Positions 1 to 53,289 of a stretch of 53,289 bases of DNA are shown here, piece by piece. Source of the stretch: a virus (Duplodnaviria > Caudoviricetes); the IMG/VR virus record IMGVR_UViG_3300033434_000393, positions 1-53,289 of that record, one strand, 5' to 3'. Both the position numbers and the translations under genes were made by a program. The notes under the pieces were generated by a model that worked only from the letters and a program-made list of their open reading frames with translations, had not been told where the DNA came from and did no database searches. Position 1 is the first letter of the stretch, and every line of letters begins with the position of its first letter.

Positions 1-1296
1 ATGGCAACTTTTAAAGCAACAATTTTTACAGGTGGCAAGCATATTAAGCAGGATGGCACTACTAATATTAAAATCCGTATTTATCACAATGGAGTACCTC
101 AGTATATAGCTACTCAATATTATATAAACCCTGAATACATGGGGAGTGACGGTACTATACTTCCGGTAACTGATAGCTGTGAAGAACTTAACTTTGAACT
201 AGGTAATCTTATACAGCAGTTTAGAGGCTCTTGTATCAAATTAGGAACTGATAGAACCCGTAAAATGAGCTGTAAGGAGTTAAAAGAGCAAATAGAAAAA
301 ACGGCAAATCCAGATTCAGAAGATATTGATTTTGTGGCGTTTGCGAGAGGAATTATTTCAAAAACGGTTAAAAGAAAGACGGCAAATTGGTATGAATCTT
401 CTCTGAACGCTTTAATTAATTTTCTTGGAAAAGAGAAAATTGACGTAAGAGATATAAAAAATAAGACATTGGAGGGGATGATGGAGTATCTGTATGCCAA
501 GAAAATAGGGAAGAATACAGATCGCACCATTGAACCTGGTACAATCAACAATTATCTGCGTGGTATTCGTTCCCTATATAACAAGGCCAAAAAAGAATAT
601 AATAATGAAGACTACGATATTATAAAGATGCCAAATAATCCATTCTCCAGAATAACCATCCCAGACTACACCCGTAAACGAAAGAATCTAAGCGTAGAGG
701 ATATAGTTAAAATACGGGATTCCAACTTTGATCGGGAACGAACCAATATGTCGCGCGATGTCTTTATGATGTTGTTCTATCTGATGGGTATGAATATGAA
801 TGATTTCTTTTCCTTGGCCAAGGAATCATACGGAAGGGTTGTGTATGAGCGTAGCAAAGTTACGACCGTGGATAATAAGAGTCGGTTCCCTTTGTCTATA
901 AGAATAGAGCCTGAACTAAGAAAGTTGGTAGATAAGTATAGCAATGGAACATTTCTCTCTTATTTCCGCATGAGATACTCTGATCCGAATAACTTTCTCA
1001 AGGCGGTGAATAGGGAATTGAAGGAAATATCCCAAGAGCTTAATCTTGGGGTTCCTCTATCTACTAACTGGGCACGGCATTCATGGGCGAGTATAGCACG
1101 TAACAAAGCCCGGATTGCAAAAGCAGACGTTGACTTTTGCCTTGGGCATGTGAACAATGATTATAAAATGGCGGATATTTATATTGATATTGATTATTCC
1201 GTCTGTGATCGTGCTAATAGGGCAACTTTAGACCTACTAAAAAGCACATCAGAAAAAAAAGAAGAAAAAAAAGAGCTTTTTTGTTTGCAGGAATAA
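1..1296 (+). CDS. int: Tyrosine integrase (Bacteroidetes arm-binding + SAM-like + catalytic domains)
   Basis: N-terminal IKIRIYH arm domain, TINNYLRGIRSLYN, ARHSWAS, LGH and C-terminal catalytic Tyr (ADIY). Confidence 0.92.
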   Translation: MATFKATIFTGGKHIKQDGTTNIKIRIYHNGVPQYIATQYYINPEYMGSDGTILPVTDSCEELNFELGNLIQQFRGSCIKLGTDRTRKMSCKELKEQIEKTANPDSEDIDFVAFARGIISKTVKRKTANWYESSLNALINFLGKEKIDVRDIKNKTLEGMMEYLYAKKIGKNTDRTIEPGTINNYLRGIRSLYNKAKKEYNNEDYDIIKMPNNPFSRITIPDYTRKRKNLSVEDIVKIRDSNFDRERTNMSRDVFMMLFYLMGMNMNDFFSLAKESYGRVVYERSKVTTVDNKSRFPLSIRIEPELRKLVDKYSNGTFLSYFRMRYSDPNNFLKAVNRELKEISQELNLGVPLSTNWARHSWASIARNKARIAKADVDFCLGHVNNDYKMADIYIDIDYSVCDRANRATLDLLKSTSEKKEEKKELFCLQE

Positions 1297-1314
1297 AAAG
1301 ACTCTTTATATTTG
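1284..1314 (+). promoter_or_regulatory. Bacteroidetes primary-sigma promoter for the replication operon leader
   Basis: TTTG (1284-1287), 19-nt spacer, TATATTTG (1307-1314): canonical -33/-7 arrangement. Confidence 0.85.
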
Positions 1315-1332
1315 CAGCCGTAAGGGACTTGA

Positions 1333-1362
1333 GCTGACTTCGTAATGAAGCCAGCCTTTTTT
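1333..1362 (+). terminator. Weak terminator/attenuator hairpin in the leader
   Basis: GCTG-A-CTTC/GTAAT/GAAG-C-CAGC followed by C and T6; one internal A-C mismatch on the + strand. Confidence 0.6.
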
Positions 1363-1417
1363 GTTTGTATACTACTTAAACGCATATTTCTATGCTATGT
1401 GCCTAACAAATTCGGTT

Positions 1418-2272
1418 ATGGCACTACAAAATTTAAAAAAAGTAAATGAGCAGCAAAGGCTTGAAAGCCTGAGTTCCGAACAAGCATACAAGGAGTTCTC
1501 CGGTATGTTTGAAAAGATGGCGTATCAATATAGCCCCTCCGAGGTCTTTCTTGATTTCATCGACTACTCTCTTATTATGTTCAGATGGTGGGAGAAAAAG
1601 AACGGTTTTTCAAGCCTCGAAAAAAAATATGGCGATAGATATTCCATGTTTCAAGAACTATTCACGCTTTATTCTATTGCGGCAGATAATGATGGCATAG
1701 GAATGCATGATGCGCTTGGCGATCTCTTCATGGATTTGGTTAGTCACGGCAATAACGGTCAGTTTTTCACTCCGGAAGAAGTGTGTGATATGAGCGCCGA
1801 TATAATTATCCAAGATTCAAAGGCCAAAGGAAATATTCTGGATCCTGCGTGTGGCAGTGGCCGCCTACTTCTATCTGCCGCCAAAAAGAATAGAGAGTTT
1901 CGTTTATACGGTTGCGATATTGATCAGACTTGCTGCAAGATGGCCGTTCTCAACCTTCTTTCTAATTCCCTACAAGGAGAGATAGCTTGTATGGACTCGT
2001 TAAGAATGGAATATAACTATTCTTGGAAAGTTGGGTATAATCATATCGTTGGCCTTCCTTGCCCCCTCCCTGTTTATGAATACATTACTGACAAAGAGAA
2101 ATCGACTCTTTGGAAACTTCACATTAACTCATTTGCACAGAATAATGCTGAACCGCCTAAAGCAGTTCCGGCAGAAATCGTTGTGCCTACTCCTCAGATA
2201 GCAATACCGGTACCAACTACAAGAAGCCGGGCTAGAAATAAATCAAACGAATTGCAACTAGAACTATTTTAA
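1418..2272 (+). CDS. HsdM/N6-MTase-like SAM-binding protein lacking motif IV, with C-terminal clamp-binding motif
   Basis: GQFFTP and LDPACGSG motifs; no NPPF/Y; ends QLELF; ATG at 1418 preferred over TTG at 1361, which lies in the T tract. Confidence 0.75.
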   Translation: MALQNLKKVNEQQRLESLSSEQAYKEFSGMFEKMAYQYSPSEVFLDFIDYSLIMFRWWEKKNGFSSLEKKYGDRYSMFQELFTLYSIAADNDGIGMHDALGDLFMDLVSHGNNGQFFTPEEVCDMSADIIIQDSKAKGNILDPACGSGRLLLSAAKKNREFRLYGCDIDQTCCKMAVLNLLSNSLQGEIACMDSLRMEYNYSWKVGYNHIVGLPCPLPVYEYITDKEKSTLWKLHINSFAQNNAEPPKAVPAEIVVPTPQIAIPVPTTRSRARNKSNELQLELF

Positions 2273-2282
2273 AATCAAAGTT

Positions 2283-3404
2283 ATGAAAATTACAGTATCA
2301 AAATCAGAGCTTTTCACTAAGCTATCCACAATTGGGAGAATAATCAATTCCAAAAATTTTCTTCCGGCTTATGATAACTTTATGTTCGTCATTGACGAAG
2401 ACGGGATTCTTAAAGTTACTGCCGGAGAAGAAGGCGGCCGGTTATCTGCAAACATTGAATGTGAAACTGACTGTGCGTGTCTATCCATGTTGATTGATGC
2501 AAAAACGATCTTGGAAGGCCTTAGGGAGATTTCTGAACAACCGATTTCAATAGGGATCGTTGACTTGGAAACAAATTACGGTATCAGTGTACATTATTCG
2601 AATGGACGCTTTGAACTGGTCGGAAAAAAAGCAGATGAATATCCGGCAATGGAAATTAAGAATTCTGAACCTTGTTTCTCTCTTGACGCAGAAAGCTTTT
2701 TAAATGGAATACGTCAGGTGCAAATCTGTTGTGCGAATGATGAGTTGCGCCCTATCATGAATGGAGTGTTCATCGAAAAAACATCTGATAGAATCACTTA
2801 TGTAGCGACTGATGGCCACAGTCTGGGGATGATCGATTCAGCATACGATTCAAAAGAACGTTCATCCTTTATCTTGCATGCCCGTATGTCCAAGATCTTA
2901 TCTAAGATAATACCAGCGACCGCGAGCTCGGTTATCATAACTGTAGGAGCCGGCAGTGTAAATATCGAATTTGGAGGTTATACTATGATTTGCCGATTGG
3001 TAGAGGGACGTTTTCCTAATTACCGTGCCGTTATCCCTTTGGACAATGATAGGATAGCCCGGTTTGAAAAAAACGAGATGATTTCAGCTTTAAAGAGGGT
3101 ATCTGTTTTCAGTAGCTTATGCACTTCTCTCATTGTTCTGAAATTCGATAAAGACAATGTTGTAACTATCACCGGACGTGATATCGACTTTTCCACGTCA
3201 GCAGAAGAAAAAGTCTCTGTCTCCTATTCAGGATCTCCTATTGAAATCGGTTTTAAGAGTTCTATTCTAATTGATCTATTGTCTAATATTCCATCCGATG
3301 AAGTAATAATGAGTATGAAGCATCCGACAAAGGCTACTATCATTAATCGTACTGATAATAATGATCTCACTTACCTAATCATGCCATTAGTCATCAATAA
3401 TTAA
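2283..3404 (+). CDS. dnaN: Phage-encoded DNA polymerase III beta sliding clamp
   Basis: 373 aa; ELRPIMNGV, VATDGHSL, RLVEGRFPNY, LIMPL motifs. Confidence 0.93.
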   Translation: MKITVSKSELFTKLSTIGRIINSKNFLPAYDNFMFVIDEDGILKVTAGEEGGRLSANIECETDCACLSMLIDAKTILEGLREISEQPISIGIVDLETNYGISVHYSNGRFELVGKKADEYPAMEIKNSEPCFSLDAESFLNGIRQVQICCANDELRPIMNGVFIEKTSDRITYVATDGHSLGMIDSAYDSKERSSFILHARMSKILSKIIPATASSVIITVGAGSVNIEFGGYTMICRLVEGRFPNYRAVIPLDNDRIARFEKNEMISALKRVSVFSSLCTSLIVLKFDKDNVVTITGRDIDFSTSAEEKVSVSYSGSPIEIGFKSSILIDLLSNIPSDEVIMSMKHPTKATIINRTDNNDLTYLIMPLVINN

Positions 3405-3421
3405 TATGCGGAGGAAAGTAT

Positions 3422-3829
3422 ATGAAAACAAGTGATGCATTTAAAAAGACAATCAAGTCTTATCTCGAACAACGGGCAAAGGAAGATGAATTGTTTGCCG
3501 TTTCCTATGCCAAAGAAAACAAGAACATTGATGAATGCTGCAACTTCATTCTGCAGCAAGTACAGAAAAGCGGCTGTAATGGGTTCGGTGATGATGAAAT
3601 CTTCGGTATAGCCGTTCATTACTATGACGAAGACAACATCAAGGATATCAAGCCTATCAATTGTAATGTAGTGGTGAATCACTCAGTAGAGCTAACGGAA
3701 GAAGATAAGAAAGCAGCTCATGAATTGGCCATGAAAAAACTAGTTGATGAACATCATGCTTTGCTCAAGAAGAAGCCAGCGGCTAAGAAGAAAGAAGAAA
3801 CAGGAGTTGAACAAATGTGCTTATTCTAA
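3422..3829 (+). CDS. PcfK-like protein (family includes AcrIIA9)
   Basis: FKKTIKSYLEQRAKEDELFA...KNIDECCNFI...GFGDDEIFGIAVHYYDE; lies upstream of PcfJ. Confidence 0.85.
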   Translation: MKTSDAFKKTIKSYLEQRAKEDELFAVSYAKENKNIDECCNFILQQVQKSGCNGFGDDEIFGIAVHYYDEDNIKDIKPINCNVVVNHSVELTEEDKKAAHELAMKKLVDEHHALLKKKPAAKKKEETGVEQMCLF

Positions 3830-3830
3830 T

Positions 3831-4034
3831 ATGGGGAAAAGATATCTTAAGGCTATTGCCTACAGAGCGATAGCGGCAAATCGAATTTTAATTTCAAGCG
3901 ATCTTGATCTTGGTAAATATAGTTCAAGAGATGTTTCTGCTATCGTTAACTATATTGATAAAATATCTGATAGTCTTATTAAGAAGGCGGAACAGTTAGA
4001 AAAGCCAGTTAAAATAAAACTATATAAATCGTAG
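3831..4034 (+). CDS. Hypothetical protein (67 aa)
   Basis: ATG 1 nt after the PcfK stop; tight operon packing. Confidence 0.6.
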   Translation: MGKRYLKAIAYRAIAANRILISSDLDLGKYSSRDVSAIVNYIDKISDSLIKKAEQLEKPVKIKLYKS

Positions 4035-4038
4035 TTAT

Positions 4039-4722
4039 ATGGAACTGATAAAAGAACAAATAAGAGTTCATGCGCATAGTGGTTATAGTTCAAGCCCGCA
4101 CGAATTTACGGATGAACAACTAGACTTTATCATTGCACATGATAGTCAATGTGATAATTGTGGTAAATCGATATACGAGATGTGCGATTTTCCAGAAGTT
4201 TTAATTGACAAGGATGAACTCCTTTGTGAAGAATGCTATGATGATGAATATAGGACAACGTGTCCTTTATGCGAGGAGTACTATGAAAAGGAAGATATGA
4301 CAGATTATTTCTTTATTACAAAAGATATTTCAAAACAGGTGCATAAGCCCGTCGGAATGTACAAAATACTAAAATATCCTTTTTATTATGGAGATTGTAT
4401 CTCTGGTTTTGATGCCTTTTTTGATGATGTTATTGAAAAAGTATCTGATTTGAATATAGAAGAAGCTTATTCAATTATAAACCCGAATAATAAAGAAGAG
4501 GTTCTAATGGATTGTATTTGTCCTGATTGTGCTGAGAAATATTTAAGGAAAGACTACTTTATTAAAGCTGAACCATATTATTGCCTTTTAATGCCCAAAG
4601 AACGGAATAGACTCTTTAAAGATTATTCTGATGAACTCCTTCATAGAAAAAGGCAAGATATGATCCATAGAAGAATAACGTTTAGAGGATTATTACAAAA
4701 AGCTAATGTAAAGAGACCATGA
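4039..4722 (+). CDS. Cys-rich zinc-binding hypothetical protein
   Basis: Multiple CxxC pairs (CDNC, CEEC, CPLC, CPDC). Confidence 0.7.
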   Translation: MELIKEQIRVHAHSGYSSSPHEFTDEQLDFIIAHDSQCDNCGKSIYEMCDFPEVLIDKDELLCEECYDDEYRTTCPLCEEYYEKEDMTDYFFITKDISKQVHKPVGMYKILKYPFYYGDCISGFDAFFDDVIEKVSDLNIEEAYSIINPNNKEEVLMDCICPDCAEKYLRKDYFIKAEPYYCLLMPKERNRLFKDYSDELLHRKRQDMIHRRITFRGLLQKANVKRP

Positions 4723-6002
4723 AACCGAAAACTAAGTTACAGAAACAGGTAGCCGAGTTGAGTACTAAGCTGCCTGCGCTTACAGATAAGCAAAGAAAAT
4801 GGGCGATTGAGCATTGCTTTGAAAAGGAAGGATACCTCCGCAAAAAATCTGTTTGGTGTACTGAATGTGGTCATACATGGGAACCATTTGAGGGGTCCCT
4901 ATTATTGCAATTGACAGGCATTGTTTGTCCCCACTGTGGAAAACAACTTAAAATAGAAAGCGGGCTTAAACGAAAGAGTGATATAAGCGAGTATTATACT
5001 ATTATTACCTGTTTTAAAGGCTTCCAAGTACTCCGGCATTTTGTTGCCCGTAAGACATGCAGAGTTGGCTATCCAGCTCATTATGAGGTTAACGAGGCTG
5101 TACAGAATTGGATTACATCGGAAGGGAAAGAGACACTTATGTACCGTTCTACAAAAATGAGCTTCATGTACGTTGATTTATGGGATTGGGGATCACCATT
5201 GGAAATCAGGACACGATCTGCGAATAGAATGAAGTATGACATCTTTGCGCAATACATATATCCAGTACGCCGATACATTCCTAGCTTAACGAGGAATGGA
5301 TTCAAAGGACGCTTCCATGGTATTTCTCCATTAAGCTTGTTTAAAATGTTACTTTCAAATAGCAAGGCTGAAACTTTAATCAAGTCTAGACAATACTCGC
5401 TATTAAAGTACTTACGTAATCATGGCGATATTAATTGCTGGCCATCAGTGAGAATCTGTCTTCGCAACAACTATATCGTGAAAGATGCTTCAATGTGGAT
5501 TGACTATATCCTAATGCTTACTAATCTAGGAAAGGATGTACGTAATGCTAAATACGCCTGCCCTAGTGATTTAAGAACTGCACACGATAAAGCCCTTAAA
5601 AAGGTTCAGGATATTAAAGCTTTGAGACAAATAGAAGAGAACCGAAAAGATGCTGCAAAATATGAGGATCAATATCGCAAAATGAAGGCTAAATTTTTAG
5701 GCCTTGAATTTACTGATGGATTGATAAAAATTGCAGTGCTACATAGTGTGCAAGAGTTCTTAGAAGAGGGAGCTACAATGCACCATTGTGTATTCGGTGC
5801 CCAATATTATACTAAGGAAGACTCTCTTATCCTCTCTGCCCGCATTAACGACAAACGCATTGAAACCGTTGAAGTGTCTTTGAGGACGCTTGATGTGGTC
5901 CAGTCCCGTGGCGTTTGCAATAAGAGTACGGAATACCACGACCGGATAGTTGGGTTAGTAAAAAAGAACATAAATCTCATTCGTCAGAAAATGACGGCAT
6001 AA
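4719..6002 (+). CDS. PcfJ domain protein
   Basis: MKPKTKLQ start, zinc ribbon, EEGATMHHCV and RIETVEV motifs. Confidence 0.88.
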   Translation: MKPKTKLQKQVAELSTKLPALTDKQRKWAIEHCFEKEGYLRKKSVWCTECGHTWEPFEGSLLLQLTGIVCPHCGKQLKIESGLKRKSDISEYYTIITCFKGFQVLRHFVARKTCRVGYPAHYEVNEAVQNWITSEGKETLMYRSTKMSFMYVDLWDWGSPLEIRTRSANRMKYDIFAQYIYPVRRYIPSLTRNGFKGRFHGISPLSLFKMLLSNSKAETLIKSRQYSLLKYLRNHGDINCWPSVRICLRNNYIVKDASMWIDYILMLTNLGKDVRNAKYACPSDLRTAHDKALKKVQDIKALRQIEENRKDAAKYEDQYRKMKAKFLGLEFTDGLIKIAVLHSVQEFLEEGATMHHCVFGAQYYTKEDSLILSARINDKRIETVEVSLRTLDVVQSRGVCNKSTEYHDRIVGLVKKNINLIRQKMTA

Positions 6003-6015
6003 AGGTACTAAGTAA

Positions 6016-6801
6016 ATGGATGGATATACATTAACGGAGAAGATGAGAAAAGCACGTAGAAGTTTCAGGTTTACCGCAGTCGAACAAGCCCTTTTCTATG
6101 AACTAGTGGCTATTTGTAATGGCGAGGACTGGAGGGACATCTTTGATTGCTCGAACATTGAACTCTGTTGTGCACTAAGCATCAGTGAAAAGACTTTAGT
6201 TAAAGCCAGGGAAACATTGATTAATGCGGGATTATTCTACTATAAATCGGGTAAGAGTAAAAGAGCTGTTTGTTCTTACTCCTTTATAAAACCGCTTAGA
6301 ACTACCGGAAATATTCCGGTAGATAGTATAACCGATGAGGGAGCCAATAGTACAGCCAATAAGGGAGCCAATAGTACAGCCAATCCTTCAGACTATATTA
6401 AAACTAAAACAAAAACAAAAAATTCTCTCTCCCCCACGCGTGCGCGAGAAGGTCATGCCGCTGGAGATTTATTCCCGGATAGTGATGTATTTGAAAAATC
6501 GCTAGAGGAATGTTTCGATGAGCTAAGAGCAAATCAAAGCTGGAAAGAAACCTTTTGCATGAACATTCGGATACGAGATAAAACTTTTATGCCGGCTGAT
6601 TTTGACCAGTACTTGCAGAGCTTCTTCCGTAAGCTTGCTAACGAGGGCGAGACTAAAAAAGCGCCCAAAGACGCTATGAGCCACTTCGCACGATGGCTGG
6701 ATATTGAACTTAAAAACAAAAAAGATGGAAAAACAAATCAAAAAGGATCCGATACAGCTAGTGGGGAACCTGTTAAAGTCCGCTCGATCAGCATCCCATG
6801 A
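6016..6801 (+). CDS. Replication initiator (lambda O-like, N-terminal wHTH)
   Basis: HTH-like N-terminus, internal iteron repeats, directly upstream of a DnaC-like ATPase. Confidence 0.75.
   Translation: MDGYTLTEKMRKARRSFRFTAVEQALFYELVAICNGEDWRDIFDCSNIELCCALSISEKTLVKARETLINAGLFYYKSGKSKRAVCSYSFIKPLRTTGNIPVDSITDEGANSTANKGANSTANPSDYIKTKTKTKNSLSPTRAREGHAAGDLFPDSDVFEKSLEECFDELRANQSWKETFCMNIRIRDKTFMPADFDQYLQSFFRKLANEGETKKAPKDAMSHFARWLDIELKNKKDGKTNQKGSDTASGEPVKVRSISIP
6303..6430. repeat. Probable replication origin: palindrome, iterons and A-rich tract
   Basis: Inverted repeat TACCGGAA/TTCCGGTA at 6303-6321; 23-nt repeat at 6338-6360 and 6362-6384 giving four AGCCAAT at 12-nt period; A-rich tract about 6397-6422. 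Confidence 0.7.
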
Positions 6802-7420
6802 GGAATACACTCCGGAGCAGCTGAAAAAGATACGCCAAGATCAGACGGATAAGTTCCTGTTGGCTTGCCAGAAAGAATGCCCCTCCTTCTCAGTCAGCGA
6901 CATGAACCGGAATCTGATAAATGAAATATTCCTGTATGCCAACGGACGAAGTCAGGTTTTTGATTCCGCTAAAGGTCTTTGGCTGTATGGCCCTGTGGGT
7001 ACCGGGAAATCAACGATTATTCAGATTTTGCGTACTTATGATTTTCTTTCAAAATTAGACGATATCGGGTGGAAATCTTCCGGAGGTTTTGGCATTGTAT
7101 CCGCTTCTATGGTGTCTAACCAATTCGCTCGTAAAGGGCTTGATGGCATTGATCGGTACGCCTACAACAATGGCAAACCTGAAACATGGGCTTTCGATGA
7201 AGTTGGTCGGGAACCAAAGCCGACGAAGTACTTTGGCACGGAAATGAACGTGATGCAGTTCGTCTTTCAAACTCGGTATGAGTTCAGGTGCAAATGCTTG
7301 ACGCATGTAACCACTAACATGTCTCCGGAAGATATTACGCCCAAATACGGTGATTATATCGCCGACAGGGTGAATGAGATGTTTAATGTTGTCGAGATAA
7401 AGGGAGAAAGCAGAAGATAA
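6725..7420 (+). CDS. DnaC/IstB-like helicase-loader ATPase
   Basis: Walker A GPVGTGKST, Walker B FDEVG, TTN, YGDYIADRVNEMF. Confidence 0.85.
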   Translation: MEKQIKKDPIQLVGNLLKSARSASHEEYTPEQLKKIRQDQTDKFLLACQKECPSFSVSDMNRNLINEIFLYANGRSQVFDSAKGLWLYGPVGTGKSTIIQILRTYDFLSKLDDIGWKSSGGFGIVSASMVSNQFARKGLDGIDRYAYNNGKPETWAFDEVGREPKPTKYFGTEMNVMQFVFQTRYEFRCKCLTHVTTNMSPEDITPKYGDYIADRVNEMFNVVEIKGESRR

Positions 7421-7496
7421 AACAAAGGCGGCCTGTACACCACTACAAACCGCCCGTTATAAGCCATAAAGCCTATTCAAACACACCACAAATATA
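7419..7496 (-). ncRNA. Putative antisense sRNA (about 65 nt, plus its -7 box) upstream of the sigma-like gene
   Basis: Minus-strand TATATTTG at 7496-7489; 11-bp hairpin GGCGGUUUGUA/UACAGGCCGCC (G-U pairs only on the minus strand) followed by UUUGUUUU. Confidence 0.65.
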
Positions 7497-7514
7497 AGAA
7501 AAACTTTATGACTT

Positions 7515-8078
7515 ATGGTAAGTGCTGCGGTAAATAATTACATAGGGAAAAGATATGATCGATGGTTGGATTATGCATCATACCATTGCGGAATCGTAGG
7601 TATTCCGGATGAGGCTAACGATGTGCTGAATGAAGTATTATACTCACTATTGCAGAAGAGTGACAAGCTGCTCGAACGATTGCTCTCAACGAAAAAGAAC
7701 GGTTATACAGAGCTTGACTTCTTTGTGCTGAGAATGATTAAGCTTAATGCTACTTCGCCCACGTCTCCATATCAGAGTAAGTACAAGCGTATTCCTTCGG
7801 ATGATAACGTGGACTATACAGCGATTGAGATTGAAGATGCTCAGGAAGATGATACTGATATTTCGGGAATAGTTTTGGAAAGGATGCACCAGCTTCGTGA
7901 TGTATTTGAAAGCCTTGATCTATCCCCTCTTGCAAAGCGAGTGTTTGAGTTCCATTTCTTTCAAGATAGTAACTTTTCCGATTGGGATGGTGAGGAAACT
8001 CCGAAGCAATTGTACGAGATATACAATAAAGTGCAATCCTTGATCAAGAGGAAGTTGTCGGGGGAGTTTATCTTTTGA
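7515..8078 (+). CDS. ECF-sigma-like late transcription regulator
   Basis: Region-2-like ANDVLNEV and region-4-like LSPLAKRVFEF; sits between replication and packaging modules. Confidence 0.7.
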   Translation: MVSAAVNNYIGKRYDRWLDYASYHCGIVGIPDEANDVLNEVLYSLLQKSDKLLERLLSTKKNGYTELDFFVLRMIKLNATSPTSPYQSKYKRIPSDDNVDYTAIEIEDAQEDDTDISGIVLERMHQLRDVFESLDLSPLAKRVFEFHFFQDSNFSDWDGEETPKQLYEIYNKVQSLIKRKLSGEFIF

Positions 8079-8234
8079 TGGTGGTTCATGTGGTGCAACA
8101 GATAGCGCAACTAGTAGTCTTTGTTGATGAATTGATTGTTAAGATGAACGTATTCTTTTTAATAAAACAGTTAATAATGAGCTTATTTGATGTAAAAGAG
8201 GTGCAAATAAGAACACTGTATATAATTTATATGT

Positions 8235-8242
8235 TATATTTG
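8235..8242 (+). promoter_or_regulatory. -7 promoter element for the TA moron
   Basis: TATATTTG ending about 31 nt before the ATG at 8274. Confidence 0.6.
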
Positions 8243-8273
8243 TATACTAATTAATTATAATAGAAAATAAGTC

Positions 8274-8708
8274 ATGGCATACAGTGTTTTAGATGTAGCT
8301 AATAAAATATTGGCATATGGGGCAGAACGTGATGGAGGGGAGTTGATATCAAATCTTAAACTTCAAAAGTTGTTGTATTATATGCAAGGCTTTTATTTAG
8401 CTTATTTCCATGAGTCTCTCTTTGATGAAGAAATTGAAGCTTGGCAATATGGCCCAGTAGTTCCAGTTGTGTACGAACATTACAAGGATAATGGAAGTGC
8501 TGGAATTTCGCCGAGTGGTCAATCTCTAATTTTCAATTTGCCAAAAGAAGAAACTTTGTTTAATGAGGTCTTTAGAGTTTATGGTGATTATTCTGCAATT
8601 GGTTTGATGAATCTTACGCATAGTGAAATGCCTTGGAAATCGACAAAAATAGGAGATGTTATAGAAAAACAGAAGCTAAATTCTTTTTTTGGGAAAAGAC
8701 TTAAATAA
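8274..8708 (+). CDS. Panacea/SocA (DUF4065) antitoxin
   Basis: ISNLKLQKLLYY, IEAWQYGPVV and THSEMPW motifs. Confidence 0.9.
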   Translation: MAYSVLDVANKILAYGAERDGGELISNLKLQKLLYYMQGFYLAYFHESLFDEEIEAWQYGPVVPVVYEHYKDNGSAGISPSGQSLIFNLPKEETLFNEVFRVYGDYSAIGLMNLTHSEMPWKSTKIGDVIEKQKLNSFFGKRLK

Positions 8709-9140
8709 ATGGCGAAAAAAAAAGAAAAAAAAATTGCTATAAAACCTTTGCAAAATAATACTAAATGTTTAGATAAAAAAGGTTTGGATAGTATTGAATA
8801 TCCTCTATTTTGCTTTCAATATCTTCAAGATGATTCTATCAAGAAATGTAGAGATAGTGAATTCCTTTATAACTTTTTAATGAGATTGAAGAAGTTATCT
8901 GAAATAGGATGGAAAGAAATTTATATATCTCCAAAACATTCATTTGGAACAGAAAAGATCCCTGTTAAACAAATAAAACCTCAATTGCCACCTTCTATAA
9001 CCCCTGATATTACAGAATTAACGGTTTTTAGAGCTAGTGGAGATAACAGACCATTTTTGGGTTTTCGAACAGAAAATGTTTTCCACGTTGTTTTTATAGA
9101 AGCTGCCATTAACGATATCTATGATCATGGGTCAAAGTAG
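8709..9140 (+). CDS. Putative toxin of the Panacea pair (RelE-like/MAG6450-like)
   Basis: Abuts the antitoxin; FCFQYL...LSEIGW...GTEKIP...FR...GFR..NVFHVVFI pattern. Confidence 0.6.
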   Translation: MAKKKEKKIAIKPLQNNTKCLDKKGLDSIEYPLFCFQYLQDDSIKKCRDSEFLYNFLMRLKKLSEIGWKEIYISPKHSFGTEKIPVKQIKPQLPPSITPDITELTVFRASGDNRPFLGFRTENVFHVVFIEAAINDIYDHGSK

Positions 9141-9260
9141 CGAAGTTGGGCTAAAATATAATTATCTGTAACGAAATATAGATATATTCATCATTATTAG
9201 TGCCCTTATCGGCATGTCCCGACATACTGCACTTTAAAACGTATAAAAAAAGCCTTCCTT

Positions 9261-9271
9261 TTTATATTTTA
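9261..9271 (+). promoter_or_regulatory. Putative late promoter, copy 1
   Basis: TTTATATTTTA starting 23 nt before ATG 9284. Confidence 0.65.
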
Positions 9272-9283
9272 CGATAAAAAGGC

Positions 9284-10693
9284 ATGGAAGATATAAAGCT
9301 GGATCCAAAGAACTTTCGCATTCATAACGACCGGAACAAAAATATTATTCGTAAGAGTCTAGAAGATTGTGGTGCCGGTCGTTCTGTACTGATAGATAAA
9401 GAAAATTACCTGATAGCCGGCAACGGCGTCTACGAAGAAGCAAAGTCATTAGGTATACCGGTACGAGTTATTGAAACTAACGGGAAAGAATTAGTTGTTG
9501 TAAAACGTACAGACCTCTCCCTTGACGATAATCGGCGTAAACTCCTCGCACTTGCAGATAACCATGCTTCCGATACTTCCGAATTTGATATGAACTTGGT
9601 TATAGAGAATTTCTCTGAAGACATATTAAAAGATTGGGAGTTCTCTTTAGATGATATTGACTTCGGAGATGAATTACCCGCTTCCACATCAAAACCGAAT
9701 AATCTTGCTGAAAGATTTATCATTCCTCCTTTTTCCATCCTGGATACAAAACTGGGAAGATGGCAGGAGCGCAAACGAGATTGGCTATCTCTAGGAATCA
9801 AAAGTGAAGAGGGACGAGATAAAGAAATTACCTACTCACACTCGGCCCAAAATCCTGCTATTTATGAAGTACGCAACAGAATGCGTGAAAAGCTTGGTTA
9901 TGATCCGTCCTGGGATGAAATAACAGAGTATTGCCAAAAGCACAATATCTCCATGCTGGATGGCACGTCTGTCTTCGATCCTGTTCTTTGCGAGCTTGCC
10001 TACCGTTGGTTTAATATTTCTGAAGGGATTGTTCTTGATCCTTTTGCCGGTGGTTCCGTACGTGGTATCGTTGCCTCTAAATTGAGATATTGCTATAGAG
10101 GCGTTGATCTTCGTGCTGAGCAGGTTGAGGCGAACTATAAAAATGCTAAGGAAGTATTGCAACATAAATTAGGCTATTCTCCAATAGACCCGGCATGGAG
10201 ATGTGGTGACAGTTGCGATGTGGATAAACATTTTGAAGGATTGAAAGCTGATTTGATCTTTAGTTGCCCGCCTTATGCTGACCTCGAGGTTTATTCAGAC
10301 GATCCGAAAGATCTGTCAAATATGAACTATGGAGATTTTCTTACTGCGTATCGGAAGATCATTCTAAAAAGCTGTGCTATGCTTCGTGATAATCGTTTCG
10401 CCATATTTGTAGTTGGTGAAGTACGAGCAAAGAATGGAGCATATTATAATTTCGTCGGTGATACGATAAGTGCCTTCATAGAAGCGGGGTTACATTATTA
10501 CGATGAAATGATACTAGCTACTCAGATAGGCTCTTTAGCTATGCGTGCAGGCAATCAATTCAACCATTCCCGGAAGATAGGAAAGACGCACCAGAATGTT
10601 CTTGTGTTCTTCAAAGGAGATATGAAACAGATTCCTTCATTATACCCAGAGCTTGATTTACGTGAAGAAGATTTAATTGGAGAAGATATTTAA
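9284..10693 (+). CDS. ParB-like N-terminal domain fused to an amino-DNA methyltransferase
   Basis: IAGNG...LADN ParB-like region; DPFAGGS (motif I) and SCPPY (motif IV). Confidence 0.85.
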   Translation: MEDIKLDPKNFRIHNDRNKNIIRKSLEDCGAGRSVLIDKENYLIAGNGVYEEAKSLGIPVRVIETNGKELVVVKRTDLSLDDNRRKLLALADNHASDTSEFDMNLVIENFSEDILKDWEFSLDDIDFGDELPASTSKPNNLAERFIIPPFSILDTKLGRWQERKRDWLSLGIKSEEGRDKEITYSHSAQNPAIYEVRNRMREKLGYDPSWDEITEYCQKHNISMLDGTSVFDPVLCELAYRWFNISEGIVLDPFAGGSVRGIVASKLRYCYRGVDLRAEQVEANYKNAKEVLQHKLGYSPIDPAWRCGDSCDVDKHFEGLKADLIFSCPPYADLEVYSDDPKDLSNMNYGDFLTAYRKIILKSCAMLRDNRFAIFVVGEVRAKNGAYYNFVGDTISAFIEAGLHYYDEMILATQIGSLAMRAGNQFNHSRKIGKTHQNVLVFFKGDMKQIPSLYPELDLREEDLIGEDI

Positions 10694-10853
10694 CGCAAAC
10701 TTGTGTGAGATGGAACCCTGAAAGAATATGAAGGGCAATCGCGATGCTTGGATGTTTTTCTTCGAAGTACAAGAAGATAGGGGTTCCTTGGATTTAACAA
10801 CTAGCTTTGTCGGCATGAAATAAAACTATGCCGGCATGCAAACAATAACATTT

Positions 10854-11051
10854 ATGATTTACAAAGAAGTACTTGAAAAGAGACTGATTCGCAAGAAAGA
10901 GCAGCCGGTCAATTTAGAAGGAATGGTGAACAGCGGGACCGAGGTTGCCGGGGTTGATAAGCGCAAATACATTGAACTAAAGGCCGCAGTCAATGAATTA
11001 GAGAATTGTGTTGATATTGCGGAATCAATGATGAAATTAGAAGGAGATTAA
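10854..11051 (+). CDS. Hypothetical coiled-coil protein (65 aa)
   Basis: TAGCTTTG promoter-like box at 10802 followed by a short hairpin; start could be 10836. Confidence 0.55.
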   Translation: MIYKEVLEKRLIRKKEQPVNLEGMVNSGTEVAGVDKRKYIELKAAVNELENCVDIAESMMKLEGD

Positions 11052-11821
11052 CATCTTCCACAGTTTTTTTTTCTTTTCTTTTTCCTTTCATCAAGTGATT
11101 TTATGAATTTTATATTTTTTAAAACCTTAATTGCAGCTTTTGATTCAATCAATTTTAGTACTTCATTTATATCCACTTCGGAATCAATCTCTGCAGGAAA
11201 TTTGCCTTTTTTCTTCCTTATGAGTATATTCATCACCGATGGTGGTAGCTCCGAAAATGGAATAGATATTTGTTCTTGACTATCGGTTAGCGGTAAATAT
11301 GAATATTGAGCCTGAACTATATTCTCTTCCCATAATTTCGCTTCATAGCTATATAAGGTATTTTTATGGGGAGCTTTTTCTCCTTCAAACGGAAATTTGA
11401 AGTGCCTTTCCCAAAGATCTGAGTTTGTACTATTTTTTATTGTAAGATATTTTAGGGGAATATCTTGCGAGTGTAATGGAGATTTTATGCCCCATTCTAA
11501 TACAGAATCAATAACAAAAACTGTATCTACGGTCAAAAATCCTCTATCCGCATCAGGACCACTAATAAAAATAAGTTTGGATTCAGGCTGCAAATAATAA
11601 CCTTTTCTCGAACTTCTTTTTAATTGTGAAGCATGACAATATGAATATATCCATGGGTTATTAAAAACGAAAGGATCTTCATTCCCGTCATGAACATCAT
11701 CTACAAAGATTTGCCCTTCCCAATCATGGATGATTTTGCTATTATTATACATAACCGTTGCTAATGCTTTTACCTTTTCTCTTTTAGGGTGAAAGATGAT
11801 GTAGTTTGTTGCTTTTTTCAT
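11048..11821 (-). CDS. Moron, hypothetical protein (possible Nmad-like nucleotide-modification-associated domain)
   Basis: AT-rich, opposite strand, own TAACTTTG box (11857-11850); EDP...WIYSYCH motif. Confidence 0.55.
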   Translation of the reverse strand: MKKATNYIIFHPKREKVKALATVMYNNSKIIHDWEGQIFVDDVHDGNEDPFVFNNPWIYSYCHASQLKRSSRKGYYLQPESKLIFISGPDADRGFLTVDTVFVIDSVLEWGIKSPLHSQDIPLKYLTIKNSTNSDLWERHFKFPFEGEKAPHKNTLYSYEAKLWEENIVQAQYSYLPLTDSQEQISIPFSELPPSVMNILIRKKKGKFPAEIDSEVDINEVLKLIESKAAIKVLKNIKFIKSLDERKKKRKKNCGRC

Positions 11822-11860
11822 AATAATTTTAAATTTAAAGTACGGTAGACAAAGTTATAT

Positions 11861-11871
11861 TTTATATTTTA
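11861..11871 (+). promoter_or_regulatory. Putative late promoter, copy 2
   Basis: TTTATATTTTA starting 22 nt before the terS ATG. Confidence 0.65.
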
Positions 11872-11882
11872 ATAAAAAAGCA

Positions 11883-12383
11883 ATGGCAAAGTATAATAAA
11901 AAGATAGTTGAGGATATCTGTTCGCTCATACGTACCGACAGTTATACTATTGCCGAAATATGCGAAAAGGTAGGAATCGTCAAAGATACATATTACTGTT
12001 GGCTTAAAACAAAATCGGACTTTTCGGACGCTATAAAAAAGGCCGAAGATGAATTTAATGACTTAATAGTTGCTGAGGCTAAGAAATCCCTTGTAAAGAT
12101 GATCCGAGGCTATACAGTCCAAGAAAAGCGAACCGTGACAGCTGATACCGGAAAGAAAGATGATAATGGAAAACCTATTGTCAGAGTAAAGGAACATGTT
12201 GTTGCTGATAAACATTACCAACCGGTTCCGGCAGCCGTAATTTTTGCTCTTACCAATCGTGACCCTGATAACTGGAAGAATAGACAGGAGAATAAAGTAT
12301 CCGGTGAAGTAGGTATTAAAAGCAGTTTGGAAAGTCTGTCTGATGAAGAACTTCAAAAGATTGTGGATGGAGACGCCGACTGA
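11883..12383 (+). CDS. terS: Terminase small subunit
   Basis: N-terminal HTH, AVIFALTNRDPDNW, LSDEEL tail; overlaps terL. Confidence 0.85.
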   Translation: MAKYNKKIVEDICSLIRTDSYTIAEICEKVGIVKDTYYCWLKTKSDFSDAIKKAEDEFNDLIVAEAKKSLVKMIRGYTVQEKRTVTADTGKKDDNGKPIVRVKEHVVADKHYQPVPAAVIFALTNRDPDNWKNRQENKVSGEVGIKSSLESLSDEELQKIVDGDAD

Positions 12384-13833
12384 TAGGGAGATATTAATTC
12401 GTAAGGCAGAAGCTGCAATCATTCTGCGCAAGCGAGAGGCCCGGAATAACTTCTGGGCTTATTGCTTATATATGGATCCGAAGTTCTTTACTAAGCGCCC
12501 ATTTTTAAAACTGGTGGCTGATGCGTTTATGCGGGTTTTTCTTGCTTATTCTAACAATGTGATTTATCGGCTTGCTGTAAGTATGCCACCTCGAGCTGGA
12601 AAATCTTACATAACGTCACTTTTCATTAGTTGGATGTTTGGGCACTTCCCGGAAGAGTCGGTTATGCGTAATACTTGTGCTGATCCGCTATATAATAAAC
12701 TGTCTTATGATACACGTGATATCGTTCGTTCGAGAAAATTCAAAGAGATTTTTCCTGAAATCAAACTAAAGAATGATAAACAGAACGTTCACGGCTGGAG
12801 TATCGAAGGTGCTCGCCAAGTTTCGTATTTCGGTGCGGGTGTTGGTGGAACAGTTATCGGTTTTGGTGCTTCAATGTTGGCCGTAACCGATGACTTGTAT
12901 AAATCATTAGAAGACGCTCTCTCTGACAATAACAACGAGAAGACTTGGAGTTGGAAACAAGGTACCCATGATTCACGTATTGAAGGAAACTGTTGTTCTA
13001 TCGACATTGGTACCCGTTGGTCCGCGACGGATGTGTTAGGCCGTTTGGAAGAGTCTAGGAATGGAAAGTATTACGATGAAATTATTCGTATTGCGGCTTT
13101 GAATGAGAATGATAAATCTTTCTGTGAAGATGTGCACACAACTGAATATTATCATGATCTTCGTTCAGAGACGGAAGATAGTATTTGGATGGCTGAATAT
13201 ATGCAGGAACCGTATGAGGCTAAAGGTTTGCTCTTTCCGAAGTCAGCTCTTAAACGTTTCAAATTAGCAGATGTCAAAGGACGGCAACCTGATGGTAGAA
13301 TTGGAGCAACAGACGTTGCGGATGAAGGAGATGACTATTTCAGCTCACCGTTTGCTGATGTATTTGGTACGGAACTTTATATCACTGACGTTGTATTCAC
13401 AAAAGATGCAGTTGAAATTACTATGCCACGCTTAGCGCAGATGATCTTAGATACTGCATGTGACCAGATGCGTATTGAATCAAATAACGGTGGACGTATC
13501 TTCTCGATCGGTGTCCGTAAAGAAGTACAGGCAAAGGATGGCAAGTGTATCATTCAAGCTCGGCCAACGACCAAGAACAAGGAAACTCGTATCTTGATGA
13601 AGTCGGGTTGGGTAAAAGCGCATATTCATTTCCTTGATGAATCAGAATATGCCAAGGGTTCCGACTATTGGTGGTTCATGAAATATCTCACATCTTACAA
13701 GAAAGAGGGCGACAATAGTCATGATGACGCACCTGACAGCGTAACAATCCTCGCAGAGTTCTTTGAATCACTTGCAGGAAATATTAAGGGTGAGCAGAAA
13801 AGAAAAGTGGCCAGAGGGACGGGGATTAGATAA
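12367..13833 (+). CDS. terL: Terminase large subunit
   Basis: MPPRAGKS Walker A, YMQEP, DVADEGDD and HDDAPDS nuclease motifs. Confidence 0.93.
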   Translation: METPTDREILIRKAEAAIILRKREARNNFWAYCLYMDPKFFTKRPFLKLVADAFMRVFLAYSNNVIYRLAVSMPPRAGKSYITSLFISWMFGHFPEESVMRNTCADPLYNKLSYDTRDIVRSRKFKEIFPEIKLKNDKQNVHGWSIEGARQVSYFGAGVGGTVIGFGASMLAVTDDLYKSLEDALSDNNNEKTWSWKQGTHDSRIEGNCCSIDIGTRWSATDVLGRLEESRNGKYYDEIIRIAALNENDKSFCEDVHTTEYYHDLRSETEDSIWMAEYMQEPYEAKGLLFPKSALKRFKLADVKGRQPDGRIGATDVADEGDDYFSSPFADVFGTELYITDVVFTKDAVEITMPRLAQMILDTACDQMRIESNNGGRIFSIGVRKEVQAKDGKCIIQARPTTKNKETRILMKSGWVKAHIHFLDESEYAKGSDYWWFMKYLTSYKKEGDNSHDDAPDSVTILAEFFESLAGNIKGEQKRKVARGTGIR

Positions 13834-13884
13834 TTTTCATGTTTTTTTTATTCTATAATTAAAATATATTATATATTTGCAATG

Positions 13885-13949
13885 GCACAGATAAAAGTGA
13901 CTCTATAGTAGAGTCGTTGGGAGGTATTCTCCTTTCTGTGCTTTTTTTT
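13885..13949 (+). ncRNA. Three-way-junction leader RNA ending in U8
   Basis: TATATTTG at 13872; outer stem GCACAGA/TCTGTGC, inner hairpins GACTCTA/TAGAGTC and GGAG/CTCC, then T8. Confidence 0.65.
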
Positions 13950-13956
13950 AGTAAAT

Positions 13957-15210
13957 ATGGGTGTTCGTTCTTCATATGTCACTCTAATAAAGGTCATTCC
14001 ATTTGGAGATTCTTTATTTGATGAAAAAATAGTTTATTCAGATAGATTTAAAACTATTTTTAATAACTCTAAATGCCTTTCTTTTTATCAAAAAAATAAG
14101 AAGATAAGTACTTTCCCGAAAATTGATGGCCTTGGATATGTTTGCCTAAATGATGTTGATGCATTATCGTTAAACAGGTATTCTTATGAAAAAGATACTA
14201 AATATAATGATAATGACTTCGATTATTATTATGGCGAAGACGATGACGAATATAGTCATTATGGCCATCCTAATGATTATTATTCATTCTCTCTTTTTGT
14301 AAAAAACAAGTATTCAAAGGATGATCGATTAAATTATTATTTTTTCGAATTGAAAGAGCCACTGATAGTTTCTGCTTATAAAGATGGAATTAAAGCTAAG
14401 GGGAAAATATTTATTCATTTTTATCCATTTGGATGTGTAACTATTATTGCAGCGCTCTCTTTGAAAGGAATAAAAAACTTAAATCAAGAAGAGCTAGAAC
14501 TAAGCATCTCAAAAATTAGTCCTAATAAAATAAAGCAAGAATGGGAATGGAGATGTAAGTGGGGTAATATGTCATTGAGTGATATAATATGGAATGTAGA
14601 AAAAAGATTGAATACTTCCCTGTTTTTAAACAATTATAAGCTTGATCTAACATCAAAATGGGATAAAGCGTATTCTTATACATTGATAGATAAAAAAAAG
14701 GAGGATGCAAATTATGGATACAATGAAAATTGCACAAAAGTTTTTATAAATAACAAATTAGTGCTTAAGAATGAACTTACGGAATCTCCAGATGATTGGC
14801 ATGTCAGACAATATCGGCTTAGAACATACTGGAGAATTATAAGATTGCAAGAGTTAGTATTAATAAAAAAAGAATTATATCTTAAATACATCGGTTATTT
14901 AGATTCGGAAATATTAGGAATGAGAGATTATCGTTTAGGTAGTTTGAAATCAAAGTTCTCGCCAGAATATATTAAAAAGACGACTACTTACGATAAACAA
15001 TTAGCAGCTTTTATAAGGTATTTGGATGATGTTATTTTATCATCATCCTCACGGTATAAATTTTTCTATTTTAAAATATGTGATATTTACAATTTAAATA
15101 AATTGCGAGATAGACTTTTAATATCTCAAGAAAAATGGGTCGAAGAATGTAGTAATTTTAAAAACACTTTAATAAAACTTCTTACTAAAATAATTTCGAT
15201 AATTAAATAG
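13957..15210 (+). CDS. AT-rich moron protein of unknown function (417 aa)
   Basis: Long ORF between terL and portal with its own promoter; no family recognised. Confidence 0.7.
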   Translation: MGVRSSYVTLIKVIPFGDSLFDEKIVYSDRFKTIFNNSKCLSFYQKNKKISTFPKIDGLGYVCLNDVDALSLNRYSYEKDTKYNDNDFDYYYGEDDDEYSHYGHPNDYYSFSLFVKNKYSKDDRLNYYFFELKEPLIVSAYKDGIKAKGKIFIHFYPFGCVTIIAALSLKGIKNLNQEELELSISKISPNKIKQEWEWRCKWGNMSLSDIIWNVEKRLNTSLFLNNYKLDLTSKWDKAYSYTLIDKKKEDANYGYNENCTKVFINNKLVLKNELTESPDDWHVRQYRLRTYWRIIRLQELVLIKKELYLKYIGYLDSEILGMRDYRLGSLKSKFSPEYIKKTTTYDKQLAAFIRYLDDVILSSSSRYKFFYFKICDIYNLNKLRDRLLISQEKWVEECSNFKNTLIKLLTKIISIIK

Positions 15211-15249
15211 TCATACTTTTTGTAAAGAATTGGATTATATTCTTTCTTC

Positions 15250-15260
15250 TTTATATTTTA
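15250..15260 (+). promoter_or_regulatory. Putative late promoter, copy 3
   Basis: TTTATATTTTA starting 23 nt before the portal ATG. Confidence 0.65.
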
Positions 15261-15272
15261 AGAGAAAAGAAT

Positions 15273-16757
15273 ATGCCAGACATTTATTCTATTCTCTTAA
15301 AAAACAAAGATAACTTCGGGCATGCTGTTAGTGAGCTGTCTGTTGATACGATTGAGAACCGCACACCAGTAGAGTACAAAGAAGAGTATAACGGTGATCG
15401 TAGGCGTCGTAAATCATCTGTTGGTTGGCGTGAGCCTAAAAGATTGGAAGTCTATTCCGATACGATTGTAGATGCGAAAGGTGATCCAATTCGCCTTGAT
15501 GATAAGATCGTAGATGTTGCCCGTATTGTGACTAACTTTCCAAAGAAAACAGTTCGTACGGCAGCCGCCTTCATGATGGGTGGTAAAATGAACATCACTG
15601 CCGATAATCAGGATGATGGTTTCAATGAGTTTAAAAACGTCTGGACTAAGAAACTCAAAATGCAATCAGTCCTGAAGCGCTTCGCCCGTAAGGTGATGTC
15701 GGAAACGAAAGCCGCCATTATCTTTTACCCTGCAATCTCCGTACATTGGAGTGGTGCCCAAAGCACAACACTTAAATGCAAGATACTTTGTCTCCCCGAT
15801 AAAGATAACGTGCTATATGAATTCTATCCGCATTTCAATGATGATGATGATATGGACGGGTTCATACATCGTTACCAAGTATTGTCTGATGATAATATGG
15901 TCCGTGAACGTGCTGTTATCTGGACAAGAGATAAGATCATAACCGGCATTCAAACATGGGGTGGCTGGGATGTGAAAGAAGTCATAAATCCTTTTGGCCT
16001 TATCCCGGTAGTTTACGCAGAAATAAACTCTCCGGTGTGGGATGAAGTTGCCCCCATGATGGATGCTCGTGAGATGAGGCTGTCTCGTATGGCAGATACG
16101 AATGATTACTTCTCGGAACCAATCCTTAAAACCTTTGGCGAAACAGACTTGCCGGGAAAAAACACCGTTGGAAAAGAACTTTCATTTCCGGTTAAAATTG
16201 ATCAGGACACCGGTAAGGAATATCATGGTGATGCAGATTATCTCGCATGGCAACAGTCTATTGAATCTGTAAAGGAAGAGCTTAGCGAGACACGTAACGA
16301 GCAATTCAGCGGTACATCACAGCCTGATCTCTCATTCGATAACCTAAAGGGCATCGGAAATATATCAGGCGTTGCAAGACGGTTTATGATGATCGATGCA
16401 GAGATCATGGCCAGTGAAAACATGGAGGTGTTCGGTCCGGCAATTCAACGTTGTGTCTCTATCATATCAGCGGGTATCGCTAATATCACCAACATCAAAT
16501 ACCGCCAACAGCTTATTGATAATTGGATTAATGTATCCTTTGAATCTATCCTTCCGAAAGATCCGGCAGAAGATGCAAATGTATTGAGTATTGCGAATGG
16601 TGGCAAGGCATTCAACTCTCAGCAGACGGTTGTTTCTAAGTCTCCTCTTACACCTCCGGGCGATGTTGAGGGAGAGCTTAAACGTATGGAAGAGGACGAG
16701 AAGAAAGAAGCCGATCGAAACAATATGGTTGGACTTACAATGGGAGGTACTTACTAA
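15273..16757 (+). CDS. Portal protein (SPP1 gp6-like)
   Basis: 494 aa; NPFGLIPVVY, SRMADTNDYFSEPIL, ISGVA; position after terminase. Confidence 0.88.
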   Translation: MPDIYSILLKNKDNFGHAVSELSVDTIENRTPVEYKEEYNGDRRRRKSSVGWREPKRLEVYSDTIVDAKGDPIRLDDKIVDVARIVTNFPKKTVRTAAAFMMGGKMNITADNQDDGFNEFKNVWTKKLKMQSVLKRFARKVMSETKAAIIFYPAISVHWSGAQSTTLKCKILCLPDKDNVLYEFYPHFNDDDDMDGFIHRYQVLSDDNMVRERAVIWTRDKIITGIQTWGGWDVKEVINPFGLIPVVYAEINSPVWDEVAPMMDAREMRLSRMADTNDYFSEPILKTFGETDLPGKNTVGKELSFPVKIDQDTGKEYHGDADYLAWQQSIESVKEELSETRNEQFSGTSQPDLSFDNLKGIGNISGVARRFMMIDAEIMASENMEVFGPAIQRCVSIISAGIANITNIKYRQQLIDNWINVSFESILPKDPAEDANVLSIANGGKAFNSQQTVVSKSPLTPPGDVEGELKRMEEDEKKEADRNNMVGLTMGGTY

Positions 16758-17791
16758 TGGCTCAACCATTATCATTCTATGACAGGCAGCATGTGCAGAA
16801 GCTTTTGAAGCAACAGAACGATGTTTCTAAGATCTTTAATCGTTTCTGCATGTCAGTATCACCCGATCTTAAACATTGGAGCGATACGGGAAACAAAAGC
16901 GTATGGGTGCGTAATAGTGCTGTTGAACAAGCTATCGACCGGGAACTTATAAAACTGCAATCCGATCTAACAACTGTAGTTGGCTCATATCAGGATGATG
17001 CTTTCGATAGATCAAATAGGAAGAATGATGATCTCGTCGATTTGTATATTCAGGGCATGGCATTGAACCAGATGTTGAAACAAGGAATGTTTGCCCGCAA
17101 TATGGATGCTCTCGTAAGCTTGCAACAGCGTGTTGACAATGGGATGAATCTCAGCGATAGAGTTTGGAACGTGGCCGATCAGACGAAGACACAACTTGAA
17201 TTCTATCTAAAGAGTGGATTGGGTGCAGGTCGTAGCGCATCGCTTATAAGTCAGGACGTACGACAGTTGCTGAACGAACCGGACAAAAGGTTTCATCGTA
17301 TCAGAAATGATAAAGGTGAGATGGTGCCATCCCGACCAATGAAAGACTACCATCCAGGACGGGGACAATACAGATCATCAAAACAAAATGCTTTGCGTCT
17401 GGCCGCTACCGAGACGAATATCGCTTATAGGCGTACGGATCATGAACGGTGGATAAATCTTGGCTTCATCTTGGGCATAGATATACAACGTTCTCCATCA
17501 GCAAAAGAACCGTGCAAGATATGTGATCCATTAGCCGGGCAATATCCAAAGAGCTTCTTGTTCACCGGTTGGCATCCTTTCTGTATTTGCTTCGCCACTC
17601 CTTTACTTATGAATCCTGAAGAGTTTGCCGATTATCTATTAACCAAGCAGCTACCAGAGAATAAAATCATTCGAGATATCCCTCAGAACGCAAAGGATTA
17701 CATAGAAGATAACTTTGATTCCATCAACGCTTCACAGCCTTATTGGTTACAAGATAACTTCGGAGGAGATGCTTCAAAAGCTTTAATATAA
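16757..17791 (+). CDS. Minor head/head morphogenesis protein (MuF/SPP1 gp7-like)
   Basis: LSDRVW, RLAATETNIAY, CKICD, WHPFCIC motifs. Confidence 0.82.
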   Translation: MAQPLSFYDRQHVQKLLKQQNDVSKIFNRFCMSVSPDLKHWSDTGNKSVWVRNSAVEQAIDRELIKLQSDLTTVVGSYQDDAFDRSNRKNDDLVDLYIQGMALNQMLKQGMFARNMDALVSLQQRVDNGMNLSDRVWNVADQTKTQLEFYLKSGLGAGRSASLISQDVRQLLNEPDKRFHRIRNDKGEMVPSRPMKDYHPGRGQYRSSKQNALRLAATETNIAYRRTDHERWINLGFILGIDIQRSPSAKEPCKICDPLAGQYPKSFLFTGWHPFCICFATPLLMNPEEFADYLLTKQLPENKIIRDIPQNAKDYIEDNFDSINASQPYWLQDNFGGDASKALI

Positions 17792-17857
17792 GCCCGTTAA
17801 GTCTTGGATAAGTAACCTTATCTCCGCAATATTGCATAACCAAAAATGAATAAAGTT

Positions 17858-17977
17858 ATGCAAAATGAGGATTTATTGGAAGCCGCTTTCTGTTCGGGAT
17901 ACGAGCCGGAAGATGACATTACTTGGGAACAATTACTGTATGAAGCAAGGCAATGGATAACAGACCTTACAAAGTAA
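17858..17977 (+). CDS. Small acidic protein (39 aa), absent from the ORF track
   Basis: MQNEDLLEAAFCSGYEPEDDITWEQLLYEARQWITDLTK, followed by a terminator; alternative start at 17846. Confidence 0.5.
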   Translation: MQNEDLLEAAFCSGYEPEDDITWEQLLYEARQWITDLTK

Positions 17978-17982
17978 ATCAG

Positions 17983-18008
17983 AGCAGCTGTAACAGGCTG
18001 CTTTTTTT
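17983..18008 (+). terminator. Intrinsic terminator
   Basis: AGCAGC-loop-GCTGCT followed by a T run. Confidence 0.75.
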
Positions 18009-18029
18009 GTGCGAAAAAGTTTCCCTGTC

Positions 18030-18040
18030 TTTATATTTTA
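18030..18040 (+). promoter_or_regulatory. Putative late promoter, copy 4
   Basis: TTTATATTTTA just after the terminator, 42 nt before the scaffold ATG. Confidence 0.65.
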
Positions 18041-18071
18041 AAGGAAAAAGTATCAATCAAAAAACATTGTT

Positions 18072-18749
18072 ATGACAATCCTGGAATTAATACAAGCTGA
18101 ATGCCGAGCTAAAGGCATAAACGAAAAGCATGCTGAGAGAATTCAGAAGATTTTCAATATCGAAAAAGAAGATGGTATTGGGATGTATGTCTCCATGTTC
18201 AAAGACAATCTGCTTCCTGATATTGAGACTGCTGAAAAGACGAAGGCCGATGCTGAAAAAGCCGCAAGAGAAGCTGCTATTGCTGAGTATGAAAAGGCTC
18301 ACAACCTCAAAGATGGCAAACCTATCGAAGAAGGGGGCGCTCCTGAAGATAAGTTTAAGGGACTGGACCCGACAATCAAACTATTGATTGAAAATCAGAA
18401 TAAGCAGCTGGATGATATGAAAAAGCTTATTGAGGGCAATCAAAAGACTATTGCAACGACAGAGAAAGCAACAAAAGCCAAGTCTCTTGTTTCTGACGCA
18501 AAATTGCCTGTATCATGGTTGGATCGTGTTAATCTTGATTCTGAGATCTCTCTCGAGGATCAAGTGAAAGCACTTGGCGAGGAATATACAAAGATCCAGC
18601 AGACAGCCATTGATGAAAAGGTGGCCAATGGTGAATATCATGTTGGCAGCTTCCAGCCTAAGGACAGATCAGAAGCAGACTGGGCAAAACTGATGGATAG
18701 TGATGTAACCCCCAATAATCCGGGAACGGTAGACTTGGGACTTAAATAA
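18072..18749 (+). CDS. Capsid scaffolding protein
   Basis: Charged helical protein upstream of the decoration and capsid genes. Confidence 0.65.
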   Translation: MTILELIQAECRAKGINEKHAERIQKIFNIEKEDGIGMYVSMFKDNLLPDIETAEKTKADAEKAAREAAIAEYEKAHNLKDGKPIEEGGAPEDKFKGLDPTIKLLIENQNKQLDDMKKLIEGNQKTIATTEKATKAKSLVSDAKLPVSWLDRVNLDSEISLEDQVKALGEEYTKIQQTAIDEKVANGEYHVGSFQPKDRSEADWAKLMDSDVTPNNPGTVDLGLK

Positions 18750-18772
18750 TTAACTCCTAAATATTTTATTCT

Positions 18773-19396
18773 ATGTATCTAAAAAGAGAAAGAGAATTCC
18801 AGTACCATCCCGGAATTGAGAAAATCATCGAGGATGTGATCGGCGGCGGAACAATTGCCAGAGCTGATCTAGTGACTGCTATCTTTAGCGGTAGACCTTT
18901 GGACGAACTGCCCCCGCTGGTCATCGTTGTAAGAGATGAGACCACAGGCGTTTATCATGTGCTTAAAACGGCCAGTGTACGTGCCGTGGCCGCTGCTGAT
19001 GCCGTGGCTTATCAAGTCAAAAAGAACCATTTGTTTGCCGTAGGTGACGCAGTTACCATTGGAGGTGATTACACGAAAGCGGCTGATGTTATCTCGGCAA
19101 TCGATAAATCAGACAATGCTTTTGATACTATTACACTAGCGGGAACTATCGGTGCCGCCGCCATTGGTGCGGTGCTTGTACAGGCAAAAGAAAAAGCTGC
19201 TGCCGGTGCTGCTGTTCCTCTGCATGGAAGTACTTCTTCCGAGCTACCAATCACGATGAACAAGGTCAACTTAACCATTGCCAATCAATCGTCGGGATTG
19301 CTGGTAAGAGGTACCGTAAACGGCTCTGTTATGCCATTCCCGATTGACACAGCCTTGAAAGCTCGTCTGACGGCACAGGGAATTCGTATTGTATAA
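18773..19396 (+). CDS. Head decoration protein
   Basis: Ala/Gly/Val-rich 207 aa directly before the major capsid gene. Confidence 0.6.
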   Translation: MYLKREREFQYHPGIEKIIEDVIGGGTIARADLVTAIFSGRPLDELPPLVIVVRDETTGVYHVLKTASVRAVAAADAVAYQVKKNHLFAVGDAVTIGGDYTKAADVISAIDKSDNAFDTITLAGTIGAAAIGAVLVQAKEKAAAGAAVPLHGSTSSELPITMNKVNLTIANQSSGLLVRGTVNGSVMPFPIDTALKARLTAQGIRIV

Positions 19397-19414
19397 TCTG
19401 TAAATATTCAATAG

Positions 19415-20584
19415 ATGGAAAGATCATTAATTAAACAAGTGAACCAAAAGAACATGTCGGCTCGTCTGAATACCAGACATGTAAAGCCAATGTATTTCCC
19501 GAACTTCTTCGGGGTGAAACAGAAATCATCTCTTAAATGGGAAACCCTCGTAGGAGAAAAAGGCGCTCCGGTCATCGCTGATATCGTGAGCTTCGATTCT
19601 TCCGCTCCTCAAAAGACGCGTGAAGTAGTAAGCAAGCTTTCAGGCGATATCCCAAAGACTTCTGTAAAGCGTGGTATGAACGAAAGCGATTACAACGAAT
19701 ACATGCAGTTGCAACGTGATGCGCAGGGCGATGCTCAGCAAATGGAGGTGTTGAATCTTGCCTTCAAGGATGAAGATTTCGTTTACAATTCCGTTCGTGG
19801 ACGTTTCGAATGGTGGTGTATGCAGCTGATGTCAAAAGCCGGTTTCCATTTGACAGCTCAGAATAACAATGGTATCGTGACTGCTGAATTTGTTGGATGT
19901 GGAATGCCTTCCGTAAACAAGAAAGTATCGGCTGCTGATTGGGCAACCGTATCTACTGCAGATGGTTTGCAGGACATTGATGATGTGATCACAGCAGCTT
20001 CTGCCGATGGTATCACAATCAAGTATGTTGTAATGCATACGGCTGATTTCGCATTGTTGAAGAAACAAAAGGCCACGATTGACAAAATCAAGGCTTGGGT
20101 AAACCAGACATCTAAGATTATTATCACTAAAAAGGTGATTAACGAGTATTTGTCTGAACAGGAAATCCCGGTACAAATCTTGACTGTATCTCCTGCAGTG
20201 CGCATTGAAGATAAGAGCCATAAGCGTAGAACAACCAACCCGTGGGAACGCAAACGCATCTGTTTCTTGGAAGATATGAATGTAGGTGATATCCAACACG
20301 GACCGATTGCGGCAGAAGCTTCCGAGTCTATCAAGAAAAAGGCTATCATGGTGAAGAAAGACTTCGTTCTGGTATCCAAATTCTCTACGGAAGAGCCATT
20401 CAAAGAGTGGACGAAGGCGGAAGCAAACGCTTTCCCGGTTGTGAATGATCCTGATGCTATGTATATCCTGAAAGCTGACGGTACAGCATGGGCAACGAAT
20501 GAAGATACGGAAGGCACCGACAATGTGCCCGCTTCATTCCTTGGTGAAGAGGTTGATCCTGAATCTAACAAGGTAGAAGAGTAA
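19415..20584 (+). CDS. Major capsid protein (lambda gpE-like)
   Basis: 389 aa; PVIADIVSFDSSAP, EWWCMQLMS, FPVV; synteny. Confidence 0.85.
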   Translation: MERSLIKQVNQKNMSARLNTRHVKPMYFPNFFGVKQKSSLKWETLVGEKGAPVIADIVSFDSSAPQKTREVVSKLSGDIPKTSVKRGMNESDYNEYMQLQRDAQGDAQQMEVLNLAFKDEDFVYNSVRGRFEWWCMQLMSKAGFHLTAQNNNGIVTAEFVGCGMPSVNKKVSAADWATVSTADGLQDIDDVITAASADGITIKYVVMHTADFALLKKQKATIDKIKAWVNQTSKIIITKKVINEYLSEQEIPVQILTVSPAVRIEDKSHKRRTTNPWERKRICFLEDMNVGDIQHGPIAAEASESIKKKAIMVKKDFVLVSKFSTEEPFKEWTKAEANAFPVVNDPDAMYILKADGTAWATNEDTEGTDNVPASFLGEEVDPESNKVEE

Positions 20585-20916
20585 TGAAAACAATCCGGGA
20601 TACTGTACTTGGCTTTCCGGGCGTAGCTGACGCAGAGGAATTCTTGGACACTGTATTAGTTGACCGCTCCTTAGATAGGGCGGCCAATTATACCGCTTCC
20701 AATAAATCAGTTGTTCGTCTTGCTGCTGCCGATGTATATTCCATGATTGGCGGGCTTCCTGATTTTAGCGAGAATAAGTTATCAATGACTTATCCTCGTT
20801 CATGGTATACTCAGAAAGCGAAAGAACTCTATGCCGAGAATGGAGAACCTGAAAAAGCGGCTAAACTCGGAAAGAATATCAAAGTACCCAGAGGTAAAGC
20901 ATCAAGATCATGGTAA
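20584..20916 (+). CDS. Head-tail adaptor
   Basis: 110 aa following the capsid gene; synteny. Confidence 0.6.
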   Translation: MKTIRDTVLGFPGVADAEEFLDTVLVDRSLDRAANYTASNKSVVRLAAADVYSMIGGLPDFSENKLSMTYPRSWYTQKAKELYAENGEPEKAAKLGKNIKVPRGKASRSW

Positions 20917-21221
20917 AGCGCAATGCACATACGGCAATAGTAACTGTTCCGGGTTCTGGTGGTGGTATAGTCAATGGTGAATGGATAGAGGGCGGCCAAC
21001 CGACCGAACTCGAAATAAAAGGGCATTATGATCCCGTGAATAACGCTCGTGTAGTTATCAAAAAGAACTCTCTAGGCAATGAAAAAGAGGTTCATGGTGA
21101 ATTTTACACGCATTCAAAGGCAGATAAGACGGCTAGTCATTTGGTTGTTGCCGATATAGGCGTAGACGTTGATATAATTTCTTGGGAACAGTATCAATCA
21201 CATTCAGTAATATACGTATGA
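20910..21221 (+). CDS. Head closure protein
   Basis: 103 aa beta-rich; synteny. Confidence 0.55.
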   Translation: MVKRNAHTAIVTVPGSGGGIVNGEWIEGGQPTELEIKGHYDPVNNARVVIKKNSLGNEKEVHGEFYTHSKADKTASHLVVADIGVDVDIISWEQYQSHSVIYV

Positions 21222-21682
21222 GTAATAGTAGCGGTTTAACGCCCATGTTTTCCAATGATGATCTCGACCAATGGTTTGGAATCTTCCAAGAGAAAGCGGA
21301 AGAAAGTATTATCCTTCTCCTTAAGGCTACCGGTGAGAAGTTTGTCAAGTATGCACGTGAGCTGCACACTTACGAAGATCAAACCGGAAATCTTCGTTCT
21401 TCAATCGGATATATAATCGTTCATGATGGAGAAATGCTTTTAGAGGATTTTAAAGAATCTGATAAGGGCACTGAAAAGGCTAAAGGAGTATCAACGGCTA
21501 GGCAATTGGTTGAAAATATTGCATTAACATATTCCCAGGGAATGATACTGATTGGAGTGGCCGGAATGCAATATGCGGCTGCCGTTGAGGCTAAAGGTTA
21601 TGATGTTGTAACAGGAGCTTGCAGTCAGGCAGAAGCATATATGCGTAAGGCAATACAGGAAACCATTAAAAAAGCGTCATAA
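21218..21682 (+). CDS. Neck protein (HK97 gp10-like)
   Basis: YEDQTGNLRSSIGY and YAAAVE motifs; ATGA overlap start at 21218. Confidence 0.75.
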   Translation: MSNSSGLTPMFSNDDLDQWFGIFQEKAEESIILLLKATGEKFVKYARELHTYEDQTGNLRSSIGYIIVHDGEMLLEDFKESDKGTEKAKGVSTARQLVENIALTYSQGMILIGVAGMQYAAAVEAKGYDVVTGACSQAEAYMRKAIQETIKKAS

Positions 21683-22080
21683 TGGCTGATGAATTTGACA
21701 TAATAGACTATGTGTATGATGCTGTAAATGCAGCCAATACCGGAATGACTATCTACAAGGATAATTCCATTACAGGCGAGACGAATAATCATATTGTGAT
21801 CAATCATCTGAACATAAACAGTAATGATGACGAGACAATAGATTTCATAGCCGTATTGCCTGTCAATGTGAATGTCTTCGTGAAGCTGAGCCCTAACGGC
21901 ATGATAAACCGTACTGTCATGAAAGCGGCAGTGCGTGCTATTCGTGCTTCTCTCAAAAATATATCCACTACCGACGGACAATACCGCCATGCTCATATCG
22001 CTTGGGAAGGGCGTATTGAATCGGCTAAAGATGGATTTGATTGTATGAATATTAGATTAGATTTTGAAACAGATAAATAA
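21682..22080 (+). CDS. Tail terminator protein
   Basis: 132 aa before the tail tube gene; synteny. Confidence 0.55.
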   Translation: MADEFDIIDYVYDAVNAANTGMTIYKDNSITGETNNHIVINHLNINSNDDETIDFIAVLPVNVNVFVKLSPNGMINRTVMKAAVRAIRASLKNISTTDGQYRHAHIAWEGRIESAKDGFDCMNIRLDFETDK

Positions 22081-22088
22081 TTAAAATT

Positions 22089-22619
22089 ATGGCAGTAACA
22101 AATGCAAGGCCCATCGCAATGGGCGTTTCTAGGATTGCTTATGGAACCGTTGGAGACGGAGTTCCGGCTACAGAATTCACCCCACTTCCACTCCCTACTA
22201 AAAGTTCAGTGGCGTTTAACTTCCAAGATCCTAAGGAAGTGAAGATTGAAACAGAGGGATCAATAGATCCATTCTATGTTGTCTTGACTAAGGATTCAAC
22301 GGATTACATCGAATTTTCCATTCCAACGCCATCGAATGATATTCTTTTGGCCATGATGGGAGGAACACTTGACGGAACGGCGGATAAATGGTCTGAGCCT
22401 ACTGAACTGGCTGATATAAACAAGTCTTTTCAGATGGATACACAGGTTCGCAACGGTAAGAAAGTACAGTACACTATCGTTAACGGCAAGATTGCCGCTA
22501 AGTTGTCTCAGGCTCCCGGAGCTGAACAGCCGGAGTTGCTTTTGATCCGTGTATATAAGCAGGCAGCTATCACGGCGGACGGAGTAAAAAAAGCGGCATT
22601 CACTCGTGAGGTGTTGTAG
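22089..22619 (+). CDS. Major tail tube protein
   Basis: 176 aa, followed by a terminator and tail assembly chaperone. Confidence 0.7.
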   Translation: MAVTNARPIAMGVSRIAYGTVGDGVPATEFTPLPLPTKSSVAFNFQDPKEVKIETEGSIDPFYVVLTKDSTDYIEFSIPTPSNDILLAMMGGTLDGTADKWSEPTELADINKSFQMDTQVRNGKKVQYTIVNGKIAAKLSQAPGAEQPELLLIRVYKQAAITADGVKKAAFTREVL

Positions 22620-22648
22620 ATCGTTGTATTAATTAGGTTAGGTTTGAG

Positions 22649-22675
22649 GGCCGGGTTGTTTTATCCGGCCTTTTT
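22649..22675 (+). terminator. Intrinsic terminator after the tail tube gene
   Basis: GGCCGG...CCGGCC followed by T5. Confidence 0.75.
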
Positions 22676-22689
22676 ATTAAAAGAATATT

Positions 22690-23217
22690 ATGATTAGATA
22701 CTTAGCACAAATAGAATCAGAGACAATCACCGAACAGGCGATTAAGATTGATTTTGATTTCAGCAATAGAGAATCAATACCGGATGGAGAGGATCCGGGT
22801 GATAGCATCATTATTAACCCTATTACTTGCCGGACATGGTTCAGGATAAGGCCTCTTCTTTTGCAAATTGACGAAGAAGATCTGGGGAGGATGATTGAAA
22901 AGCAGGGCGTGATAAACGAAAATCTTCCAGAGATAATGGACAAATATGGAGAGCTTCTTATTGACATCGTTTGTCTTGGTATTCACAACAAGAAGAGCGA
23001 ACCGCCTGCATGGTTCAGGGACGTTCTTATTGATAACAGTACTTGGGAGGATATACGCATCCTGCTTAATGCAATTATCTACCGGATAGGATACTTCCCT
23101 TTTTGCAACTCTATCACGACGCTAGCGAACGTGAGCCCGTTAAGGACGGAAGCGGAGATAATAGCCGCTCAAAAGAATTTAATGAGTTGGCAGGACTCAG
23201 TCAAGCAAGATTCTTAG
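22690..23217 (+). CDS. Tail assembly chaperone (gpG-like)
   Basis: Position between tail tube and tape measure; in-frame slippery site. Confidence 0.75.
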   Translation: MIRYLAQIESETITEQAIKIDFDFSNRESIPDGEDPGDSIIINPITCRTWFRIRPLLLQIDEEDLGRMIEKQGVINENLPEIMDKYGELLIDIVCLGIHNKKSEPPAWFRDVLIDNSTWEDIRILLNAIIYRIGYFPFCNSITTLANVSPLRTEAEIIAAQKNLMSWQDSVKQDS

Positions 23218-23462
23218 TCAATGCGCATGAAGCTTTAGGGCTTACATATAATGAGACGCTGGAAAGCAGCTATGCTCTTATAGAGGCTATGTTACAGGAA
23301 TACATCTACATACAACGCGAGAAAGAGCGATCAATGAATAGTGGAAGTGATGATAATGGAGACTATGAGTGGGTTGAATTGCCATCCTTTGATGATCCCG
23401 GCAAAACGATCAGATACAAAAAATATTATGATGTTGGAGGAGTGATTAAGCCCGGTGAATAG
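22690..23462 (+). CDS. Tail assembly chaperone, -1 frameshift product (gpGT-like)
   Basis: C CCT TTT heptamer at 23097-23103; the -1 frame stays open to 23462. Confidence 0.75.
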
Positions 23463-23536
23463 AAAAAGTGAAATTGGATTATATATTACTAGTGAATTTG
23501 ATAGGTTGTTTACGTAATATTTGATTTTAGATTAGT

Positions 23537-23570
23537 ATGCCCTTGTCTGCTGTGAAGCATGCAAGGGCAT
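23537..23570. terminator. Hairpin between convergent genes
   Basis: ATGCCCTTG...CAAGGGCAT. Confidence 0.65.
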
Positions 23571-23576
23571 AATTTA

Positions 23577-24644
23577 TTATATATTTAAGTTTGACAATCC
23601 TGCGTTCAATATCATTTGAGCTAATTCTAGGCCTCCTATTAGTTGAACATTCTCTTTTTTCGCTTTATCTATAGCGTCATCCGTAAATTTGTCAGCTGAA
23701 GATATGACCCAATTTATTCTAGAATAGTTATCATTGTTATCTTCATTGCCATCTTCTAACATATCCCGATTTTTATTCTTGATATAATTTGATATTTGAT
23801 CGATAGCAAAGGAATTTGTACTACCCTCATGAAATTTAACTTGGCAATAAATAATCAACTTAAGAGAATCAAATATTGCTATAACATCAGCATCGCCTTC
23901 TTTATATTTTTGATTTTTAGGTGGAATATCAACTGCTGTAGCACCAGTACTTTCAAAATACCGTTTAACCAAGGTTTCTAATTTATCAGGATTTAGAACA
24001 TCTCTTATTAGTTTTAGAATCTGGGGTGACAAATTTTCAATAATTGTAGAACGAATATTTATGGGCTTTTGCTTTTTGAATGCGTCAATCGCTTTGTTTA
24101 TACTATCAGAAATATCATTTATAAGCGCATTTGTAGATCGTATTTTTAATCTTGCAGTAAGGCTGGCATCGGCATATTCATATCTGGAGATATTAATTTC
24201 TATAGGTTCAACTTCCCATACAAAGCCGAGGTCTATAATTGACCCATCGGCTGTTTTATATAATCCACCTTGGAGACTAAGGCTATTTCCATTACAGTCT
24301 TGTAAATTTGCAATAACAATGTTTCCTATTTCTAGAGGCTTTTCACCTACTATTTTGTAAATAGAAAAGGTGCCAGATTTAGGGACAATAATTACATCTC
24401 CTTTTTTAAACCCTTCGATAAATCTCCATAAATTATGCCTTGTTTTTTCTTTTTTGTCCCAAATTGAATCACACTTTTTTTCAAAAATAGGCCATCTTTC
24501 TTGCCAAGTATTTCCAGCATTTAAAACTGAATCAATAATATCAATATTGATAAATTCAGAAAATCCTATACATAAAAGATTCTTGTCCAATAGTGGATAA
24601 GCTACTTCAGCGTGATGAGAAATACGGTGTAACCATGTATTCAT
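23577..24644 (-). CDS. Mrr-like restriction endonuclease moron
   Basis: C-terminal LETLV...GDADVIA...QVK (D...QxK) Mrr catalytic pattern. Confidence 0.75.
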   Translation of the reverse strand: MNTWLHRISHHAEVAYPLLDKNLLCIGFSEFINIDIIDSVLNAGNTWQERWPIFEKKCDSIWDKKEKTRHNLWRFIEGFKKGDVIIVPKSGTFSIYKIVGEKPLEIGNIVIANLQDCNGNSLSLQGGLYKTADGSIIDLGFVWEVEPIEINISRYEYADASLTARLKIRSTNALINDISDSINKAIDAFKKQKPINIRSTIIENLSPQILKLIRDVLNPDKLETLVKRYFESTGATAVDIPPKNQKYKEGDADVIAIFDSLKLIIYCQVKFHEGSTNSFAIDQISNYIKNKNRDMLEDGNEDNNDNYSRINWVISSADKFTDDAIDKAKKENVQLIGGLELAQMILNAGLSNLNI

Positions 24645-24660
24645 AAAGCAAATGAATTAA

Positions 24661-24858
24661 TTATTTGTTTAGCTCAATAAGTTGGGCCATTAATTTAGCG
24701 TTATCTTTTTGAAGATTTGCAATCAGATGTTTTTGATAAGCAATCATTCCTTCAATTCTCCCAATTCTTCGACCTTTTTCAAAGTCATTGGCTTTTTCGC
24801 TGCTTGGCATGTTTTTGTCGATATTACCAACGCCTGCATTTTCATCTTCCCTGGCCAT
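24661..24858 (-). CDS. Small hypothetical protein downstream of a structured leader
   Basis: 65 aa with a C-terminal coiled coil; first gene of the moron operon. Confidence 0.55.
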   Translation of the reverse strand: MAREDENAGVGNIDKNMPSSEKANDFEKGRRIGRIEGMIAYQKHLIANLQKDNAKLMAQLIELNK

Positions 24859-24880
24859 TGTACTAATGAATTAATGAATA

Positions 24881-25060
24881 GATAAAAGAAAGGCTATCTC
24901 CTCCCTTATTCCGACCAAGGAAACATAACATACTTAACTTTGAGAGGTTATGCAGTAAAGGGACTTGATAGCCTATATTGTATGTACAACATGAGCGTAA
25001 CAACTCCTCTCAAAAGTAAATATGTATTGTTTCCCTTGGTCTTGGAATACCGCAAAGGTA
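24881..25060 (-). ncRNA. Structured leader/antisense-type RNA with its promoter
   Basis: TACCTTTG at 25060-25053; about 41-bp imperfect stem (25049-25006 with 24947-24907); loop element 24974-24958 can pair with 24907-24891, which is followed by a U tract. Confidence 0.7.
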
Positions 25061-25093
25061 TGCATTCTATAATAAAAATAAAAACTCACCCGA

Positions 25094-25104
25094 TTTATAT
25101 TTTA
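25094..25104 (+). promoter_or_regulatory. Putative late promoter, copy 5
   Basis: TTTATATTTTA starting 28 nt before the tape measure ATG. Confidence 0.65.
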
Positions 25105-25121
25105 CTATAAATGATATAACT

Positions 25122-28100
25122 ATGGGTATACAGAATCAAAACAATGCATTGGTTTTTGCTTCCGGAATAGATAATTCGGGGTTGAAGTCAGATGCCGAAG
25201 AGGGCAAGAGTATAGTAAAGGGTATGACAGATTCTGTTGTATCGGAAGGCAATAAGATGAATGATGCTTTATCTAATACATCAGGAGCCACACAAGGAAT
25301 TAGAAGCATTAAGAATGAATCCGAAAGCTTATTTAAGTCATTCAAACCGACTGAAGAATCAGCAAAGAGAATGCGTGAGTACATAACTTCTCTGAATGGG
25401 GTTAATATCAGAAGTCTGCCGGAACAAATTAAGAATACGAAAGTCCTAGTAAAGCAAACAGAGGAAGATATTAAGTCTCTTCAACAAACATTCGAAAAAG
25501 CAGCTCCGGGAAAAGCCAAGATGTTTGCTTTAAGCGAATTAGAAAAAGCGAAGAAAGTTCTTACGGAAACTAAGGGAGAGCTTGCAAATCTTGAATCTCA
25601 ACAGGGAAAGACATCCACAACAGCCGGACGTCTCACTTCACAGATTCGGGTTCTAAAAGATGAGATGTCTAAAATGGCTATGGCCGGAGGGCGTGATTCG
25701 CAAGCTTACGACGATTTGCGACAAAAAGCCCTGTTATTACAGAGGCAGCTTAATGGCACCAACAAACAAATGAAGATACTTGCCAGCCCAATGGCTAATT
25801 TCCAAGGTGTTATTTCAGGAGTGACAGGTCTTACAGGTGCTTTGTCTGCCGGGATGGGCGTAATGGGTTTGTTTTCTAGTGAGAACGCCAATCTGGCCAA
25901 GATACAAACTAAGCTTCAATCTGTCATGGCAATCACCATAGGACTTCAACAGGTAGCTACGACACTTAACAAAAACTCACCTTTTCAGCTTGTTACTATG
26001 GCCAAGGCGCATAATCTGCTAACTGCCGCCAATACTCGTTTGGCTGTCGCTCTTGGTATCTCGAATGTGGCTGCAAAAGCTCTCATGGCCACTCTTACGC
26101 TTGGTGCCACTGTTGTTGTTACCGGGCTAATAGTCGCGTGGAATAAATATAGCTCCCATCAAGAGCAGATGGCCGAAAAACAAAAAGAGATAGAGAAAGA
26201 GGTTTCAGACGCTATTAATGGCGCATCCTCAACGATGGCCGAGCAGATGGTTACCCTATACAAGTTGATAGGCCGATGGGACTCTCTTGGAGGTAATCTA
26301 AAAAAACAAAAGAAGTTTATTACCGAAAATAAAGACGAATTCCATAAGTTGGGAATATCAGTTAACACCGTTACTGAAGCGGAAAACGTATTGGACGGTA
26401 GAACAGAGGCTGTTGTGAATGCTATGATGAAACGAGCACGAGCGACCATTTATGCTAAAATGGCTATGGATGAATACGAGAAGATGGCACGTGGCGAACT
26501 GCAAGCGCAACTTATCATGGACGCCGCACCAACTGAAGATGATTACAAGAAGACACGGAAATCAAAATCAGCAGGTACAAGTACGGGGGTGTTCGAAACA
26601 ACAGAAACCTACATTGATAAATCCGACACTAAGAATGCTGAGGCCAATCGCAAGAAACGTGCAGATAAAGTACGCATAGGTGCACAAGTCCATCTTATCT
26701 GGGGTAATAAGGTAATAGATTCAGCAGCCAAATTAGAGAAGACAATAAATGCTGATTTGGAGAAAGCCAAAATCACCCCATTCAATGGTGATGATAGTTA
26801 TAAGAAAGATGCGGACGCGGCAAAGAAAGCGGCCGAAAAGGCAAATAAGGAAAAAGTTGAAGCAGCTGAACGTATTGGCCAGATAAAGGAAAATGATCAA
26901 AAGATTAAAGAGATATACACCCAGGGCGAACTTGATGCTCAGCAGTCCAGAATCAATGCTATGGAGGATGGCTACACCAAACAACAGGCACAAATAGACC
27001 TTGACCATAAAAAGAGAATAACTGATGCGGATAAGAAGGCCCAAGAACTTATCAAGATAGCACAGGAGAATGAAGAAAAATTATGGCTCAACAAGCATCC
27101 GGATCATGAGAAGAAAGGTGAAGTCTTCACCCCTACCATAAAGACTGTCTCCCAATTGCCTAAGGAACAACAAAATATCATTTCTACCGACAAAAGTAAC
27201 GCCGATAGAGATAAGATCAAGTCTGAAAAAGATTTATTGAAGTCCTTGAAGGACCAATATCAATCCTATACAGATGAACGTCTCGCTATAGAGAAGAAGT
27301 ACAATGATGATATTGAAGCCCTAAAGAAAGAGCGAGAAAAAGCACAGGCGCAAGGAGACACAGCACAGGTCGATGTAATAGACAGAAGTATAGGGAAAGC
27401 CGATACAGATAAAGGTAAATCTTTAGCATCGGTTGATTTTAAGCAACTCAAAGAGTCTCCGGACTACGTGAGAGCCTTTGAAAACTTGAAGCAATCTTCA
27501 ACGGAAACGCTTAATTCCCTGCTTTCTCAATTCGAGAACGCAAAACAAGTAGCCGCCGAGACATTAGATCCTGAACAGCTCCGCGAGTATACGAAAACGA
27601 TTTCTGATATCATGGACGAGCTCGAGAATCGCAACCCGTTCGAAATGCTCGCTCAGCGTAAGTCAGAACTTGCGGAAGCTGAAAAAGCACTCGCAGAGGC
27701 TCAGAAAAACATGGATGACGTTAAAGGCGGCAAGAAAGTAGTCGCTAGTACCAGTTATAACCAAAAGACGGGTAAGATAGACAAAACTTATTTGACGGAG
27801 GAGAAAGCACTATCCAAACTTAACAAGGCGAAAGCTGAAGTCATACAGAAAGATGCTAATGTAACCAAAGCGGAGAAGAAAGTTACAGAACAAATAAGCG
27901 ATCTCTCAACCTCTTTAACTGACGTCGGCTCTGCCATTGGAGGAACTGCGGGTGAAATAATCTCATTGGTTGGAAACATAGGCAGCTTTGCTATGTCAGC
28001 TATGGATGGCATCAAGACCGTTTCAAATACTACCGCACAGTCTGTCAGTAGCATAGAAAAGGCATCTGTTATTCTTGCTATCATCAGTACCGCTATTCAG

Positions 28101-29210
28101 CTTGCTACTAAGGTGGCCGAATTAATATCAGGCAAAAGCAAGGAACAAGCCGACACTGAGAAGCTGCAAGGTGTGACAGAGAAGATATCTCAGATACAGG
28201 ACACAATTAACTCTCTTATCGAAAAACGTATAGACCTTATCAATGCGGCTACGAATGCGGAGAAAGGTTATTTGGCTTCTTTGACACAAACTTCCATCGA
28301 TGTTCAGAAGAAGTATTATGAACAGCAGTTTGAAAGCTTGTTGGGAAATGATTTCTTAGCAAAGAAAGGTAAGAATAACAACCTTTCATTATCTGAATTA
28401 GGTATAAGCTCCATCGAAGAACTGAAAGAGTTCATGTCAAGTAATAATCTCCTTGACTATTTGAACAATGGCTTCGGCATTCGTAATTTAGATGATTGGC
28501 AAGAACTGATTGACGCATGGGATGATTTGGCGGATAAAGAAGAAGAGGTTTCCAATGCTTTGTCGGAATCTCTAACCGGTCTGTCCTTCGATGATGCAAA
28601 GGATGCTTTGGATGATTTCCTTTTAAGCGCTGATACTACCGAGCAGACTATAGCTGATAACTTCGAGGACTATATGAAGAATGCGATCCTCAATATTGTG
28701 AAGACTACTTATATGACTGACGCTTTAAAGGGATGGTATGATAACTTCACCAAGGATATGAGTGATGGCGTTTTGTCCGATGATGAAGTGAAAAAGCTAC
28801 GAGAAGAATACTCTACCATTTATGACACTGCGCAATCACAAATTAACGGCCTTCTTGATACTGTCGGCATAGATAATTCTTCCAGTGAGGATGGAGTAAG
28901 TGGCAAATTACAGGATGCTCTTACCGAGGGCACGGCCAGCGAAGTACTTGGAGCTATCAATATGGGTACTCTCGACATTCGTGCGATAAAAGAGTTATTG
29001 CCTTCTCATTTTGCCAATTATGCAACTACGATGAATAATGTGTCATCTATATTGGATGAAACCCGCCAGATCAATGCAAATACACTTAGAACAGCTAACA
29101 ATACGGACGGGTTACGTGATAGTATGTCAAATCTGAATGAGAGTTTAAAAGAGATGAAAGGTGATTTAGAGGATATAAGCAAGAACACTAAAGACACATC
29201 AGGGAGGTAA
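25122..29210 (+). CDS. Tape measure protein
   Basis: 1362 aa, helical and coiled-coil with hydrophobic segments; synteny. Confidence 0.9.
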   Translation: MGIQNQNNALVFASGIDNSGLKSDAEEGKSIVKGMTDSVVSEGNKMNDALSNTSGATQGIRSIKNESESLFKSFKPTEESAKRMREYITSLNGVNIRSLPEQIKNTKVLVKQTEEDIKSLQQTFEKAAPGKAKMFALSELEKAKKVLTETKGELANLESQQGKTSTTAGRLTSQIRVLKDEMSKMAMAGGRDSQAYDDLRQKALLLQRQLNGTNKQMKILASPMANFQGVISGVTGLTGALSAGMGVMGLFSSENANLAKIQTKLQSVMAITIGLQQVATTLNKNSPFQLVTMAKAHNLLTAANTRLAVALGISNVAAKALMATLTLGATVVVTGLIVAWNKYSSHQEQMAEKQKEIEKEVSDAINGASSTMAEQMVTLYKLIGRWDSLGGNLKKQKKFITENKDEFHKLGISVNTVTEAENVLDGRTEAVVNAMMKRARATIYAKMAMDEYEKMARGELQAQLIMDAAPTEDDYKKTRKSKSAGTSTGVFETTETYIDKSDTKNAEANRKKRADKVRIGAQVHLIWGNKVIDSAAKLEKTINADLEKAKITPFNGDDSYKKDADAAKKAAEKANKEKVEAAERIGQIKENDQKIKEIYTQGELDAQQSRINAMEDGYTKQQAQIDLDHKKRITDADKKAQELIKIAQENEEKLWLNKHPDHEKKGEVFTPTIKTVSQLPKEQQNIISTDKSNADRDKIKSEKDLLKSLKDQYQSYTDERLAIEKKYNDDIEALKKEREKAQAQGDTAQVDVIDRSIGKADTDKGKSLASVDFKQLKESPDYVRAFENLKQSSTETLNSLLSQFENAKQVAAETLDPEQLREYTKTISDIMDELENRNPFEMLAQRKSELAEAEKALAEAQKNMDDVKGGKKVVASTSYNQKTGKIDKTYLTEEKALSKLNKAKAEVIQKDANVTKAEKKVTEQISDLSTSLTDVGSAIGGTAGEIISLVGNIGSFAMSAMDGIKTVSNTTAQSVSSIEKASVILAIISTAIQLATKVAELISGKSKEQADTEKLQGVTEKISQIQDTINSLIEKRIDLINAATNAEKGYLASLTQTSIDVQKKYYEQQFESLLGNDFLAKKGKNNNLSLSELGISSIEELKEFMSSNNLLDYLNNGFGIRNLDDWQELIDAWDDLADKEEEVSNALSESLTGLSFDDAKDALDDFLLSADTTEQTIADNFEDYMKNAILNIVKTTYMTDALKGWYDNFTKDMSDGVLSDDEVKKLREEYSTIYDTAQSQINGLLDTVGIDNSSSEDGVSGKLQDALTEGTASEVLGAINMGTLDIRAIKELLPSHFANYATTMNNVSSILDETRQINANTLRTANNTDGLRDSMSNLNESLKEMKGDLEDISKNTKDTSGR

Positions 29211-29214
29211 CGAT

Positions 29215-30006
29215 ATGACATACAAGATAGACGGGGTTGATTTGAACGCATTCGGTGCAATACCATCAAAAGCATCCGGGGAGGTTATATCCCTTTCCGG
29301 ATTATTCAGTTTGCCAAAGCGGAGCGATACAACGGAATATGATTGGGGCACGTCGATTGAACCTTTCGTTGATGCAGATGATATAGAACTCGACGGACGG
29401 ACTCTTACGCTAAACGTCGCGATTAAAGGCGCATCTTTATCTGATCTACATACGAAGTTGGAGACATTCAAAACGGCCTGTATTGCCTGCACGAAACTAT
29501 ACACTGAGTTTGGTGAATTTGATGTGATACAGAAGGGGGCTATTTCTGTGGATGAATACTTCTATGCAAATGTGGTTACTGTAGAGGTTCCATTTTGGCA
29601 GCAAGACTATATCCCGGAAGCAATATCAATTGAAGGATCCGGGAGCGGTAGTTACAGGCTTGACACATACGATCTGATTAAAGACTTTGGAATATACTTT
29701 TCTTCGTGGAGAGACATCAATAACACTGCCGCACGCATTGATATAAGTACTACGTTGCCTTACACTAACACATCTTACCGTTCTGCATTAGACCTTTCGA
29801 TATCGTGTAAGATGAAAGGCTCTTCGTTATCTGACTTATATACGAGAATGAGCCAATTCAATGCGCTATGCGCAAGTTCGGGAACACATACTTTGAAAAT
29901 AGCGGGTAATGCCGATAAAACGGTATATTTTAAGGATGGAATTACAACGAAAGCTGTTGCCGAAAAGCTGCTTAGCTTCGACTTAAAATGTAGGGTTATC
30001 TCATGA
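29215..30006 (+). CDS. Distal tail (Dit-like) protein
   Basis: Two YxIDxxDL-type repeated halves; follows the tape measure gene. Confidence 0.7.
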   Translation: MTYKIDGVDLNAFGAIPSKASGEVISLSGLFSLPKRSDTTEYDWGTSIEPFVDADDIELDGRTLTLNVAIKGASLSDLHTKLETFKTACIACTKLYTEFGEFDVIQKGAISVDEYFYANVVTVEVPFWQQDYIPEAISIEGSGSGSYRLDTYDLIKDFGIYFSSWRDINNTAARIDISTTLPYTNTSYRSALDLSISCKMKGSSLSDLYTRMSQFNALCASSGTHTLKIAGNADKTVYFKDGITTKAVAEKLLSFDLKCRVIS

Positions 30007-33000
30007 CGAAATTGATTGATGTATATAGAGTTGTAAGTGGTATTGAAACGGTAGTGTATCGGATTTCAAAAGAGAAAGCGACGCTCTACCAAACGATCAT
30101 GGACAAGGATAAGGTGACTATTGAGGTAGTCACCGAGGATCCTATATCTTTGCAAGAAGGAGATTATATACTCGTTGATGGAGTCAAGTATAAGATAAAC
30201 CGTGATCCGGAAGAAAAACAGTCGTCCGAGAAGAAACATTCATATACAAGCTCTTTTGAGGCTCCTATTTATACGCTGATCGATAAGCTATTTTGTAGCA
30301 AGATCACCGGTTATACTACATTCACTCTTACAGGTAAATTGAGAGACTTCCTCGAGCTGCTTATCTGGAATGTGAATTATGACGCAACCGATAATCCTAA
30401 AGGTGTTGATGTAGGTTGGACGATAGGTCTTTGTCCGGACACCGATTACATGAATATCACGTTTGCAGGGGTTACGTGTCGCGATGCACTTAATACTTTT
30501 GAATCCAAATTCGGTGTTGAATACTATGTCGAAAACAAAGCCGTCAACTTTGTATCTCACATAGAAAAAGAGACCGGGCTTATATTTACGCAGGGCAAGG
30601 GTGAAGGCTTGTATGAGGTAGATAAGAAGAATGTAGATGATGGCGATCTTGTTACCCGTGTGTATGCAAAGGGAGGAACAGAGAACGTTATTCCCGGAGA
30701 AGGTGATTATGACGGTCGGCTTATTCTTCCGGAAGGATATATTGAAAACTTCTCTGATAGCAACAGGGTAGTTGAGGCTGTTGTCGAGTTTGACGATATA
30801 CATCCGACATTCGAGGGTGCTGTCGGGGTTGTCAGCGGGGATAATAATCGCGAATTTATTTGTTCGGCTATCGACTTTGATTTGGCTGATGTTGCCGTAT
30901 CTGATGAAGCACGTGTTAACTTCCTCACTGGTGATTTGATGGGCAAATCCTTTGAGTTCAAATGGAATAATTCCCTAAAGAAGATTACTCTTATCTATCA
31001 GGAAGATGAATTGGCGGCCATTGATGCAACGACAGGTGTCCGTCCCAATATACCCAGTACTTCCAAATATCTTAGAGGTGGGGAGCTGTTCAATTTTACG
31101 GGTATCAAACTTAGTGGTACCTACAAAACGAATGCGATCACTAAACTACGTGCTAAGGCTACAGAATGGCTGTCTTATTATTGCCGAAAGAGAGTTAAGT
31201 TTGAACTCAATGTCGATTATCGGTATCTACGTGAAAAGAAAATCACTTTGCATTGTGGCGATCTAATAACCATAAATGTTCCTCTCCATAATATTAGCAA
31301 GTTTATTCGTATAACTTCCATTGAAAGGAACTTGTACACGGGCAAATTGACCTGTGTCGTGTCTAACTATCTTGATGAGAAGTGGAAAGATAAGATTGAA
31401 ACGGAAGTTGCTAACATCAAATCTTCAACAACTACTGTAAACGGCGGTTATGGAGCTTCAAGCGTATCAATATTAGAGACAATTGATGAACGTGAGGCTT
31501 CTGATAGCAATGTGCTCTCTTCGTTACGTGCGTTGAAAGAGATTGCAGAGAGAGCATTGTCAAGAACTAGTGCTGACACGGCAGCTGGACTAATAACATT
31601 CATAGAAGGTCTGGTTTCCAAAAAGGTTATCACTGCAGAAGATGGCCTTTTGCTAGGAAAATATGTAACTGGAGTTTCAGGAGGTAAGATAGATTCCAAC
31701 GGTGATGCCGAAGTACGTAATCTCATAACACGTATAAAAGCCACGGTTGCGGAATTGGAAGTAGCCGGAAATGCAAAAGCAAAGACGGTAACTGTATCGG
31801 ATAAAGTCACCACGCTGAATTTGCTCGTCCAAAAGCTTGCAGAAACATACGATCTGAACGTTTCCAATGTTGCCACTCTCTTTCGCACGGTAGTTAAGGA
31901 TTATGTAAGCTCCGAATCTTTTGTTCCCGGCATAACGGGTGAAGGGATGAAGCTATACAAGTCACTTTCGGGTGATTGGAATTTCGAAGTGGATAACGTT
32001 GTTATCCGCAAGGCCATGACCGTTTTTGAGCTGATCATTTCAAAGGTCAGGGCGGTTAATGGCGGCTTGGTTGTCTCTCCTGCAAACGGGCGTATCAAGT
32101 CAGTAACAGAAACAACAGGCTCACCAACTTACTACGTGTTAGGTATTGAAGGCGATATGACTTTTGTCGCCGATGACTTGGTACGCTGTCAGGTATTCAG
32201 TGCTACAGGGGCAAAATACTACTGGGTGCCAATTGATTCGGTGAGCGGTGAAACGATACTGATTCTTAAATCAAACTTCCCGGATGGAGTTGTTCCGGCC
32301 GTTGGTGATGATCTTGTGCAGATGGGTAATAAAACGAACACGGCCCGGCAAGGTGTATTGTATCTCACCGCATCCGAAGACGGCAAACCCCGCTTTAGTG
32401 TGCTTGATGGTGTCAGCTCTACTGATCTGACAGGTAAGTCCAAAGTGATATTAGGTTGCTTGGATGGGATTACCGATTCCGATTTTCCTTCCGATGCGCA
32501 GCCTAACGGTTACGGCCTTTGGGCGGGTAATGTGTTCTTGAAAGGGCTGTTTATCCTACGGAATGGCAAGTCTGTTGAGGATGAACTAAGCGATCAGATA
32601 ACGGCCGTTCAGACAGCTTTCGAGATACGGGAGGGGCAAATAAGTACAAAAGTCACACAAGCCACACAGGCGGCCGCCGAAGCATCCGGATATGCAATTT
32701 CAGCGGCGGGCAGTGCTTCATCTGCCGGTCAGTCCTTAACCGCTATCACACAAAAAGAGAGTAGTATCAATCAGACGGCCAACGAGATCACATTAAAAGT
32801 CACTCGTGCAGAGAGTGCCGCCGGACGTGCGGAGAGTGCCGAAGCTTCGATCAATGTAAAAGCTGACGGAATAGTTTTGCAGGCTAGTAATCAAGCAGCA
32901 CAAACGGCCGTGAATGGCGTGCAGGTTGGAGGACGAAACTATTATTCTAATTCTCAGACTCCTATTAGTATCCTTATCGGTAGCCCACATATTGAGAAGA

Positions 33001-34382
33001 ATATTTCAACCGCACCCAATGGGCTTTATTTGGTAGGCTCTCAAGGTGATACAAGTGCGATAAGAATATCTAATGTAATAAACAGTAATGGTTATTGGAC
33101 AATCTCATTTGATCTTAAAGGTTCTCAAAATGCGTCTGTGGGATTTTGGATAGACCCCTGTGATTTGGGAGGCCCTATTGTTAGAACTACGACTGATAAC
33201 AATTGGGCGCATCACGCATACACCTTTAATGTAACTAATTATACGGCGGATGTTTACAATTTTATAGATTTCCATGATATAAGTTGGGCGTATATTTTTA
33301 TTAGGAATCTTAAAATAGAAAAAGGAAACAAGGAAACTGATTATACACCCGCCCCGGAAGATGTAGATGCAGATATAGCCCTTCGACCGACAACGGAGTA
33401 TCTTAAATCCCAATTTATCATAACCCCCGGTGGCATTTCATTAATTGGCAAAGCTTTGTCATTAGCCGGAATGGTAACTTTCAGCTCGTTGGACAGTGAT
33501 TCACAGGGGCGAATAACTACCGCTCAGTCAACGGCGAACACTGCTTTGTCTAGTGCCGATGCGGCCAATAGCGGATTAAGCACATTAAAAAACTCTTTGG
33601 GTGGTTTGGCTTATGAAAGTGTCGTTTCACTTGCCAGGCTTGACAATACGGTAATTGAAGGCGGTTATATCAAAACATCTCTGATTGATGCGGACGCTAT
33701 AATGACCGCATCGCTTTTAGCCACTAAGATAGCCGCCACGGATATAACAACGGGCAGATTGACTGTTACATCCGGAGCAAAGATAGGCGGTTGGTCCGTT
33801 GAGGGTAACGCATTGAAGATAACTAGTGCAGCAGGTGCCAAAATATTAGTAGAACCATCGGGGACAAGATTCTTACGAATTAATGACACGTCTACTTATC
33901 TTATGCAGATAAGGGCCGATGCCGTTACGGGGCTTTACTGCTATACCGACGAAACAACGGGAATATGTATCAAGTTAACCGCTCAACAAGGCGGAACGGC
34001 CTTGTATTCATCCGGTAATCACACATTTATTGCGAGGACAGGAGAATCAACACTGATGACAGGTAGAACGCTGTTATACGCCCCTAGTTTTTACCCTACG
34101 CGTGTGTCGGCTAACCTATCACTAGATTACAGTCAGGCATTCATTGTTAGTACGGCGACAAGCGACATAACCCTTTCCTTACCCGCTAGTCCGACAGTTG
34201 GAAAACAGTATTGGGTGAGAAAAACAGCCGCAGGGAATATTACTATCGCTTCAACATCAAGTAATATTCTTCATGCCGGGACGTATGGAACAGGCTATGT
34301 CTCAAGCGTTAAAGTAGCTTATGGGCAACTATATCATATCATATATGACGGCTATCACTGGCTTGGAAGTTTCAGTAATTAA
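30003..34382 (+). CDS. Baseplate hub/tail spike with receptor-binding C-terminus
   Basis: Tal-like N-terminus (VTRVYAKGG), coiled coil, GGRNY...KIEKGNKETDYTPAPED module, fibre-like end. Confidence 0.8.
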   Translation: MTKLIDVYRVVSGIETVVYRISKEKATLYQTIMDKDKVTIEVVTEDPISLQEGDYILVDGVKYKINRDPEEKQSSEKKHSYTSSFEAPIYTLIDKLFCSKITGYTTFTLTGKLRDFLELLIWNVNYDATDNPKGVDVGWTIGLCPDTDYMNITFAGVTCRDALNTFESKFGVEYYVENKAVNFVSHIEKETGLIFTQGKGEGLYEVDKKNVDDGDLVTRVYAKGGTENVIPGEGDYDGRLILPEGYIENFSDSNRVVEAVVEFDDIHPTFEGAVGVVSGDNNREFICSAIDFDLADVAVSDEARVNFLTGDLMGKSFEFKWNNSLKKITLIYQEDELAAIDATTGVRPNIPSTSKYLRGGELFNFTGIKLSGTYKTNAITKLRAKATEWLSYYCRKRVKFELNVDYRYLREKKITLHCGDLITINVPLHNISKFIRITSIERNLYTGKLTCVVSNYLDEKWKDKIETEVANIKSSTTTVNGGYGASSVSILETIDEREASDSNVLSSLRALKEIAERALSRTSADTAAGLITFIEGLVSKKVITAEDGLLLGKYVTGVSGGKIDSNGDAEVRNLITRIKATVAELEVAGNAKAKTVTVSDKVTTLNLLVQKLAETYDLNVSNVATLFRTVVKDYVSSESFVPGITGEGMKLYKSLSGDWNFEVDNVVIRKAMTVFELIISKVRAVNGGLVVSPANGRIKSVTETTGSPTYYVLGIEGDMTFVADDLVRCQVFSATGAKYYWVPIDSVSGETILILKSNFPDGVVPAVGDDLVQMGNKTNTARQGVLYLTASEDGKPRFSVLDGVSSTDLTGKSKVILGCLDGITDSDFPSDAQPNGYGLWAGNVFLKGLFILRNGKSVEDELSDQITAVQTAFEIREGQISTKVTQATQAAAEASGYAISAAGSASSAGQSLTAITQKESSINQTANEITLKVTRAESAAGRAESAEASINVKADGIVLQASNQAAQTAVNGVQVGGRNYYSNSQTPISILIGSPHIEKNISTAPNGLYLVGSQGDTSAIRISNVINSNGYWTISFDLKGSQNASVGFWIDPCDLGGPIVRTTTDNNWAHHAYTFNVTNYTADVYNFIDFHDISWAYIFIRNLKIEKGNKETDYTPAPEDVDADIALRPTTEYLKSQFIITPGGISLIGKALSLAGMVTFSSLDSDSQGRITTAQSTANTALSSADAANSGLSTLKNSLGGLAYESVVSLARLDNTVIEGGYIKTSLIDADAIMTASLLATKIAATDITTGRLTVTSGAKIGGWSVEGNALKITSAAGAKILVEPSGTRFLRINDTSTYLMQIRADAVTGLYCYTDETTGICIKLTAQQGGTALYSSGNHTFIARTGESTLMTGRTLLYAPSFYPTRVSANLSLDYSQAFIVSTATSDITLSLPASPTVGKQYWVRKTAAGNITIASTSSNILHAGTYGTGYVSSVKVAYGQLYHIIYDGYHWLGSFSN

Positions 34383-34401
34383 AAACTTAATAATACACAG
34401 A

Positions 34402-34677
34402 ATGAAGAAGATTGATTTTAGAAAGATTGAAGTAAAAGACATCGAGGGAAAGAAGAGTACCCTTGATTTGAGTAAAGAACTAGGCAATGCGATCTATCAA
34501 AAGACTGCCGATTTGGGAGAGTTGGAACTGGCACGCAGTATCTATAAAGATGGTGAGATAGAAGTCGATGCGGGGCAGGCGGCTATCCTTAACAGATACA
34601 TTCGTGAGGGCTTTCTTGCTTTCGTGCAGGAAGCAGTTTGCCCGGTACTAGATGAAATTATTAATCCTAAAAAATAA
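34402..34677 (+). CDS. Hypothetical phage protein (91 aa)
   Basis: MKKIDFRKIEV start after the tail gene stop. Confidence 0.65.
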   Translation: MKKIDFRKIEVKDIEGKKSTLDLSKELGNAIYQKTADLGELELARSIYKDGEIEVDAGQAAILNRYIREGFLAFVQEAVCPVLDEIINPKK

Positions 34678-34682
34678 CGATC

Positions 34683-35006
34683 ATGTTTACAGAAGAATCA
34701 AGAAGTACCGCAGTAGCAGGTTCTGCCGAAAGCGGAGATTACAAGTACAAGGTTAACTATAACCTTTCAGGAAATAGTCTCACTAGTCTGCATTGCAATG
34801 TATATAAGAAAGTCAGTGAAGAAGTAACGACCTCTACCGGTAAGCAGACTGTGGAGAGAGAAGAGTATGCCGGGCTTATGTTTCAGGAATCCGGGAACAA
34901 ACAATTCTCTTTTCCGCAGGATACGGATATCACCCCGCATGTTACTGTGTTTGAAGCTGTACTTACAGAAATTAAAGCAAGTCTAACTGCTGATAGTAAA
35001 GAATAA
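34683..35006 (+). CDS. Hypothetical phage protein
   Basis: 107-aa ORF in operon context. Confidence 0.65.
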   Translation: MFTEESRSTAVAGSAESGDYKYKVNYNLSGNSLTSLHCNVYKKVSEEVTTSTGKQTVEREEYAGLMFQESGNKQFSFPQDTDITPHVTVFEAVLTEIKASLTADSKE

Positions 35007-35049
35007 AAATGGCCGAGTAAAAGCGGCTGGCTAATAAATAAAAAAAGTA

Positions 35050-35523
35050 ATGGAAGAGAGTAATGTAATTAAAGGCACATCGGTTATCATCTTCGGAGGT
35101 GAGATGTTAAGCCTGTTTTGGGATTTGAGATGGATGATAATGTTGGCGGTTATCTTGGTGGCCGTTGACTTTAGATTCGGGGTAAAGGCGGCACAAGCAA
35201 GGGGAGAAAAGATTCGTAACAGTAAAGCCGGACGAAGAACAGCAAACAAGCTGATCGACTATATCTGTTACCTTGTTCTTGGCGGGTTGATTGGTAAAGC
35301 TATCGGCGAACCTCTGGGAATTAACCCTACGCTTGTAGCTGCTGTTTGTATGGGTGTTGCATGTCTGTTTGAAGTGGATAGCATTCTTCAAAACATCTGC
35401 GAGTATAAGGGTGTGAAGTATTCCTTTAGTCTTTGGAAAGTGATCATAGCCTTGGTGAAGTCTAAGCGGAAAGATATCGGTGATGCCATTGAAGAAGGAG
35501 TAGGAAAGGAGGAAACGAAATGA
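35050..35523 (+). CDS. Holin
   Basis: Three hydrophobic segments, RRTANKLIDY, SILQN; first gene of the lysis cassette. Confidence 0.85.
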   Translation: MEESNVIKGTSVIIFGGEMLSLFWDLRWMIMLAVILVAVDFRFGVKAAQARGEKIRNSKAGRRTANKLIDYICYLVLGGLIGKAIGEPLGINPTLVAAVCMGVACLFEVDSILQNICEYKGVKYSFSLWKVIIALVKSKRKDIGDAIEEGVGKEETK

Positions 35524-35939
35524 TTAAGCTGTTATTAAAACGAATAGCCCGGAAGCCCGGCTACACTATCGGAAAGTTGTTTGTTGATGGTGAGTATTTT
35601 TGTGATACGCTGGAAGATACCGATCGATTGGATGAAGGCATGAGCCTAGATGAGATTAAGAAGTTGAAACAATCGGGACAAACAGCCATCCCTGAAGGTT
35701 CATACAAAGTAATTGTGAACGTGTCTCCTAAATTTAAGCGGTTGTTGCCCCGTTTACAGAATGTACCGGGATTTGAAGGTGTACTGATTCATCGTGGTAA
35801 CACGGCCAAAGATACTTCAGGCTGTATCCTTGTTGGTGAAAATAAGAAAGTCGGGATGGTTCTGAATTCTACCTATTATGAAGAGAGGCTTGTCGAACTG
35901 CTCAAGCATGATAATAACATTTCAATTGAGATCGTATGA
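35520..35939 (+). CDS. Putative endolysin (DUF5675-like)
   Basis: YTIGKL, CDTLED, TAIPEGSY, IHRGN...GCILVG; lies between holin and spanin. Confidence 0.8.
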   Translation: MIKLLLKRIARKPGYTIGKLFVDGEYFCDTLEDTDRLDEGMSLDEIKKLKQSGQTAIPEGSYKVIVNVSPKFKRLLPRLQNVPGFEGVLIHRGNTAKDTSGCILVGENKKVGMVLNSTYYEERLVELLKHDNNISIEIV

Positions 35940-36379
35940 GAAATAAGATTTATATAATAGCGTTCTTTGTGATCGTTATGTTCGTTATGAGTGTCGTTTG
36001 TTCCTGCTCCGGAACAAGGCATGTCACGGTAGAGCGTATCAAGAACGAAAGTGCATATGTTGAGAAGCTAAAGAGAGATAGCATCTACCAACGTGACAGC
36101 ATATATATGCTCGTCAAGGGTGACACGGTATTTAAGTATCAGTACAAGTATTTATACCGTGATAAGCAGGTAAGCGACACGGTATCGGTAATTAAGTTTG
36201 ATTCAATCCCTTATACAGTAGAGGTACCTAGGTATATTGATAAGAAATTATCTTGGTGGCAAAGCGCACTCATCTTGACTGGGGGTATCGCATGGGTGGT
36301 AGCTATACTCGGTCTCATGTACTTGACAAACAAACGCTTTAATTGGCTATCTCTGATATTGAAATTAATAAAGTTGTAG
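35936..36379 (+). CDS. Unimolecular-spanin-like lipoprotein
   Basis: N-terminal signal ending in a lipobox-like Cys (VVCSC); C-terminal TM helix after LSWWQ. Confidence 0.7.
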   Translation: MRNKIYIIAFFVIVMFVMSVVCSCSGTRHVTVERIKNESAYVEKLKRDSIYQRDSIYMLVKGDTVFKYQYKYLYRDKQVSDTVSVIKFDSIPYTVEVPRYIDKKLSWWQSALILTGGIAWVVAILGLMYLTNKRFNWLSLILKLIKL

Positions 36380-36393
36380 TCGAGTAGAAGTGA
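36380..36393 (+). repeat. Direct repeat TCGAGTAGAAGTGA, copy 1
   Basis: Exact 14-mer also at 38529-38542. Confidence 0.8.
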
Positions 36394-36441
36394 CTATCTT
36401 TTTGTTGCAAATGTGCTTCTATAAAAGAAGAAAGTCGGAGT

Positions 36442-36645
36442 TTATCTCTTCGACTTTCTTGCAATTTCTTCAGAATATTTAAAAGCGTCTTTCATTTCGT
36501 ATTTCCCTGATTCTTTCATTTTTTTATGAATATAAGAAACACAAGAATCATATTGGTCATCATGCGAACTTGGTTTATATGGGACTGCTTCTGATTTATA
36601 TTCTATATTCCCATAATTGGCTGTAACAACTAACTTCTTTACCAT
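36442..36645 (-). CDS. Small hypothetical moron protein
   Basis: 67 aa; TACCTTTG box at 36682-36675 and AAGGAGG upstream. Confidence 0.65.
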   Translation of the reverse strand: MVKKLVVTANYGNIEYKSEAVPYKPSSHDDQYDSCVSYIHKKMKESGKYEMKDAFKYSEEIARKSKR

Positions 36646-36719
36646 ATTTATTCCTCCTTTCTTAGTTTGTTTTCAAAGGTAATTAATTTATAAATTGATT
36701 ATCTGGTGTTTTCATATAA

Positions 36720-36951
36720 TTAGTCGTTTCATCATAGCGATATATGGATTTAACTATTTCTTCGCATCTTCAAGACTAGATTCAATATTACTTGGATGAT
36801 AGAATCCCAAAGAATATACCTCTTGTGGTTTTGTTAAATGACTAGTCTACCAGTAATAAAAAATACTTTTTTTCTATTCTGCCAACTACTTGAACGCTAT
36901 CGCCGTATTTATCTTCAATTTTAAAATTAGTATTTCAATGATTCGAACCAT
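36720..36951 (-). pseudogene. Probable degraded small gene
   Basis: TATATTTG box about 36980-36973, ATG at 36951, protein-like segments broken across frames by stops. Confidence 0.35.
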
Positions 36952-37324
36952 ACTTTTATGATTTTAATGGATCAAATATATTAAAAATAGATTGTTTATC
37001 AAATAGCGGAGATAAATCTATGTTGTTTGATAGACCATTGCGATATGTGGTTCCATAATCTCATTATTTGATGATTTTTATTCCTTTCATAAAATAGTTG
37101 CAGCATAAGCACAGTTTTTGACTATATAATCTTATATAAATGCATTTTATATAATTCGTTTTGCACAATCATATTGTAAATACAAATGTTATTTTATGTT
37201 TACTGTAAAAAAAAGAATGTATTAGTATATAATATACTTATTTTTTTATTATAATTTTGAACCAGCATTTTCGAGTCTGAATAATTTTATATAAAATAAT
37301 ATTTTAATTTAATATGTATATATT

Positions 37325-37723
37325 ATGGAAACAGTAAGAACTGCAAAGGAATTAGGTGTAGCCTTAAAAAAAAATGAAAGCTATATTTATGTCGAAGGAG
37401 ATTTAAAAAATAAAATAATAAAAATTAAACTGGCTGGAAAACTAGCTTGGGTTGTAGCTGGAGGAGCAATTGCTGCTGCTGTTGCTCTATATATAGCAAC
37501 ACCAGCTGCTACAGTAGCAACTGCTGGTGCTGGCGGCCTAGTATCTTTCACTGGGTCGGCTACAGCTGCCACCGCCGCCGTAACAATTCTAGGATTACCT
37601 GCTACTGTTGTAGCTATTACTATTGCTGTTACTGCAGGAGGATATGCCTCGCTTTCTTCTCTCAGAGATGAATATGAGATTGTGAAAAAAGAGAGCAATG
37701 GTATCCTCTTAAAGAAAAAGTAA
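37325..37723 (+). CDS. Ala/Gly-rich membrane protein
   Basis: About 70-aa hydrophobic Ala/Gly/Thr core; TAATTTTG box at 37252. Confidence 0.7.
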   Translation: METVRTAKELGVALKKNESYIYVEGDLKNKIIKIKLAGKLAWVVAGGAIAAAVALYIATPAATVATAGAGGLVSFTGSATAATAAVTILGLPATVVAITIAVTAGGYASLSSLRDEYEIVKKESNGILLKKK

Positions 37724-37730
37724 AATTCAT

Positions 37731-38267
37731 ATGGATATTAATCAAATTCTCAGTTCTATATCTTTGTCGACAATTGCTGTTGCAATATGGCAGACAAGGG
37801 TAACGCTGGGGCTTGATAAATCAAGTAAAAGGAAGGAAGAAATAAGTACTACTTTGGACCTGTGCTATAAGATCTTTCAGAACGATATTATCCCATATTA
37901 TATTGAATTGATTTCATTTTATGACATGCACCAATTACATTTTCTAGAGGAAATATACATAGATGAAGAAAAACAGATATTACATAAGCCTATAGTTGAA
38001 GGAGAAGAAGTCAATCTTTTTTTTAAGAATTTGATGTTACTATTTAATAAGATGGATTCATTTGCTTCGTATTTCGTGATGAATAGTTCTATTGCAGATG
38101 AATATATGGCCTACCAAATGCAAGGGAATGCCTTTTGTGGCATAATCGAACGATTGAAAGGGGGATATATCCTTTTTTTGATAAAAAATAAAGAGGATTA
38201 TGTGTGCTTAGTGAAGTTGTATGATATTTGGATAGAGCGGAAAAATAAGGAATCTTTAAATATTTGA
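37731..38267 (+). CDS. Hypothetical protein with N-terminal TM (DUF4760-like pattern)
   Basis: IAVAIWQ anchor, LFNKMDSFASYF...IADE...LYDIW. Confidence 0.55.
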   Translation: MDINQILSSISLSTIAVAIWQTRVTLGLDKSSKRKEEISTTLDLCYKIFQNDIIPYYIELISFYDMHQLHFLEEIYIDEEKQILHKPIVEGEEVNLFFKNLMLLFNKMDSFASYFVMNSSIADEYMAYQMQGNAFCGIIERLKGGYILFLIKNKEDYVCLVKLYDIWIERKNKESLNI

Positions 38268-38528
38268 CGTTTGGTTAAGAGTAAAAACATCCCTAACCAA
38301 CTTTGTTCATCAATGCTCATGTAAGCGACATTAAAACATATTATCCAAATTCATTTAGAATTACTACACCAACAGTAATTCACTTAAAGAGTGGAGAAAA
38401 GATTACAGTAATGCAGAGTGTTGACCAAATTAAATTTATTATGTAGAAATGGTTCTGTTGAGCTTTTAGCTTGATTAAATTCTTTTATTAATTTTCATGA
38501 TCTTGATCTATTAAATATGTTATTGTGA

Positions 38529-38542
38529 TCGAGTAGAAGTGA
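38529..38542 (+). repeat. Direct repeat TCGAGTAGAAGTGA, copy 2
   Basis: Exact match to 36380-36393. Confidence 0.8.
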
Positions 38543-38730
38543 TTCCTTTTTTCGATAAACATTTGGCCTCTATTTTTTTTCGGAATTGGGGCTGCTTACT
38601 TTATCTTCAGTATTTATTGATTATCTTTTGAAAATCAATTCTTTTAGCCATTTAATTAAAGAAAAAGGGCAAAATGAAAGAAATAGATTATATTTGCATT
38701 CATTTATTATTCACTGTATTTAATAAGACT

Positions 38731-40719
38731 ATGAGAAAAATCTATCTTCCAGAATTGATAAGTATCAATATTAAAAATTTCACATTATATCCCAACGGGT
38801 TAAATTATGAATATGATTTTGTCAAAGGTGTTAATTTGATAATAGGTGGCAATGGAATGGGCAAAACAACATTTGTAAATATTATTAAATATGCAATTAT
38901 TGGGCATTATAAAAAACAGTTTGACTATACAAAAACTTATAAAGATCGGCTTATAGAAAAGAGAATTCTTTACCCTCTAAATTATTTCAAGAATAGAATG
39001 GATGATGAATTTGTTAAAACCGAAAATGCTAAAGTTATTATTCATTTTAACATTAATCAGAAACGTTTTAAAGTTGAAAGAGATTTGGAGGAAATTACAT
39101 TAAGTTCTTTTTCGGTTGATGGAAATATAATAGATGGTACTTTGATAAGTCAATCAAAATATGAAGCATTGAACGAAAATGACAAATCTGTTTTTTTGCA
39201 ATTCAAATATGAAAAACTAATAGAACAATATTCAGGACTGTTGTTTGATGATTTAATTTTCTTTGTAAATGAGATACTCTTTTTTGGGGAAGATCATAAA
39301 ACAATCTTGTGGAATGATGGAGTAACTGGTAGCAACGTCCAAAATGAACTTTTTAATAATTATTTTAATAGTCCAGAGTTAAATCGCGAACGGCAAGAGG
39401 CGCAACGCCAAGCTAAATACTTTGATAGCTTATCTAGACATCGCTCAGAAGATATTAGAGCTATAAGAAAAGTTTTAGATAAAGTAAGTAATAATGATGG
39501 AAGCTCTGATTCTACTATAGATATGATTAAGTTTCAATCCGATATAGAGGACATAGATTATGAAATTGAAAAAATACAATCTTCTAGAGTAAGTAATGAT
39601 ACTAGAGTTTCATTACTGCAAAACAAACTTAATGAATTGATTATTAATTCAAATGAGCTAGAAATTCAGAAAAACAAAACAGAGAGTGAATTAATCAGTA
39701 AGGCTTGGGAAACCTTGCATCCTCAATATGATATTTTCGCTAAAAATATAGAATATAATCATATATGCCCTATTTGCAATAAGCCAAATGATAATTTATT
39801 TCATGATTTGTTAGAGCATCCTAATTGTTGTTTTTCTTGTGGAGCTGAGATAGAGGAAATTACGGATGATAATCTCAAAAAAAAATATAAAGATATTTCT
39901 AATGAATATAAGAATATTCATATACAAATTCAGAATAATCAAAAGGAAATAAAACAGAGTGATGATCTGAATAGAAATCTTGATAACGAATTTAGAGTGT
40001 TAGATTTAAAAAAAAGGAAGTTGCAGACAAAACTAAGAGCTGTGGAATTTTCAAAATCAAAGAATAATGAAAACAGTGATTTGCAAGTCTTTCGTGATGA
40101 AATTTTTAGATTGGAGAAAGAAAAAGACTTAAATCAGGAAAAAAGCAGAATAGAATTAGCAAGAGCCGACCTTTTTTCTCGAGAAATTGAATCTCAAATA
40201 ACTCAAAATGTTAGTAAGTTCTCTTCTCTGTTCTCATCTTTTGCTGAGAGTTTTTTGGGTGTAACATGTTCCTTGACTTTCGATAACTTGAACGGTACTT
40301 CTAAGAGACGATTTTATCCTGTAATAGATGGACGTATACGCTTCTATGAAGAAGAATTATCAGAATCTCAAAGGTTTTTTATTGACCATTCATTCAGAAT
40401 GAGCATTCTCTCGTTTTTTTATACAACTCCAACATTCTATATTGTAGAAACCCCTGATAGCAGTTTAGATATATCATATGAGAATAATGCAGCAACTGTT
40501 TTTCTGAAGTTTTTAAAGCAACCTAATTCTTTGATTATCACTTCAAATTTAAATAATAGCTCTTTTGTTAATTATATAGTAGATAATAAAGAAGATATAT
40601 GTGTATCAATTATTGGATTATTGGATATAGCAAAACAATCTGTAATACAAAATACAAGTGAAATATTACTTAATATGTATCGTGATATAAAAAGTAAAAT
40701 CAGTAAAAATAATGAATAA
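38731..40719 (+). CDS. SMC/Rad50-like ABC ATPase with zinc hook
   Basis: GGNGMGKTT Walker A, coiled coils around CPIC...CFSC, LSESQR signature, IVETPDSSLD; TATATTTG at 38689 favours ATG 38731. Confidence 0.85.
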   Translation: MRKIYLPELISINIKNFTLYPNGLNYEYDFVKGVNLIIGGNGMGKTTFVNIIKYAIIGHYKKQFDYTKTYKDRLIEKRILYPLNYFKNRMDDEFVKTENAKVIIHFNINQKRFKVERDLEEITLSSFSVDGNIIDGTLISQSKYEALNENDKSVFLQFKYEKLIEQYSGLLFDDLIFFVNEILFFGEDHKTILWNDGVTGSNVQNELFNNYFNSPELNRERQEAQRQAKYFDSLSRHRSEDIRAIRKVLDKVSNNDGSSDSTIDMIKFQSDIEDIDYEIEKIQSSRVSNDTRVSLLQNKLNELIINSNELEIQKNKTESELISKAWETLHPQYDIFAKNIEYNHICPICNKPNDNLFHDLLEHPNCCFSCGAEIEEITDDNLKKKYKDISNEYKNIHIQIQNNQKEIKQSDDLNRNLDNEFRVLDLKKRKLQTKLRAVEFSKSKNNENSDLQVFRDEIFRLEKEKDLNQEKSRIELARADLFSREIESQITQNVSKFSSLFSSFAESFLGVTCSLTFDNLNGTSKRRFYPVIDGRIRFYEEELSESQRFFIDHSFRMSILSFFYTTPTFYIVETPDSSLDISYENNAATVFLKFLKQPNSLIITSNLNNSSFVNYIVDNKEDICVSIIGLLDIAKQSVIQNTSEILLNMYRDIKSKISKNNE

Positions 40720-41329
40720 TAATAAAGAGCTATATTATGCAAATGAAGATATTCTTTGCATAACAGATAATGTAAAGTCGATAGGCTGGGAATCAATTAA
40801 GGAACAATCGCTGCAGAGGATTGTATATTTAGTAAAGGTATTATATTCTTTTACTCATTTGAATGAAAATATATTTGGCTATTATCATTTTTCAGTTTCT
40901 TTGTATGGACCTTTTTCTGGGCTAATAAAAAATAGTGTTATATATTTGAAGAGTGATATGTTTTTGTTAGACACTGATGATGGAGGAGTTAAATATAATC
41001 GTAGTAATTCTTTCGTATGGAAAAATGTAGAGAAAGAAAAATGGATAAAAACGATCATTCTTATTCTAGGAAAATATGGAGAAAATAGAATTTTTGGGTT
41101 TACGATTAATGACCCTCTTTATAAAGAAGCTGTTGAAAATAACCAAGTAAGAGAATTGGATACTTCGTCTCCAGAAAATAGAACAATTAAAGTTTTAAAT
41201 GAGTTTAAACAAGCTTTTGAAGAGACTCTAAGTAGTACTTCCTTTATTGATGCTGAGAAATATCTAGATCTTTATTTTGAATATATTTTTAGTCAGATTA
41301 TAAATAAAAACCACTTGCATGAACTATGA
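40712..41329 (+). CDS. Putative middle component of an ABC three-component/Lamassu-like operon
   Basis: 205 aa overlapping both neighbours; LQRIVYL...YGPFS wHTH-like pattern. Confidence 0.55.
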   Translation: MNNNKELYYANEDILCITDNVKSIGWESIKEQSLQRIVYLVKVLYSFTHLNENIFGYYHFSVSLYGPFSGLIKNSVIYLKSDMFLLDTDDGGVKYNRSNSFVWKNVEKEKWIKTIILILGKYGENRIFGFTINDPLYKEAVENNQVRELDTSSPENRTIKVLNEFKQAFEETLSSTSFIDAEKYLDLYFEYIFSQIINKNHLHEL

Positions 41330-42434
41330 TTTTAGAAACAATACTGACTTTAAAGAGATTTTGAGGCAGCAAGAAAAACGTATTTTAAGAAGGACCATTG
41401 AGGGCATTCAAGAAACGTCTACATTTAAACAATTTTATTTATCCTTAATATCATATTTGAGAAAAAGTGCATTTTTTGATTTTAAAGTCCTGTTAATCAA
41501 CAAACAAGATCTTGAGAATTTATCATCAGGGAATTGTATAAATAAATTATTTGCAATTTTGGATTCTGATGATTGTGTTCATAATAATTATGTAGTATTA
41601 AATAATGAATTAAATATTGTAGATAAAATTTATAATAATAACTACCAAAATTCAAATAGTGCTCGTAGAATTTATGCAGAATTATCTCATGATTTTGTGG
41701 TTTTTTTACTTCAGCCTAACGCTATCGTTACTTACTTTATAGATGGTGAGGATTTTGGAGAGAATATCTTTTTTACTATGGAAGATTATAGGTCTTACGA
41801 AGAAAAAAAATCAATCGATCGTATCTGTGAATTATTCGAGGACTACCGGCAACGCCTTAAAAGTAGAGATGTATATAATAAATTTTTTGTTTCTAAGAGT
41901 CACTTGCTTTCTCTGAAAACAGATATGGGCTCACAGCTAGATGATAAAAAATATATTTATGATAATAAGCAGTTATTGGAAAATAAGCCAGAAGATAAAT
42001 TTCGTGAGGATTTAAGATTCTTTTTATCTGAAAAATTGAAGGCTAATTTTCTATCGAAAGAATATATATTAGAAAATTTCAAACGTTTGGATATATTTAT
42101 ACTTGATGAATCGGGATATGAGTTATACCTTATCGAGGTAAAATGGGTCGGAATTAGTATAAATCCGTCTGGAAAAAAAACAGGAACTTCGTATTCTGAA
42201 AGAGATATAGTACCTAATGCAGTAAAACAAACCGTTGGGTATCTCCGACAGCTCTTCGATGAGCAGAAAAATATTAAGTTAGGGTATCTGGCTGTATTTG
42301 ATGCAAGAAAGGAGGATTTACCTGATACCGGCAATTCAATCAATAATCTTTGCTTTGAAAATGAGGATGCAATTCATTTTAGAAAATTTAGAAAAATTGC
42401 TGATTTTAGAGTGTTAAATGAACATCCGGCTTAA
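41319..42434 (+). CDS. Putative PD-(D/E)XK nuclease effector
   Basis: PEDKFRE...RLDIFI...YLIEVKW...QTVGYL catalytic-like motif. Confidence 0.6.
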   Translation: MNYDFRNNTDFKEILRQQEKRILRRTIEGIQETSTFKQFYLSLISYLRKSAFFDFKVLLINKQDLENLSSGNCINKLFAILDSDDCVHNNYVVLNNELNIVDKIYNNNYQNSNSARRIYAELSHDFVVFLLQPNAIVTYFIDGEDFGENIFFTMEDYRSYEEKKSIDRICELFEDYRQRLKSRDVYNKFFVSKSHLLSLKTDMGSQLDDKKYIYDNKQLLENKPEDKFREDLRFFLSEKLKANFLSKEYILENFKRLDIFILDESGYELYLIEVKWVGISINPSGKKTGTSYSERDIVPNAVKQTVGYLRQLFDEQKNIKLGYLAVFDARKEDLPDTGNSINNLCFENEDAIHFRKFRKIADFRVLNEHPA

Positions 42435-43735
42435 GATCTTATGACAATAACACTTTCCCGAAGAGATTTTATTGTTTCAGATTGTTGTGAGCTCGCGTTT
42501 AAATCACGAGCTTTTCTTATTTCAACTATTTTGAATCCTCTTTTTTCCGCTATTTGGCAAACTATTTCATCAACAATGATCTCTACTCCATAATATGCTG
42601 AATTTGCAACATTAAAATATATATATTTGTTGGGCTGCATCTTCTTTTTAAATTCAGAAAAAAGAAAATCGATATCAATAAAATATCCTTTGATCATATT
42701 TAGCAGATCGGAATTCCAAAAAAAATCTTTATTTTTCTCTATTGATGTAATACAATCTTCTAGCAGCGGAATCTTTAATGTATCTAAACGCCCATGTTTG
42801 ACTTGAACATGTGACCTTAATGTTTTTTTACGAAGATCTTGCAATTCTTTATAGCTACTAACTAGGCCAAGCATCTTAAGCTCAAGCATATATATATCTG
42901 TGTAGTCTCTTGAATTAAGATATGGAGGTGAAGTGATTATAAGATCTATGGAATTGTCTTTAATAATATTTATTTTTTCTCTGACATCTCCATAGTAACA
43001 CAGATTATGATTACTAACAATTTGATTTGATGACATATCAATATTTGATATATCATTGAAAAATATCGTGTCTAACTTTTCTATGAAAATTTGGTGTACC
43101 TCTTCTCTAGTGTATTTTATAATATCTTGCCATTTCCTTTTATAAGATAGACATTTACCATTTCTAAAAACGTTACTTACCTGTAATAGAATTGATGCCA
43201 ATGCTATTTTGAAAAGATCTTGATATTTGCAGTCAGGTATCCTATTTATTGCGTATTTTATATCCAATATGCCGTCAATAGAACTATCGTTATAATTCCA
43301 TTTTGTTAATTTGTCCGTTTTAATTAACGTCTTTCCAAAAGGTATTTGTTCAATTTCCCTTATATTTATAGGGGGTAATTCAAGTAATTCTTTTATGCGG
43401 TCAGAATAATTGATAAATTCTAGGAGAGTATAATCTCGCCTCATCTTTACCGTAGAGAGTAAATACATAAATGGACTAACTTCAAATGAAGTACATCTAA
43501 TATTTTGATCTTGTAACTCAACAGGGGTGGTTCCACTTCCTGCAAAAGGCTCAAGAACAAAATCTGGAGTATAGTCTAATTCATCCAGAATGCTTTGAAT
43601 GAACTCTTTAGAGTATCCTTCAACAAACGGATACCATTGATGTATAGGAACAGACTTGTTTTTATTAAACTGCATGATAGATTTATACTTTTCAGTATAA
43701 TCAACGATTTTAAATGCAGATTTTTTTTTTTCCAT
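42431..43735 (-). CDS. DNA methyltransferase, probably N4-cytosine (alpha motif order)
   Basis: HQWYPFVEGYS, EPFAGSGTT (motif I), then ITSPPY (motif IV); TATATTTG at 43800-43793. Confidence 0.85.
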   Translation of the reverse strand: MEKKKSAFKIVDYTEKYKSIMQFNKNKSVPIHQWYPFVEGYSKEFIQSILDELDYTPDFVLEPFAGSGTTPVELQDQNIRCTSFEVSPFMYLLSTVKMRRDYTLLEFINYSDRIKELLELPPINIREIEQIPFGKTLIKTDKLTKWNYNDSSIDGILDIKYAINRIPDCKYQDLFKIALASILLQVSNVFRNGKCLSYKRKWQDIIKYTREEVHQIFIEKLDTIFFNDISNIDMSSNQIVSNHNLCYYGDVREKINIIKDNSIDLIITSPPYLNSRDYTDIYMLELKMLGLVSSYKELQDLRKKTLRSHVQVKHGRLDTLKIPLLEDCITSIEKNKDFFWNSDLLNMIKGYFIDIDFLFSEFKKKMQPNKYIYFNVANSAYYGVEIIVDEIVCQIAEKRGFKIVEIRKARDLNASSQQSETIKSLRESVIVIRS

Positions 43736-44429
43736 ATCGATTTTGTAGAAAAAACAGATGAAATTTACGTAACAGACCTACCTGTTTTTATGCAAATATA
43801 GATAAAATTATCTATTACTTGAAAGATTTTCTATTAAAATTCGCCGTATGCATCTGCTGAACTCTGTATCTCAAAATCCTTGAAGTATATCGAAAGTCTA
43901 CAGATATTCTTCAGGGATTTGCTTTATTCTTCAATGTTATATTAAAAGCTCCTAAAACATTCGGAGGCTGTTAGGAGACTATCGAAGAGATGCAGCTGCT
44001 TGCGATAGATGGATTGTGTTACGTCTTATTTCCAATAATTCATTGCTCTGCAATTGGCCTGCGGTAGAAAACCTACATCGTGATTCACGAGGTAAGGGTA
44101 CAAACATCCACGATCTTCTATTGTACGGTGGTGAATAGTATTAGAGTGAGGAACATTTTCCTCATTTCTTAATTTACCCCGCTTCAGTGTCTTATACATG
44201 TAGGAAATCTTCCTCATTCTATTTTGCTCTGTTTTGGTGGAGCTTCCTTCTTATACAATATTCCAGCAAAATTATATACCCAATTCTACAATATTCAGCG
44301 TTAAATTATATACAACCCCCGCTTTATTGGAAATTTATCCCGCTAAACAGGAAATTTTATATGTCTTTTTCGGAAAAAAACATATAAAAATTGCATTTTT
44401 GCAGATGAAATTTTTCTGATATTTATATT

Positions 44430-44642
44430 ATGATGACATTACATGAAGCTATAGTAGAATTGCTAAAAGAGAAAGGGCATTCTATGACCACAACAGAGAT
44501 AGCAGACGCTCTTAATGAAAATAAGTGTTATCTCAAAAAAGATGGAAGCGCTATAACCCCATATCAGATACATGGGCGAACAAAGAATTATCCTAATTTA
44601 TTCAGGAGAGAAGGATCAACTGTATTTTTAATAGGAGCGTAG
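44430..44642 (+). CDS. Stand-alone HARE-HTH-like winged helix protein
   Basis: MTLHEAIVELLKEKGHSMTTTEIADAL...YPNLF. Confidence 0.6.
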   Translation: MMTLHEAIVELLKEKGHSMTTTEIADALNENKCYLKKDGSAITPYQIHGRTKNYPNLFRREGSTVFLIGA

Positions 44643-45109
44643 AGGTATACTCTTATTTCTTCTATCGCCTGTATAGTTGACCTAACAACAACATATTTAC
44701 TCCGACATGCTTCTGCTTGCCGTTGAAACTCTTTCTGCTCATCAGACTGTCGCCCAGTAGAGGTTTTAAATTCCAAGCATAAAGAAGCATAACCCTTTTT
44801 CGGCACCAATAGGATAACATCAGCCACCCCAGCTTTAACCCCTTGCCGTTTCATATTGGCTGCTTCGATTTTATGCCGGCTGCCTCCATTGGGAACAGCG
44901 AAAAGAAGTTTTTCCGGAAGCTTGGGAAATAAGATCTTCACTTGTCGGAAAAACTCTACCTGCATGTCTGCTTCTTCGTGTCTTACCACTCTTTTCTTCC
45001 GTGGTGGCATCTTTGTATCTGCGTAGCAATTATAGCACATGTAGCCATTATCTGTTTTCATGACGGAAACAGTTTCTCGGCCACATGCGATACATTTTTC
45101 TTTATTCAT
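44588..45109 (-). CDS. VRR-NUC nuclease with N-terminal zinc finger
   Basis: FAVPNGG, GVKAGVAD, LEFKT, QSDEQKEFQ; CIAC/CYNC; start placed at MNKEKC. Confidence 0.88.
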   Translation of the reverse strand: MNKEKCIACGRETVSVMKTDNGYMCYNCYADTKMPPRKKRVVRHEEADMQVEFFRQVKILFPKLPEKLLFAVPNGGSRHKIEAANMKRQGVKAGVADVILLVPKKGYASLCLEFKTSTGRQSDEQKEFQRQAEACRSKYVVVRSTIQAIEEIRVYLYAPIKNTVDPSLLNKLG

Positions 45110-45113
45110 ATCG

Positions 45114-45434
45114 TTACTCCTTGAAAAGATCAGTAAGACTTTCACATCGACTGAATGTGCATTTTTTGCTATCCACCGTACAGGTACCTTTATGGAAACA
45201 CCCACAAACATTGCGGAAATTTTTGAGTACCGTCTTTTTCTGTTTCTCATTGTGCTTGATTAAAGCACGCTGTATAGCATTTGAAGTCATAACAGCATCT
45301 TCGTTGCTTTGCCATTTTGTGCCTTCTCTAAAGCCATCTTCATATATATTTCCGTAGATGATCCCTCTTTTTATGCCAAACTTATTTTTGAGAGCATTTT
45401 CTATTGCGACATTTAATTTATCTTCTTTGTTCAT
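45114..45434 (-). CDS. Hypothetical phage protein
   Basis: 106 aa, YEDGFREGTKW, Cys-rich tail. Confidence 0.65.
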   Translation of the reverse strand: MNKEDKLNVAIENALKNKFGIKRGIIYGNIYEDGFREGTKWQSNEDAVMTSNAIQRALIKHNEKQKKTVLKNFRNVCGCFHKGTCTVDSKKCTFSRCESLTDLFKE

Positions 45435-45446
45435 ACTTGATTAGAT

Positions 45447-45743
45447 TTAGTTAATTGTCAAAATTTCTCTATAGCAAATATCTATCTCGTTAGTCACTAC
45501 ATTCTCATTATTGCAATAGCATAAATACCATTCTAATTTATTGTTTTCCCAGTATTGGGCCTTCCACATCTTACCATCATACAAGCCTGTCGGCTGAGAG
45601 CGTGTATAATCCATGAGCATATCAAAATCCAGCTTACCCATTACTGCATAATTATCATCTACTAATATCCTGTTAGTATTTGGTTGTCGCCAACAGCTAC
45701 CAAGTGGGTTTATCATTAGCGGAATAATGTTTTTATTCTTCAT
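45447..45743 (-). CDS. Hypothetical phage protein
   Basis: 98 aa, YTRSQPTGLYDGKMWK. Confidence 0.7.
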   Translation of the reverse strand: MKNKNIIPLMINPLGSCWRQPNTNRILVDDNYAVMGKLDFDMLMDYTRSQPTGLYDGKMWKAQYWENNKLEWYLCYCNNENVVTNEIDICYREILTIN

Positions 45744-45783
45744 CTTTGTTTCTCTTTTGATTAGTTTTGATAATAACTAAAAA

Positions 45784-45930
45784 TTATATTTCTGCAAGTA
45801 TAAATTGCATGTAGTCTGGATCGAAGTTCTTCGATATTATCAGTCTCATAGAGAGGTTTTTTTTTGAGTTCTCTATCATCATAATACCTTCTTCAGTTAA
45901 ATATTCAACTCTTAGTATAGTATATTTCAT
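45784..45930 (-). CDS. Small hypothetical protein (48 aa)
   Basis: MKYTILRVEY start overlapping the upstream stop (ATGA). Confidence 0.45.
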   Translation of the reverse strand: MKYTILRVEYLTEEGIMMIENSKKNLSMRLIISKNFDPDYMQFILAEI

Positions 45931-46056
45931 GAGCAGTATATTAAAAGGTTTGCTGCGCAATAAATCAAGTATGATGCTATTGCGATAAAGGCACCACACA
46001 CCATATAGGCAATAACTTCGATAGAGAGATGATTGATTAATATTCTCACCGATCTG

Positions 46057-47751
46057 TTACATGTCATCATTATCTTCTTCATCATCGTCACTATTAAAAA
46101 TGTTAGCAATCATATCCACAATATTTTCTTCTATCGCTTCAGTGGATCCGGTCACAGCATTAGCAATATTCTTTTTCGTCTGTATAATGCGGTATATCTT
46201 CCCGTCTATGGTACTTTTGCCAAGAAAGTAGTAAATGGTAACAGCATTCTTTTGCCCTATTCTGTGCGCCCGGTCTTCACACTGGCAACAGTCTGCATAC
46301 GTCCATGGGAACTCAACGAAGGCCACATTGGAAGAGGCGGTAAGCGTAAGACCAACTCCTGCAGCTTTGATACTACAGATAATAATGTCCACCTTGGGGT
46401 TATTCTGGAATGCATCTACAGCTGCTTGCTTTTCGTCCGAAGAATCTCGGCCGGTCACCGAAACGGCTGTGGGAAAATGCATCTTTAGTTGATCCACAAC
46501 TTCATGGAGAGAGCAGAATAGAATGATCTTCTGTCCATTCTCCCTGAAATCTTTCACGAATTCAATCACCTCCTTTACTTTACCTCTTGCAGCAACTTGG
46601 CGGAGAATATTAATGCGTACCATCACTTCACCTTTCATTGCACGAGCTATCTTTTCATCATCGGCATCTTTATACTTCTGTAGATAGCTTATAAGATCGC
46701 TTTCGGCATCTTTATATTCTTTCCTGTTTGTGATTTCACAAGTCAGTACCTGGCGCACCTTATCCGGAAGATCTTTAAGCACAAGTGATTTCTCGCGCCT
46801 GAACATGCAATTTGTCCAGAGCTTGAAGTTTAGCTCTTTTAGATTGCTTGCTTCGTTTGGGCCGGAACAGTACCTATCAACAAAACTCTTGTACCCTCCA
46901 AAGTCATCCATACGCTCGAGTATGGAGAGCTGTGGCACTAAATCTTTTGGCTTGTTTACAACAGGTGTTCCAGTTAATTCTATAATGTATTCTTTCCCTT
47001 TACAGATGCCTTTAGAGAACTTTGCTTGTTGCGTGCTGGATGATTTGCAGCGGTGAGATTCATCGATGATAACAGACTTGAATAGATTAATCGTCTGCCT
47101 GAACTCTACATCACGAAGTGTCCATCCTTCAGCCTTTTTGATCCGCTGAACGAAGTATTTCTTTAGCGATTCGTAGTTGACAATGAATACCTGATACATG
47201 CCTGTTTGCCAGAAGAACGGCCATGTATCGCGAACATTATCAGATAACACCATTGCCTTTTTATCGGTAAACTTGTGCCATTCTCTTTCCCAATTGATTT
47301 TCAAAGATGAAGGGCAAATAACCAAGCAAGGAAAGGCGTTAGCTAGATTGATCGTGGCGATTGATTGCAACGTTTTTCCCAAGCCCGGTTCATCCGTATT
47401 CATGAACCGTTTCAATTCCAAGCCCCGTTGTATACCTTCCAATTGATAGGGGTAGGGAGTTATTTTTAACCCGTGAGGGCGATCCAATGCTTTAAGCTCT
47501 GGCAGTTCATAGGCAACATCCTCTTCTTGGCGAGTTGCCACATGTTGATCTCCTGTACCCCAAGTCACTGGCTCAAACTGCCGAATCTGATACGCTAGTC
47601 GCTCGAGTTCAATCCTTTTGGAGACGGGTACCGTCCATATCTTGCGAACGGAATCATATTTCCGTCCTTCTATCTGCTTTATCTTGCCTACAATCATTGG
47701 CCTATACCTGAATTGCAGTTCGAATACGTTTGATTTTAGAATTATATTCAT
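46057..47751 (-). CDS. SNF2-family (HARP/SMARCAL1-like) helicase
   Basis: DEPGLGKT, DESH, LTGTP, GVGLTLT, QCEDRAHRIGQ; start placed at MNIILKS. Confidence 0.9.
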   Translation of the reverse strand: MNIILKSNVFELQFRYRPMIVGKIKQIEGRKYDSVRKIWTVPVSKRIELERLAYQIRQFEPVTWGTGDQHVATRQEEDVAYELPELKALDRPHGLKITPYPYQLEGIQRGLELKRFMNTDEPGLGKTLQSIATINLANAFPCLVICPSSLKINWEREWHKFTDKKAMVLSDNVRDTWPFFWQTGMYQVFIVNYESLKKYFVQRIKKAEGWTLRDVEFRQTINLFKSVIIDESHRCKSSSTQQAKFSKGICKGKEYIIELTGTPVVNKPKDLVPQLSILERMDDFGGYKSFVDRYCSGPNEASNLKELNFKLWTNCMFRREKSLVLKDLPDKVRQVLTCEITNRKEYKDAESDLISYLQKYKDADDEKIARAMKGEVMVRINILRQVAARGKVKEVIEFVKDFRENGQKIILFCSLHEVVDQLKMHFPTAVSVTGRDSSDEKQAAVDAFQNNPKVDIIICSIKAAGVGLTLTASSNVAFVEFPWTYADCCQCEDRAHRIGQKNAVTIYYFLGKSTIDGKIYRIIQTKKNIANAVTGSTEAIEENIVDMIANIFNSDDDEEDNDDM

Positions 47752-47802
47752 AGCTTCTTCTTTATTAAAGGGTGCCCCGCTACAGGGCACTCTCTTTCTT
47801 TG

Positions 47803-48438
47803 TTATGCAGTCGCGTCGAAAATATGGGCTTCCTCAATGACTTTGGCTCTCTTGCTTCTGCTTCTCTTTGGTTTCTTCTCGGTCTCCCCATCAACAGAAG
47901 CCTCTACAGGCGCATCGCTCTCAAAGTCAAGCGTTTCTTGCTTGATACCATATTTTTCTCCAAACAAGTATTCCGATACTTCGTAATCGCAACACTGGAT
48001 AGCTAATTCAAGCTCACCTCCATATTTATAGCCATCCAAACCATCATTCGAGAACTTTGTAAATGGCGCAATTAGGTTGAGAACCTGGCCTGATTTTAGT
48101 ATTTTCTGTCCGATGATGGTAACTCCGGCAGATTCTTCGCTTCCTCCATTGCTGTAACCGGTCACGACGTACTTGCTAATTTCCGTTTGGATATCTTCCG
48201 TCGGTTCAAGGTCAATATTCGCTAGACTGAATAATTTAGCTTCCGGTTGTTCGGTGATCGTAACAAGAAAAGGAACTAGTGCGCTGAATGCCTTTTTTAG
48301 ATCGGAGTGTATGATCTGATCGCATTTCTTGCTAACCTCATTCGTGTAGTTCGCTTCTGTGTATTTCTCTTTGTAAGTAGCCTCGCAGCGTTCCGCTTTT
48401 ATAGAAGCTTTTTCGATTACATTCTTTGCTTTTTCCAT
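47803..48438 (-). CDS. Hypothetical phage protein
   Basis: 211 aa; IHSDL and YLFGEK...QETLDF. Confidence 0.7.
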   Translation of the reverse strand: MEKAKNVIEKASIKAERCEATYKEKYTEANYTNEVSKKCDQIIHSDLKKAFSALVPFLVTITEQPEAKLFSLANIDLEPTEDIQTEISKYVVTGYSNGGSEESAGVTIIGQKILKSGQVLNLIAPFTKFSNDGLDGYKYGGELELAIQCCDYEVSEYLFGEKYGIKQETLDFESDAPVEASVDGETEKKPKRSRSKRAKVIEEAHIFDATA

Positions 48439-48474
48439 ACTTTATATGATTAAATTCTATCAAAATTGATATTG

Positions 48475-48552
48475 TGGAGAGTGGCGGAATCGAACCGCCG
48501 CCCGGCTGTCTTGACTGTGCGCACCGCTGCTCATCCACTGAGCTAACTCCCC
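48475..48552 (-). tRNA. tRNA-like RNA with non-canonical anticodon arm (no identity assignable)
   Basis: Acceptor GGGGAGT/ACTCTCC, D arm GCTC/GAGC, T arm GGCGG-TTCGATT-CCGCC; the 28-nt central region does not form a 5-bp/7-nt anticodon arm; no encoded CCA. Confidence 0.7.
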
Positions 48553-48571
48553 CTATTTCCTGCGCTGCTGC

Positions 48572-48742
48572 TTAGAAGTTCTCCTCTTTTGTTTTGGCTA
48601 CAGAGTAAGCGCCAAGACAAATGATTATGATGCATCCGGCGGCAGCTAGTCCGCTATGCATCGGATCGCTATTTCCTACTCCAATCATCATAATTGCTAT
48701 GACGAAGAGAAAGAGACATCTGATTGATTCATTCTTATTCAT
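48572..48742 (-). CDS. Small two-TM membrane protein (56 aa), absent from the ORF track
   Basis: MNKNESIRCLFLFVIAIMMIGVG...LAAAGCIIIICLGAYSVAKTKEENF; start overlaps the upstream stop. Confidence 0.6.
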   Translation of the reverse strand: MNKNESIRCLFLFVIAIMMIGVGNSDPMHSGLAAAGCIIIICLGAYSVAKTKEENF

Positions 48743-49160
48743 TGAAATTCCTCCTTACATTATTATTGCCGAATCCGGCCATTTTCATTTCTTCTTTTGC
48801 TTTACTTATGATCGTTACACACCATGAAAGCTGATGCGTTGCGGTACGGTTATTACGTTCACACCAATTGACCAGATAGCGTTCTTCTTTGCAGAGTGAG
48901 TTGACAAGCGCATTGACTGCCGTTGCTGTTGCCTTAGCTTCTTTTGCCGTATCTCGAAGCGTATTAAGGACCTCCGATCTCATTGCTTCATCAAGCCAAT
49001 ACTTAGCGTCTGCTAATAATTTGCCGGTACGGGCAACATATACAGCGAGGTCATTACCTCTTTGCACTGCTTCTTCAGCATTCTCACTCATTGTAATATT
49101 CAGGAACTTATCCATTTCGGTAAGCTCTGCTGTAATCCTGTCTTTCGGTGTGATAATCAT
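48735..49160 (-). CDS. Hypothetical phage protein
   Basis: 141 aa helical ORF in the recombination operon. Confidence 0.7.
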   Translation of the reverse strand: MIITPKDRITAELTEMDKFLNITMSENAEEAVQRGNDLAVYVARTGKLLADAKYWLDEAMRSEVLNTLRDTAKEAKATATAVNALVNSLCKEERYLVNWCERNNRTATHQLSWCVTIISKAKEEMKMAGFGNNNVRRNFNE

Positions 49161-49177
49161 ATCTTTTGTTTTAAAAA

Positions 49178-49840
49178 TTAAGCAAACAACATCCAGTACT
49201 TGAATGCGAGTTCGTCGTACTTCTCTTTACCTTTCAAATATATTTTGTCGCCTCTGTTTATGAAGATTTTAAAAACTTTGAGGTTCTTCTTTGAGATGGC
49301 GTAGATGAAATCCTTGTTGCTTCCTGCTATATCCATGTACCACGAGCGTGAACGGTCATAATCGAAATGATAAAAAGCTTCCATGAATTGTGAGGCTGTT
49401 TCGGCAAACGTAGATTTGAGGTCGCCGCCGAAATTGAAAGTGGGTAGCCACCAATCCCATTTACATCGTGTATCAAGAGTGTATGTGAAGTTGCCGTACT
49501 CAAATTGCTGATCTTTGTTGACCATAAATTTCTGAGTGTCTGATAACTCAAGAACTTTTGCCAAGAATTGGTCTTTGCGAGCCTCCATTCTAAGGGCTTT
49601 TTTCATTGCGTCGGCCAATTCAAAATCGTCCTGAGTATAGCGGATATTATCAACCATTCTTTTGAAGTAGTCAACACGATCCGCTTCTGTAATCATCGCA
49701 TCTATGAGAGTTCCGAACTTGAATGCCGCTTCCTTGTCTCCGTACTGAGTAGTCGGGTATAGGTAGTTTTTCAATTCAGTGAGGTCAGAATTACTAACCT
49801 CACTTCTGTCATAGTATGTATCAGGATTATTGCTAGCCAT
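49178..49840 (-). CDS. RecE/exonuclease VIII-like PD-(D/E)XK nuclease
   Basis: VSNSDL, FGTLIDA, RCKWDW...DLKST, YDRSRSWY. Confidence 0.75.
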   Translation of the reverse strand: MASNNPDTYYDRSEVSNSDLTELKNYLYPTTQYGDKEAAFKFGTLIDAMITEADRVDYFKRMVDNIRYTQDDFELADAMKKALRMEARKDQFLAKVLELSDTQKFMVNKDQQFEYGNFTYTLDTRCKWDWWLPTFNFGGDLKSTFAETASQFMEAFYHFDYDRSRSWYMDIAGSNKDFIYAISKKNLKVFKIFINRGDKIYLKGKEKYDELAFKYWMLFA

Positions 49841-49842
49841 TT

Positions 49843-51045
49843 CTATTTAGCTTTGACGTCCTCGACGTATTGTACGTAGCTTGATTTGATGTGCTCATCA
49901 TCCTTATTAGCTTTCTTTTCACAGAAAGTTATCATCTTCTTATGAATTTTTTCAAGCTCGTCAAGAGGAAGAGATTGTCCTTCATTCACCCACCACATCT
50001 GATAGATTTCAAGAATTCCCGCAGGATGTAGTATTTGAATCTTTTCCGTTACCTTAGCTTTAACCGGAGTTGGTGTGACAGTAGCGGCCGATACTTCAAA
50101 GAGATTGTTCATCTGACTAACCTGTGCGGCAGCAGTGGCAGACGCTTTTTGCTTAGCCTGTTCCTGTGATGCTTCGAGCTCGCGCTGCTTACGCTCTCTA
50201 TCTTCACGTTCTCTACGCTCCTGCTCCTTTTTCGCAGCTTCTTGTTCGTTGACCTTACGAAGCGCCTCAATTTCCATGATCTCTTTTTGTCGCGACGGCA
50301 AGCGATCAATGAAAGACTGCCTTAAATCCTCCATATCAAACTTGTATTGCTGAGCTAAAGATTCATATTTGCCTGTTGATAACTCCGTTTGGATATTGGC
50401 CTTTGTAATCGGATCAAGATAATACGTGGAAATCGTGTCTCTGAACATCTTGTAATGTTCGACCGGATATACGAGGGACCATTCCCTAATCATCTTGGCC
50501 TTCTCTGCAAAATTGGAATAATTGAGGCTTTCCCAGATTTGAGATAGTACACCCGATTTGCTATTGAAATAGTCATTGAAATGCTTGCTAATAGCCATTT
50601 CAAGAGAAGCCTTATATGTTACCTTTTCATTTTCAATATTCTGACGGCGAAGAGCTTCGGCTTGACGTTTTTTCTCTGCCTCCAACTTTTGTTTGGCATA
50701 TTGGTTTCGCATCGTTATTAGTTTGCCGGGAATCGATGTTACATCTTTAGGATCAATAGAGTTTTCAAGTGCTGTGAAAGTGCTGCGTACATGATCGAAT
50801 AACTGCGTAATAGGTTTACGACGTTCTTCCATGTTCTTTTGAGTTTTCTTGATGCGTTCTATGTAGATCGCCACGCTAGCATCTAACTCATCATTTAAAC
50901 CTCCGGCCGCTTCTATAGTGTCAAGTAAAGCTTGACCGGCATTAGTACTACCTTCTACGGATTGTTGATTACGTTGAAGCGTAGCAGGCGCATTCTGCAT
51001 GATAGAAGTAAATTCTTCAACTTTGATAAGTGCTGTTTCTGACAT
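49843..51045 (-). CDS. Coiled-coil phage protein
   Basis: 400 aa with ERRKPIT and an E/R/Q-rich coiled coil; between RecT and the exonuclease. Confidence 0.7.
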   Translation of the reverse strand: MSETALIKVEEFTSIMQNAPATLQRNQQSVEGSTNAGQALLDTIEAAGGLNDELDASVAIYIERIKKTQKNMEERRKPITQLFDHVRSTFTALENSIDPKDVTSIPGKLITMRNQYAKQKLEAEKKRQAEALRRQNIENEKVTYKASLEMAISKHFNDYFNSKSGVLSQIWESLNYSNFAEKAKMIREWSLVYPVEHYKMFRDTISTYYLDPITKANIQTELSTGKYESLAQQYKFDMEDLRQSFIDRLPSRQKEIMEIEALRKVNEQEAAKKEQERREREDRERKQRELEASQEQAKQKASATAAAQVSQMNNLFEVSAATVTPTPVKAKVTEKIQILHPAGILEIYQMWWVNEGQSLPLDELEKIHKKMITFCEKKANKDDEHIKSSYVQYVEDVKAK

Positions 51046-51069
51046 AATATCTTCGATTTTAAATTGTTA

Positions 51070-52017
51070 TTACCATCCTTCGTTTTCATCTGCCTGAGTA
51101 ACTGTTGCGGAAACTGTTGCGGGTTCCGGCTCCGGCTCTGTAGGGCCAAACGGTGCAACTACGGCCGGTTCCTGATTTACTTCCTCGGCAATACCGTAAT
51201 CTATCACTGCGGGTTCTTCCTCTATTGTCTCCATCACGGTGTATTGTCCTGTGCGTACCTTTGGATAGGCATCAAAAGCGTGCTTGATCATTTTATTTTC
51301 AAGGAATCCCGGATCAATACCTCCGTAATTAGAGGAATAGAGTTCATTTGCTTTTCCTTCTACTCTGTGACCATCTTTCCAATAGGAGTTATTCCTAGCG
51401 GAGAAGTTGGCCAGACGTTGTATATCGCCCTCTAGCAGCCATTGATAGTCTTCTGATCCATCCATGCGGACAATACGAATAAAGGCTCCTATGACCTTTG
51501 TTGATTTACGGGGTATGGCTGCCGAGTAAGTGATCTTCTTTACGCCATTTTCAAGGCCGATAGAAAAGATGTCTCCTTCGTAAATAACTATAGGATTGTC
51601 GGCATAACGAATCTGACCACATCGCATACGCATTGTGAGCTCTCCGTAACCAGTTACCGATACATTGGCTCTCTTTTCATATATGTCACGGTTATTTCCA
51701 TCCTTGTGCCCTGTCTTAACATTGCGAGGAATCAGGTAACAGTGCGGATGGCTTGTATTATCAAGGGATAAACCATTGACTGCAATGTCGAGGAAGCAAC
51801 CATATAACGACATCTTGCTACATTCGGCTACTGAAGGGTTTTCTCGGAGTATTTTTTGAAAGTTGAATACTTCTTTGTGGTAAATCTGTTCGCCCAACTG
51901 CGAGCCCCAGATGGCATTGTACATTTGAATAAACTTTTGCTCTACTTTTCCGTATTCGACAATCTTCGTTGCCGGAATATTACTGAATTCTTCAGCTTTG
52001 ATTTGAATTGCGTTCAT
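51070..52017 (-). CDS. recT: RecT-family single-strand annealing protein
   Basis: SLYGCFLDIAVNGLSL, CYLIP, YEGD motifs; near a RecE-like gene. Confidence 0.8.
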   Translation of the reverse strand: MNAIQIKAEEFSNIPATKIVEYGKVEQKFIQMYNAIWGSQLGEQIYHKEVFNFQKILRENPSVAECSKMSLYGCFLDIAVNGLSLDNTSHPHCYLIPRNVKTGHKDGNNRDIYEKRANVSVTGYGELTMRMRCGQIRYADNPIVIYEGDIFSIGLENGVKKITYSAAIPRKSTKVIGAFIRIVRMDGSEDYQWLLEGDIQRLANFSARNNSYWKDGHRVEGKANELYSSNYGGIDPGFLENKMIKHAFDAYPKVRTGQYTVMETIEEEPAVIDYGIAEEVNQEPAVVAPFGPTEPEPEPATVSATVTQADENEGW

Positions 52018-52039
52018 AAATATTTGATTTTAAAATAAA

Positions 52040-52267
52040 TTAATCTCCTGAGTACATCCCGAGAGCATACTCTCGCATTACACATTCATCTTCCAGAGTT
52101 GGAACATAGGGTTCTTTTCTGGTAGAGGGTAAACATACTTTTTTCATGTTGTCAAAAATTGCTTTTTGTCGAGCCTCTAATCTTCGCATTTCATCTTTCT
52201 TGTTGGCTTCTTCCATGCTTCTTTGAAGAGCTTCAAGCGCTGGTGATGATTTAGGTATATAGCTCAT
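52040..52267 (-). CDS. Hypothetical protein
   Basis: 75-aa ORF in operon context. Confidence 0.6.
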   Translation of the reverse strand: MSYIPKSSPALEALQRSMEEANKKDEMRRLEARQKAIFDNMKKVCLPSTRKEPYVPTLEDECVMREYALGMYSGD

Positions 52268-52272
52268 AGATA

Positions 52273-52572
52273 TTATGATTGAATAAGCTGTTGTATGATA
52301 TTGTCTGGAACCTTATTATGAATGTCGAGCATTGAAGCTGCAGTTTCTAGTTCGGAGCGCTTGACGTAATATCGTCCTCTTTCCTTATTTTTTGCCGGAT
52401 AGAATTTGATCCATGCTTTGTCGCGCCATTCTTTTACGAGGCGTTTGCCATACATTTTTTCCGCTTGTGATATTGTTATCACTTCCGGTAGTAGTCCAAG
52501 AGATTTCAATGTTTGGATCGTTCCAATCTTGATGCTCTCTGCAATAATCTTTTCTAAATAATTTTTCTCCAT
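52273..52572 (-). CDS. Excisionase-like DNA-binding protein
   Basis: ISQAEKMYGKRLVKEW...YYVKRSEL wHTH pattern. Confidence 0.6.
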   Translation of the reverse strand: MEKNYLEKIIAESIKIGTIQTLKSLGLLPEVITISQAEKMYGKRLVKEWRDKAWIKFYPAKNKERGRYYVKRSELETAASMLDIHNKVPDNIIQQLIQS

Positions 52573-52616
52573 ATCTTTGAATTTGTTTTTTAGGCTGTTT
52601 CTTTCGTGAGCTTTAT

Positions 52617-52678
52617 AGGGACTTGAGCTATTGTTAATACTACTTGATACGCATGTACATCGCTATGCTATGCTGCCT
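52617..52678. repeat. Patchwork copy of the 1323-1404 leader
   Basis: AGGGACTTGAGCT, TTGTT, ATACTACTT, ACGCAT and CTATGCTATG(C)TGCCT occur in the same order in both. Confidence 0.85.
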
Positions 52679-52691
52679 GTTATTTTTGATT

Positions 52692-53054
52692 TTAGAATTC
52701 ATATTCAGAGACTTCCTCAATTCTGTATCTCCTTACCCGTGCTCTTTTCGCATACTGAAAGTTTTGATCAATTGTAATTTGAAGAGAGATGAGAGCCAGA
52801 AAAGAAAGAGCGATTATTGATTTCTGCAATTGTTTGAAATCAATATTTAGAGCAAAAGCTCTATTTAGCCACCAAGATCCAAGTTCATTGAGTTTGCTTG
52901 TTCCTGTCTTTTTGTATGCATTATCGAGTTGGACATTAATCGTTCCGTATGCAGTGCCTAAACGATCAGCCATCTCTTTTTTTGCAAGACCGCATGCTGC
53001 TAAACCTGCGATCTGATTTTCACGCTTAGTGAGCAGGTTCGCTTTCAATTCCAT
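52692..53054 (-). CDS. LuxR-type HTH regulator
   Basis: LTKRENQIAGLAACGLAKKEMADRL...TINVQLDNAYKKTG. Confidence 0.8.
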   Translation of the reverse strand: MELKANLLTKRENQIAGLAACGLAKKEMADRLGTAYGTINVQLDNAYKKTGTSKLNELGSWWLNRAFALNIDFKQLQKSIIALSFLALISLQITIDQNFQYAKRARVRRYRIEEVSEYEF

Positions 53055-53289
53055 TGGATTTGTTTAAAGCATTTGCCGTCTCTTGAATATCTTGCAATGA
53101 TTCAAGATTTTCCTTGGCAAGCCTGTTGGCCTCGATCATGATTTTATTCTTAAAAGATGATCTTTTAGAAGCCGCCCGATCATTCATCACATTATTAACT
53201 GTAGCTATACTACAGCCTACTGCATTGGAAATAATCCTTTCATAACCGACCGGCAGATTTTTTTTAATCGTTCTTACTGCGTCATTCAT
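53026..53289 (-). CDS. Cro-like HTH protein
   Basis: IISNAVGCSIATVNNVM HTH; first visible gene of the leftward early operon. Confidence 0.6.
   Translation of the reverse strand: MNDAVRTIKKNLPVGYERIISNAVGCSIATVNNVMNDRAASKRSSFKNKIMIEANRLAKENLESLQDIQETANALNKSNGIESEPAH

What the first reader, a model, noticed from the sequence alone, without database searches (positions are those of the whole stretch)
1320..1424. Candidate trans RNA-RNA switch: the replication-operon leader is complementary to a spacer of the early operon 51 kb away
Seen: the + strand leader after the 1307 promoter has a weak hairpin plus U6 (1333-1362). A second hairpin, GTGCCTAAC/GTTATGGCAC (1399-1424), buries the ATG at 1418. 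The luxR-xis spacer (52617-52678) repeats five leader blocks in order: AGGGACTTGAGCT (13/13), TTGTT, ATACTACTT, ACGCAT and CTATGCTATG-TGCCT. It omits the rest of the attenuator hairpin. That spacer lies in a minus-strand operon, so its RNA is antisense to the leader. Its blocks overlap the 5' arm of the attenuator (GCU) and the 5' arm of the start-codon hairpin. Inference: the early lytic transcript could act as a trans antiterminator and translation activator, coupling two separated modules without a protein. I know of no description of this for Bacteroidota phages. Alternatives are a shared protein operator, a + strand sRNA from the TATCTTTG box at 52572, or a minus-strand role for the hairpin (its A-C mismatches are G-U pairs on that strand).
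Basis: partly seen in the sequence, partly recalled or inferred. Interest (0 to 1): 0.9.

Follow-up and report, generated by a model that had tools for sequence, protein, structure and literature searches.

The report
Three-copy RNA seed in Bacteroides prophages
A short sequence at the very start of this gut-bacterial prophage's replication-gene leader recurs in the early-gene spacer and beside the integrase gene, and it changes together at all three places in related prophages, which points to an untested RNA-to-RNA switch between the phage's modules.

Summary
The repeat is real and matters well beyond this window. The leader after the integrase gene has a host-type promoter, a 13-nt single-stranded 5' "seed", a terminator hairpin and a hairpin over the start codon. 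The luxR-xis spacer is a paralogue of this leader that keeps the seed and both 5' arms but lacks both 3' arms and the U-tract.

A third copy (seed plus terminator) lies outside the window, between the attL tRNA and the integrase gene. In 29 related Bacteroidales prophages the seed differs between lineages (nine classes). Within a genome it is the same, or nearly so, in the leader, spacer and tRNA-side copies.

The excisionase-like protein next to the spacer does not track the seed class. Leader-spacer identity starts 5-8 nt after the -7 box in 20 of 28 genomes, which is about where transcription should start.

This favours RNA-RNA pairing (about 0.55) over a shared protein site (about 0.25). 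Which RNA regulates which is open. No strand-specific wobble signal was found, and no usable expression data exist. The "51 kb" separation is about 5 kb across attP on the circular phage genome.

An earlier AI note of this scan (e1-3753263) reports an integrase-side small RNA matching an excisionase-like gene in other gut phages.

The parts
1284..1314 (+). Host-type promoter of the leader: TTTG (1284-1287) and TATATTTG (1307-1314)
   Evidence: Sequence. A TAnnTTTG box lies within 330 nt after the integrase stop in 92 of 95 related loci. The consensus itself is recalled, not tested here.
1323..1335 (+). Seed (block 1) AGGGACTTGAGCT. It is predicted to be the 5' end of the leader RNA, and its last bases GCT start the terminator stem.
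   Evidence: It matches 52617-52629 at 13/13. Leader-spacer identity begins 5-8 nt after the -7 box in 20 of 28 genomes. The seed is lineage-specific and shared by all three copies.
1333..1362 (+). Terminator-like hairpin GCTGACTTC-GTAAT-GAAGCCAGC, then C and T6
   Evidence: Fold. 88 of 95 integrase loci have a hairpin plus T-run within 75 nt of the box. 7 of 12 and 7 of 16 stem pairs show compensatory changes, and the many U-G pairs fit the + strand only.
1361..1404 (+). Leader blocks 2-5, shared with the spacer: TTGTT, ATACTACTT, ACGCAT, CTATGCTATG, TGCCT
   Evidence: Alignment. Block 3 has genome-specific variants shared by leader and spacer.
1399..1424 (+). Hairpin that pairs the start codon (ATG 1418-1420) of the first operon gene. 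Its 5' arm lies in block 5.
   Evidence: Fold. The start codon is paired with p >= 0.5 in 36 of 43 distinct related leaders.
1418..2272 (+). First gene of the + strand operon, an N6_Mtase-like protein. dnaN follows at 2283-3404.
   Evidence: Pfam. In most relatives dnaN follows the leader directly.
1..1296 (+). Tyrosine integrase. The third copy (U) of the seed plus terminator lies about 150 nt upstream of its ATG, outside the window.
   Evidence: Pfam. U copy and tRNA-Val att site in L030. U and leader share an exact seed of >= 10 nt in 50 of 67 loci.
52573..52691 (-). luxR-xis intergenic spacer. As minus-strand RNA it is antisense to the leader. Blocks 1-5 lie at 52617-52678.
   Evidence: The element is conserved upstream of the xis-like gene in relatives. 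No minus-strand -7 box lies within 310 nt in 0 of 29 genomes. The RNA is predicted unstructured, z +0.7 to +1.2.
52273..52572 (-). 99-aa excisionase-like winged-helix protein gene, directly downstream of the spacer
   Evidence: HTH_17 at E 0.04, below the cut-off. AF2 model pLDDT 75.7. MerR/excisionase folds at Z 5.0-6.1.
52692..53054 (-). GerE/LuxR-type HTH gene upstream of the spacer
   Evidence: Pfam GerE, E 5.8e-7.

Best explanation
Three paralogous elements form one RNA-RNA pairing network.

Two of them are + strand 'seed plus terminator' units:
- U lies just after the attL tRNA and before int.
- L is the leader after int. It has its own host-type promoter and also a hairpin over the start codon of the replication/late operon.

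The third, S, sits in the 5' untranslated region of the excisionase-like gene, inside the minus-strand early operon. As RNA it is complementary to the seed, to the bottom of the terminator's 5' arm, and (for L) to the 5' arm of the start-codon hairpin. It has no 3' arms of its own.

Most likely mechanism: when the early operon is transcribed, S RNA pairs with nascent U and L transcripts. It takes the place of the 3' arms, so transcription reads through into int and into the replication/late operon, and the first start codon is freed.

Shown: the anatomy, its conservation and the co-variation. Inferred: transcription of S, termination at U and L, pairing in vivo and the direction of control.

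I put pairing of any kind at about 0.55, and this direction at about 0.35.
For: 1. Co-variation. Nine seed classes occur in 29 prophages, each shared by the copies of one genome. The longest common leader-spacer substring averages 13.6 nt, against 7.8 with the reverse-complemented spacer (direct longer in 26 of 29). For U-spacer the figures are 15.9 and 8.1 (21 of 21).
2. Specificity. Cognate seed duplexes average -24.5 kcal/mol, non-cognate -14.5 +/- 4.0, and the wrong strand -12.9.
3. The seed always abuts a + strand terminator in both U and L. This holds for 88 of 95 leaders; for U. Compensatory stem changes support the hairpin. GAGCU of the seed forms the bottom five stem pairs.
4. Leader-spacer identity starts 5-8 nt after the -7 box in 20 of 28 genomes. 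U-spacer identity runs 1-11 nt further 5' in 14 of 20. So only the transcribed part of L is constrained.
5. S keeps the 5' arm of the start hairpin better than the 3' arm in 26 of 29 genomes.
6. Cofold ddG has z -9.1 in the window and z -5.2 to -12.1 in 8 of 9 other prophages. The start hairpin is opened in these predictions.
7. The neighbouring winged-helix protein does not track the seed. Proteins of classes 1-4 are 68-81% identical, with a near-invariant central region, yet their seed 5' halves are unrelated. One class-5 seed goes with proteins only 55-76% identical.
8. A 1-nt bulge inside the seed is tolerated in G009.
9. S RNA is predicted unstructured.
Against: - No strand-specific wobble signature. 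The strict count gives 4 tolerated against 3 non-tolerated transitions.
- In the window and in 3 of 9 relatives, the opposite-strand pairing is more stable by more than 1 kcal/mol.
- G017/G444 share only the seed, and cofold is not significant there (z -0.4).
- Kinetics: the seed directly precedes the terminator. A trans RNA would have well under a second to bind unless the polymerase pauses (inference).
- In classes 1-4 only 3-5 stem pairs are covered by the spacer.
- There are no expression data for S, U or L.
- A second xis-like locus in G007 has an S-like element but no matching U or L.
- All three copies lie in one 5-6 kb module of the circular genome, so linkage helps keep them matched.
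Confidence: 0.35

Rival explanations
1. Same pairing, opposite direction. The short terminated RNAs are sibling small RNAs with a 5' seed. L is made from its own promoter, and U is the 3' trailer of the host tRNA in the integrated state. They mask or destabilise the 5' untranslated region of the excisionase-like gene and the early genes behind it, locking the prophage in. Both directions could act together as mutual titration.
For: - Promoter, a 13-18 nt single-stranded 5' seed, hairpin and U-tract is the usual small-RNA layout.
- U and L share the seed and stem base but differ in the upper stem and loop.
- S is always directly upstream of the xis-like gene, whatever gene precedes it.
- U-spacer identity reaches further towards the xis start.
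- An earlier AI note reports a comparable integrase-side RNA in other gut phages. This is a lead only.
Against: - The seed site lies roughly 22-45 nt upstream of the xis ATG (read), largely outside a ribosome footprint.
- It does not explain why S also keeps leader blocks 3' of the terminator, including the 5' arm of the start hairpin.
- No expression data exist.
Confidence: 0.2
2. The seed is a DNA (or + strand RNA) site for one phage protein that acts at all three places. Examples would be a multifunctional recombination directionality factor in the manner of P2 Cox, or a Q/AlpA-like antiterminator.
For: - A promoter followed at once by a terminator is the classic layout of protein antitermination (recalled).
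- U lies 30-50 nt from the att core, where directionality factors often bind.
- The gene next to S encodes a MerR/excisionase-like winged helix.
- No wobble asymmetry was seen.
Against: - The winged-helix protein does not track the seed class.
- The seed is a single asymmetric 13-20 nt sequence, without dyad or tandem boxes.
- Its 5' half is wholly replaced between lineages.
- No seed copy lies in the rest of the composite prophage, including the cI-cro region.
- The identity boundary at the transcription start, and the constant fusion to terminator stems, have no reason under this model.
- LuxR-like, Cro-like and CI-like proteins were not tested for co-variation.
Confidence: 0.25
3. The copies are relics of duplication or recombination junctions with no joint function. 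They are kept alike by linkage and gene conversion.
For: - The three copies lie within 5-6 kb on the circular map.
- The phage genomes are mosaic: a methylase gene is inserted right after ATGGCAC in the window.
Against: - The elements are kept across integrases down to 46% identity and xis-like proteins down to 33-40% identity.
- Identity is patchy, with sharp blocks separated by indels, not a smooth conversion tract.
- The loss of both 3' arms in S is selective.
Confidence: 0.08
4. The spacer copy is the leader of a + strand transcript running antisense through luxR/cro towards the repressor gene, in the manner of lambda PRE.
For: - The window has TATCTTTG at 52572-52579.
- Five class-2 records have TACTTTTG abutting the seed.
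- The CI-like gene lies on the + strand beyond the window end.
Against: A + strand -7 box is present in only 8 of 29 spacers, and at differing positions.
Confidence: 0.04

Closest known systems
Satellite phage P4 immunity: CI RNA pairing with seqA and seqC (passage in PMC4825925, which cites Sabbattini 1995 and Briani 2000; those papers were not read)
   Same: A phage regulatory RNA pairs with two complementary sites in phage transcripts and decides whether replication genes are transcribed past terminators.
   Different: P4's RNA causes termination and lies in the same operon as its targets. Here the partner lies in a divergent operon, pairing should prevent termination, and one target sits behind a host tRNA.
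P1/P7 c4 antisense RNA (recalled; Rfam scan of the window found no family)
   Same: Short complementary blocks co-vary between heteroimmune relatives and define specificity classes.
   Different: c4 blocks translation of icd/ant in cis-encoded mRNA. No terminator arms are involved, and no c4 model match was found here.
Gifsy-1 IsrK (PMC4825925; abstract and one passage read)
   Same: A leader yields a short terminated RNA and a read-through mRNA. The short RNA pairs in trans to open a ribosome-binding site upstream of an antiterminator gene.
   Different: IsrK acts on its own long isoform. Here the partner is a separate antisense-oriented paralogue, and there are two seed-bearing units.
Lambdoid PR'-tR' with Q, and its by-product small RNA StxS (PMC7547250, abstract in the listing only); P. 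aeruginosa AlpA (recalled)
   Same: A constitutive-looking promoter is followed at once by a terminator in front of a long operon, and early termination yields a small RNA.
   Different: Those systems use a DNA-loaded protein. Here no Q or AlpA family hit was found, and the co-varying element is not tracked by the neighbouring protein.
Antisense-RNA transcription attenuation of plasmids pT181/pIP501 (recalled)
   Same: A trans RNA decides between terminator and read-through in a nascent leader.
   Different: There the countertranscript comes from the same locus and induces termination.
Tn916 end-proximal insulator terminator with antitermination (PMC11658703, abstract in the listing only)
   Same: A terminator near the element's end shields it from host read-through, as U would behind the tRNA.
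   Different: How Tn916's antitermination works was not read (abstract in listing only); no trans partner like S is described in the abstract text seen.

Membership tests
Antisense-RNA-controlled transcription attenuation/antitermination | Two RNAs with extended complementarity, conserved through co-variation | tested here: met
   Nine seed classes are shared within genomes. Cofold z is -5.2 to -12.1 in 8 of 9 relatives, and -9.1 in the window.
Antisense-RNA-controlled transcription attenuation/antitermination | The target leader holds an intrinsic terminator whose arm overlaps the pairing site | tested here: met
   Hairpin plus T-run in 88 of 95 loci. Compensatory pairs. The seed covers 3-5 stem bases in classes 1-4 and 9-11 in classes 5-7.
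Antisense-RNA-controlled transcription attenuation/antitermination | Both RNAs are made, and pairing changes termination | not testable with these tools
   Only contigs of RNA runs were available, and none covered S, int or L.
Antisense-RNA-controlled transcription attenuation/antitermination | Strand-specific G-U tolerance in mismatches | tested here: inconclusive
   4 tolerated against 3 non-tolerated transitions. Strand preference of cofold energies is mixed.
Trans-acting small RNA with 5' seed and Rho-independent terminator (sibling sRNAs) | Own promoter, single-stranded conserved seed, terminator hairpin with U-tract | tested here: met
   L. U has the seed and terminator but no promoter of its own, since it lies behind the tRNA.
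Trans-acting small RNA with 5' seed and Rho-independent terminator (sibling sRNAs) | A stable short transcript is detected | not testable with these tools
   No raw reads were available.
Q/AlpA-type protein antitermination | An antiterminator protein of a known family is encoded | tested here: inconclusive
   Pfam and PHROGs gave no Q or AlpA family for the early proteins scanned. The 99-aa protein has only HTH_17 at E 0.04.
Q/AlpA-type protein antitermination | The binding element sits at the promoter of every regulated unit | tested here: not met
   U and S have no adjacent consensus promoter.
Multifunctional recombination directionality factor sites (Cox/Vis/Xis type) | Repeated boxes, with specificity tracked by the protein | tested here: not met
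   There is a single asymmetric seed per site. Protein identity does not follow the seed class. Only the xis-like protein was tested.
Any Rfam family (including c4 and phage RNA motifs) | A match at gathering score | tested here: not met
   0 matches in the whole window.
att site / arm-type sites | An identical core at both prophage ends | tested here: not met
   The true att repeat is the 50-nt tRNA-Val 3' end, elsewhere. The probable arm repeats CTTATAAC differ from the seed.

The most novel reading that the evidence does not exclude
A protein-independent switch in temperate Bacteroidales phages. A spacer inside the early mRNA would act as a trans anti-terminator and anti-sequestor RNA. It would open at once the insulator terminator behind the host tRNA (releasing int) and the attenuator and start-codon hairpin of the replication/late operon. 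In lysogens, the terminated seed RNAs, one of them made from the host tRNA promoter only when the phage is integrated, would in turn mask the excisionase-like gene. The freely drifting seed would define orthogonal specificity classes, in the way immunity groups do.
Probability: 0.25. Interest if true: 0.9.

Novelty: new variant of a known kind. Interest (0 to 1): 0.7.

Why it matters
Regulation of temperate Bacteroidales phages is almost unknown. This module is present in at least 88 of 95 integrase loci found here.

If the pairing is real, it would be a rare case of a trans RNA acting on intrinsic terminators. It would link excision, replication and late genes without a dedicated protein. It would also supply a set of natural orthogonal seed/target pairs usable as RNA parts in Bacteroides.

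Even if a protein reads the seed, the triad marks the control points of the phage: int, the replication operon and the xis-like gene.

My four full-text searches (listings only) showed no description of it. Subscription-journal papers and supplements were not searchable.

Tried and rejected
- Megablast of window 1-3000 against the phage collection found no match.
- The MAFFT global alignment of the two regions was misleading. A local alignment replaced it.
- The Smith-Waterman matrix with loose gaps and unconstrained RNAduplex on long stretches were too noisy to use.
- Rfam gave no family.
- att-site reading rejected: the real att repeat is the tRNA-Val 3' end.
- Wobble asymmetry is inconclusive. 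The strict count gives 4 (T,C) against 3 non-tolerated transitions. A looser hand count from the panels gave about 11 against 5, but it is not rule-based. Cofold of model against opposite strands is mixed.
- Sampling 400 further genomes of the order of G007 for the xis-like protein gave 0 of 400 at E <= 1e-10. The family is rare among species representatives.
- RNA runs offered only contigs. In X8 and X10, contigs cover 6498-9311 (from about 67 nt before the CI-like gene through the genes behind it) and the tRNA of the L130 stretch. There was no cover of the spacer, int or the leader. X13 and X3 gave long contigs that may be DNA. This is no evidence either way on S, U or L.
- A fourth seed-like site at 24957-24969 is not matched at an equivalent place in six relatives by a 10-mer scan.
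- The + strand box at 52572 is not conserved.
- A first automated arm test picked wrong start codons (after a script error). A version using the first ORF of >= 100 aa replaced it; there G007's start was still mis-assigned.
- PDB sequence searches gave nothing. Foldseek gave only weak rows.
- The second xis-like locus of G007 has no close integrase nearby and no matching seed elsewhere within one mismatch.
- Look-ups of earlier notes by sequence found nothing.
Full report
**What the window is.** The window is a whole virus record of 53,289 bases. It starts exactly at the ATG of a tyrosine integrase (1-1296, +). It ends exactly at the ATG of an 87-aa minus-strand gene, so it is a provirus cut at gene boundaries. 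A close relative of the prophage lies in a named record, L030 (integrase 99% identical; title given). There the 3' 50 nt of tRNA-Val occur about 200 nt left of the integrase ATG, with a second copy in the tandem tRNA-Val about 300 nt left. The same 50 nt occur again 2975 nt right of the window's end. That missing right part holds a CI-like XRE repressor divergent from the 87-aa gene. On the circular phage genome the spacer and the leader are therefore about 5.3 kb apart across attP, not 51 kb. In a permuted contig, L130, the distance is 6.2 kb.

**The observation.**
- The leader-spacer similarity scores 63, against 28.3 +/- 5.2 for shuffles. It is the leader's best non-self match in the window on either strand.
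- The spacer copy lacks a 12-nt piece holding the TTTG of the -7 box. It also lacks the 25 nt that make the loop, 3' arm and U-tract of the hairpin.

**The family.** I used the integrase as a probe.
- It gave 19 loci in species-representative genomes. An integrase alignment gave 158 viral contigs, of which 80 were kept.
- An integrase ORF was located in 95 of these 99 loci.
- 92 of the 95 have a TAnnTTTG box within 330 nt after the stop. 88 have a hairpin of -6 kcal/mol or better plus a T-run within 75 nt of that box, in 41 distinct sequences.
- RNAalifold on 13 and 14 distinct leaders finds compensatory changes in 7 of 16 and 7 of 12 stem pairs. It also finds many U-G pairs that would be A-C on the other strand. 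The hairpin therefore belongs to the + strand RNA, and the window's A-C mismatch is an outlier.
- The start codon of the first downstream gene is predicted paired (p >= 0.5) in 36 of 43 distinct leaders.
- The window's methylase gene is an insertion. In most relatives dnaN follows the leader directly, and the start context TTATGGCAC is kept.

**A third copy.** Between the attL tRNA (Val, Pro or Arg) and the integrase ATG, most of the 19 loci carry the same short sequence fused to another hairpin and T-run. Behind it lie direct repeats that look like arm-type sites. Of 67 loci with enough upstream DNA, 50 share an exact stretch of >= 10 nt between this copy (U) and the leader (L). In 8 more the shared stretch is interrupted by one base. 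U and L share only the seed and the stem base. Their upper stems and loops differ.

**Co-variation.** The xis-like gene lies 48-53 kb from the integrase, on the opposite strand, in 7 genomes on the same contig. It was also found in 17 long viral records where pairing was possible. With 5 genomes whose two ends lie on different contigs, this gives 29 leader/spacer pairs.
- The seed falls into nine classes. Examples are AGGGACTTGAGCT, AATGGTGTTGAGCTG, AAGACGA.GTAGAGCT, ATTAGTTGCGAGC, AAGCGAGTTGG and TTCGAGT.GGATTTTA.
- Each genome carries the same class in L and S, and in U where U is available.
- The longest common substrings average 13.6 nt (L-S) and 15.9 nt (U-S), against 7.8 and 8.1 for the reverse-complemented spacer. 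The direct value is larger in 26 of 29 and 21 of 21 cases.
- A 24-nt leader 5' end pairs with its own spacer RNA at -24.5 kcal/mol on average. Non-cognate spacers give -14.5 +/- 4.0, and the wrong strand gives -12.9.
- Later blocks co-vary too. Examples are ATACTACTT in both window copies, CCGAAAC in both G009 copies and CACTAC in both G432 copies.

**RNA or protein?** Several points speak for RNA.
- Leader-spacer identity begins 5-8 nt after the -7 box in 20 of 28 genomes. That is about the expected transcription start (the distance is recalled from the literature on Bacteroides promoters). U, which has no promoter to accommodate, matches the spacer 1-11 nt further 5' in 14 of 20.
- The seed is always fused to a terminator stem in U and L.
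- The spacer keeps the 5' arm of the start-codon hairpin better than the 3' arm in 26 of 29 genomes. Fifteen of these records belong to one seed class, so the independent count is roughly 14 of 16 lineages by my grouping.
- The spacer RNA is predicted less structured than shuffles.
- The seed has no dyad or tandem boxes, tolerates a 1-nt bulge, and is wholly replaced in its 5' half between lineages.
- The adjacent 99-aa protein has a MerR/excisionase-like fold only at modest scores. Across seed classes 1-4 it is 68-81% identical with a near-invariant centre. Proteins only 55-76% identical share one class-5 seed.
- A 10-mer scan of the composite prophage, which includes the cI-cro region, found no further copy except a partial one at 24957-24969.

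**Evidence against, or missing.**
- The one sequence test that could prove reading as RNA on these strands, an excess of G-U-compatible mismatches, is inconclusive (4 against 3).
- In the window itself the opposite-strand duplex is 5 kcal/mol more stable. Among nine relatives the preference is mixed, and one (G017) shows no significant cofold gain.
- A trans RNA would have very little time to catch a seed that directly precedes the terminator.
- The RNA data reachable here were assembled contigs that do not cover the elements.
- LuxR-like, Cro-like and CI-like proteins were not tested for co-variation.

**Mechanism.**
- I favour an RNA pairing network, at about 0.55.
Only this direction explains why the spacer keeps leader blocks beyond the terminator and both 5' arms. 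Cofold predictions agree with it: the lower terminator stem and the start hairpin open.
- The reverse direction has terminated U and L RNAs acting as sibling small RNAs that lock the xis-like gene (about 0.2). It fits the small-RNA-like anatomy and the fixed position of the spacer. It resembles an earlier AI note on other gut phages, which I treat as a lead only.
- A shared protein site stays at about 0.25.

**Comparison with known systems.** The nearest analogues are:
- P4 CI RNA (passage read).
- P1/P7 c4 (recalled).
- Gifsy-1 IsrK (abstract and passage).
- The PR'-tR' layout with its by-product small RNA (abstract in listing).

None has a divergent-operon paralogue that lacks the 3' arms, nor a second target behind a host tRNA. 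Four full-text searches listed no description of this module. That covers open-access text only, and supplements were closed.

Noticed in passing
outside the window: L030 2121-2500 (left of window position 1): Two tandem tRNA-Val(tac) genes lie here. The 50-nt att repeat is the 3' part of the tRNA, and the same 50 nt occur 2975 nt right of the window end. Between U and int lie the direct repeats CTTATAAC-N3-CTTATAAC (TTCTTTGAA-type in other lineages), which are probably arm-type integrase sites.
   Followed up: partly
window 24957-24969 (+): AAAGGGACTTGAT matches the leader seed at 11/11 (AAGGGACTTGA). A 10-mer scan of six relatives found no equivalent copy, so it may be chance (0.63 matches of the searched 11-mer at <= 1 mismatch expected by shuffles; 3 were seen, two of them the leader and spacer copies).
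   Followed up: partly
window 1415-1424 and 1-9: The integrase and the first operon gene share the start context TTATGGCA(A/C). Relatives keep TTATGGCAC although the gene behind it is dnaN instead of the methylase. The methylase gene was therefore inserted just after the first codons.
   Followed up: partly
window 52585-52598 (minus-strand reading AGAAACAGCCTAA): The box AAACAGCC, 17-25 nt upstream of the xis-like start, is invariant in 7 of the 8 spacers aligned (AAACAG in all 8). A related AACAG occurs in distant lineages. Its role is unknown.
   Followed up: no
L056-L060 spacers (distant lineages): The minus-strand spacer RNA holds a small hairpin with loop AGCG. Its stem co-varies (GCCAA/TTGGC, CGCAA/TTGCG, GGCAA/TTGCT, CTGCA/TGCAG). 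The leader lacks it.
   Followed up: no
L130 6498-9311: In two RNA runs of a cultured organism (X8, X10), contigs start at the same base, about 67 nt before the CI-like S24-peptidase repressor gene, and run through the genes behind it towards the tRNA. This looks like the lysogenic transcript.
   Followed up: partly
G007:C3:391140-391480 (L061, L188): A second xis-like gene in the same host genome has an S-like element with a different seed (GGTATGTTGAGCT) and its own minus-strand TATATTTG box. No matching U or L, and no close integrase, was found.
   Followed up: partly
window 48474-48552 (-): ARAGORN calls a tRNA-like gene with an undetermined anticodon in the early operon.
   Followed up: no
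L107, L120, L123, L154 and similar loci: Single T/C polymorphisms inside the class-2 seed differ between U and L of one prophage. Their spacers were not on the contigs, so they could not be used for the wobble test.
   Followed up: no

Follow-up and report, generated by a model that had tools for sequence, protein, structure and literature searches.

A conserved leader hairpin carrying copies and anti-copies of its downstream sequences, a candidate self-targeting riboregulator of a small prophage operon in Bacteroidota

Genomic setting of the leader and its operon

The analysed DNA (hereinafter referred to as the window) was a stretch of 53,289 nucleotides from a Caudoviricetes virus (IMG/VR record IMGVR_UViG_3300033434_000393). 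A small minus-strand operon was identified antisense between the tail-chaperone and tape-measure genes, consisting of a structured leader, a first open reading frame (ORF) and a cargo gene (Table 1). The cargo product was matched by Pfam PF04471 (Mrr_cat, restriction-endonuclease-like; 2.1e-9) and by PADLOC PDC-S02 (6.3e-10), and no relatives of this Mrr protein were found among viral contigs. The 65-aa protein encoded by the first ORF was hydrophilic, with a coiled-coil-like C-terminus and the motif GRxEGMxxYQ. It gave no match in Pfam, PHROG or PADLOC, matched only viral hypothetical proteins in Atlas, and had two relatives besides the query in a word-based homologue search; its ORF was conserved with synonymous changes.

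The leader and the small ORF were also present without the nuclease gene in a close relative (G001) and in most type-B phages, which led to rejection of the idea that the RNA serves the nuclease as a dedicated partner. A retron non-coding RNA was rejected because no RT was found, the 355-aa neighbor is an Mrr_cat protein and most relatives have the small ORF only; a diversity-generating retroelement (DGR) was likewise rejected, as no RT was found. In RNA run X1, contigs were detected on the flanks only (23400-23513 and 25027-25989), with a variant that diverged at 25027. Contigs of run X2 spanned the whole locus, and those of run X3 lacked 23544-24715, including the Mrr gene, the same as G001.

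Transcription would start at about 25051-25046, as predicted from a Bacteroides-type -7 box. TTTG was kept at this position in all classes of the leader, and the full TTTG-N19-TAtaTTTG was present in classes F and J. Since TAnnTTTG was not enriched in the window (68 seen versus 57 expected), the promoter is regarded as putative. ORFs crossing the leader were found in just 3 of 48 distinct members (L188, L217, and L236), and the leader was thus judged to be non-coding.

Table 1. Positions of the leader elements, the genes behind them and the two plus-strand sites in the window.
Feature	Position	Strand	Sequence	Basis or remark
Bacteroides-type -7 promoter box (putative promoter)	25053..25060	-	TACCTTTG	Sequence
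5' arm of hairpin base, look-alike of ORF start (decoy, a1/b1-like)	25029..25048	-	AUUCCAAGACCAAGGGAAAC	Pairs with 3' arm
Variable middle stem, 5' strand	25008..25028	-		Class-specific sequence, pairing kept
S1, upstream look-alike of S3	24994..25007	-	GGAGUUGUUACGCU	Imperfect pairing with S2 (MFE)
Apical hairpin	24975..24993	-	CAUGUUGUACAUACAAUAU	MFE; sequence varies between classes
S2, antisense segment ("loop element" of the initial annotation)	24958..24974	-	AGGCUAUCAAGUCCCUU	Complement of S3
Unpaired internal loop adjoining S2	24948..24957	-	UACUGCAUAA	MFE; sequence kept in types A, B, and C
Variable middle stem, 3' strand	24925..24947	-		Paired, co-varying
3' arm, anti-start-site	24908..24924	-	GUUUCCUUGGUCGGAAU	Complementarity to 5' arm or to 24857-24846
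S3, target of S2	24891..24907	-	AAGGGAGGAGAUAGCCU	Complementarity; weak terminator-like hairpin with following U-rich run
U-rich tract	24881..24890	-	UUCUUUUAUC	Sequence; U-rich in all classes (first three U demanded by the wide search pattern)
Predicted small start-site hairpin (UUCAU / AUGAA), loop with AUG (24858-24856) and target 24857-24846	24838..24870	-		
First ORF, 65 aa	24661..24858	-		ORF call
Cargo gene, 355 aa, C-terminal Mrr_cat	23577..24644	-		Pfam, PADLOC
Leader after integrase gene, claimed trans target (not accepted)	1322..1332	+	AAGGGACTTGA	Exact match
Paralogous copy of the 1322 region	52616..52626	+	TAGGGACTTGA	10/11 match

Fold and conservation of the leader hairpin

The long minus-strand hairpin of the initial annotation was confirmed as an imperfect structure at 25048-24908, just after TACCTTTG. 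Folding of 25070-24870 gave a minimum free energy (MFE) of -65.5 kcal/mol with a z-score of -6.01, which was equaled by 0 of 200 shuffles; the hairpin folded alone contained 53 MFE pairs, of which some 35 lay beneath the large internal loop. A diverged relative showed a similar fold (-57.9 kcal/mol, z -5.1). S2 did not lie in a free loop as had been claimed: in the MFE structure, its 5' part paired imperfectly with GGAGTTGTTACGCT (25007-24994), and the unpaired internal loop ran from the 3' end of S2 (CCCUU, approximately 24962-24958) through the adjoining segment (24957-24948), which could serve as a toehold. S1 and S2 paired almost perfectly in type B (GGGAGUUGAUAAGCCU with AGGCUAUCAAUUCCC) and weakly in both the window and class D; S1 resembled S3 in types A to C, and only weakly in class D.

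Among 17 distinct sequences, gathered with a pattern in which S2 and S3 had no part, 95.6% of the stem cells were paired, compared with 34-52% when the partners were slid. Fourteen stem pairs had changed on both sides, a number reached by 1 of 500 shuffles. The sense strand contained many G-U pairs and exceeded the antisense strand in stability in 15 of these sequences (-65.5 versus -57.0 kcal/mol in the window). The hairpin is a real structure, and compensatory changes accompany its conservation in at least 108 instances from Bacteroidota phages and prophages.

Among type-B phages, S2, S3, the base of the stem and the start region were 0.89-0.99 identical, more conserved than flanking coding DNA (0.74-0.9). 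The middle stem (0.70-0.79) was slightly below the flanking coding DNA; this resembles neutral drift constrained by pairing, and the notion of a hypervariable "specificity" stem was rejected.

Pairing of S2 with S3 ahead of the U-rich tract

As the initial annotation had noticed, AGGCTATCAAGTCCCTT (S2, 24974-24958) can pair in cis with AAGGGAGGAGATAGCCT (S3, 24907-24891) just before a U tract. This relation was confirmed, with complementarity at 14 of 17 positions as two helices of 8 and 6 bp around a 3-nt mismatch, and it co-varied. In the same 17 sequences, 98.7% of the S2:S3 cells were paired, compared with 37-66% in slid registers. An A-U pair was replaced by G-C, and a C-G pair by U-A in type C, and variants of the second helix in the classes found later included UCUCC:GGAGA, CCCC:GGGG, and UUCCU:AGGAA. 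The search pattern of the wide set required the first S2:S3 helix and three U, so that these features are biased in that set.

In the window, a search for the S2 complement with at most three mismatches returned three sites, compared with 0.15 expected; the third one, at 12076-12092, looks like a chance match. At the same threshold, the only recurrent second match in the type-B genomes (5/5) was S3 in cis. In addition, an exact 17-mer scan returned six loci, five of which were judged to be chance.

Together with the U-rich run behind it, S3 was also predicted to form a terminator-like site (24907..24886) with eight pairs, three of them G-C, and the tail TTATCTATTC; the hairpin was weak (-7.2 kcal/mol) and the U run lay partly in the stem. 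When the intact hairpin was co-folded with this S3 tail, the gain was only 0 to -1.1 kcal/mol, so that trans invasion of a target is not predicted for the intact RNA.

Complementarity of the 3' arm to the start codon region

A second complementarity, absent from the initial annotation, was found between the 3' arm (24924-24911) and the start region of the 65-aa ORF (24857-24846). In the window, it consisted of 12 consecutive pairs, including three G-U, with a duplex energy of -17.0 kcal/mol. Across 11 classes, cognate combinations of 3' arm and start region gave a mean of 12.0 consecutive pairs and -19.9 kcal/mol, compared with 7.5 pairs and -12.8 kcal/mol for non-cognate combinations, a difference reached in 0 of 20,000 permutations. 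This complementarity was no selection criterion for the 108 instances; 98 of them contained a perfect complement of the 3' arm of at least 6 nt (mostly 9-12) beginning from the G or UG of the AUG. In one member with a diverged start region (L228), seven pairs remained.

The 5' arm was a repeat of the sequence after the AUG in every class. A small hairpin around the start site was predicted in full-length folds of several classes, and UUCAUUAG and AAUGAA were conserved. On the same strand, S3 and the start site followed S2 and the 3' arm at distances of 51-67 nt. When the 5' half was left out of the fold, the nested MFE structure contained S2:S3 in 5 of 9 classes and the pairing of the 3' arm with the start site in 4 of 9.

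Distribution of the leader

The leader was detected in at least 108 instances in gut-phage contigs, and also in genomes of Bacteroides, Paraprevotella, Tannerellaceae, Ca. Symbiothrix, and Capnocytophaga. Whole genomes of five hosts contained one true copy each. The type A element was found in Bacteroides ihuae, and type B in strains of B. xylanisolvens or B. thetaiotaomicron. Scanning of genome contigs with the wide pattern returned 117 loci, mostly chance; 11 passed the filter, and 2 of these 11 look false. No blastn match was obtained in the phage collection.

The first ORFs encoded 59-120 aa and were unrelated between classes; that of class D encoded a hydrophobic membrane-type peptide. 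In class H, the leader and the first ORF were followed by a P22_AR_N antirepressor-like gene and a CHC2 primase gene. The leader of class D was followed by DUF6291 genes and dnaB, and that of class F by an HNH endonuclease gene. The genes headed by the leader (nuclease, antirepressor-like, replication) are ones that a lysogen must restrain.

Bacteroidota are the dominant Gram-negative phylum of the human gut, and to our knowledge the control of their phage genes by RNA has hardly been explored. The leader is absent from Rfam 15, and no description of it was found in searches of the main full text of articles; supplementary files may contain transcript maps that cover it. In a 2026 review of gut sRNAs (PMC13750123), the word "phage" occurs 0 times. 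The leader would offer a directly testable riboregulator in hosts that initiate translation without Shine-Dalgarno pairing, and may provide access to prophage immunity and to the way in which defence cargo is expressed.

Proposed switch and alternative explanations

Because the leader contains both a copy and an anti-copy of the start site, it probably switches the ORF and the nuclease gene behind it on and off. We propose, with a rough probability of 0.55, that 25051-24838 on the minus strand is a self-targeting riboregulator of the small prophage operon. The 3' half of the hairpin would hold two antisense segments, S2 and the 3' arm, and the 5' half would hold look-alikes of both targets, namely S1 and the 5' arm. 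The targets themselves would lie downstream, S3 before the U tract and the start region in its small loop. In the predicted ON state, the 5' half is present and paired, so that the antisense segments would be sequestered, the start site free and the ORF translatable. If the 5' half were removed, displaced or absent, the 3' half could engage both S3 and the start site, through a pseudoknot in cis or by pairing in trans. Such pairing would block translation of the first ORF, favor termination at the U tract and shut down the cargo (OFF state).

A more far-reaching version of this proposal is tentative and rather improbable, namely that the leader is the founding example of Bacteroidota-wide antisense "immunity" leaders. 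A 3' half without its decoy would then act in trans, by which a prophage would silence the matching operon of an incoming phage, with antirepressor, replication or nuclease cargo. The at least 11 classes would correspond to heteroimmunity groups, like P1 versus P7, and the lineage of the window would also have captured the 1322 leader.

The leader may instead be passive, with a hairpin that only stabilizes the mRNA or is an RNase III site, a leaky terminator formed by S3 and the U tract, and a 5' arm whose likeness to the ORF start is a leftover of duplication or is maintained by gene conversion. Several observations are consistent with such a leader without a switch: the long hairpin was the MFE structure of the full-length RNA in all classes folded (9/9), S3 meets a simple terminator consensus, no trigger for the opening of the hairpin is known, and 7 of the 108 instances had no ORF behind the leader. 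However, the 5' arm, the 3' arm and the start region changed together across the 11 classes, and the S2:S3 pairing co-varied. Moreover, the start region of the window differed from the 5' arm by A-to-G changes under which G-U pairing with the 3' arm was preserved; this fits RNA pairing rather than a decaying duplicate. On this evidence, we consider the passive leader unlikely.

The initial annotation had proposed a different route, in which a processed apical RNA acts in trans on an integrase-proximal leader at 1322-1357, competing with an RNA from 52617, so that a three-locus circuit terminates the rightward operon. The match at 1322-1332 proved to be exact (11/11), as had been claimed. It lay 7 nt after a conserved promoter-like box (TTTG...TATATTTG) and beside a terminator hairpin, and shuffles of the 60-nt leader reached 11 nt in 0 of 3,000 cases for the window and 2 of 3,000 for B. 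ihuae. Further, the type C cognate leader contained 9 nt in two of three phages (p ~0.015), for A and C the cognate S2 type matched better than the two others, and the duplex of A with A reached -26.4 kcal/mol.

The match was not rare in the window, however: with one mismatch allowed, four sites were found for the 11-mer, compared with 1.0 expected, and 2 of 100 shuffles reached four sites. Chance matches of 10-11 nt occur in genomes of this size, and in relative G006 an unrelated site in another part of the genome matched the element of that phage over 11 nt. The sites at 1322 and 52616 are copies of one paralogous repeat and thus count as one event. They aligned poorly in MAFFT and were compared by eye and via relatives, and they changed together between phages (window AGGGACTTGAGCT, type B AATGGTGTTGAGCTG). 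If the two copies were read as attL and attR, the integrase would fall outside the pair.

The expected co-variation of the seed was not borne out across types, the 11-nt match being confined to type A. In type B, the commonest lineage, 4 of 4 leaders contained only 4-5 nt (p 0.8-1.0), and the mismatches were conserved and not compensated. Type C was marginal, with 7-9 nt (p 0.18, 0.015, and 0.014) at a non-homologous place about 10 nt farther downstream, inside the 5' arm of the terminator. Cognate duplex energies of B (-11.3 kcal/mol) and C (-14.3 kcal/mol) were no better than non-cognate ones. The additional pairing of AGGCU with AGCCU at 1353-1357 involves only a 5-mer (AGCCT) that relatives do not retain, and classes D to J occurred in phages without a 1322-type leader. 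These results argue against the three-locus circuit, and regulation by this trans route appears quite improbable.

A module resembling type I toxin-antitoxin systems, in which the first ORF would be toxic and its mRNA held regulated by the structured leader until processing, would account for a small first ORF after a highly structured leader with long-range alternative pairings, and the hydrophobic class D peptide would suit it. This reading is nevertheless very unlikely, as the window ORF is hydrophilic and coiled-coil-like, the first ORFs of different classes are not related to one another, no gene for an antisense sRNA was found, and the primary transcript is predicted to be translation-open, the reverse of hok-type mRNAs. 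It is highly improbable that the repeats are DNA operators of a sequence-specific protein rather than RNA pairing partners: every motif is present as direct and inverted copies, and a change of protein specificity would also make the copies co-vary, but G-U is tolerated at many positions, folding favors the sense strand in 15 of 17 sequences, about 40 pairs of the intervening stem co-vary without sequence conservation, the spacings (~110 and ~55 nt) are un-operator-like, and one copy always begins exactly at the G of the AUG.

Comparison with known phage antisense RNAs

The self-targeting riboregulator proposed here had been likened to the C4 and CI RNAs. In this respect, the likeness of a structured, self-targeting leader was upheld, and the layout is nearer to that of P1 than had been noted, but membership in the family was not. 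No match at gathering was found in Rfam for the whole window, and none to the C4 clan CL00128 (RF01695, RF03163, and relatives) at E <= 10 in 24800-25120; the leaders of 11 family loci likewise gave no Rfam match. P1 as a positive control scored 68.8 bits for C4 and 51 bits for c4-a1b1. The leader would work like C4/CI but is no member of that family.

The immI system of P1/P7 is among the closest known ones; according to the P1 record annotation, the order is a1 b1 - c4 - a2 b2 - icd - ant. The leader shares with it the succession of target copies, antisense, two targets (the last over the start of a small ORF) and regulated genes on one predicted transcript, as well as the two-part complementarity. 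In PMC8201110, Ant expression is described as controlled by C4 antisense RNA and Icd; the leader similarly heads genes dangerous to a lysogen, including an antirepressor-like gene in class H. No match to C4 in sequence or structure was seen, and the organization differs. In the leader, the antisense part forms the 3' half of a hairpin of 140-160 nt and is paired with its own decoys, whereas P1 C4 is a 77-nt RNA; the target segments comprise 8 + 3-6 and 10-15 nt, compared with 7-8 nt in P1; and the leader would target the AUG and first codons, whereas P1 C4 targets an RBS. Translation in Bacteroidota does not rely on Shine-Dalgarno pairing.

The termination sites of P4 are Rho-dependent, whereas S3 with its U-rich run is predicted to resemble a weak intrinsic terminator. 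As outlined in PMC4825925, CI is an internal segment of an untranslated leader, with one complementary sequence on its upstream side and another on its downstream side in the same transcript; this pairing is linked to premature termination. The P4 elements seqA/seqB/seqC can be likened to S1, S2, and S3 followed by the U tract, and the class H operon continues into a primase gene. There is no homology to P4 CI, and the leader has a second complementarity, to the start codon.

For IsrK of Gifsy-1, the same article describes a promoter-proximal RNA with a leaky terminator, from which a short RNA and, by read-through, an mRNA arise; pairing between the two alters translation of a small first ORF on the longer one and hence the expression of a harmful downstream gene (PMC4825925). 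IsrK has no sequence relation to the leader. Its pairing activates translation, whereas the pairing predicted for the leader would block it.

Structure of the leader and conservation of its pairing

The predicted leader is a genuine structured element, widespread and so far uncatalogued, with C4/CI-like self-targeting logic. On folding, the minus-strand RNA from 25070 to 24870 gave -65.5 kcal/mol (z -6.0; 0 of 200 shuffles as good), and the plus strand of the same region gave -57.0 kcal/mol. The diverged leader of viral locus L087 had a similar fold (-57.9 kcal/mol, z -5.1). The cis pairing of segments S2 and S3 (see table) proposed in the initial annotation is right, with complementarity over 8 + 6 bp, and the motif coordinates of that annotation all agreed with the sequence. 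Its placement of S2 in the loop was not reproduced: the predicted fold puts S2 in an imperfect helix with S1, followed by ~15 unpaired nt that form an internal loop from the last bases of S2 through 24948.

Coordinates of features in the window and arrangement of the leader in other phages
Feature	Position	Strand	Remarks
Tyrosine integrase	1-1296		Arm-DNA-bind_5 and SAM_5 domains
Paralogous non-coding repeat	1282-1400 and 52572-52680		GGGACTTGAGCT ... ATACTACTT..ACGCAT..CTATGCTATG.TGCCT
Plus-strand genes	1361 to ~42.4 kb	+	
Tail-chaperone pair	22690-23462		
Insert with leader, 1.66 kb	between tail-chaperone pair and tape-measure-like gene	-	
355-aa protein, Mrr_cat nuclease domain	inside insert	-	Pfam 2.1e-9; PADLOC PDC-S02 6.3e-10
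65-aa ORF	24858-24661	-	inside insert
Leader	~25051-24838	-	5' arm, S1, S2, 3' arm, S3, U tract, ORF start
S1	25007-24994	-	
S2	24974-24958	-	
3' arm	~24924-24911	-	
S3	24907-24891	-	
Tape-measure-like gene, 1362 aa	25122-29210		
Class D leader	after RusA, before two DUF6291 genes and DnaB		
Class F leader	after DUF3799 nuclease-like gene, before NUMOD4-HNH endonuclease		
Class H leader	after integrase, before P22_AR_N antirepressor-like gene and 1049-aa CHC2 primase		
Class H, locus L188	~8352-8906 and 5101-8250	-	leader and first ORF upstream of P22_AR_N gene and CHC2 primase

A search pattern built on the stem base, without S2:S3, matched 39 viral contigs and three Bacteroides genome contigs; a match in an actinomycete was due to chance. 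The set contained 17 distinct sequences, which fall into types A (including the window), B (the commonest lineage) and C and underlie the alignment statistics. The hairpin was paired in 95.6% of cells, compared with 34-52% when the partner column was slid. Both-sided changes occurred at 14 pairs, a number reached by 1 of 500 shuffles, and G-U pairs were numerous. The sense strand folded more stably than the antisense strand in 15 of 17 sequences. For S2:S3, which lay outside the search pattern, 98.7% of cells were paired versus 37-66% when slid, and type C carried a change from A-U to G-C at one pair and from C-G to U-A at another. In type-B phages, conservation was higher across the promoter region, stem base, S2, S3 and start region than in the adjacent coding DNA.

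A further TAnnTTTG box (TACTTTTG) was observed at 25011-25018 (minus strand), within the 5' half of the hairpin; a transcript starting from it would be without the 5' arm decoy. Inspection of the alignment by eye showed that types B and C do not conserve this box.

Complementarity of the 3' arm to the ORF start site

A wider pattern, running from S2 to S3, recovered at least 99 viral loci and many further sequence classes. In all classes among the matches listed, the sequence after the AUG of the next ORF was repeated at the base of the 5' arm (GACCAAGGAAC/AUGACCAAGGAAC, GCCAAGAAC/AUGCCAAGAACC, GCCAACGAACA/AUGCCAACGAACA, GCCAACGAGG/AUGCCAACGAGG, GCAAGAAGCAAU/AUGCAAGAAACAAU and GACCAAGAACA/AUGACCAAGAACA), so that the 3' arm is able to pair with either partner. 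Among these listed matches, 108 of 116 pattern instances, comprising 52 distinct sequences, passed an ORF-blind filter. In 98 of the 108, the 3' arm had a perfect complement beginning at the G or UG of the AUG; three were type A (the window, and provirus G001 as two loci), with 12 positions paired using G-U, and seven had no ORF behind the leader. In these seven ORF-less instances (loci L176, L185, L190 and L201), the leader, S3 and U tract were intact; such leaders may be independent RNAs or copies undergoing decay.

Across 11 classes, cognate pairing of 3' arm and start site averaged 12.0 consecutive pairs and -19.9 kcal/mol, versus 7.5 pairs and -12.8 kcal/mol for non-cognate combinations, and was equalled by 0 of 20,000 permutations. 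One member, L228, had lost most of this pairing. A small conserved hairpin (UUCAUU/AAUGAA) presents the AUG and the 3'-arm target in its loop. Upstream of the AUG, the reading frame ran into a stop within 3-26 codons in 45 of the 48 distinct members, and the leader was therefore judged to be non-coding.

Proposed switch and comparison with P1 C4 and P4 CI

The putative layout consists of decoys (5' arm, S1), antisense segments (S2, 3' arm), targets (S3 before the U tract, and the start site), a small ORF and cargo. The long hairpin was retained in the full-length RNA of every class folded, and while it is intact the start site would be free. When the 3' half was folded alone without pseudoknots, S2:S3 formed in five of nine classes and 3' arm:start site in four of nine; the two helices could coexist in a pseudoknot. 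S3 together with the U-rich run satisfies a simple terminator consensus. On the basis of these pairings and the terminator consensus, we interpret the leader as a switch that targets itself: if the 5' half were lost or displaced, translation of the first ORF would be turned off, termination favoured and the cargo silenced. The trigger, RNA processing and trans action belong to the inferred part of this model. Co-folding of the intact hairpin with the S3 tail gave a ddG of 0 to -1.1 kcal/mol, so the intact hairpin is not expected to invade a trans target.

The P1 record is annotated with a1 (48255-61), b1 (48269-76), C4 (48343-48419), a2 (48423-29), b2 (48452-59), icd and ant, b2 being described as 'repression of icd ant translation', and this order is that of the elements in the window leader. 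According to PMC4825925, P4 CI RNA is processed out of an untranslated leader and pairs with upstream seqA and downstream seqC, leading to termination, and IsrK is sRNA and mRNA at once. No Rfam match was found in the window or on the leader in 11 family loci, whereas the same search on P1, as a positive control, gave 68.8 and 51 bits, and the proposed assignment to the C4 family is therefore wrong. Judged from its sequence, the leader works like C4/CI in its self-targeting logic, without membership of that family.

Complementarity to the integrase-proximal leader

The initial annotation also proposed that S2 could act in trans at 1322-1332 and might form a three-locus circuit with an RNA near 52617. 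The matches are present (11/11 at 1322-1332 and 10/11 at 52616-52626) and count as one event, since the same repeat is present at both places. Allowing one mismatch gave four sites versus one expected (2 of 100 shuffles). The left repeat copy contains an inserted terminator hairpin and is preceded by a conserved TTTG...TATATTTG promoter-like box. Type-B relatives have AATGGTGTTGAGCTG instead in both copies, indicating that the copies change together. Candidate roles for the repeat are a regulator site, a common 5' end of RNAs, or an att-related function.

Leaders behind the TTTG...TATATTTG box were collected from the window and 15 relatives, and nine (the window and eight relatives) were scored by the length of their longest Watson-Crick match to S2 of the same phage, with p by shuffling. 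In type A, the 11-nt match was present in both the window and B. ihuae (p < 0.001). Complementarity was 4-5 nt in 4 of 4 type-B leaders (p 0.8-1.0) and 7, 9 and 9 nt in type C (p 0.18, 0.015 and 0.014), where the match lay at a non-homologous position within the 5' arm of the terminator. Duplex energies did not favour cognate pairs for types B and C, the 52616 copy varied in step with the 1322 copy and not with S2, and matches of 10-11 nt arise genome-wide by chance. Taken together, these results argue that the trans interaction is not a family property, and the three-locus circuit is unsupported. At up to three mismatches, the sole site recurring across relatives was the cis S3, although in type C even this site exceeded three mismatches. 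A trans interaction in the window's own lineage is improbable.

Genomic setting and distribution

The window is a 53,289-bp virus record of Bacteroides type, with its closest relatives in Bacteroides ihuae, a B. thetaiotaomicron MAG and uncultured Bacteroides. Provirus G001, 92-96% identical to the window, kept the leader with a 59-aa ORF and lacked the nuclease gene; a contig from sequencing run X3 had the same arrangement. The Mrr_cat nuclease gene was an insertion/deletion polymorphism (23544-24715), present in the window and run X2 and absent from G001 and the X3 contig, in which 23543 was followed by 87 other letters and then by 24716. The gap between the chaperone and tape-measure genes is a hotspot for cargo: L012 and L013 carry nothing there, L055 has three minus-strand genes and L087 six. 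In run X1, a metatranscriptome contig matched 25027-25131 and was unrelated beyond; its divergence at 25027 points to a variant phage with the same promoter and first ~20 nt of the leader, and another stem or cargo.

The leader occupied the chaperone-to-tape-measure gap in classes A, B, C, E and I, and in the other classes was co-directional with its neighbours in early regions. The class H arrangement of L188 closely resembles P1 c4-icd-ant and the P4 cI-alpha operon. True genomic members were found in Bacteroides, Paraprevotella xylaniphila, Tannerellaceae, Ca. Symbiothrix, a Bacteroidales MAG and Capnocytophaga. The first ORFs encoded unrelated proteins with only ~15 N-terminal codons in common, reflecting either an RNA element that reaches into the coding region or a kept N-terminal tag. 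These codons include (V/A)NNS and often TS.HET (L087, L170, L188, L216, L217, L236 and window 24858-24800).

The motif TTTATATTTTA(A/C)..AAA was repeated at 9255-9294, 11861-11880, 15244-15283, 18032-18059 and 25094-25113, 10-30 nt upstream of plus-strand structural-gene start codons, including that of the tape-measure gene, and may serve as a late promoter or initiation signal. Positions 52692-53054 encode a protein of GerE/LuxR type that matches 'sigma factor' in PHROG. In L216, a DUF2693-FD RNA (Rfam, 59.9 bits) was detected at 8896-8946 (minus strand), ~5.5 kb from the leader.

Follow-up and report, generated by a model that had tools for sequence, protein, structure and literature searches.

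Restriction-modification systems are so far known to work with no NTPase, with SF2 translocases or with McrB-type GTPases, and among them Types I and III run on SF2 helicase-type motors. MADS (Pseudomonas aeruginosa), a further methyltransferase-containing system, comprises eight genes. The Lamassu set used for comparison was Type II ('short') Lamassu, or ABC-3C, with the gene order LmuA-LmuC-LmuB; it includes DdmABC of Vibrio cholerae and Salmonella LmuACB (PDB 9hqx, 9ny5 and 9uxh). According to two reports, characterised Lamassu systems do not need a DNA methyltransferase (MTase) and the activated nuclease cuts any DNA; the systems are abortive, and self-control is by sequestration alone (10.1101/2025.03.14.643221, 10.1101/2025.06.23.660979). 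The string 'methyl' occurs 0 times in the Lamassu papers PMC10586767 and 10.1101/2025.04.02.646746. A Lamassu relative termed 'Lamassu-var', from E. coli satellite hotspots, is carried on phage-related mobile elements, as stated in the Domainator paper (PMC11754643).

The present analysis concerns four genes in a window (the whole stretch of DNA that was analysed) of 53,289 nucleotides, which is a probable Bacteroidota prophage. The explanation that we favour, and judge reasonably probable as a whole, is that positions 38731-43735 hold one mobile four-gene defence cassette, restriction-modification-like and with a gated nuclease of Lamassu type, which the prophage has as a moron between its lysis and early genes. 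It resembles a hybrid, so far undescribed, of restriction-modification with an abortive anti-phage system. The genes, taken from ORF calls, the promoter-like boxes, taken from a motif search, and the prophage neighbours are as follows.

38731..40719 (longer ORF from 38674), plus strand: gene of the putative LmuB-like ATPase, 662 aa
40712..41329, plus strand: gene of the middle component, 205 aa
41319..42434, plus strand: gene of the predicted effector/nuclease, 371 aa
42431..43735, minus strand: gene of the predicted MTase, 434 aa, convergent with the nuclease gene
38689..38696, plus strand: TATATTTG box, candidate Bacteroidota -7 promoter element of the ATPase-middle-nuclease operon
43793..43800, minus strand: TATATTTG box, candidate separate promoter of the MTase
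35050-35523: holin, prophage neighbour on one side of the cassette
46057-47790: SNF2 helicase, prophage neighbour on the other side
1361-2272 and 9284-10693: two more prophage methyltransferases

Layout and predicted proteins of the locus

The ORF calls agreed with the original prediction of three overlapping genes that meet an MTase gene at a common stop. The ATPase gene overlaps the middle gene by 8 nt, the middle gene overlaps the nuclease gene by 11 nt, and the TTAA at 42431-42434 is common to the convergent stop codons of the nuclease and MTase genes. The ATPase start at 38731 was preferred over that at 38674 because all 28 aligned homologues begin there or nearby, the nucleotide similarity to the nearest relative (locus L053) starts at 38730, and the promoter-like box falls within the longer ORF. 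The block was also AT-rich as predicted, with a G+C content of 0.277-0.311 across 38-44 kb against 0.41-0.44 in the flanks on both sides.

The TATATTTG box that had been noticed on each side of the block was found at both places, and both copies are candidate promoters. One starts 42 nt upstream of the ATPase ATG (38731) and the other lies at -65 from the MTase ATG (43735), while L053 has the identical octamer at -37 and -59, respectively. The window contains 11 copies against 5.05 expected, a number reached in 2 of 100 shuffles, and the background of TAnnTTTG is ∼0.07 per 110 nt. TAnnTTTG is given as the consensus at -7 of Bacteroidota promoters in PMC7366714.

The first protein is predicted to be an LmuB-like SMC/Rad50-type ABC ATPase with a coiled-coil insert. 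The PADLOC LmuB model PDLC03859 matched the window ATPase over its full length (E 4.9e-14), and all 28 family ATPases matched PADLOC LmuB (best 1.8e-24), the LmuB models being the top PADLOC match for every member. Because these scores are modest, the protein is counted, on sequence grounds, as a distant LmuB relative. The family profile further matched Rad50 and SMC heads in the PDB, and the Walker A motif GxNGxGK(T/S)T and the signature LSESQR were conserved in the 28-member alignment. A CxxC...CxxC motif, giving four cysteines per chain, is located at the coiled-coil apex in 25 members and is absent in the other three. The original description as a 'zinc-hook' SMC ATPase thus held for the SMC/Rad50 type and the coiled coil; the apex carries this four-cysteine motif, which looks more like a zinc ribbon than the classical two-cysteine Rad50 hook.

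The HMMER alignment to SMC2 and SMC3 placed an invariant threonine (Thr574 in the window) at the position of the catalytic Walker-B glutamate, D/E-T-P-D/E-x-S-L-D being aligned to the SMC pattern D-E-V-D-A-A-L-D. In LmuB, according to Li et al., this glutamate is replaced by glutamine (10.1101/2025.03.14.643221). The glutamate is therefore absent from both proteins, with threonine here and glutamine in LmuB, which was compared by its description. The effect of the two substitutions is probably the same, and the hydrolysis step of the cassette ATPase is probably slow or absent.

The 205-aa middle protein was modelled as a winged helix with a helical tail (pLDDT 83.7), and the model resembles the LmuC fold. 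Against the LmuC chains of solved Lamassu complexes, VIA-align gave Z 8.6 over 120 aligned residues for 9hqx_d and Z 8.5 over 124 for 9ny5_C, and it gave Z 10.3 for 7yk3_D; Foldseek ranked LmuC chains third and fourth, though with E of about 0.4. The window protein matched no family in Pfam or PADLOC, and the PADLOC LmuC model was matched by one of 30 middle proteins, at 0.027. A Pfam search of these 30 with E up to 0.1 returned six families with 1-3 members each (HTH_45, HemN_C, SocA_Panacea, DUF2115, Nha1_C and Alpha-amylase_C), and no ABC-3C middle-component family was among them. All complete loci inspected have a gene of ∼200 aa at this position.

The model of the 371-aa protein (pLDDT 88.9) comprises an N-terminal domain (about 1-165) without an assigned function and a C-terminal domain (about 165-371) that has a predicted restriction-endonuclease fold, that of a PD-(D/E)xK nuclease. 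The closest folds were AF1548 (Z 8.0), NucS (7.5) and BglII, BamHI and McrC (7.0), followed at lower scores by numerous further restriction enzymes. The D...EVK motif that had been recognised in this protein (D258, E273, V274 and K275) was invariant in 35 of 35 sequences and was retained in a divergent variant. The PADLOC LmuA model was matched by one of the 35, at 0.0015. Fold matches of the nuclease and middle models were middling, with Z ≤8.6 apart from the single 10.3, and Foldseek returned no match with E ≤0.001 for either model.

The fourth protein is a predicted DNA methyltransferase of the N6/N4 family. It scored 34.9 bits against Pfam PF01555 (N6_N4_Mtase; gathering cut-off 26.7) and matched PADLOC MTase_II PDLC03224 (2.3e-58) and phrog_18146 (2.3e-36). 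The AdoMet motif FxGxG (63-70; G66/G68) precedes the SPPY motif that had been read in this gene (S269-P270-P271-Y272), and both were invariant in 26 of 26 sequences. The SPPY motif was the sole basis for calling the enzyme 'm4C-type', a label that goes too far given the fact that the profile matched N6-adenine as well as N4-cytosine enzymes in the PDB. A long insert, from about residue 110 to 240, lies between the AdoMet and catalytic motifs and could be a target-recognition domain. Every cassette MTase falls in one family.

Linkage and mobility of the four genes

Searches that started from the nuclease or from the MTase were pooled into a set of 130 related loci, and linkage was defined as an MTase adjoining at least one gene of the triad (ATPase, middle component and nuclease). 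The MTase adjoined the triad in 119 of the 130, lying downstream on the same strand in 73, upstream on the same strand in 35 and on the opposite strand in 11. The nuclease-side search placed an MTase beside the triad in 45 of 49 genome loci; the four exceptions were two contig-end cuts and two weak nuclease-domain matches without an ATPase. The MTase-side search found triad genes in 73 of 80 metagenome loci, the other seven lying on contigs that were too short or truncated at one side. No informative counter-example is among the 11 exceptions (nine short or cut contigs and the two weak matches), and the cassette is therefore regarded as a four-gene unit. The linkage persisted through the three gene arrangements and across the whole family, down to identities with the window proteins of 25-30% for the MTase and 18-23% for the ATPase. 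Every related locus inspected had the order ATPase-middle-nuclease of the window. Protein identities of 18-74% excluded the sampled loci being one recent clone.

The nearest relative, L053, was 70.8% identical across window positions 38730-43737, with no similarity in the flanks, and the four genes are mobile as one unit. These observations bear on the fallback of the original prediction, namely that the MTase is an unrelated neighbour. The convergent orientation of its gene, its own promoter-like box and relationships that differ from those of the triad would suit such a neighbour. The proposal is contradicted by the linkage in 119 loci, with its uninformative exceptions, by the similarity to L053, which covers all four genes and ends at their outer ends, and by the overlapping-stop geometry, which is retained in L053-L056 and L095; we consider it extremely improbable. 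That homologous operons usually lack the MTase, which would have spoken against the predicted hybrid, was likewise contradicted by the pooled loci.

The divergence of the four proteins was compared through their pairwise identities. Across 36 cassettes, whose sequences are not phylogenetically independent, the Spearman coefficients of the MTase against the other three proteins were 0.74-0.78. Among 22 close cassettes, they were 0.55-0.70 for the MTase against the triad and 0.88-0.90 for the triad genes among themselves. The window MTase was nearest to L005-type cassettes (55-58% identity), while the window ATPase, middle protein and nuclease were nearest to L002-L004, which indicates that the MTase has been exchanged between cassettes. 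Such an exchange sits uneasily with a nuclease that would recognise the shared motif by itself.

The exchange would be harmless only if specificity travels along, which is what is expected if the MTase is the DNA-reading subunit of a restriction complex, comparable to Mod of Type III or HsdM/S of Type I, and provides the specificity for both methylation and cutting. This reading also agrees with L003, where two tandem triads are paired with a single MTase, with the MTase insert, and with the start/stop overlaps that tie either the ATPase or the nuclease to the MTase in many loci. On the other hand, the MTase gene lies on the opposite strand in the window and 11 other loci and has its own candidate promoter box in the window and L053, an arrangement that fits an independently acting enzyme. 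A fused MTase-nuclease form was searched for and not found, which is weak evidence. We consider a DNA-reading role in a joint complex unlikely.

Decay of the cassette was seen in three loci. In L084, L090 and L099, the ATPase or middle gene is split and the MTase is intact, and no clear reverse case (a broken MTase beside an intact triad) was seen, although numbers are small and assembly errors possible. This is the direction of decay expected of restriction-modification. An MTase that is never missing beside an intact triad is also what would be expected of a nuclease that becomes toxic when its partner is absent, so the cassette might serve mainly for addiction, killing cells that lose its prophage or island when methyl marks are diluted faster than the nuclease. 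Its transfer in one piece to prophages, to conjugative elements and to transposon-like contexts is in line with this; several loci had integrases, transposases, relaxase/TraG or Tn7-like genes as neighbours. However, defence-type genes, as judged by reading of the annotations, were found in the flanks of about 14 of the 24 genome loci scanned (NERD, HNH, Abi_alpha, AbiV, GmrSD, Type ISP, Eco57I and reverse transcriptases), which suggests defence islands. A Lamassu-type gated nuclease would moreover be poor at post-segregational killing if a foreign-DNA trigger is needed. Addiction and defence are not mutually exclusive, and a mainly addictive function appears quite unlikely.

The family comprises 437 clusters at 50% identity among 1.84 billion representatives and, according to record titles, occurs in Bacteroidota, Pseudomonadota, Bacillota, Actinomycetota, Chloroflexota, Acidobacteriota and Verrucomicrobiota. 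A further proposal is an ordinary abortive Lamassu-like system whose MTase has some task besides self-protection, for example regulation or the shielding of phage DNA from host restriction. Characterised Lamassu works without an MTase and cuts any DNA, according to the reports cited above, and with its two further methyltransferases the prophage evidently uses methylation to protect itself. Nevertheless, the linkage was also found in chromosomal, non-phage contexts, in many phyla and in both search directions; one dedicated MTase family has co-diverged with the triad, and an accessory role leaves this constant pairing unexplained. We regard an ordinary Lamassu-like system as very unlikely.

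Proposed mechanism and significance

The linkage in 119 loci, together with the lack of a match to a named system, supports the predicted hybrid of an MTase with an SMC-type ATPase and nuclease. In the favoured explanation, a restriction-modification-like cassette with a gated nuclease, the MTase would be expressed from its own promoter and mark a short sequence motif on the lysogen chromosome and the prophage. Given the loss of the catalytic Walker-B glutamate, as in Lamassu LmuB, the ATPase dimer would act as an ATP-gated DNA clamp or sensor and not as a fast motor. We infer that it would form a complex with the LmuC-like winged-helix protein in which the nuclease is kept in check. Incoming DNA, through free ends, replication intermediates or unmarked sites, would then be the trigger that licenses the PD-(D/E)xK nuclease, which would cut DNA without the methyl mark and spare methylated host DNA, resulting in a defence phenotype. 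The cassette could accordingly be described as restriction-modification with a Lamassu-type restriction arm, or as a Lamassu without the need of host killing.

No reader of DNA sequence is evident in the triad, which counts against the favoured explanation.

We further put forward, as a tentative proposal with slightly less than an even chance, that the cassette represents a new class of restriction-modification, in which a hydrolysis-impaired SMC/Rad50-type ATPase and its LmuC-like partner gate a methylation-sensitive nuclease and the host is not killed. It would link abortive Lamassu and restriction-modification in evolution, and a temperate phage would use it here to guard its lysogen. Going one step further, the exchangeable MTase with its separate promoter might give sequence specificity to both arms. 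The constant pairing of a Lamassu-type machine with an MTase of its own suggests another means of self-control, an epigenetic self-mark, which, if true, would let an SMC-like DNA sensor serve non-suicidal restriction; restriction-modification would likewise gain a fourth kind of NTPase. The family is small yet widely scattered, the cassette is compact (5 kb) and easy to test, and the phage-borne copy provides a convenient example of a host armed by its prophage.

Comparison with known systems

PADLOC 2.0 called no system at the locus, recognising only the ATPase (LmuB models) and the MTase (MTase_II). As a system, the four-gene unit was not in Pfam, PHROGs, NCBIfam or PADLOC 2.0, and no description was found in the literature searched. 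The annotation of the Lamassu-var locus (L133) names an ABC-three component system with middle component 2; the cassette was rejected as a Lamassu-var, since that locus has much smaller proteins and no MTase.

MADS shares with the cassette a methyltransferase and an ABC ATPase-nuclease module. The PADLOC mad3 model was matched by 27 of the 28 family ATPases (best 1.3e-16); this model has 374 positions and no coiled coil, and the match passes over the ATPase insert, so that only the head matches mad3/mad8. The middle protein and nuclease matched no PADLOC mad model. The cassette has four genes and is without the OLD-type MAD3-MAD4 pair and the further mad genes.

With restriction-modification, the cassette has in common an N6/N4-family MTase paired with a predicted PD-(D/E)xK nuclease of restriction-enzyme fold, an MTase that is retained wherever the nuclease arm is intact, compact convergent or co-directional arrangements, and horizontal transfer of the whole unit. 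The AdoMet and SPPY motifs were present, and the nuclease was genetically inseparable from the MTase (45/49 and 73/80). In contrast to Type II, which needs no ATPase, the cassette has one; in contrast to the SF2 motors of Types I and III, this NTPase is a putative ABC ATPase of SMC/Rad50 type, accompanied by a kleisin-like or LmuC-like protein. Searches with the four cassette proteins gave no match to an SF2, ResIII or helicase family, and a specificity subunit as in Types I and III is not evident.

The comparison with Lamassu and ABC three-component systems that was drawn originally is apt, with an ATPase resembling LmuB and a middle protein of apparently LmuC-like fold. Type II Lamassu and the cassette share an ABC ATPase related to SMC/Rad50, about 600-660 aa long, that has a coiled coil and a cysteine motif at the apex; they also have in common a nuclease effector, three tightly coupled genes and a location on mobile elements and in probable defence islands. 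Both Walker B motifs lack the catalytic glutamate, though the replacing residue is threonine in the cassette and glutamine in LmuB, and the small middle protein, a predicted winged helix, resembles LmuC in its modelled fold. The gene order is B-C-A in the cassette and A-C-B in Lamassu; the nuclease is C-terminal, whereas LmuA has its effector at the N-terminus and a docking/oligomerisation domain at the C-terminus; the ATPase apex has four cysteines, unlike Lamassu; and the PADLOC LmuA and LmuC models are essentially without a match to the cassette proteins. Lamassu is a self-sufficient three-gene (or two-gene) system, whereas the cassette has an obligate fourth gene, which encodes a dedicated MTase.

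Limits of the cassette and its setting in the prophage

The sequence confirmed the four open reading frames and the TTAA stop overlap of the original prediction, as well as the AT-rich character of the block, which has 28-31% G+C against 41-44% on either side.

Genes of the cassette
38731-40719, plus strand, ATPase
40712-41329, plus strand, middle protein of 205 aa, with an 8-nt overlap with the ATPase gene
41319-42434, plus strand, nuclease of 371 aa, with an 11-nt overlap with the middle gene
42431-43735, minus strand, methyltransferase, with TTAA common to its stop and that of the nuclease gene

The ATPase start was taken as 38731 in preference to 38674, because the homologues (28 aligned) begin at or near 38731, the nucleotide similarity to the nearest relative begins at 38730 and a promoter-like box falls within the longer reading frame. 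This nearest relative, the metagenome locus L053, showed 70.8% DNA identity over window 38730-43737 and nowhere else, which therefore identifies the four genes as a mobile unit with 38731-43735 as its exact limits. The convergent layout with overlapping stops was seen again in the related loci L053-L056 and L095.

A separate promoter had been proposed for each side. The box TATATTTG matches TAnnTTTG, the Bacteroidota -7 promoter consensus according to the available text of PMC7366714, and is located at -42 and -65 from the two start codons in the window and at -37 and -59 in L053. The co-directional relatives L016, L020 and L057 carried a TAnnTTTG box 26-30 nt upstream of the approximate ATPase start and none ahead of the methyltransferase; the chance expectation of this box is ~0.07 per 110 nt. 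Given the like positions in the window and L053, as against the ATPase-only box of the co-directional relatives, two independent candidate promoters are plausible in the convergent subclade. The boxes before both starts thus agree with the proposal, their role as promoters staying putative. A sigma-70 promoter scan was set aside (52 against 51.5 in shuffles), its model being irrelevant to a Bacteroidota host.

The provirus record comprises 53,289 bp, with an estimated completeness of 93% (IMG/VR), and its genes were assigned by Pfam and PHROGs. The cassette is located where the late (plus strand) and early (minus strand) gene blocks converge.

Further genes of the window
1-1296, Bacteroidota-type integrase
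1361-2272, plus strand, DNA methyltransferase (N6_Mtase, 2.3e-14)
9284-10693, plus strand, DNA methyltransferase (N6_N4_Mtase, 8.8e-07)
PcfK/PcfJ-like, terminase, portal and capsid genes
Tail genes, among them a 1459-aa protein (30003-34382)
35050-35523, holin
46057-47790, minus strand, SNF2 helicase
51070-52017, minus strand, RecT
LuxR-type regulator, minus strand

With the gene of the cassette, the phage encodes three methyltransferases. Directly past the lysis genes, a strong terminator-like hairpin (36428-36460, plus strand; 13 pairs, then a T-rich tail) closes the late operon and forms the left boundary of the AT-rich island. Within the tail-gene block, on the opposite strand, a gene at 23577-24644 (minus strand) encodes a 355-aa protein whose Mrr_cat restriction-endonuclease domain scores 2.1e-09. 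The local G+C dips there to 0.33-0.36, and the gene probably represents a further defence moron of the prophage. At 8274-8708 (plus strand), a protein with a SocA_Panacea antitoxin domain (2.2e-20) is encoded directly ahead of a 143-aa reading frame without a family; both sit in a 31% G+C islet, and 8274-9140 is possibly a toxin-antitoxin pair. Stray Panacea and DarG matches were also obtained with the middle protein of the cassette. Between terminase and portal, a 417-aa reading frame without a Pfam family (13957-15210, plus strand) occupies the kilobase where the G+C of the window, the cassette excepted, is lowest (0.281). ARAGORN called a tRNA-like gene at 48474-48552 (minus strand) with a two-base undetermined 'anticodon' (cg); either the tRNA is odd or degenerate, or the call is false. 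An Rfam search of window 35900-45300 gave no match.

Linkage of the methyltransferase to the triad

The original prediction tentatively placed the methyltransferase within the system, with an unrelated neighbour as the alternative, and the test that it had suggested was run from both sides. For the nuclease side, a nuclease alignment was searched against one genome per species, yielding 49 loci, and the neighbouring genes were sought by tblastn, phmmer and HMM scans. The methyltransferase adjoined triad genes in 45 of the 49 loci. A contig end cuts the side where the gene would be in two of the others (L033 and L046), while L036 and L050 have weak nuclease-domain matches without an ATPase and are therefore not this system. 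For the methyltransferase side, the best 80 of 564 relatives from a metagenome scan (30-74% identity) were considered, and triad genes were adjacent in 73 of these 80; the remaining seven were contigs of 1.4-2.6 kb or were cut at the gene (L062). The pooled set of 130 loci, which includes the best 80 of 564, adds L052 and drops L051 as a duplicate of L002, and both the methyltransferase and triad genes were present in 119. The methyltransferase is hence part of the system, and its reading as an unrelated neighbour is effectively excluded by these 119 loci.

Among the 119, 73 had the methyltransferase downstream and 35 upstream, in both cases on the same strand; in the other 11 it was encoded on the opposite strand, which is also the layout of the window. 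Reading frames of ~200 and ~340 aa occupy the same places where the HMMs missed the middle and nuclease genes. All cassette methyltransferases belong to one family. The window enzyme passed the Pfam N6_N4_Mtase threshold, and its FxGxG (63-70) and SPPY (269-272) motifs were invariant in 26/26 sequences, in an order that is the reverse of that in the nearest solved relatives. The designation 'm4C' cannot be affirmed, because the profile and the nearest solved relatives take in both adenine-N6 and cytosine-N4 enzymes.

The pairwise identities of the four proteins co-varied across 36 cassettes (Spearman 0.74-0.85, uncorrected for shared ancestry). Within 22 close cassettes, the triad genes correlated with each other at 0.88-0.90, whereas the methyltransferase tracked the triad at only 0.55-0.70. 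Furthermore, the window methyltransferase was nearest to L005-type cassettes (55-58%), while the other three proteins were nearest to L002-L004. The lower tracking and the differing nearest relatives therefore indicate that the methyltransferase was exchanged among the cassettes of the family. Such exchange would fit a methyltransferase that supplies sequence specificity to the complex, as would L003 (Flavobacterium calami, 4394-13252), where two complete tandem triads are followed by one methyltransferase; we nonetheless regard this role as unlikely. The second triad of L003 is very divergent, its ATPase being 24% identical to that of the window. In the metagenome locus L128 (3-6360), a triad is followed, after a gap of ~1.6 kb, by a methyltransferase gene that overlaps the beginning of another ATPase gene; these appear to be two cassettes side by side. 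In L084, L090 and L099, the ATPase or middle gene was split and the methyltransferase intact, in a small sample that assembly errors might affect.

Strains of Elizabethkingia, Pantoea, Acinetobacter and Parabacteroides are among the carriers of the cassette, but known phages and plasmids rarely have it. INPHARED phages gave no match by DNA or protein, PLSDB plasmids gave none by protein, and IMG/VR contained two loci besides the window, one of which (L051) duplicates the DNA of L002. This cassette of Lutibacter maritimus DSM 24450 (L002/L051), which has a Dam-type methylase and a Mom-family gene in its neighbourhood, lies within a 52,963-bp region that IMG/VR also calls a provirus; it is the second case of a phage-borne copy. 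The flanks of 24 genome loci (125 reading frames of at least 180 aa) often carried defence genes, including NERD, HNH, Abi_alpha, HEPN_AbiV, GmrSD, a Type ISP enzyme, Eco57I-type methylases with ResIII, two reverse transcriptases, AAA_21 ATPases and HipA. Mobile-element genes were also found, namely integrases, rve transposases, relaxase/TraG, Tn7-like TniB/TniQ and Mom with Dam.

Structural relationships of the triad proteins

The LmuB models of PADLOC were the best match of the window ATPase (PDLC03859, 4.9e-14, full length) and of all 28 family members (best 1.8e-24); 27/28 also matched mad3, and many matched PbeC or DndD. The family profile reached Rad50 and SMC heads in the PDB at E ~1e-9 to 1e-8 with no closer solved relative, and a single-sequence PDB search with the ATPase returned Rad50 P-loops only. 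Walker A, the LSESQR signature and the D-loop were present in the family alignment, and the coiled-coil apex CxxC...CxxC was missing from 3/28 members. HMMER aligned the family (D/E)-T-P-(D/E)-x-S-L-D with D-E-V-D-A-A-L-D of SMC2/SMC3, and therefore the catalytic glutamate is replaced by an invariant threonine (T574). According to the available text of Li et al. (10.1101/2025.03.14.643221), LmuB is a protein of ~600 aa with a zinc hook, a Gln at the catalytic-glutamate position and weak ATP hydrolysis. The catalytic base is thus lost in both, as Thr in the family and Gln in LmuB.

The middle protein had no family in Pfam, PADLOC, PHROG or NCBIfam, and its 30 homologues gave stray family matches only. 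Its predicted model (pLDDT 83.7) comprised a winged helix and a helical tail. The top VIA-align rows were 7yk3_D (Z 10.3) and the LmuC chains of solved Lamassu complexes, 9hqx_d (Z 8.6, 120 residues) and 9ny5_C (Z 8.5, 124 residues); by the scale of this tool, on which the fold comparison leans, Z up to 8.6 (one 10.3) is middling. Foldseek ranked the LmuC chains third and fourth at E ~0.4, and it gave no PDB match at E ≤0.001 for the middle-protein or the nuclease model.

The nuclease also lacked a family in Pfam, PADLOC, PHROG and NCBIfam. The matches of the C-terminal domain (~165-371) of its model (pLDDT 88.9) were almost all to PD-(D/E)xK enzymes, with VIA-align Z scores of 8.0 for AF1548, 7.5 for NucS and 7.0 for BglII, BamHI and McrC, followed by SduA, OkrAI, BstYI and many other restriction enzymes. 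LmuA chains were absent among the 50 matches listed, which is no evidence of differing folds. D258, E273 and K275 were invariant in 35/35 sequences and were also kept in a variant beyond the reach of the nuclease HMM. Of all parts of the cassette, the N-terminal domain of the nuclease evolves fastest (28-41% identity in the close group, ~10% beyond). Residues ~28-150 (window 41319-41810) showed a weak likeness to the diadenylate-cyclase fold of DisA/CdaA (Z 5.5-6.6; Foldseek E 1.5e-3 to 1e-1). The cyclase motifs of these enzymes are DGA and RHR; the conserved residues of the nuclease alignment, compared by eye, appeared unlike them, and a cyclase activity is therefore not proposed. The domain may serve in docking, DNA reading or ligand sensing. 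The nuclease profile found 437 clusters (50% identity) among 1.84 billion representatives, 152 at 1e-10 and 65 at 1e-30, nearly all of 340-380 aa; a homologue search for longer proteins returned no fused forms, a weak indication.

Proposed working and comparison with known systems

In restriction-modification, the nuclease does harm when the mark is absent, and a near-obligate pairing of nuclease and methyltransferase is the classical genetic signature of such systems. The pairing observed here, together with the intact methyltransferase beside split ATPase or middle genes, therefore gives the cassette a restriction-modification-like signature. In Lamassu, as the available texts describe it, the effector is held sequestered by two LmuB protomers and LmuC; once DNA ends have been sensed, the nuclease is freed and cuts any DNA, leading to cell death (10.1101/2025.03.14.643221, 10.1101/2025.06.23.660979). 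Since this signature is combined with a Lamassu-like build of the nuclease arm, we consider the cassette to be, with fair probability, a Lamassu-type gated nuclease that a self-mark renders safe. The ATPase and middle protein would gate the nuclease in Lamassu fashion, through a presumed complex and trigger, and the mark of the methyltransferase would spare self DNA from a nuclease that we infer to be methylation-sensitive. Addiction as the role of the cassette is quite unlikely, and a merely accessory role for the methyltransferase is very unlikely.

The abstract of Krishnan et al. 2020 reportedly states that ABC ATPase systems can act 'together with restriction-modification systems', and this work may already contain a description of such a cassette. 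The Lamassu, ABC-3C and LmuB literature searched, as far as its available text extends, did not describe a methyltransferase-linked Lamassu-type cassette. In PADLOC 2.0, neither the middle protein nor the nuclease nor the system as a whole has a model, in keeping with the expectation that no named system covers the locus. MADS and the E. coli 'Lamassu-var' were set aside as different systems. The gated and self-marked nuclease proposed here resembles Lamassu in its ATPase and middle protein but fails two defining features of that system, the LmuA architecture and the Lamassu gene order. Its logic resembles restriction-modification; however, it differs from Type I and Type III systems in having no SF2 motor.
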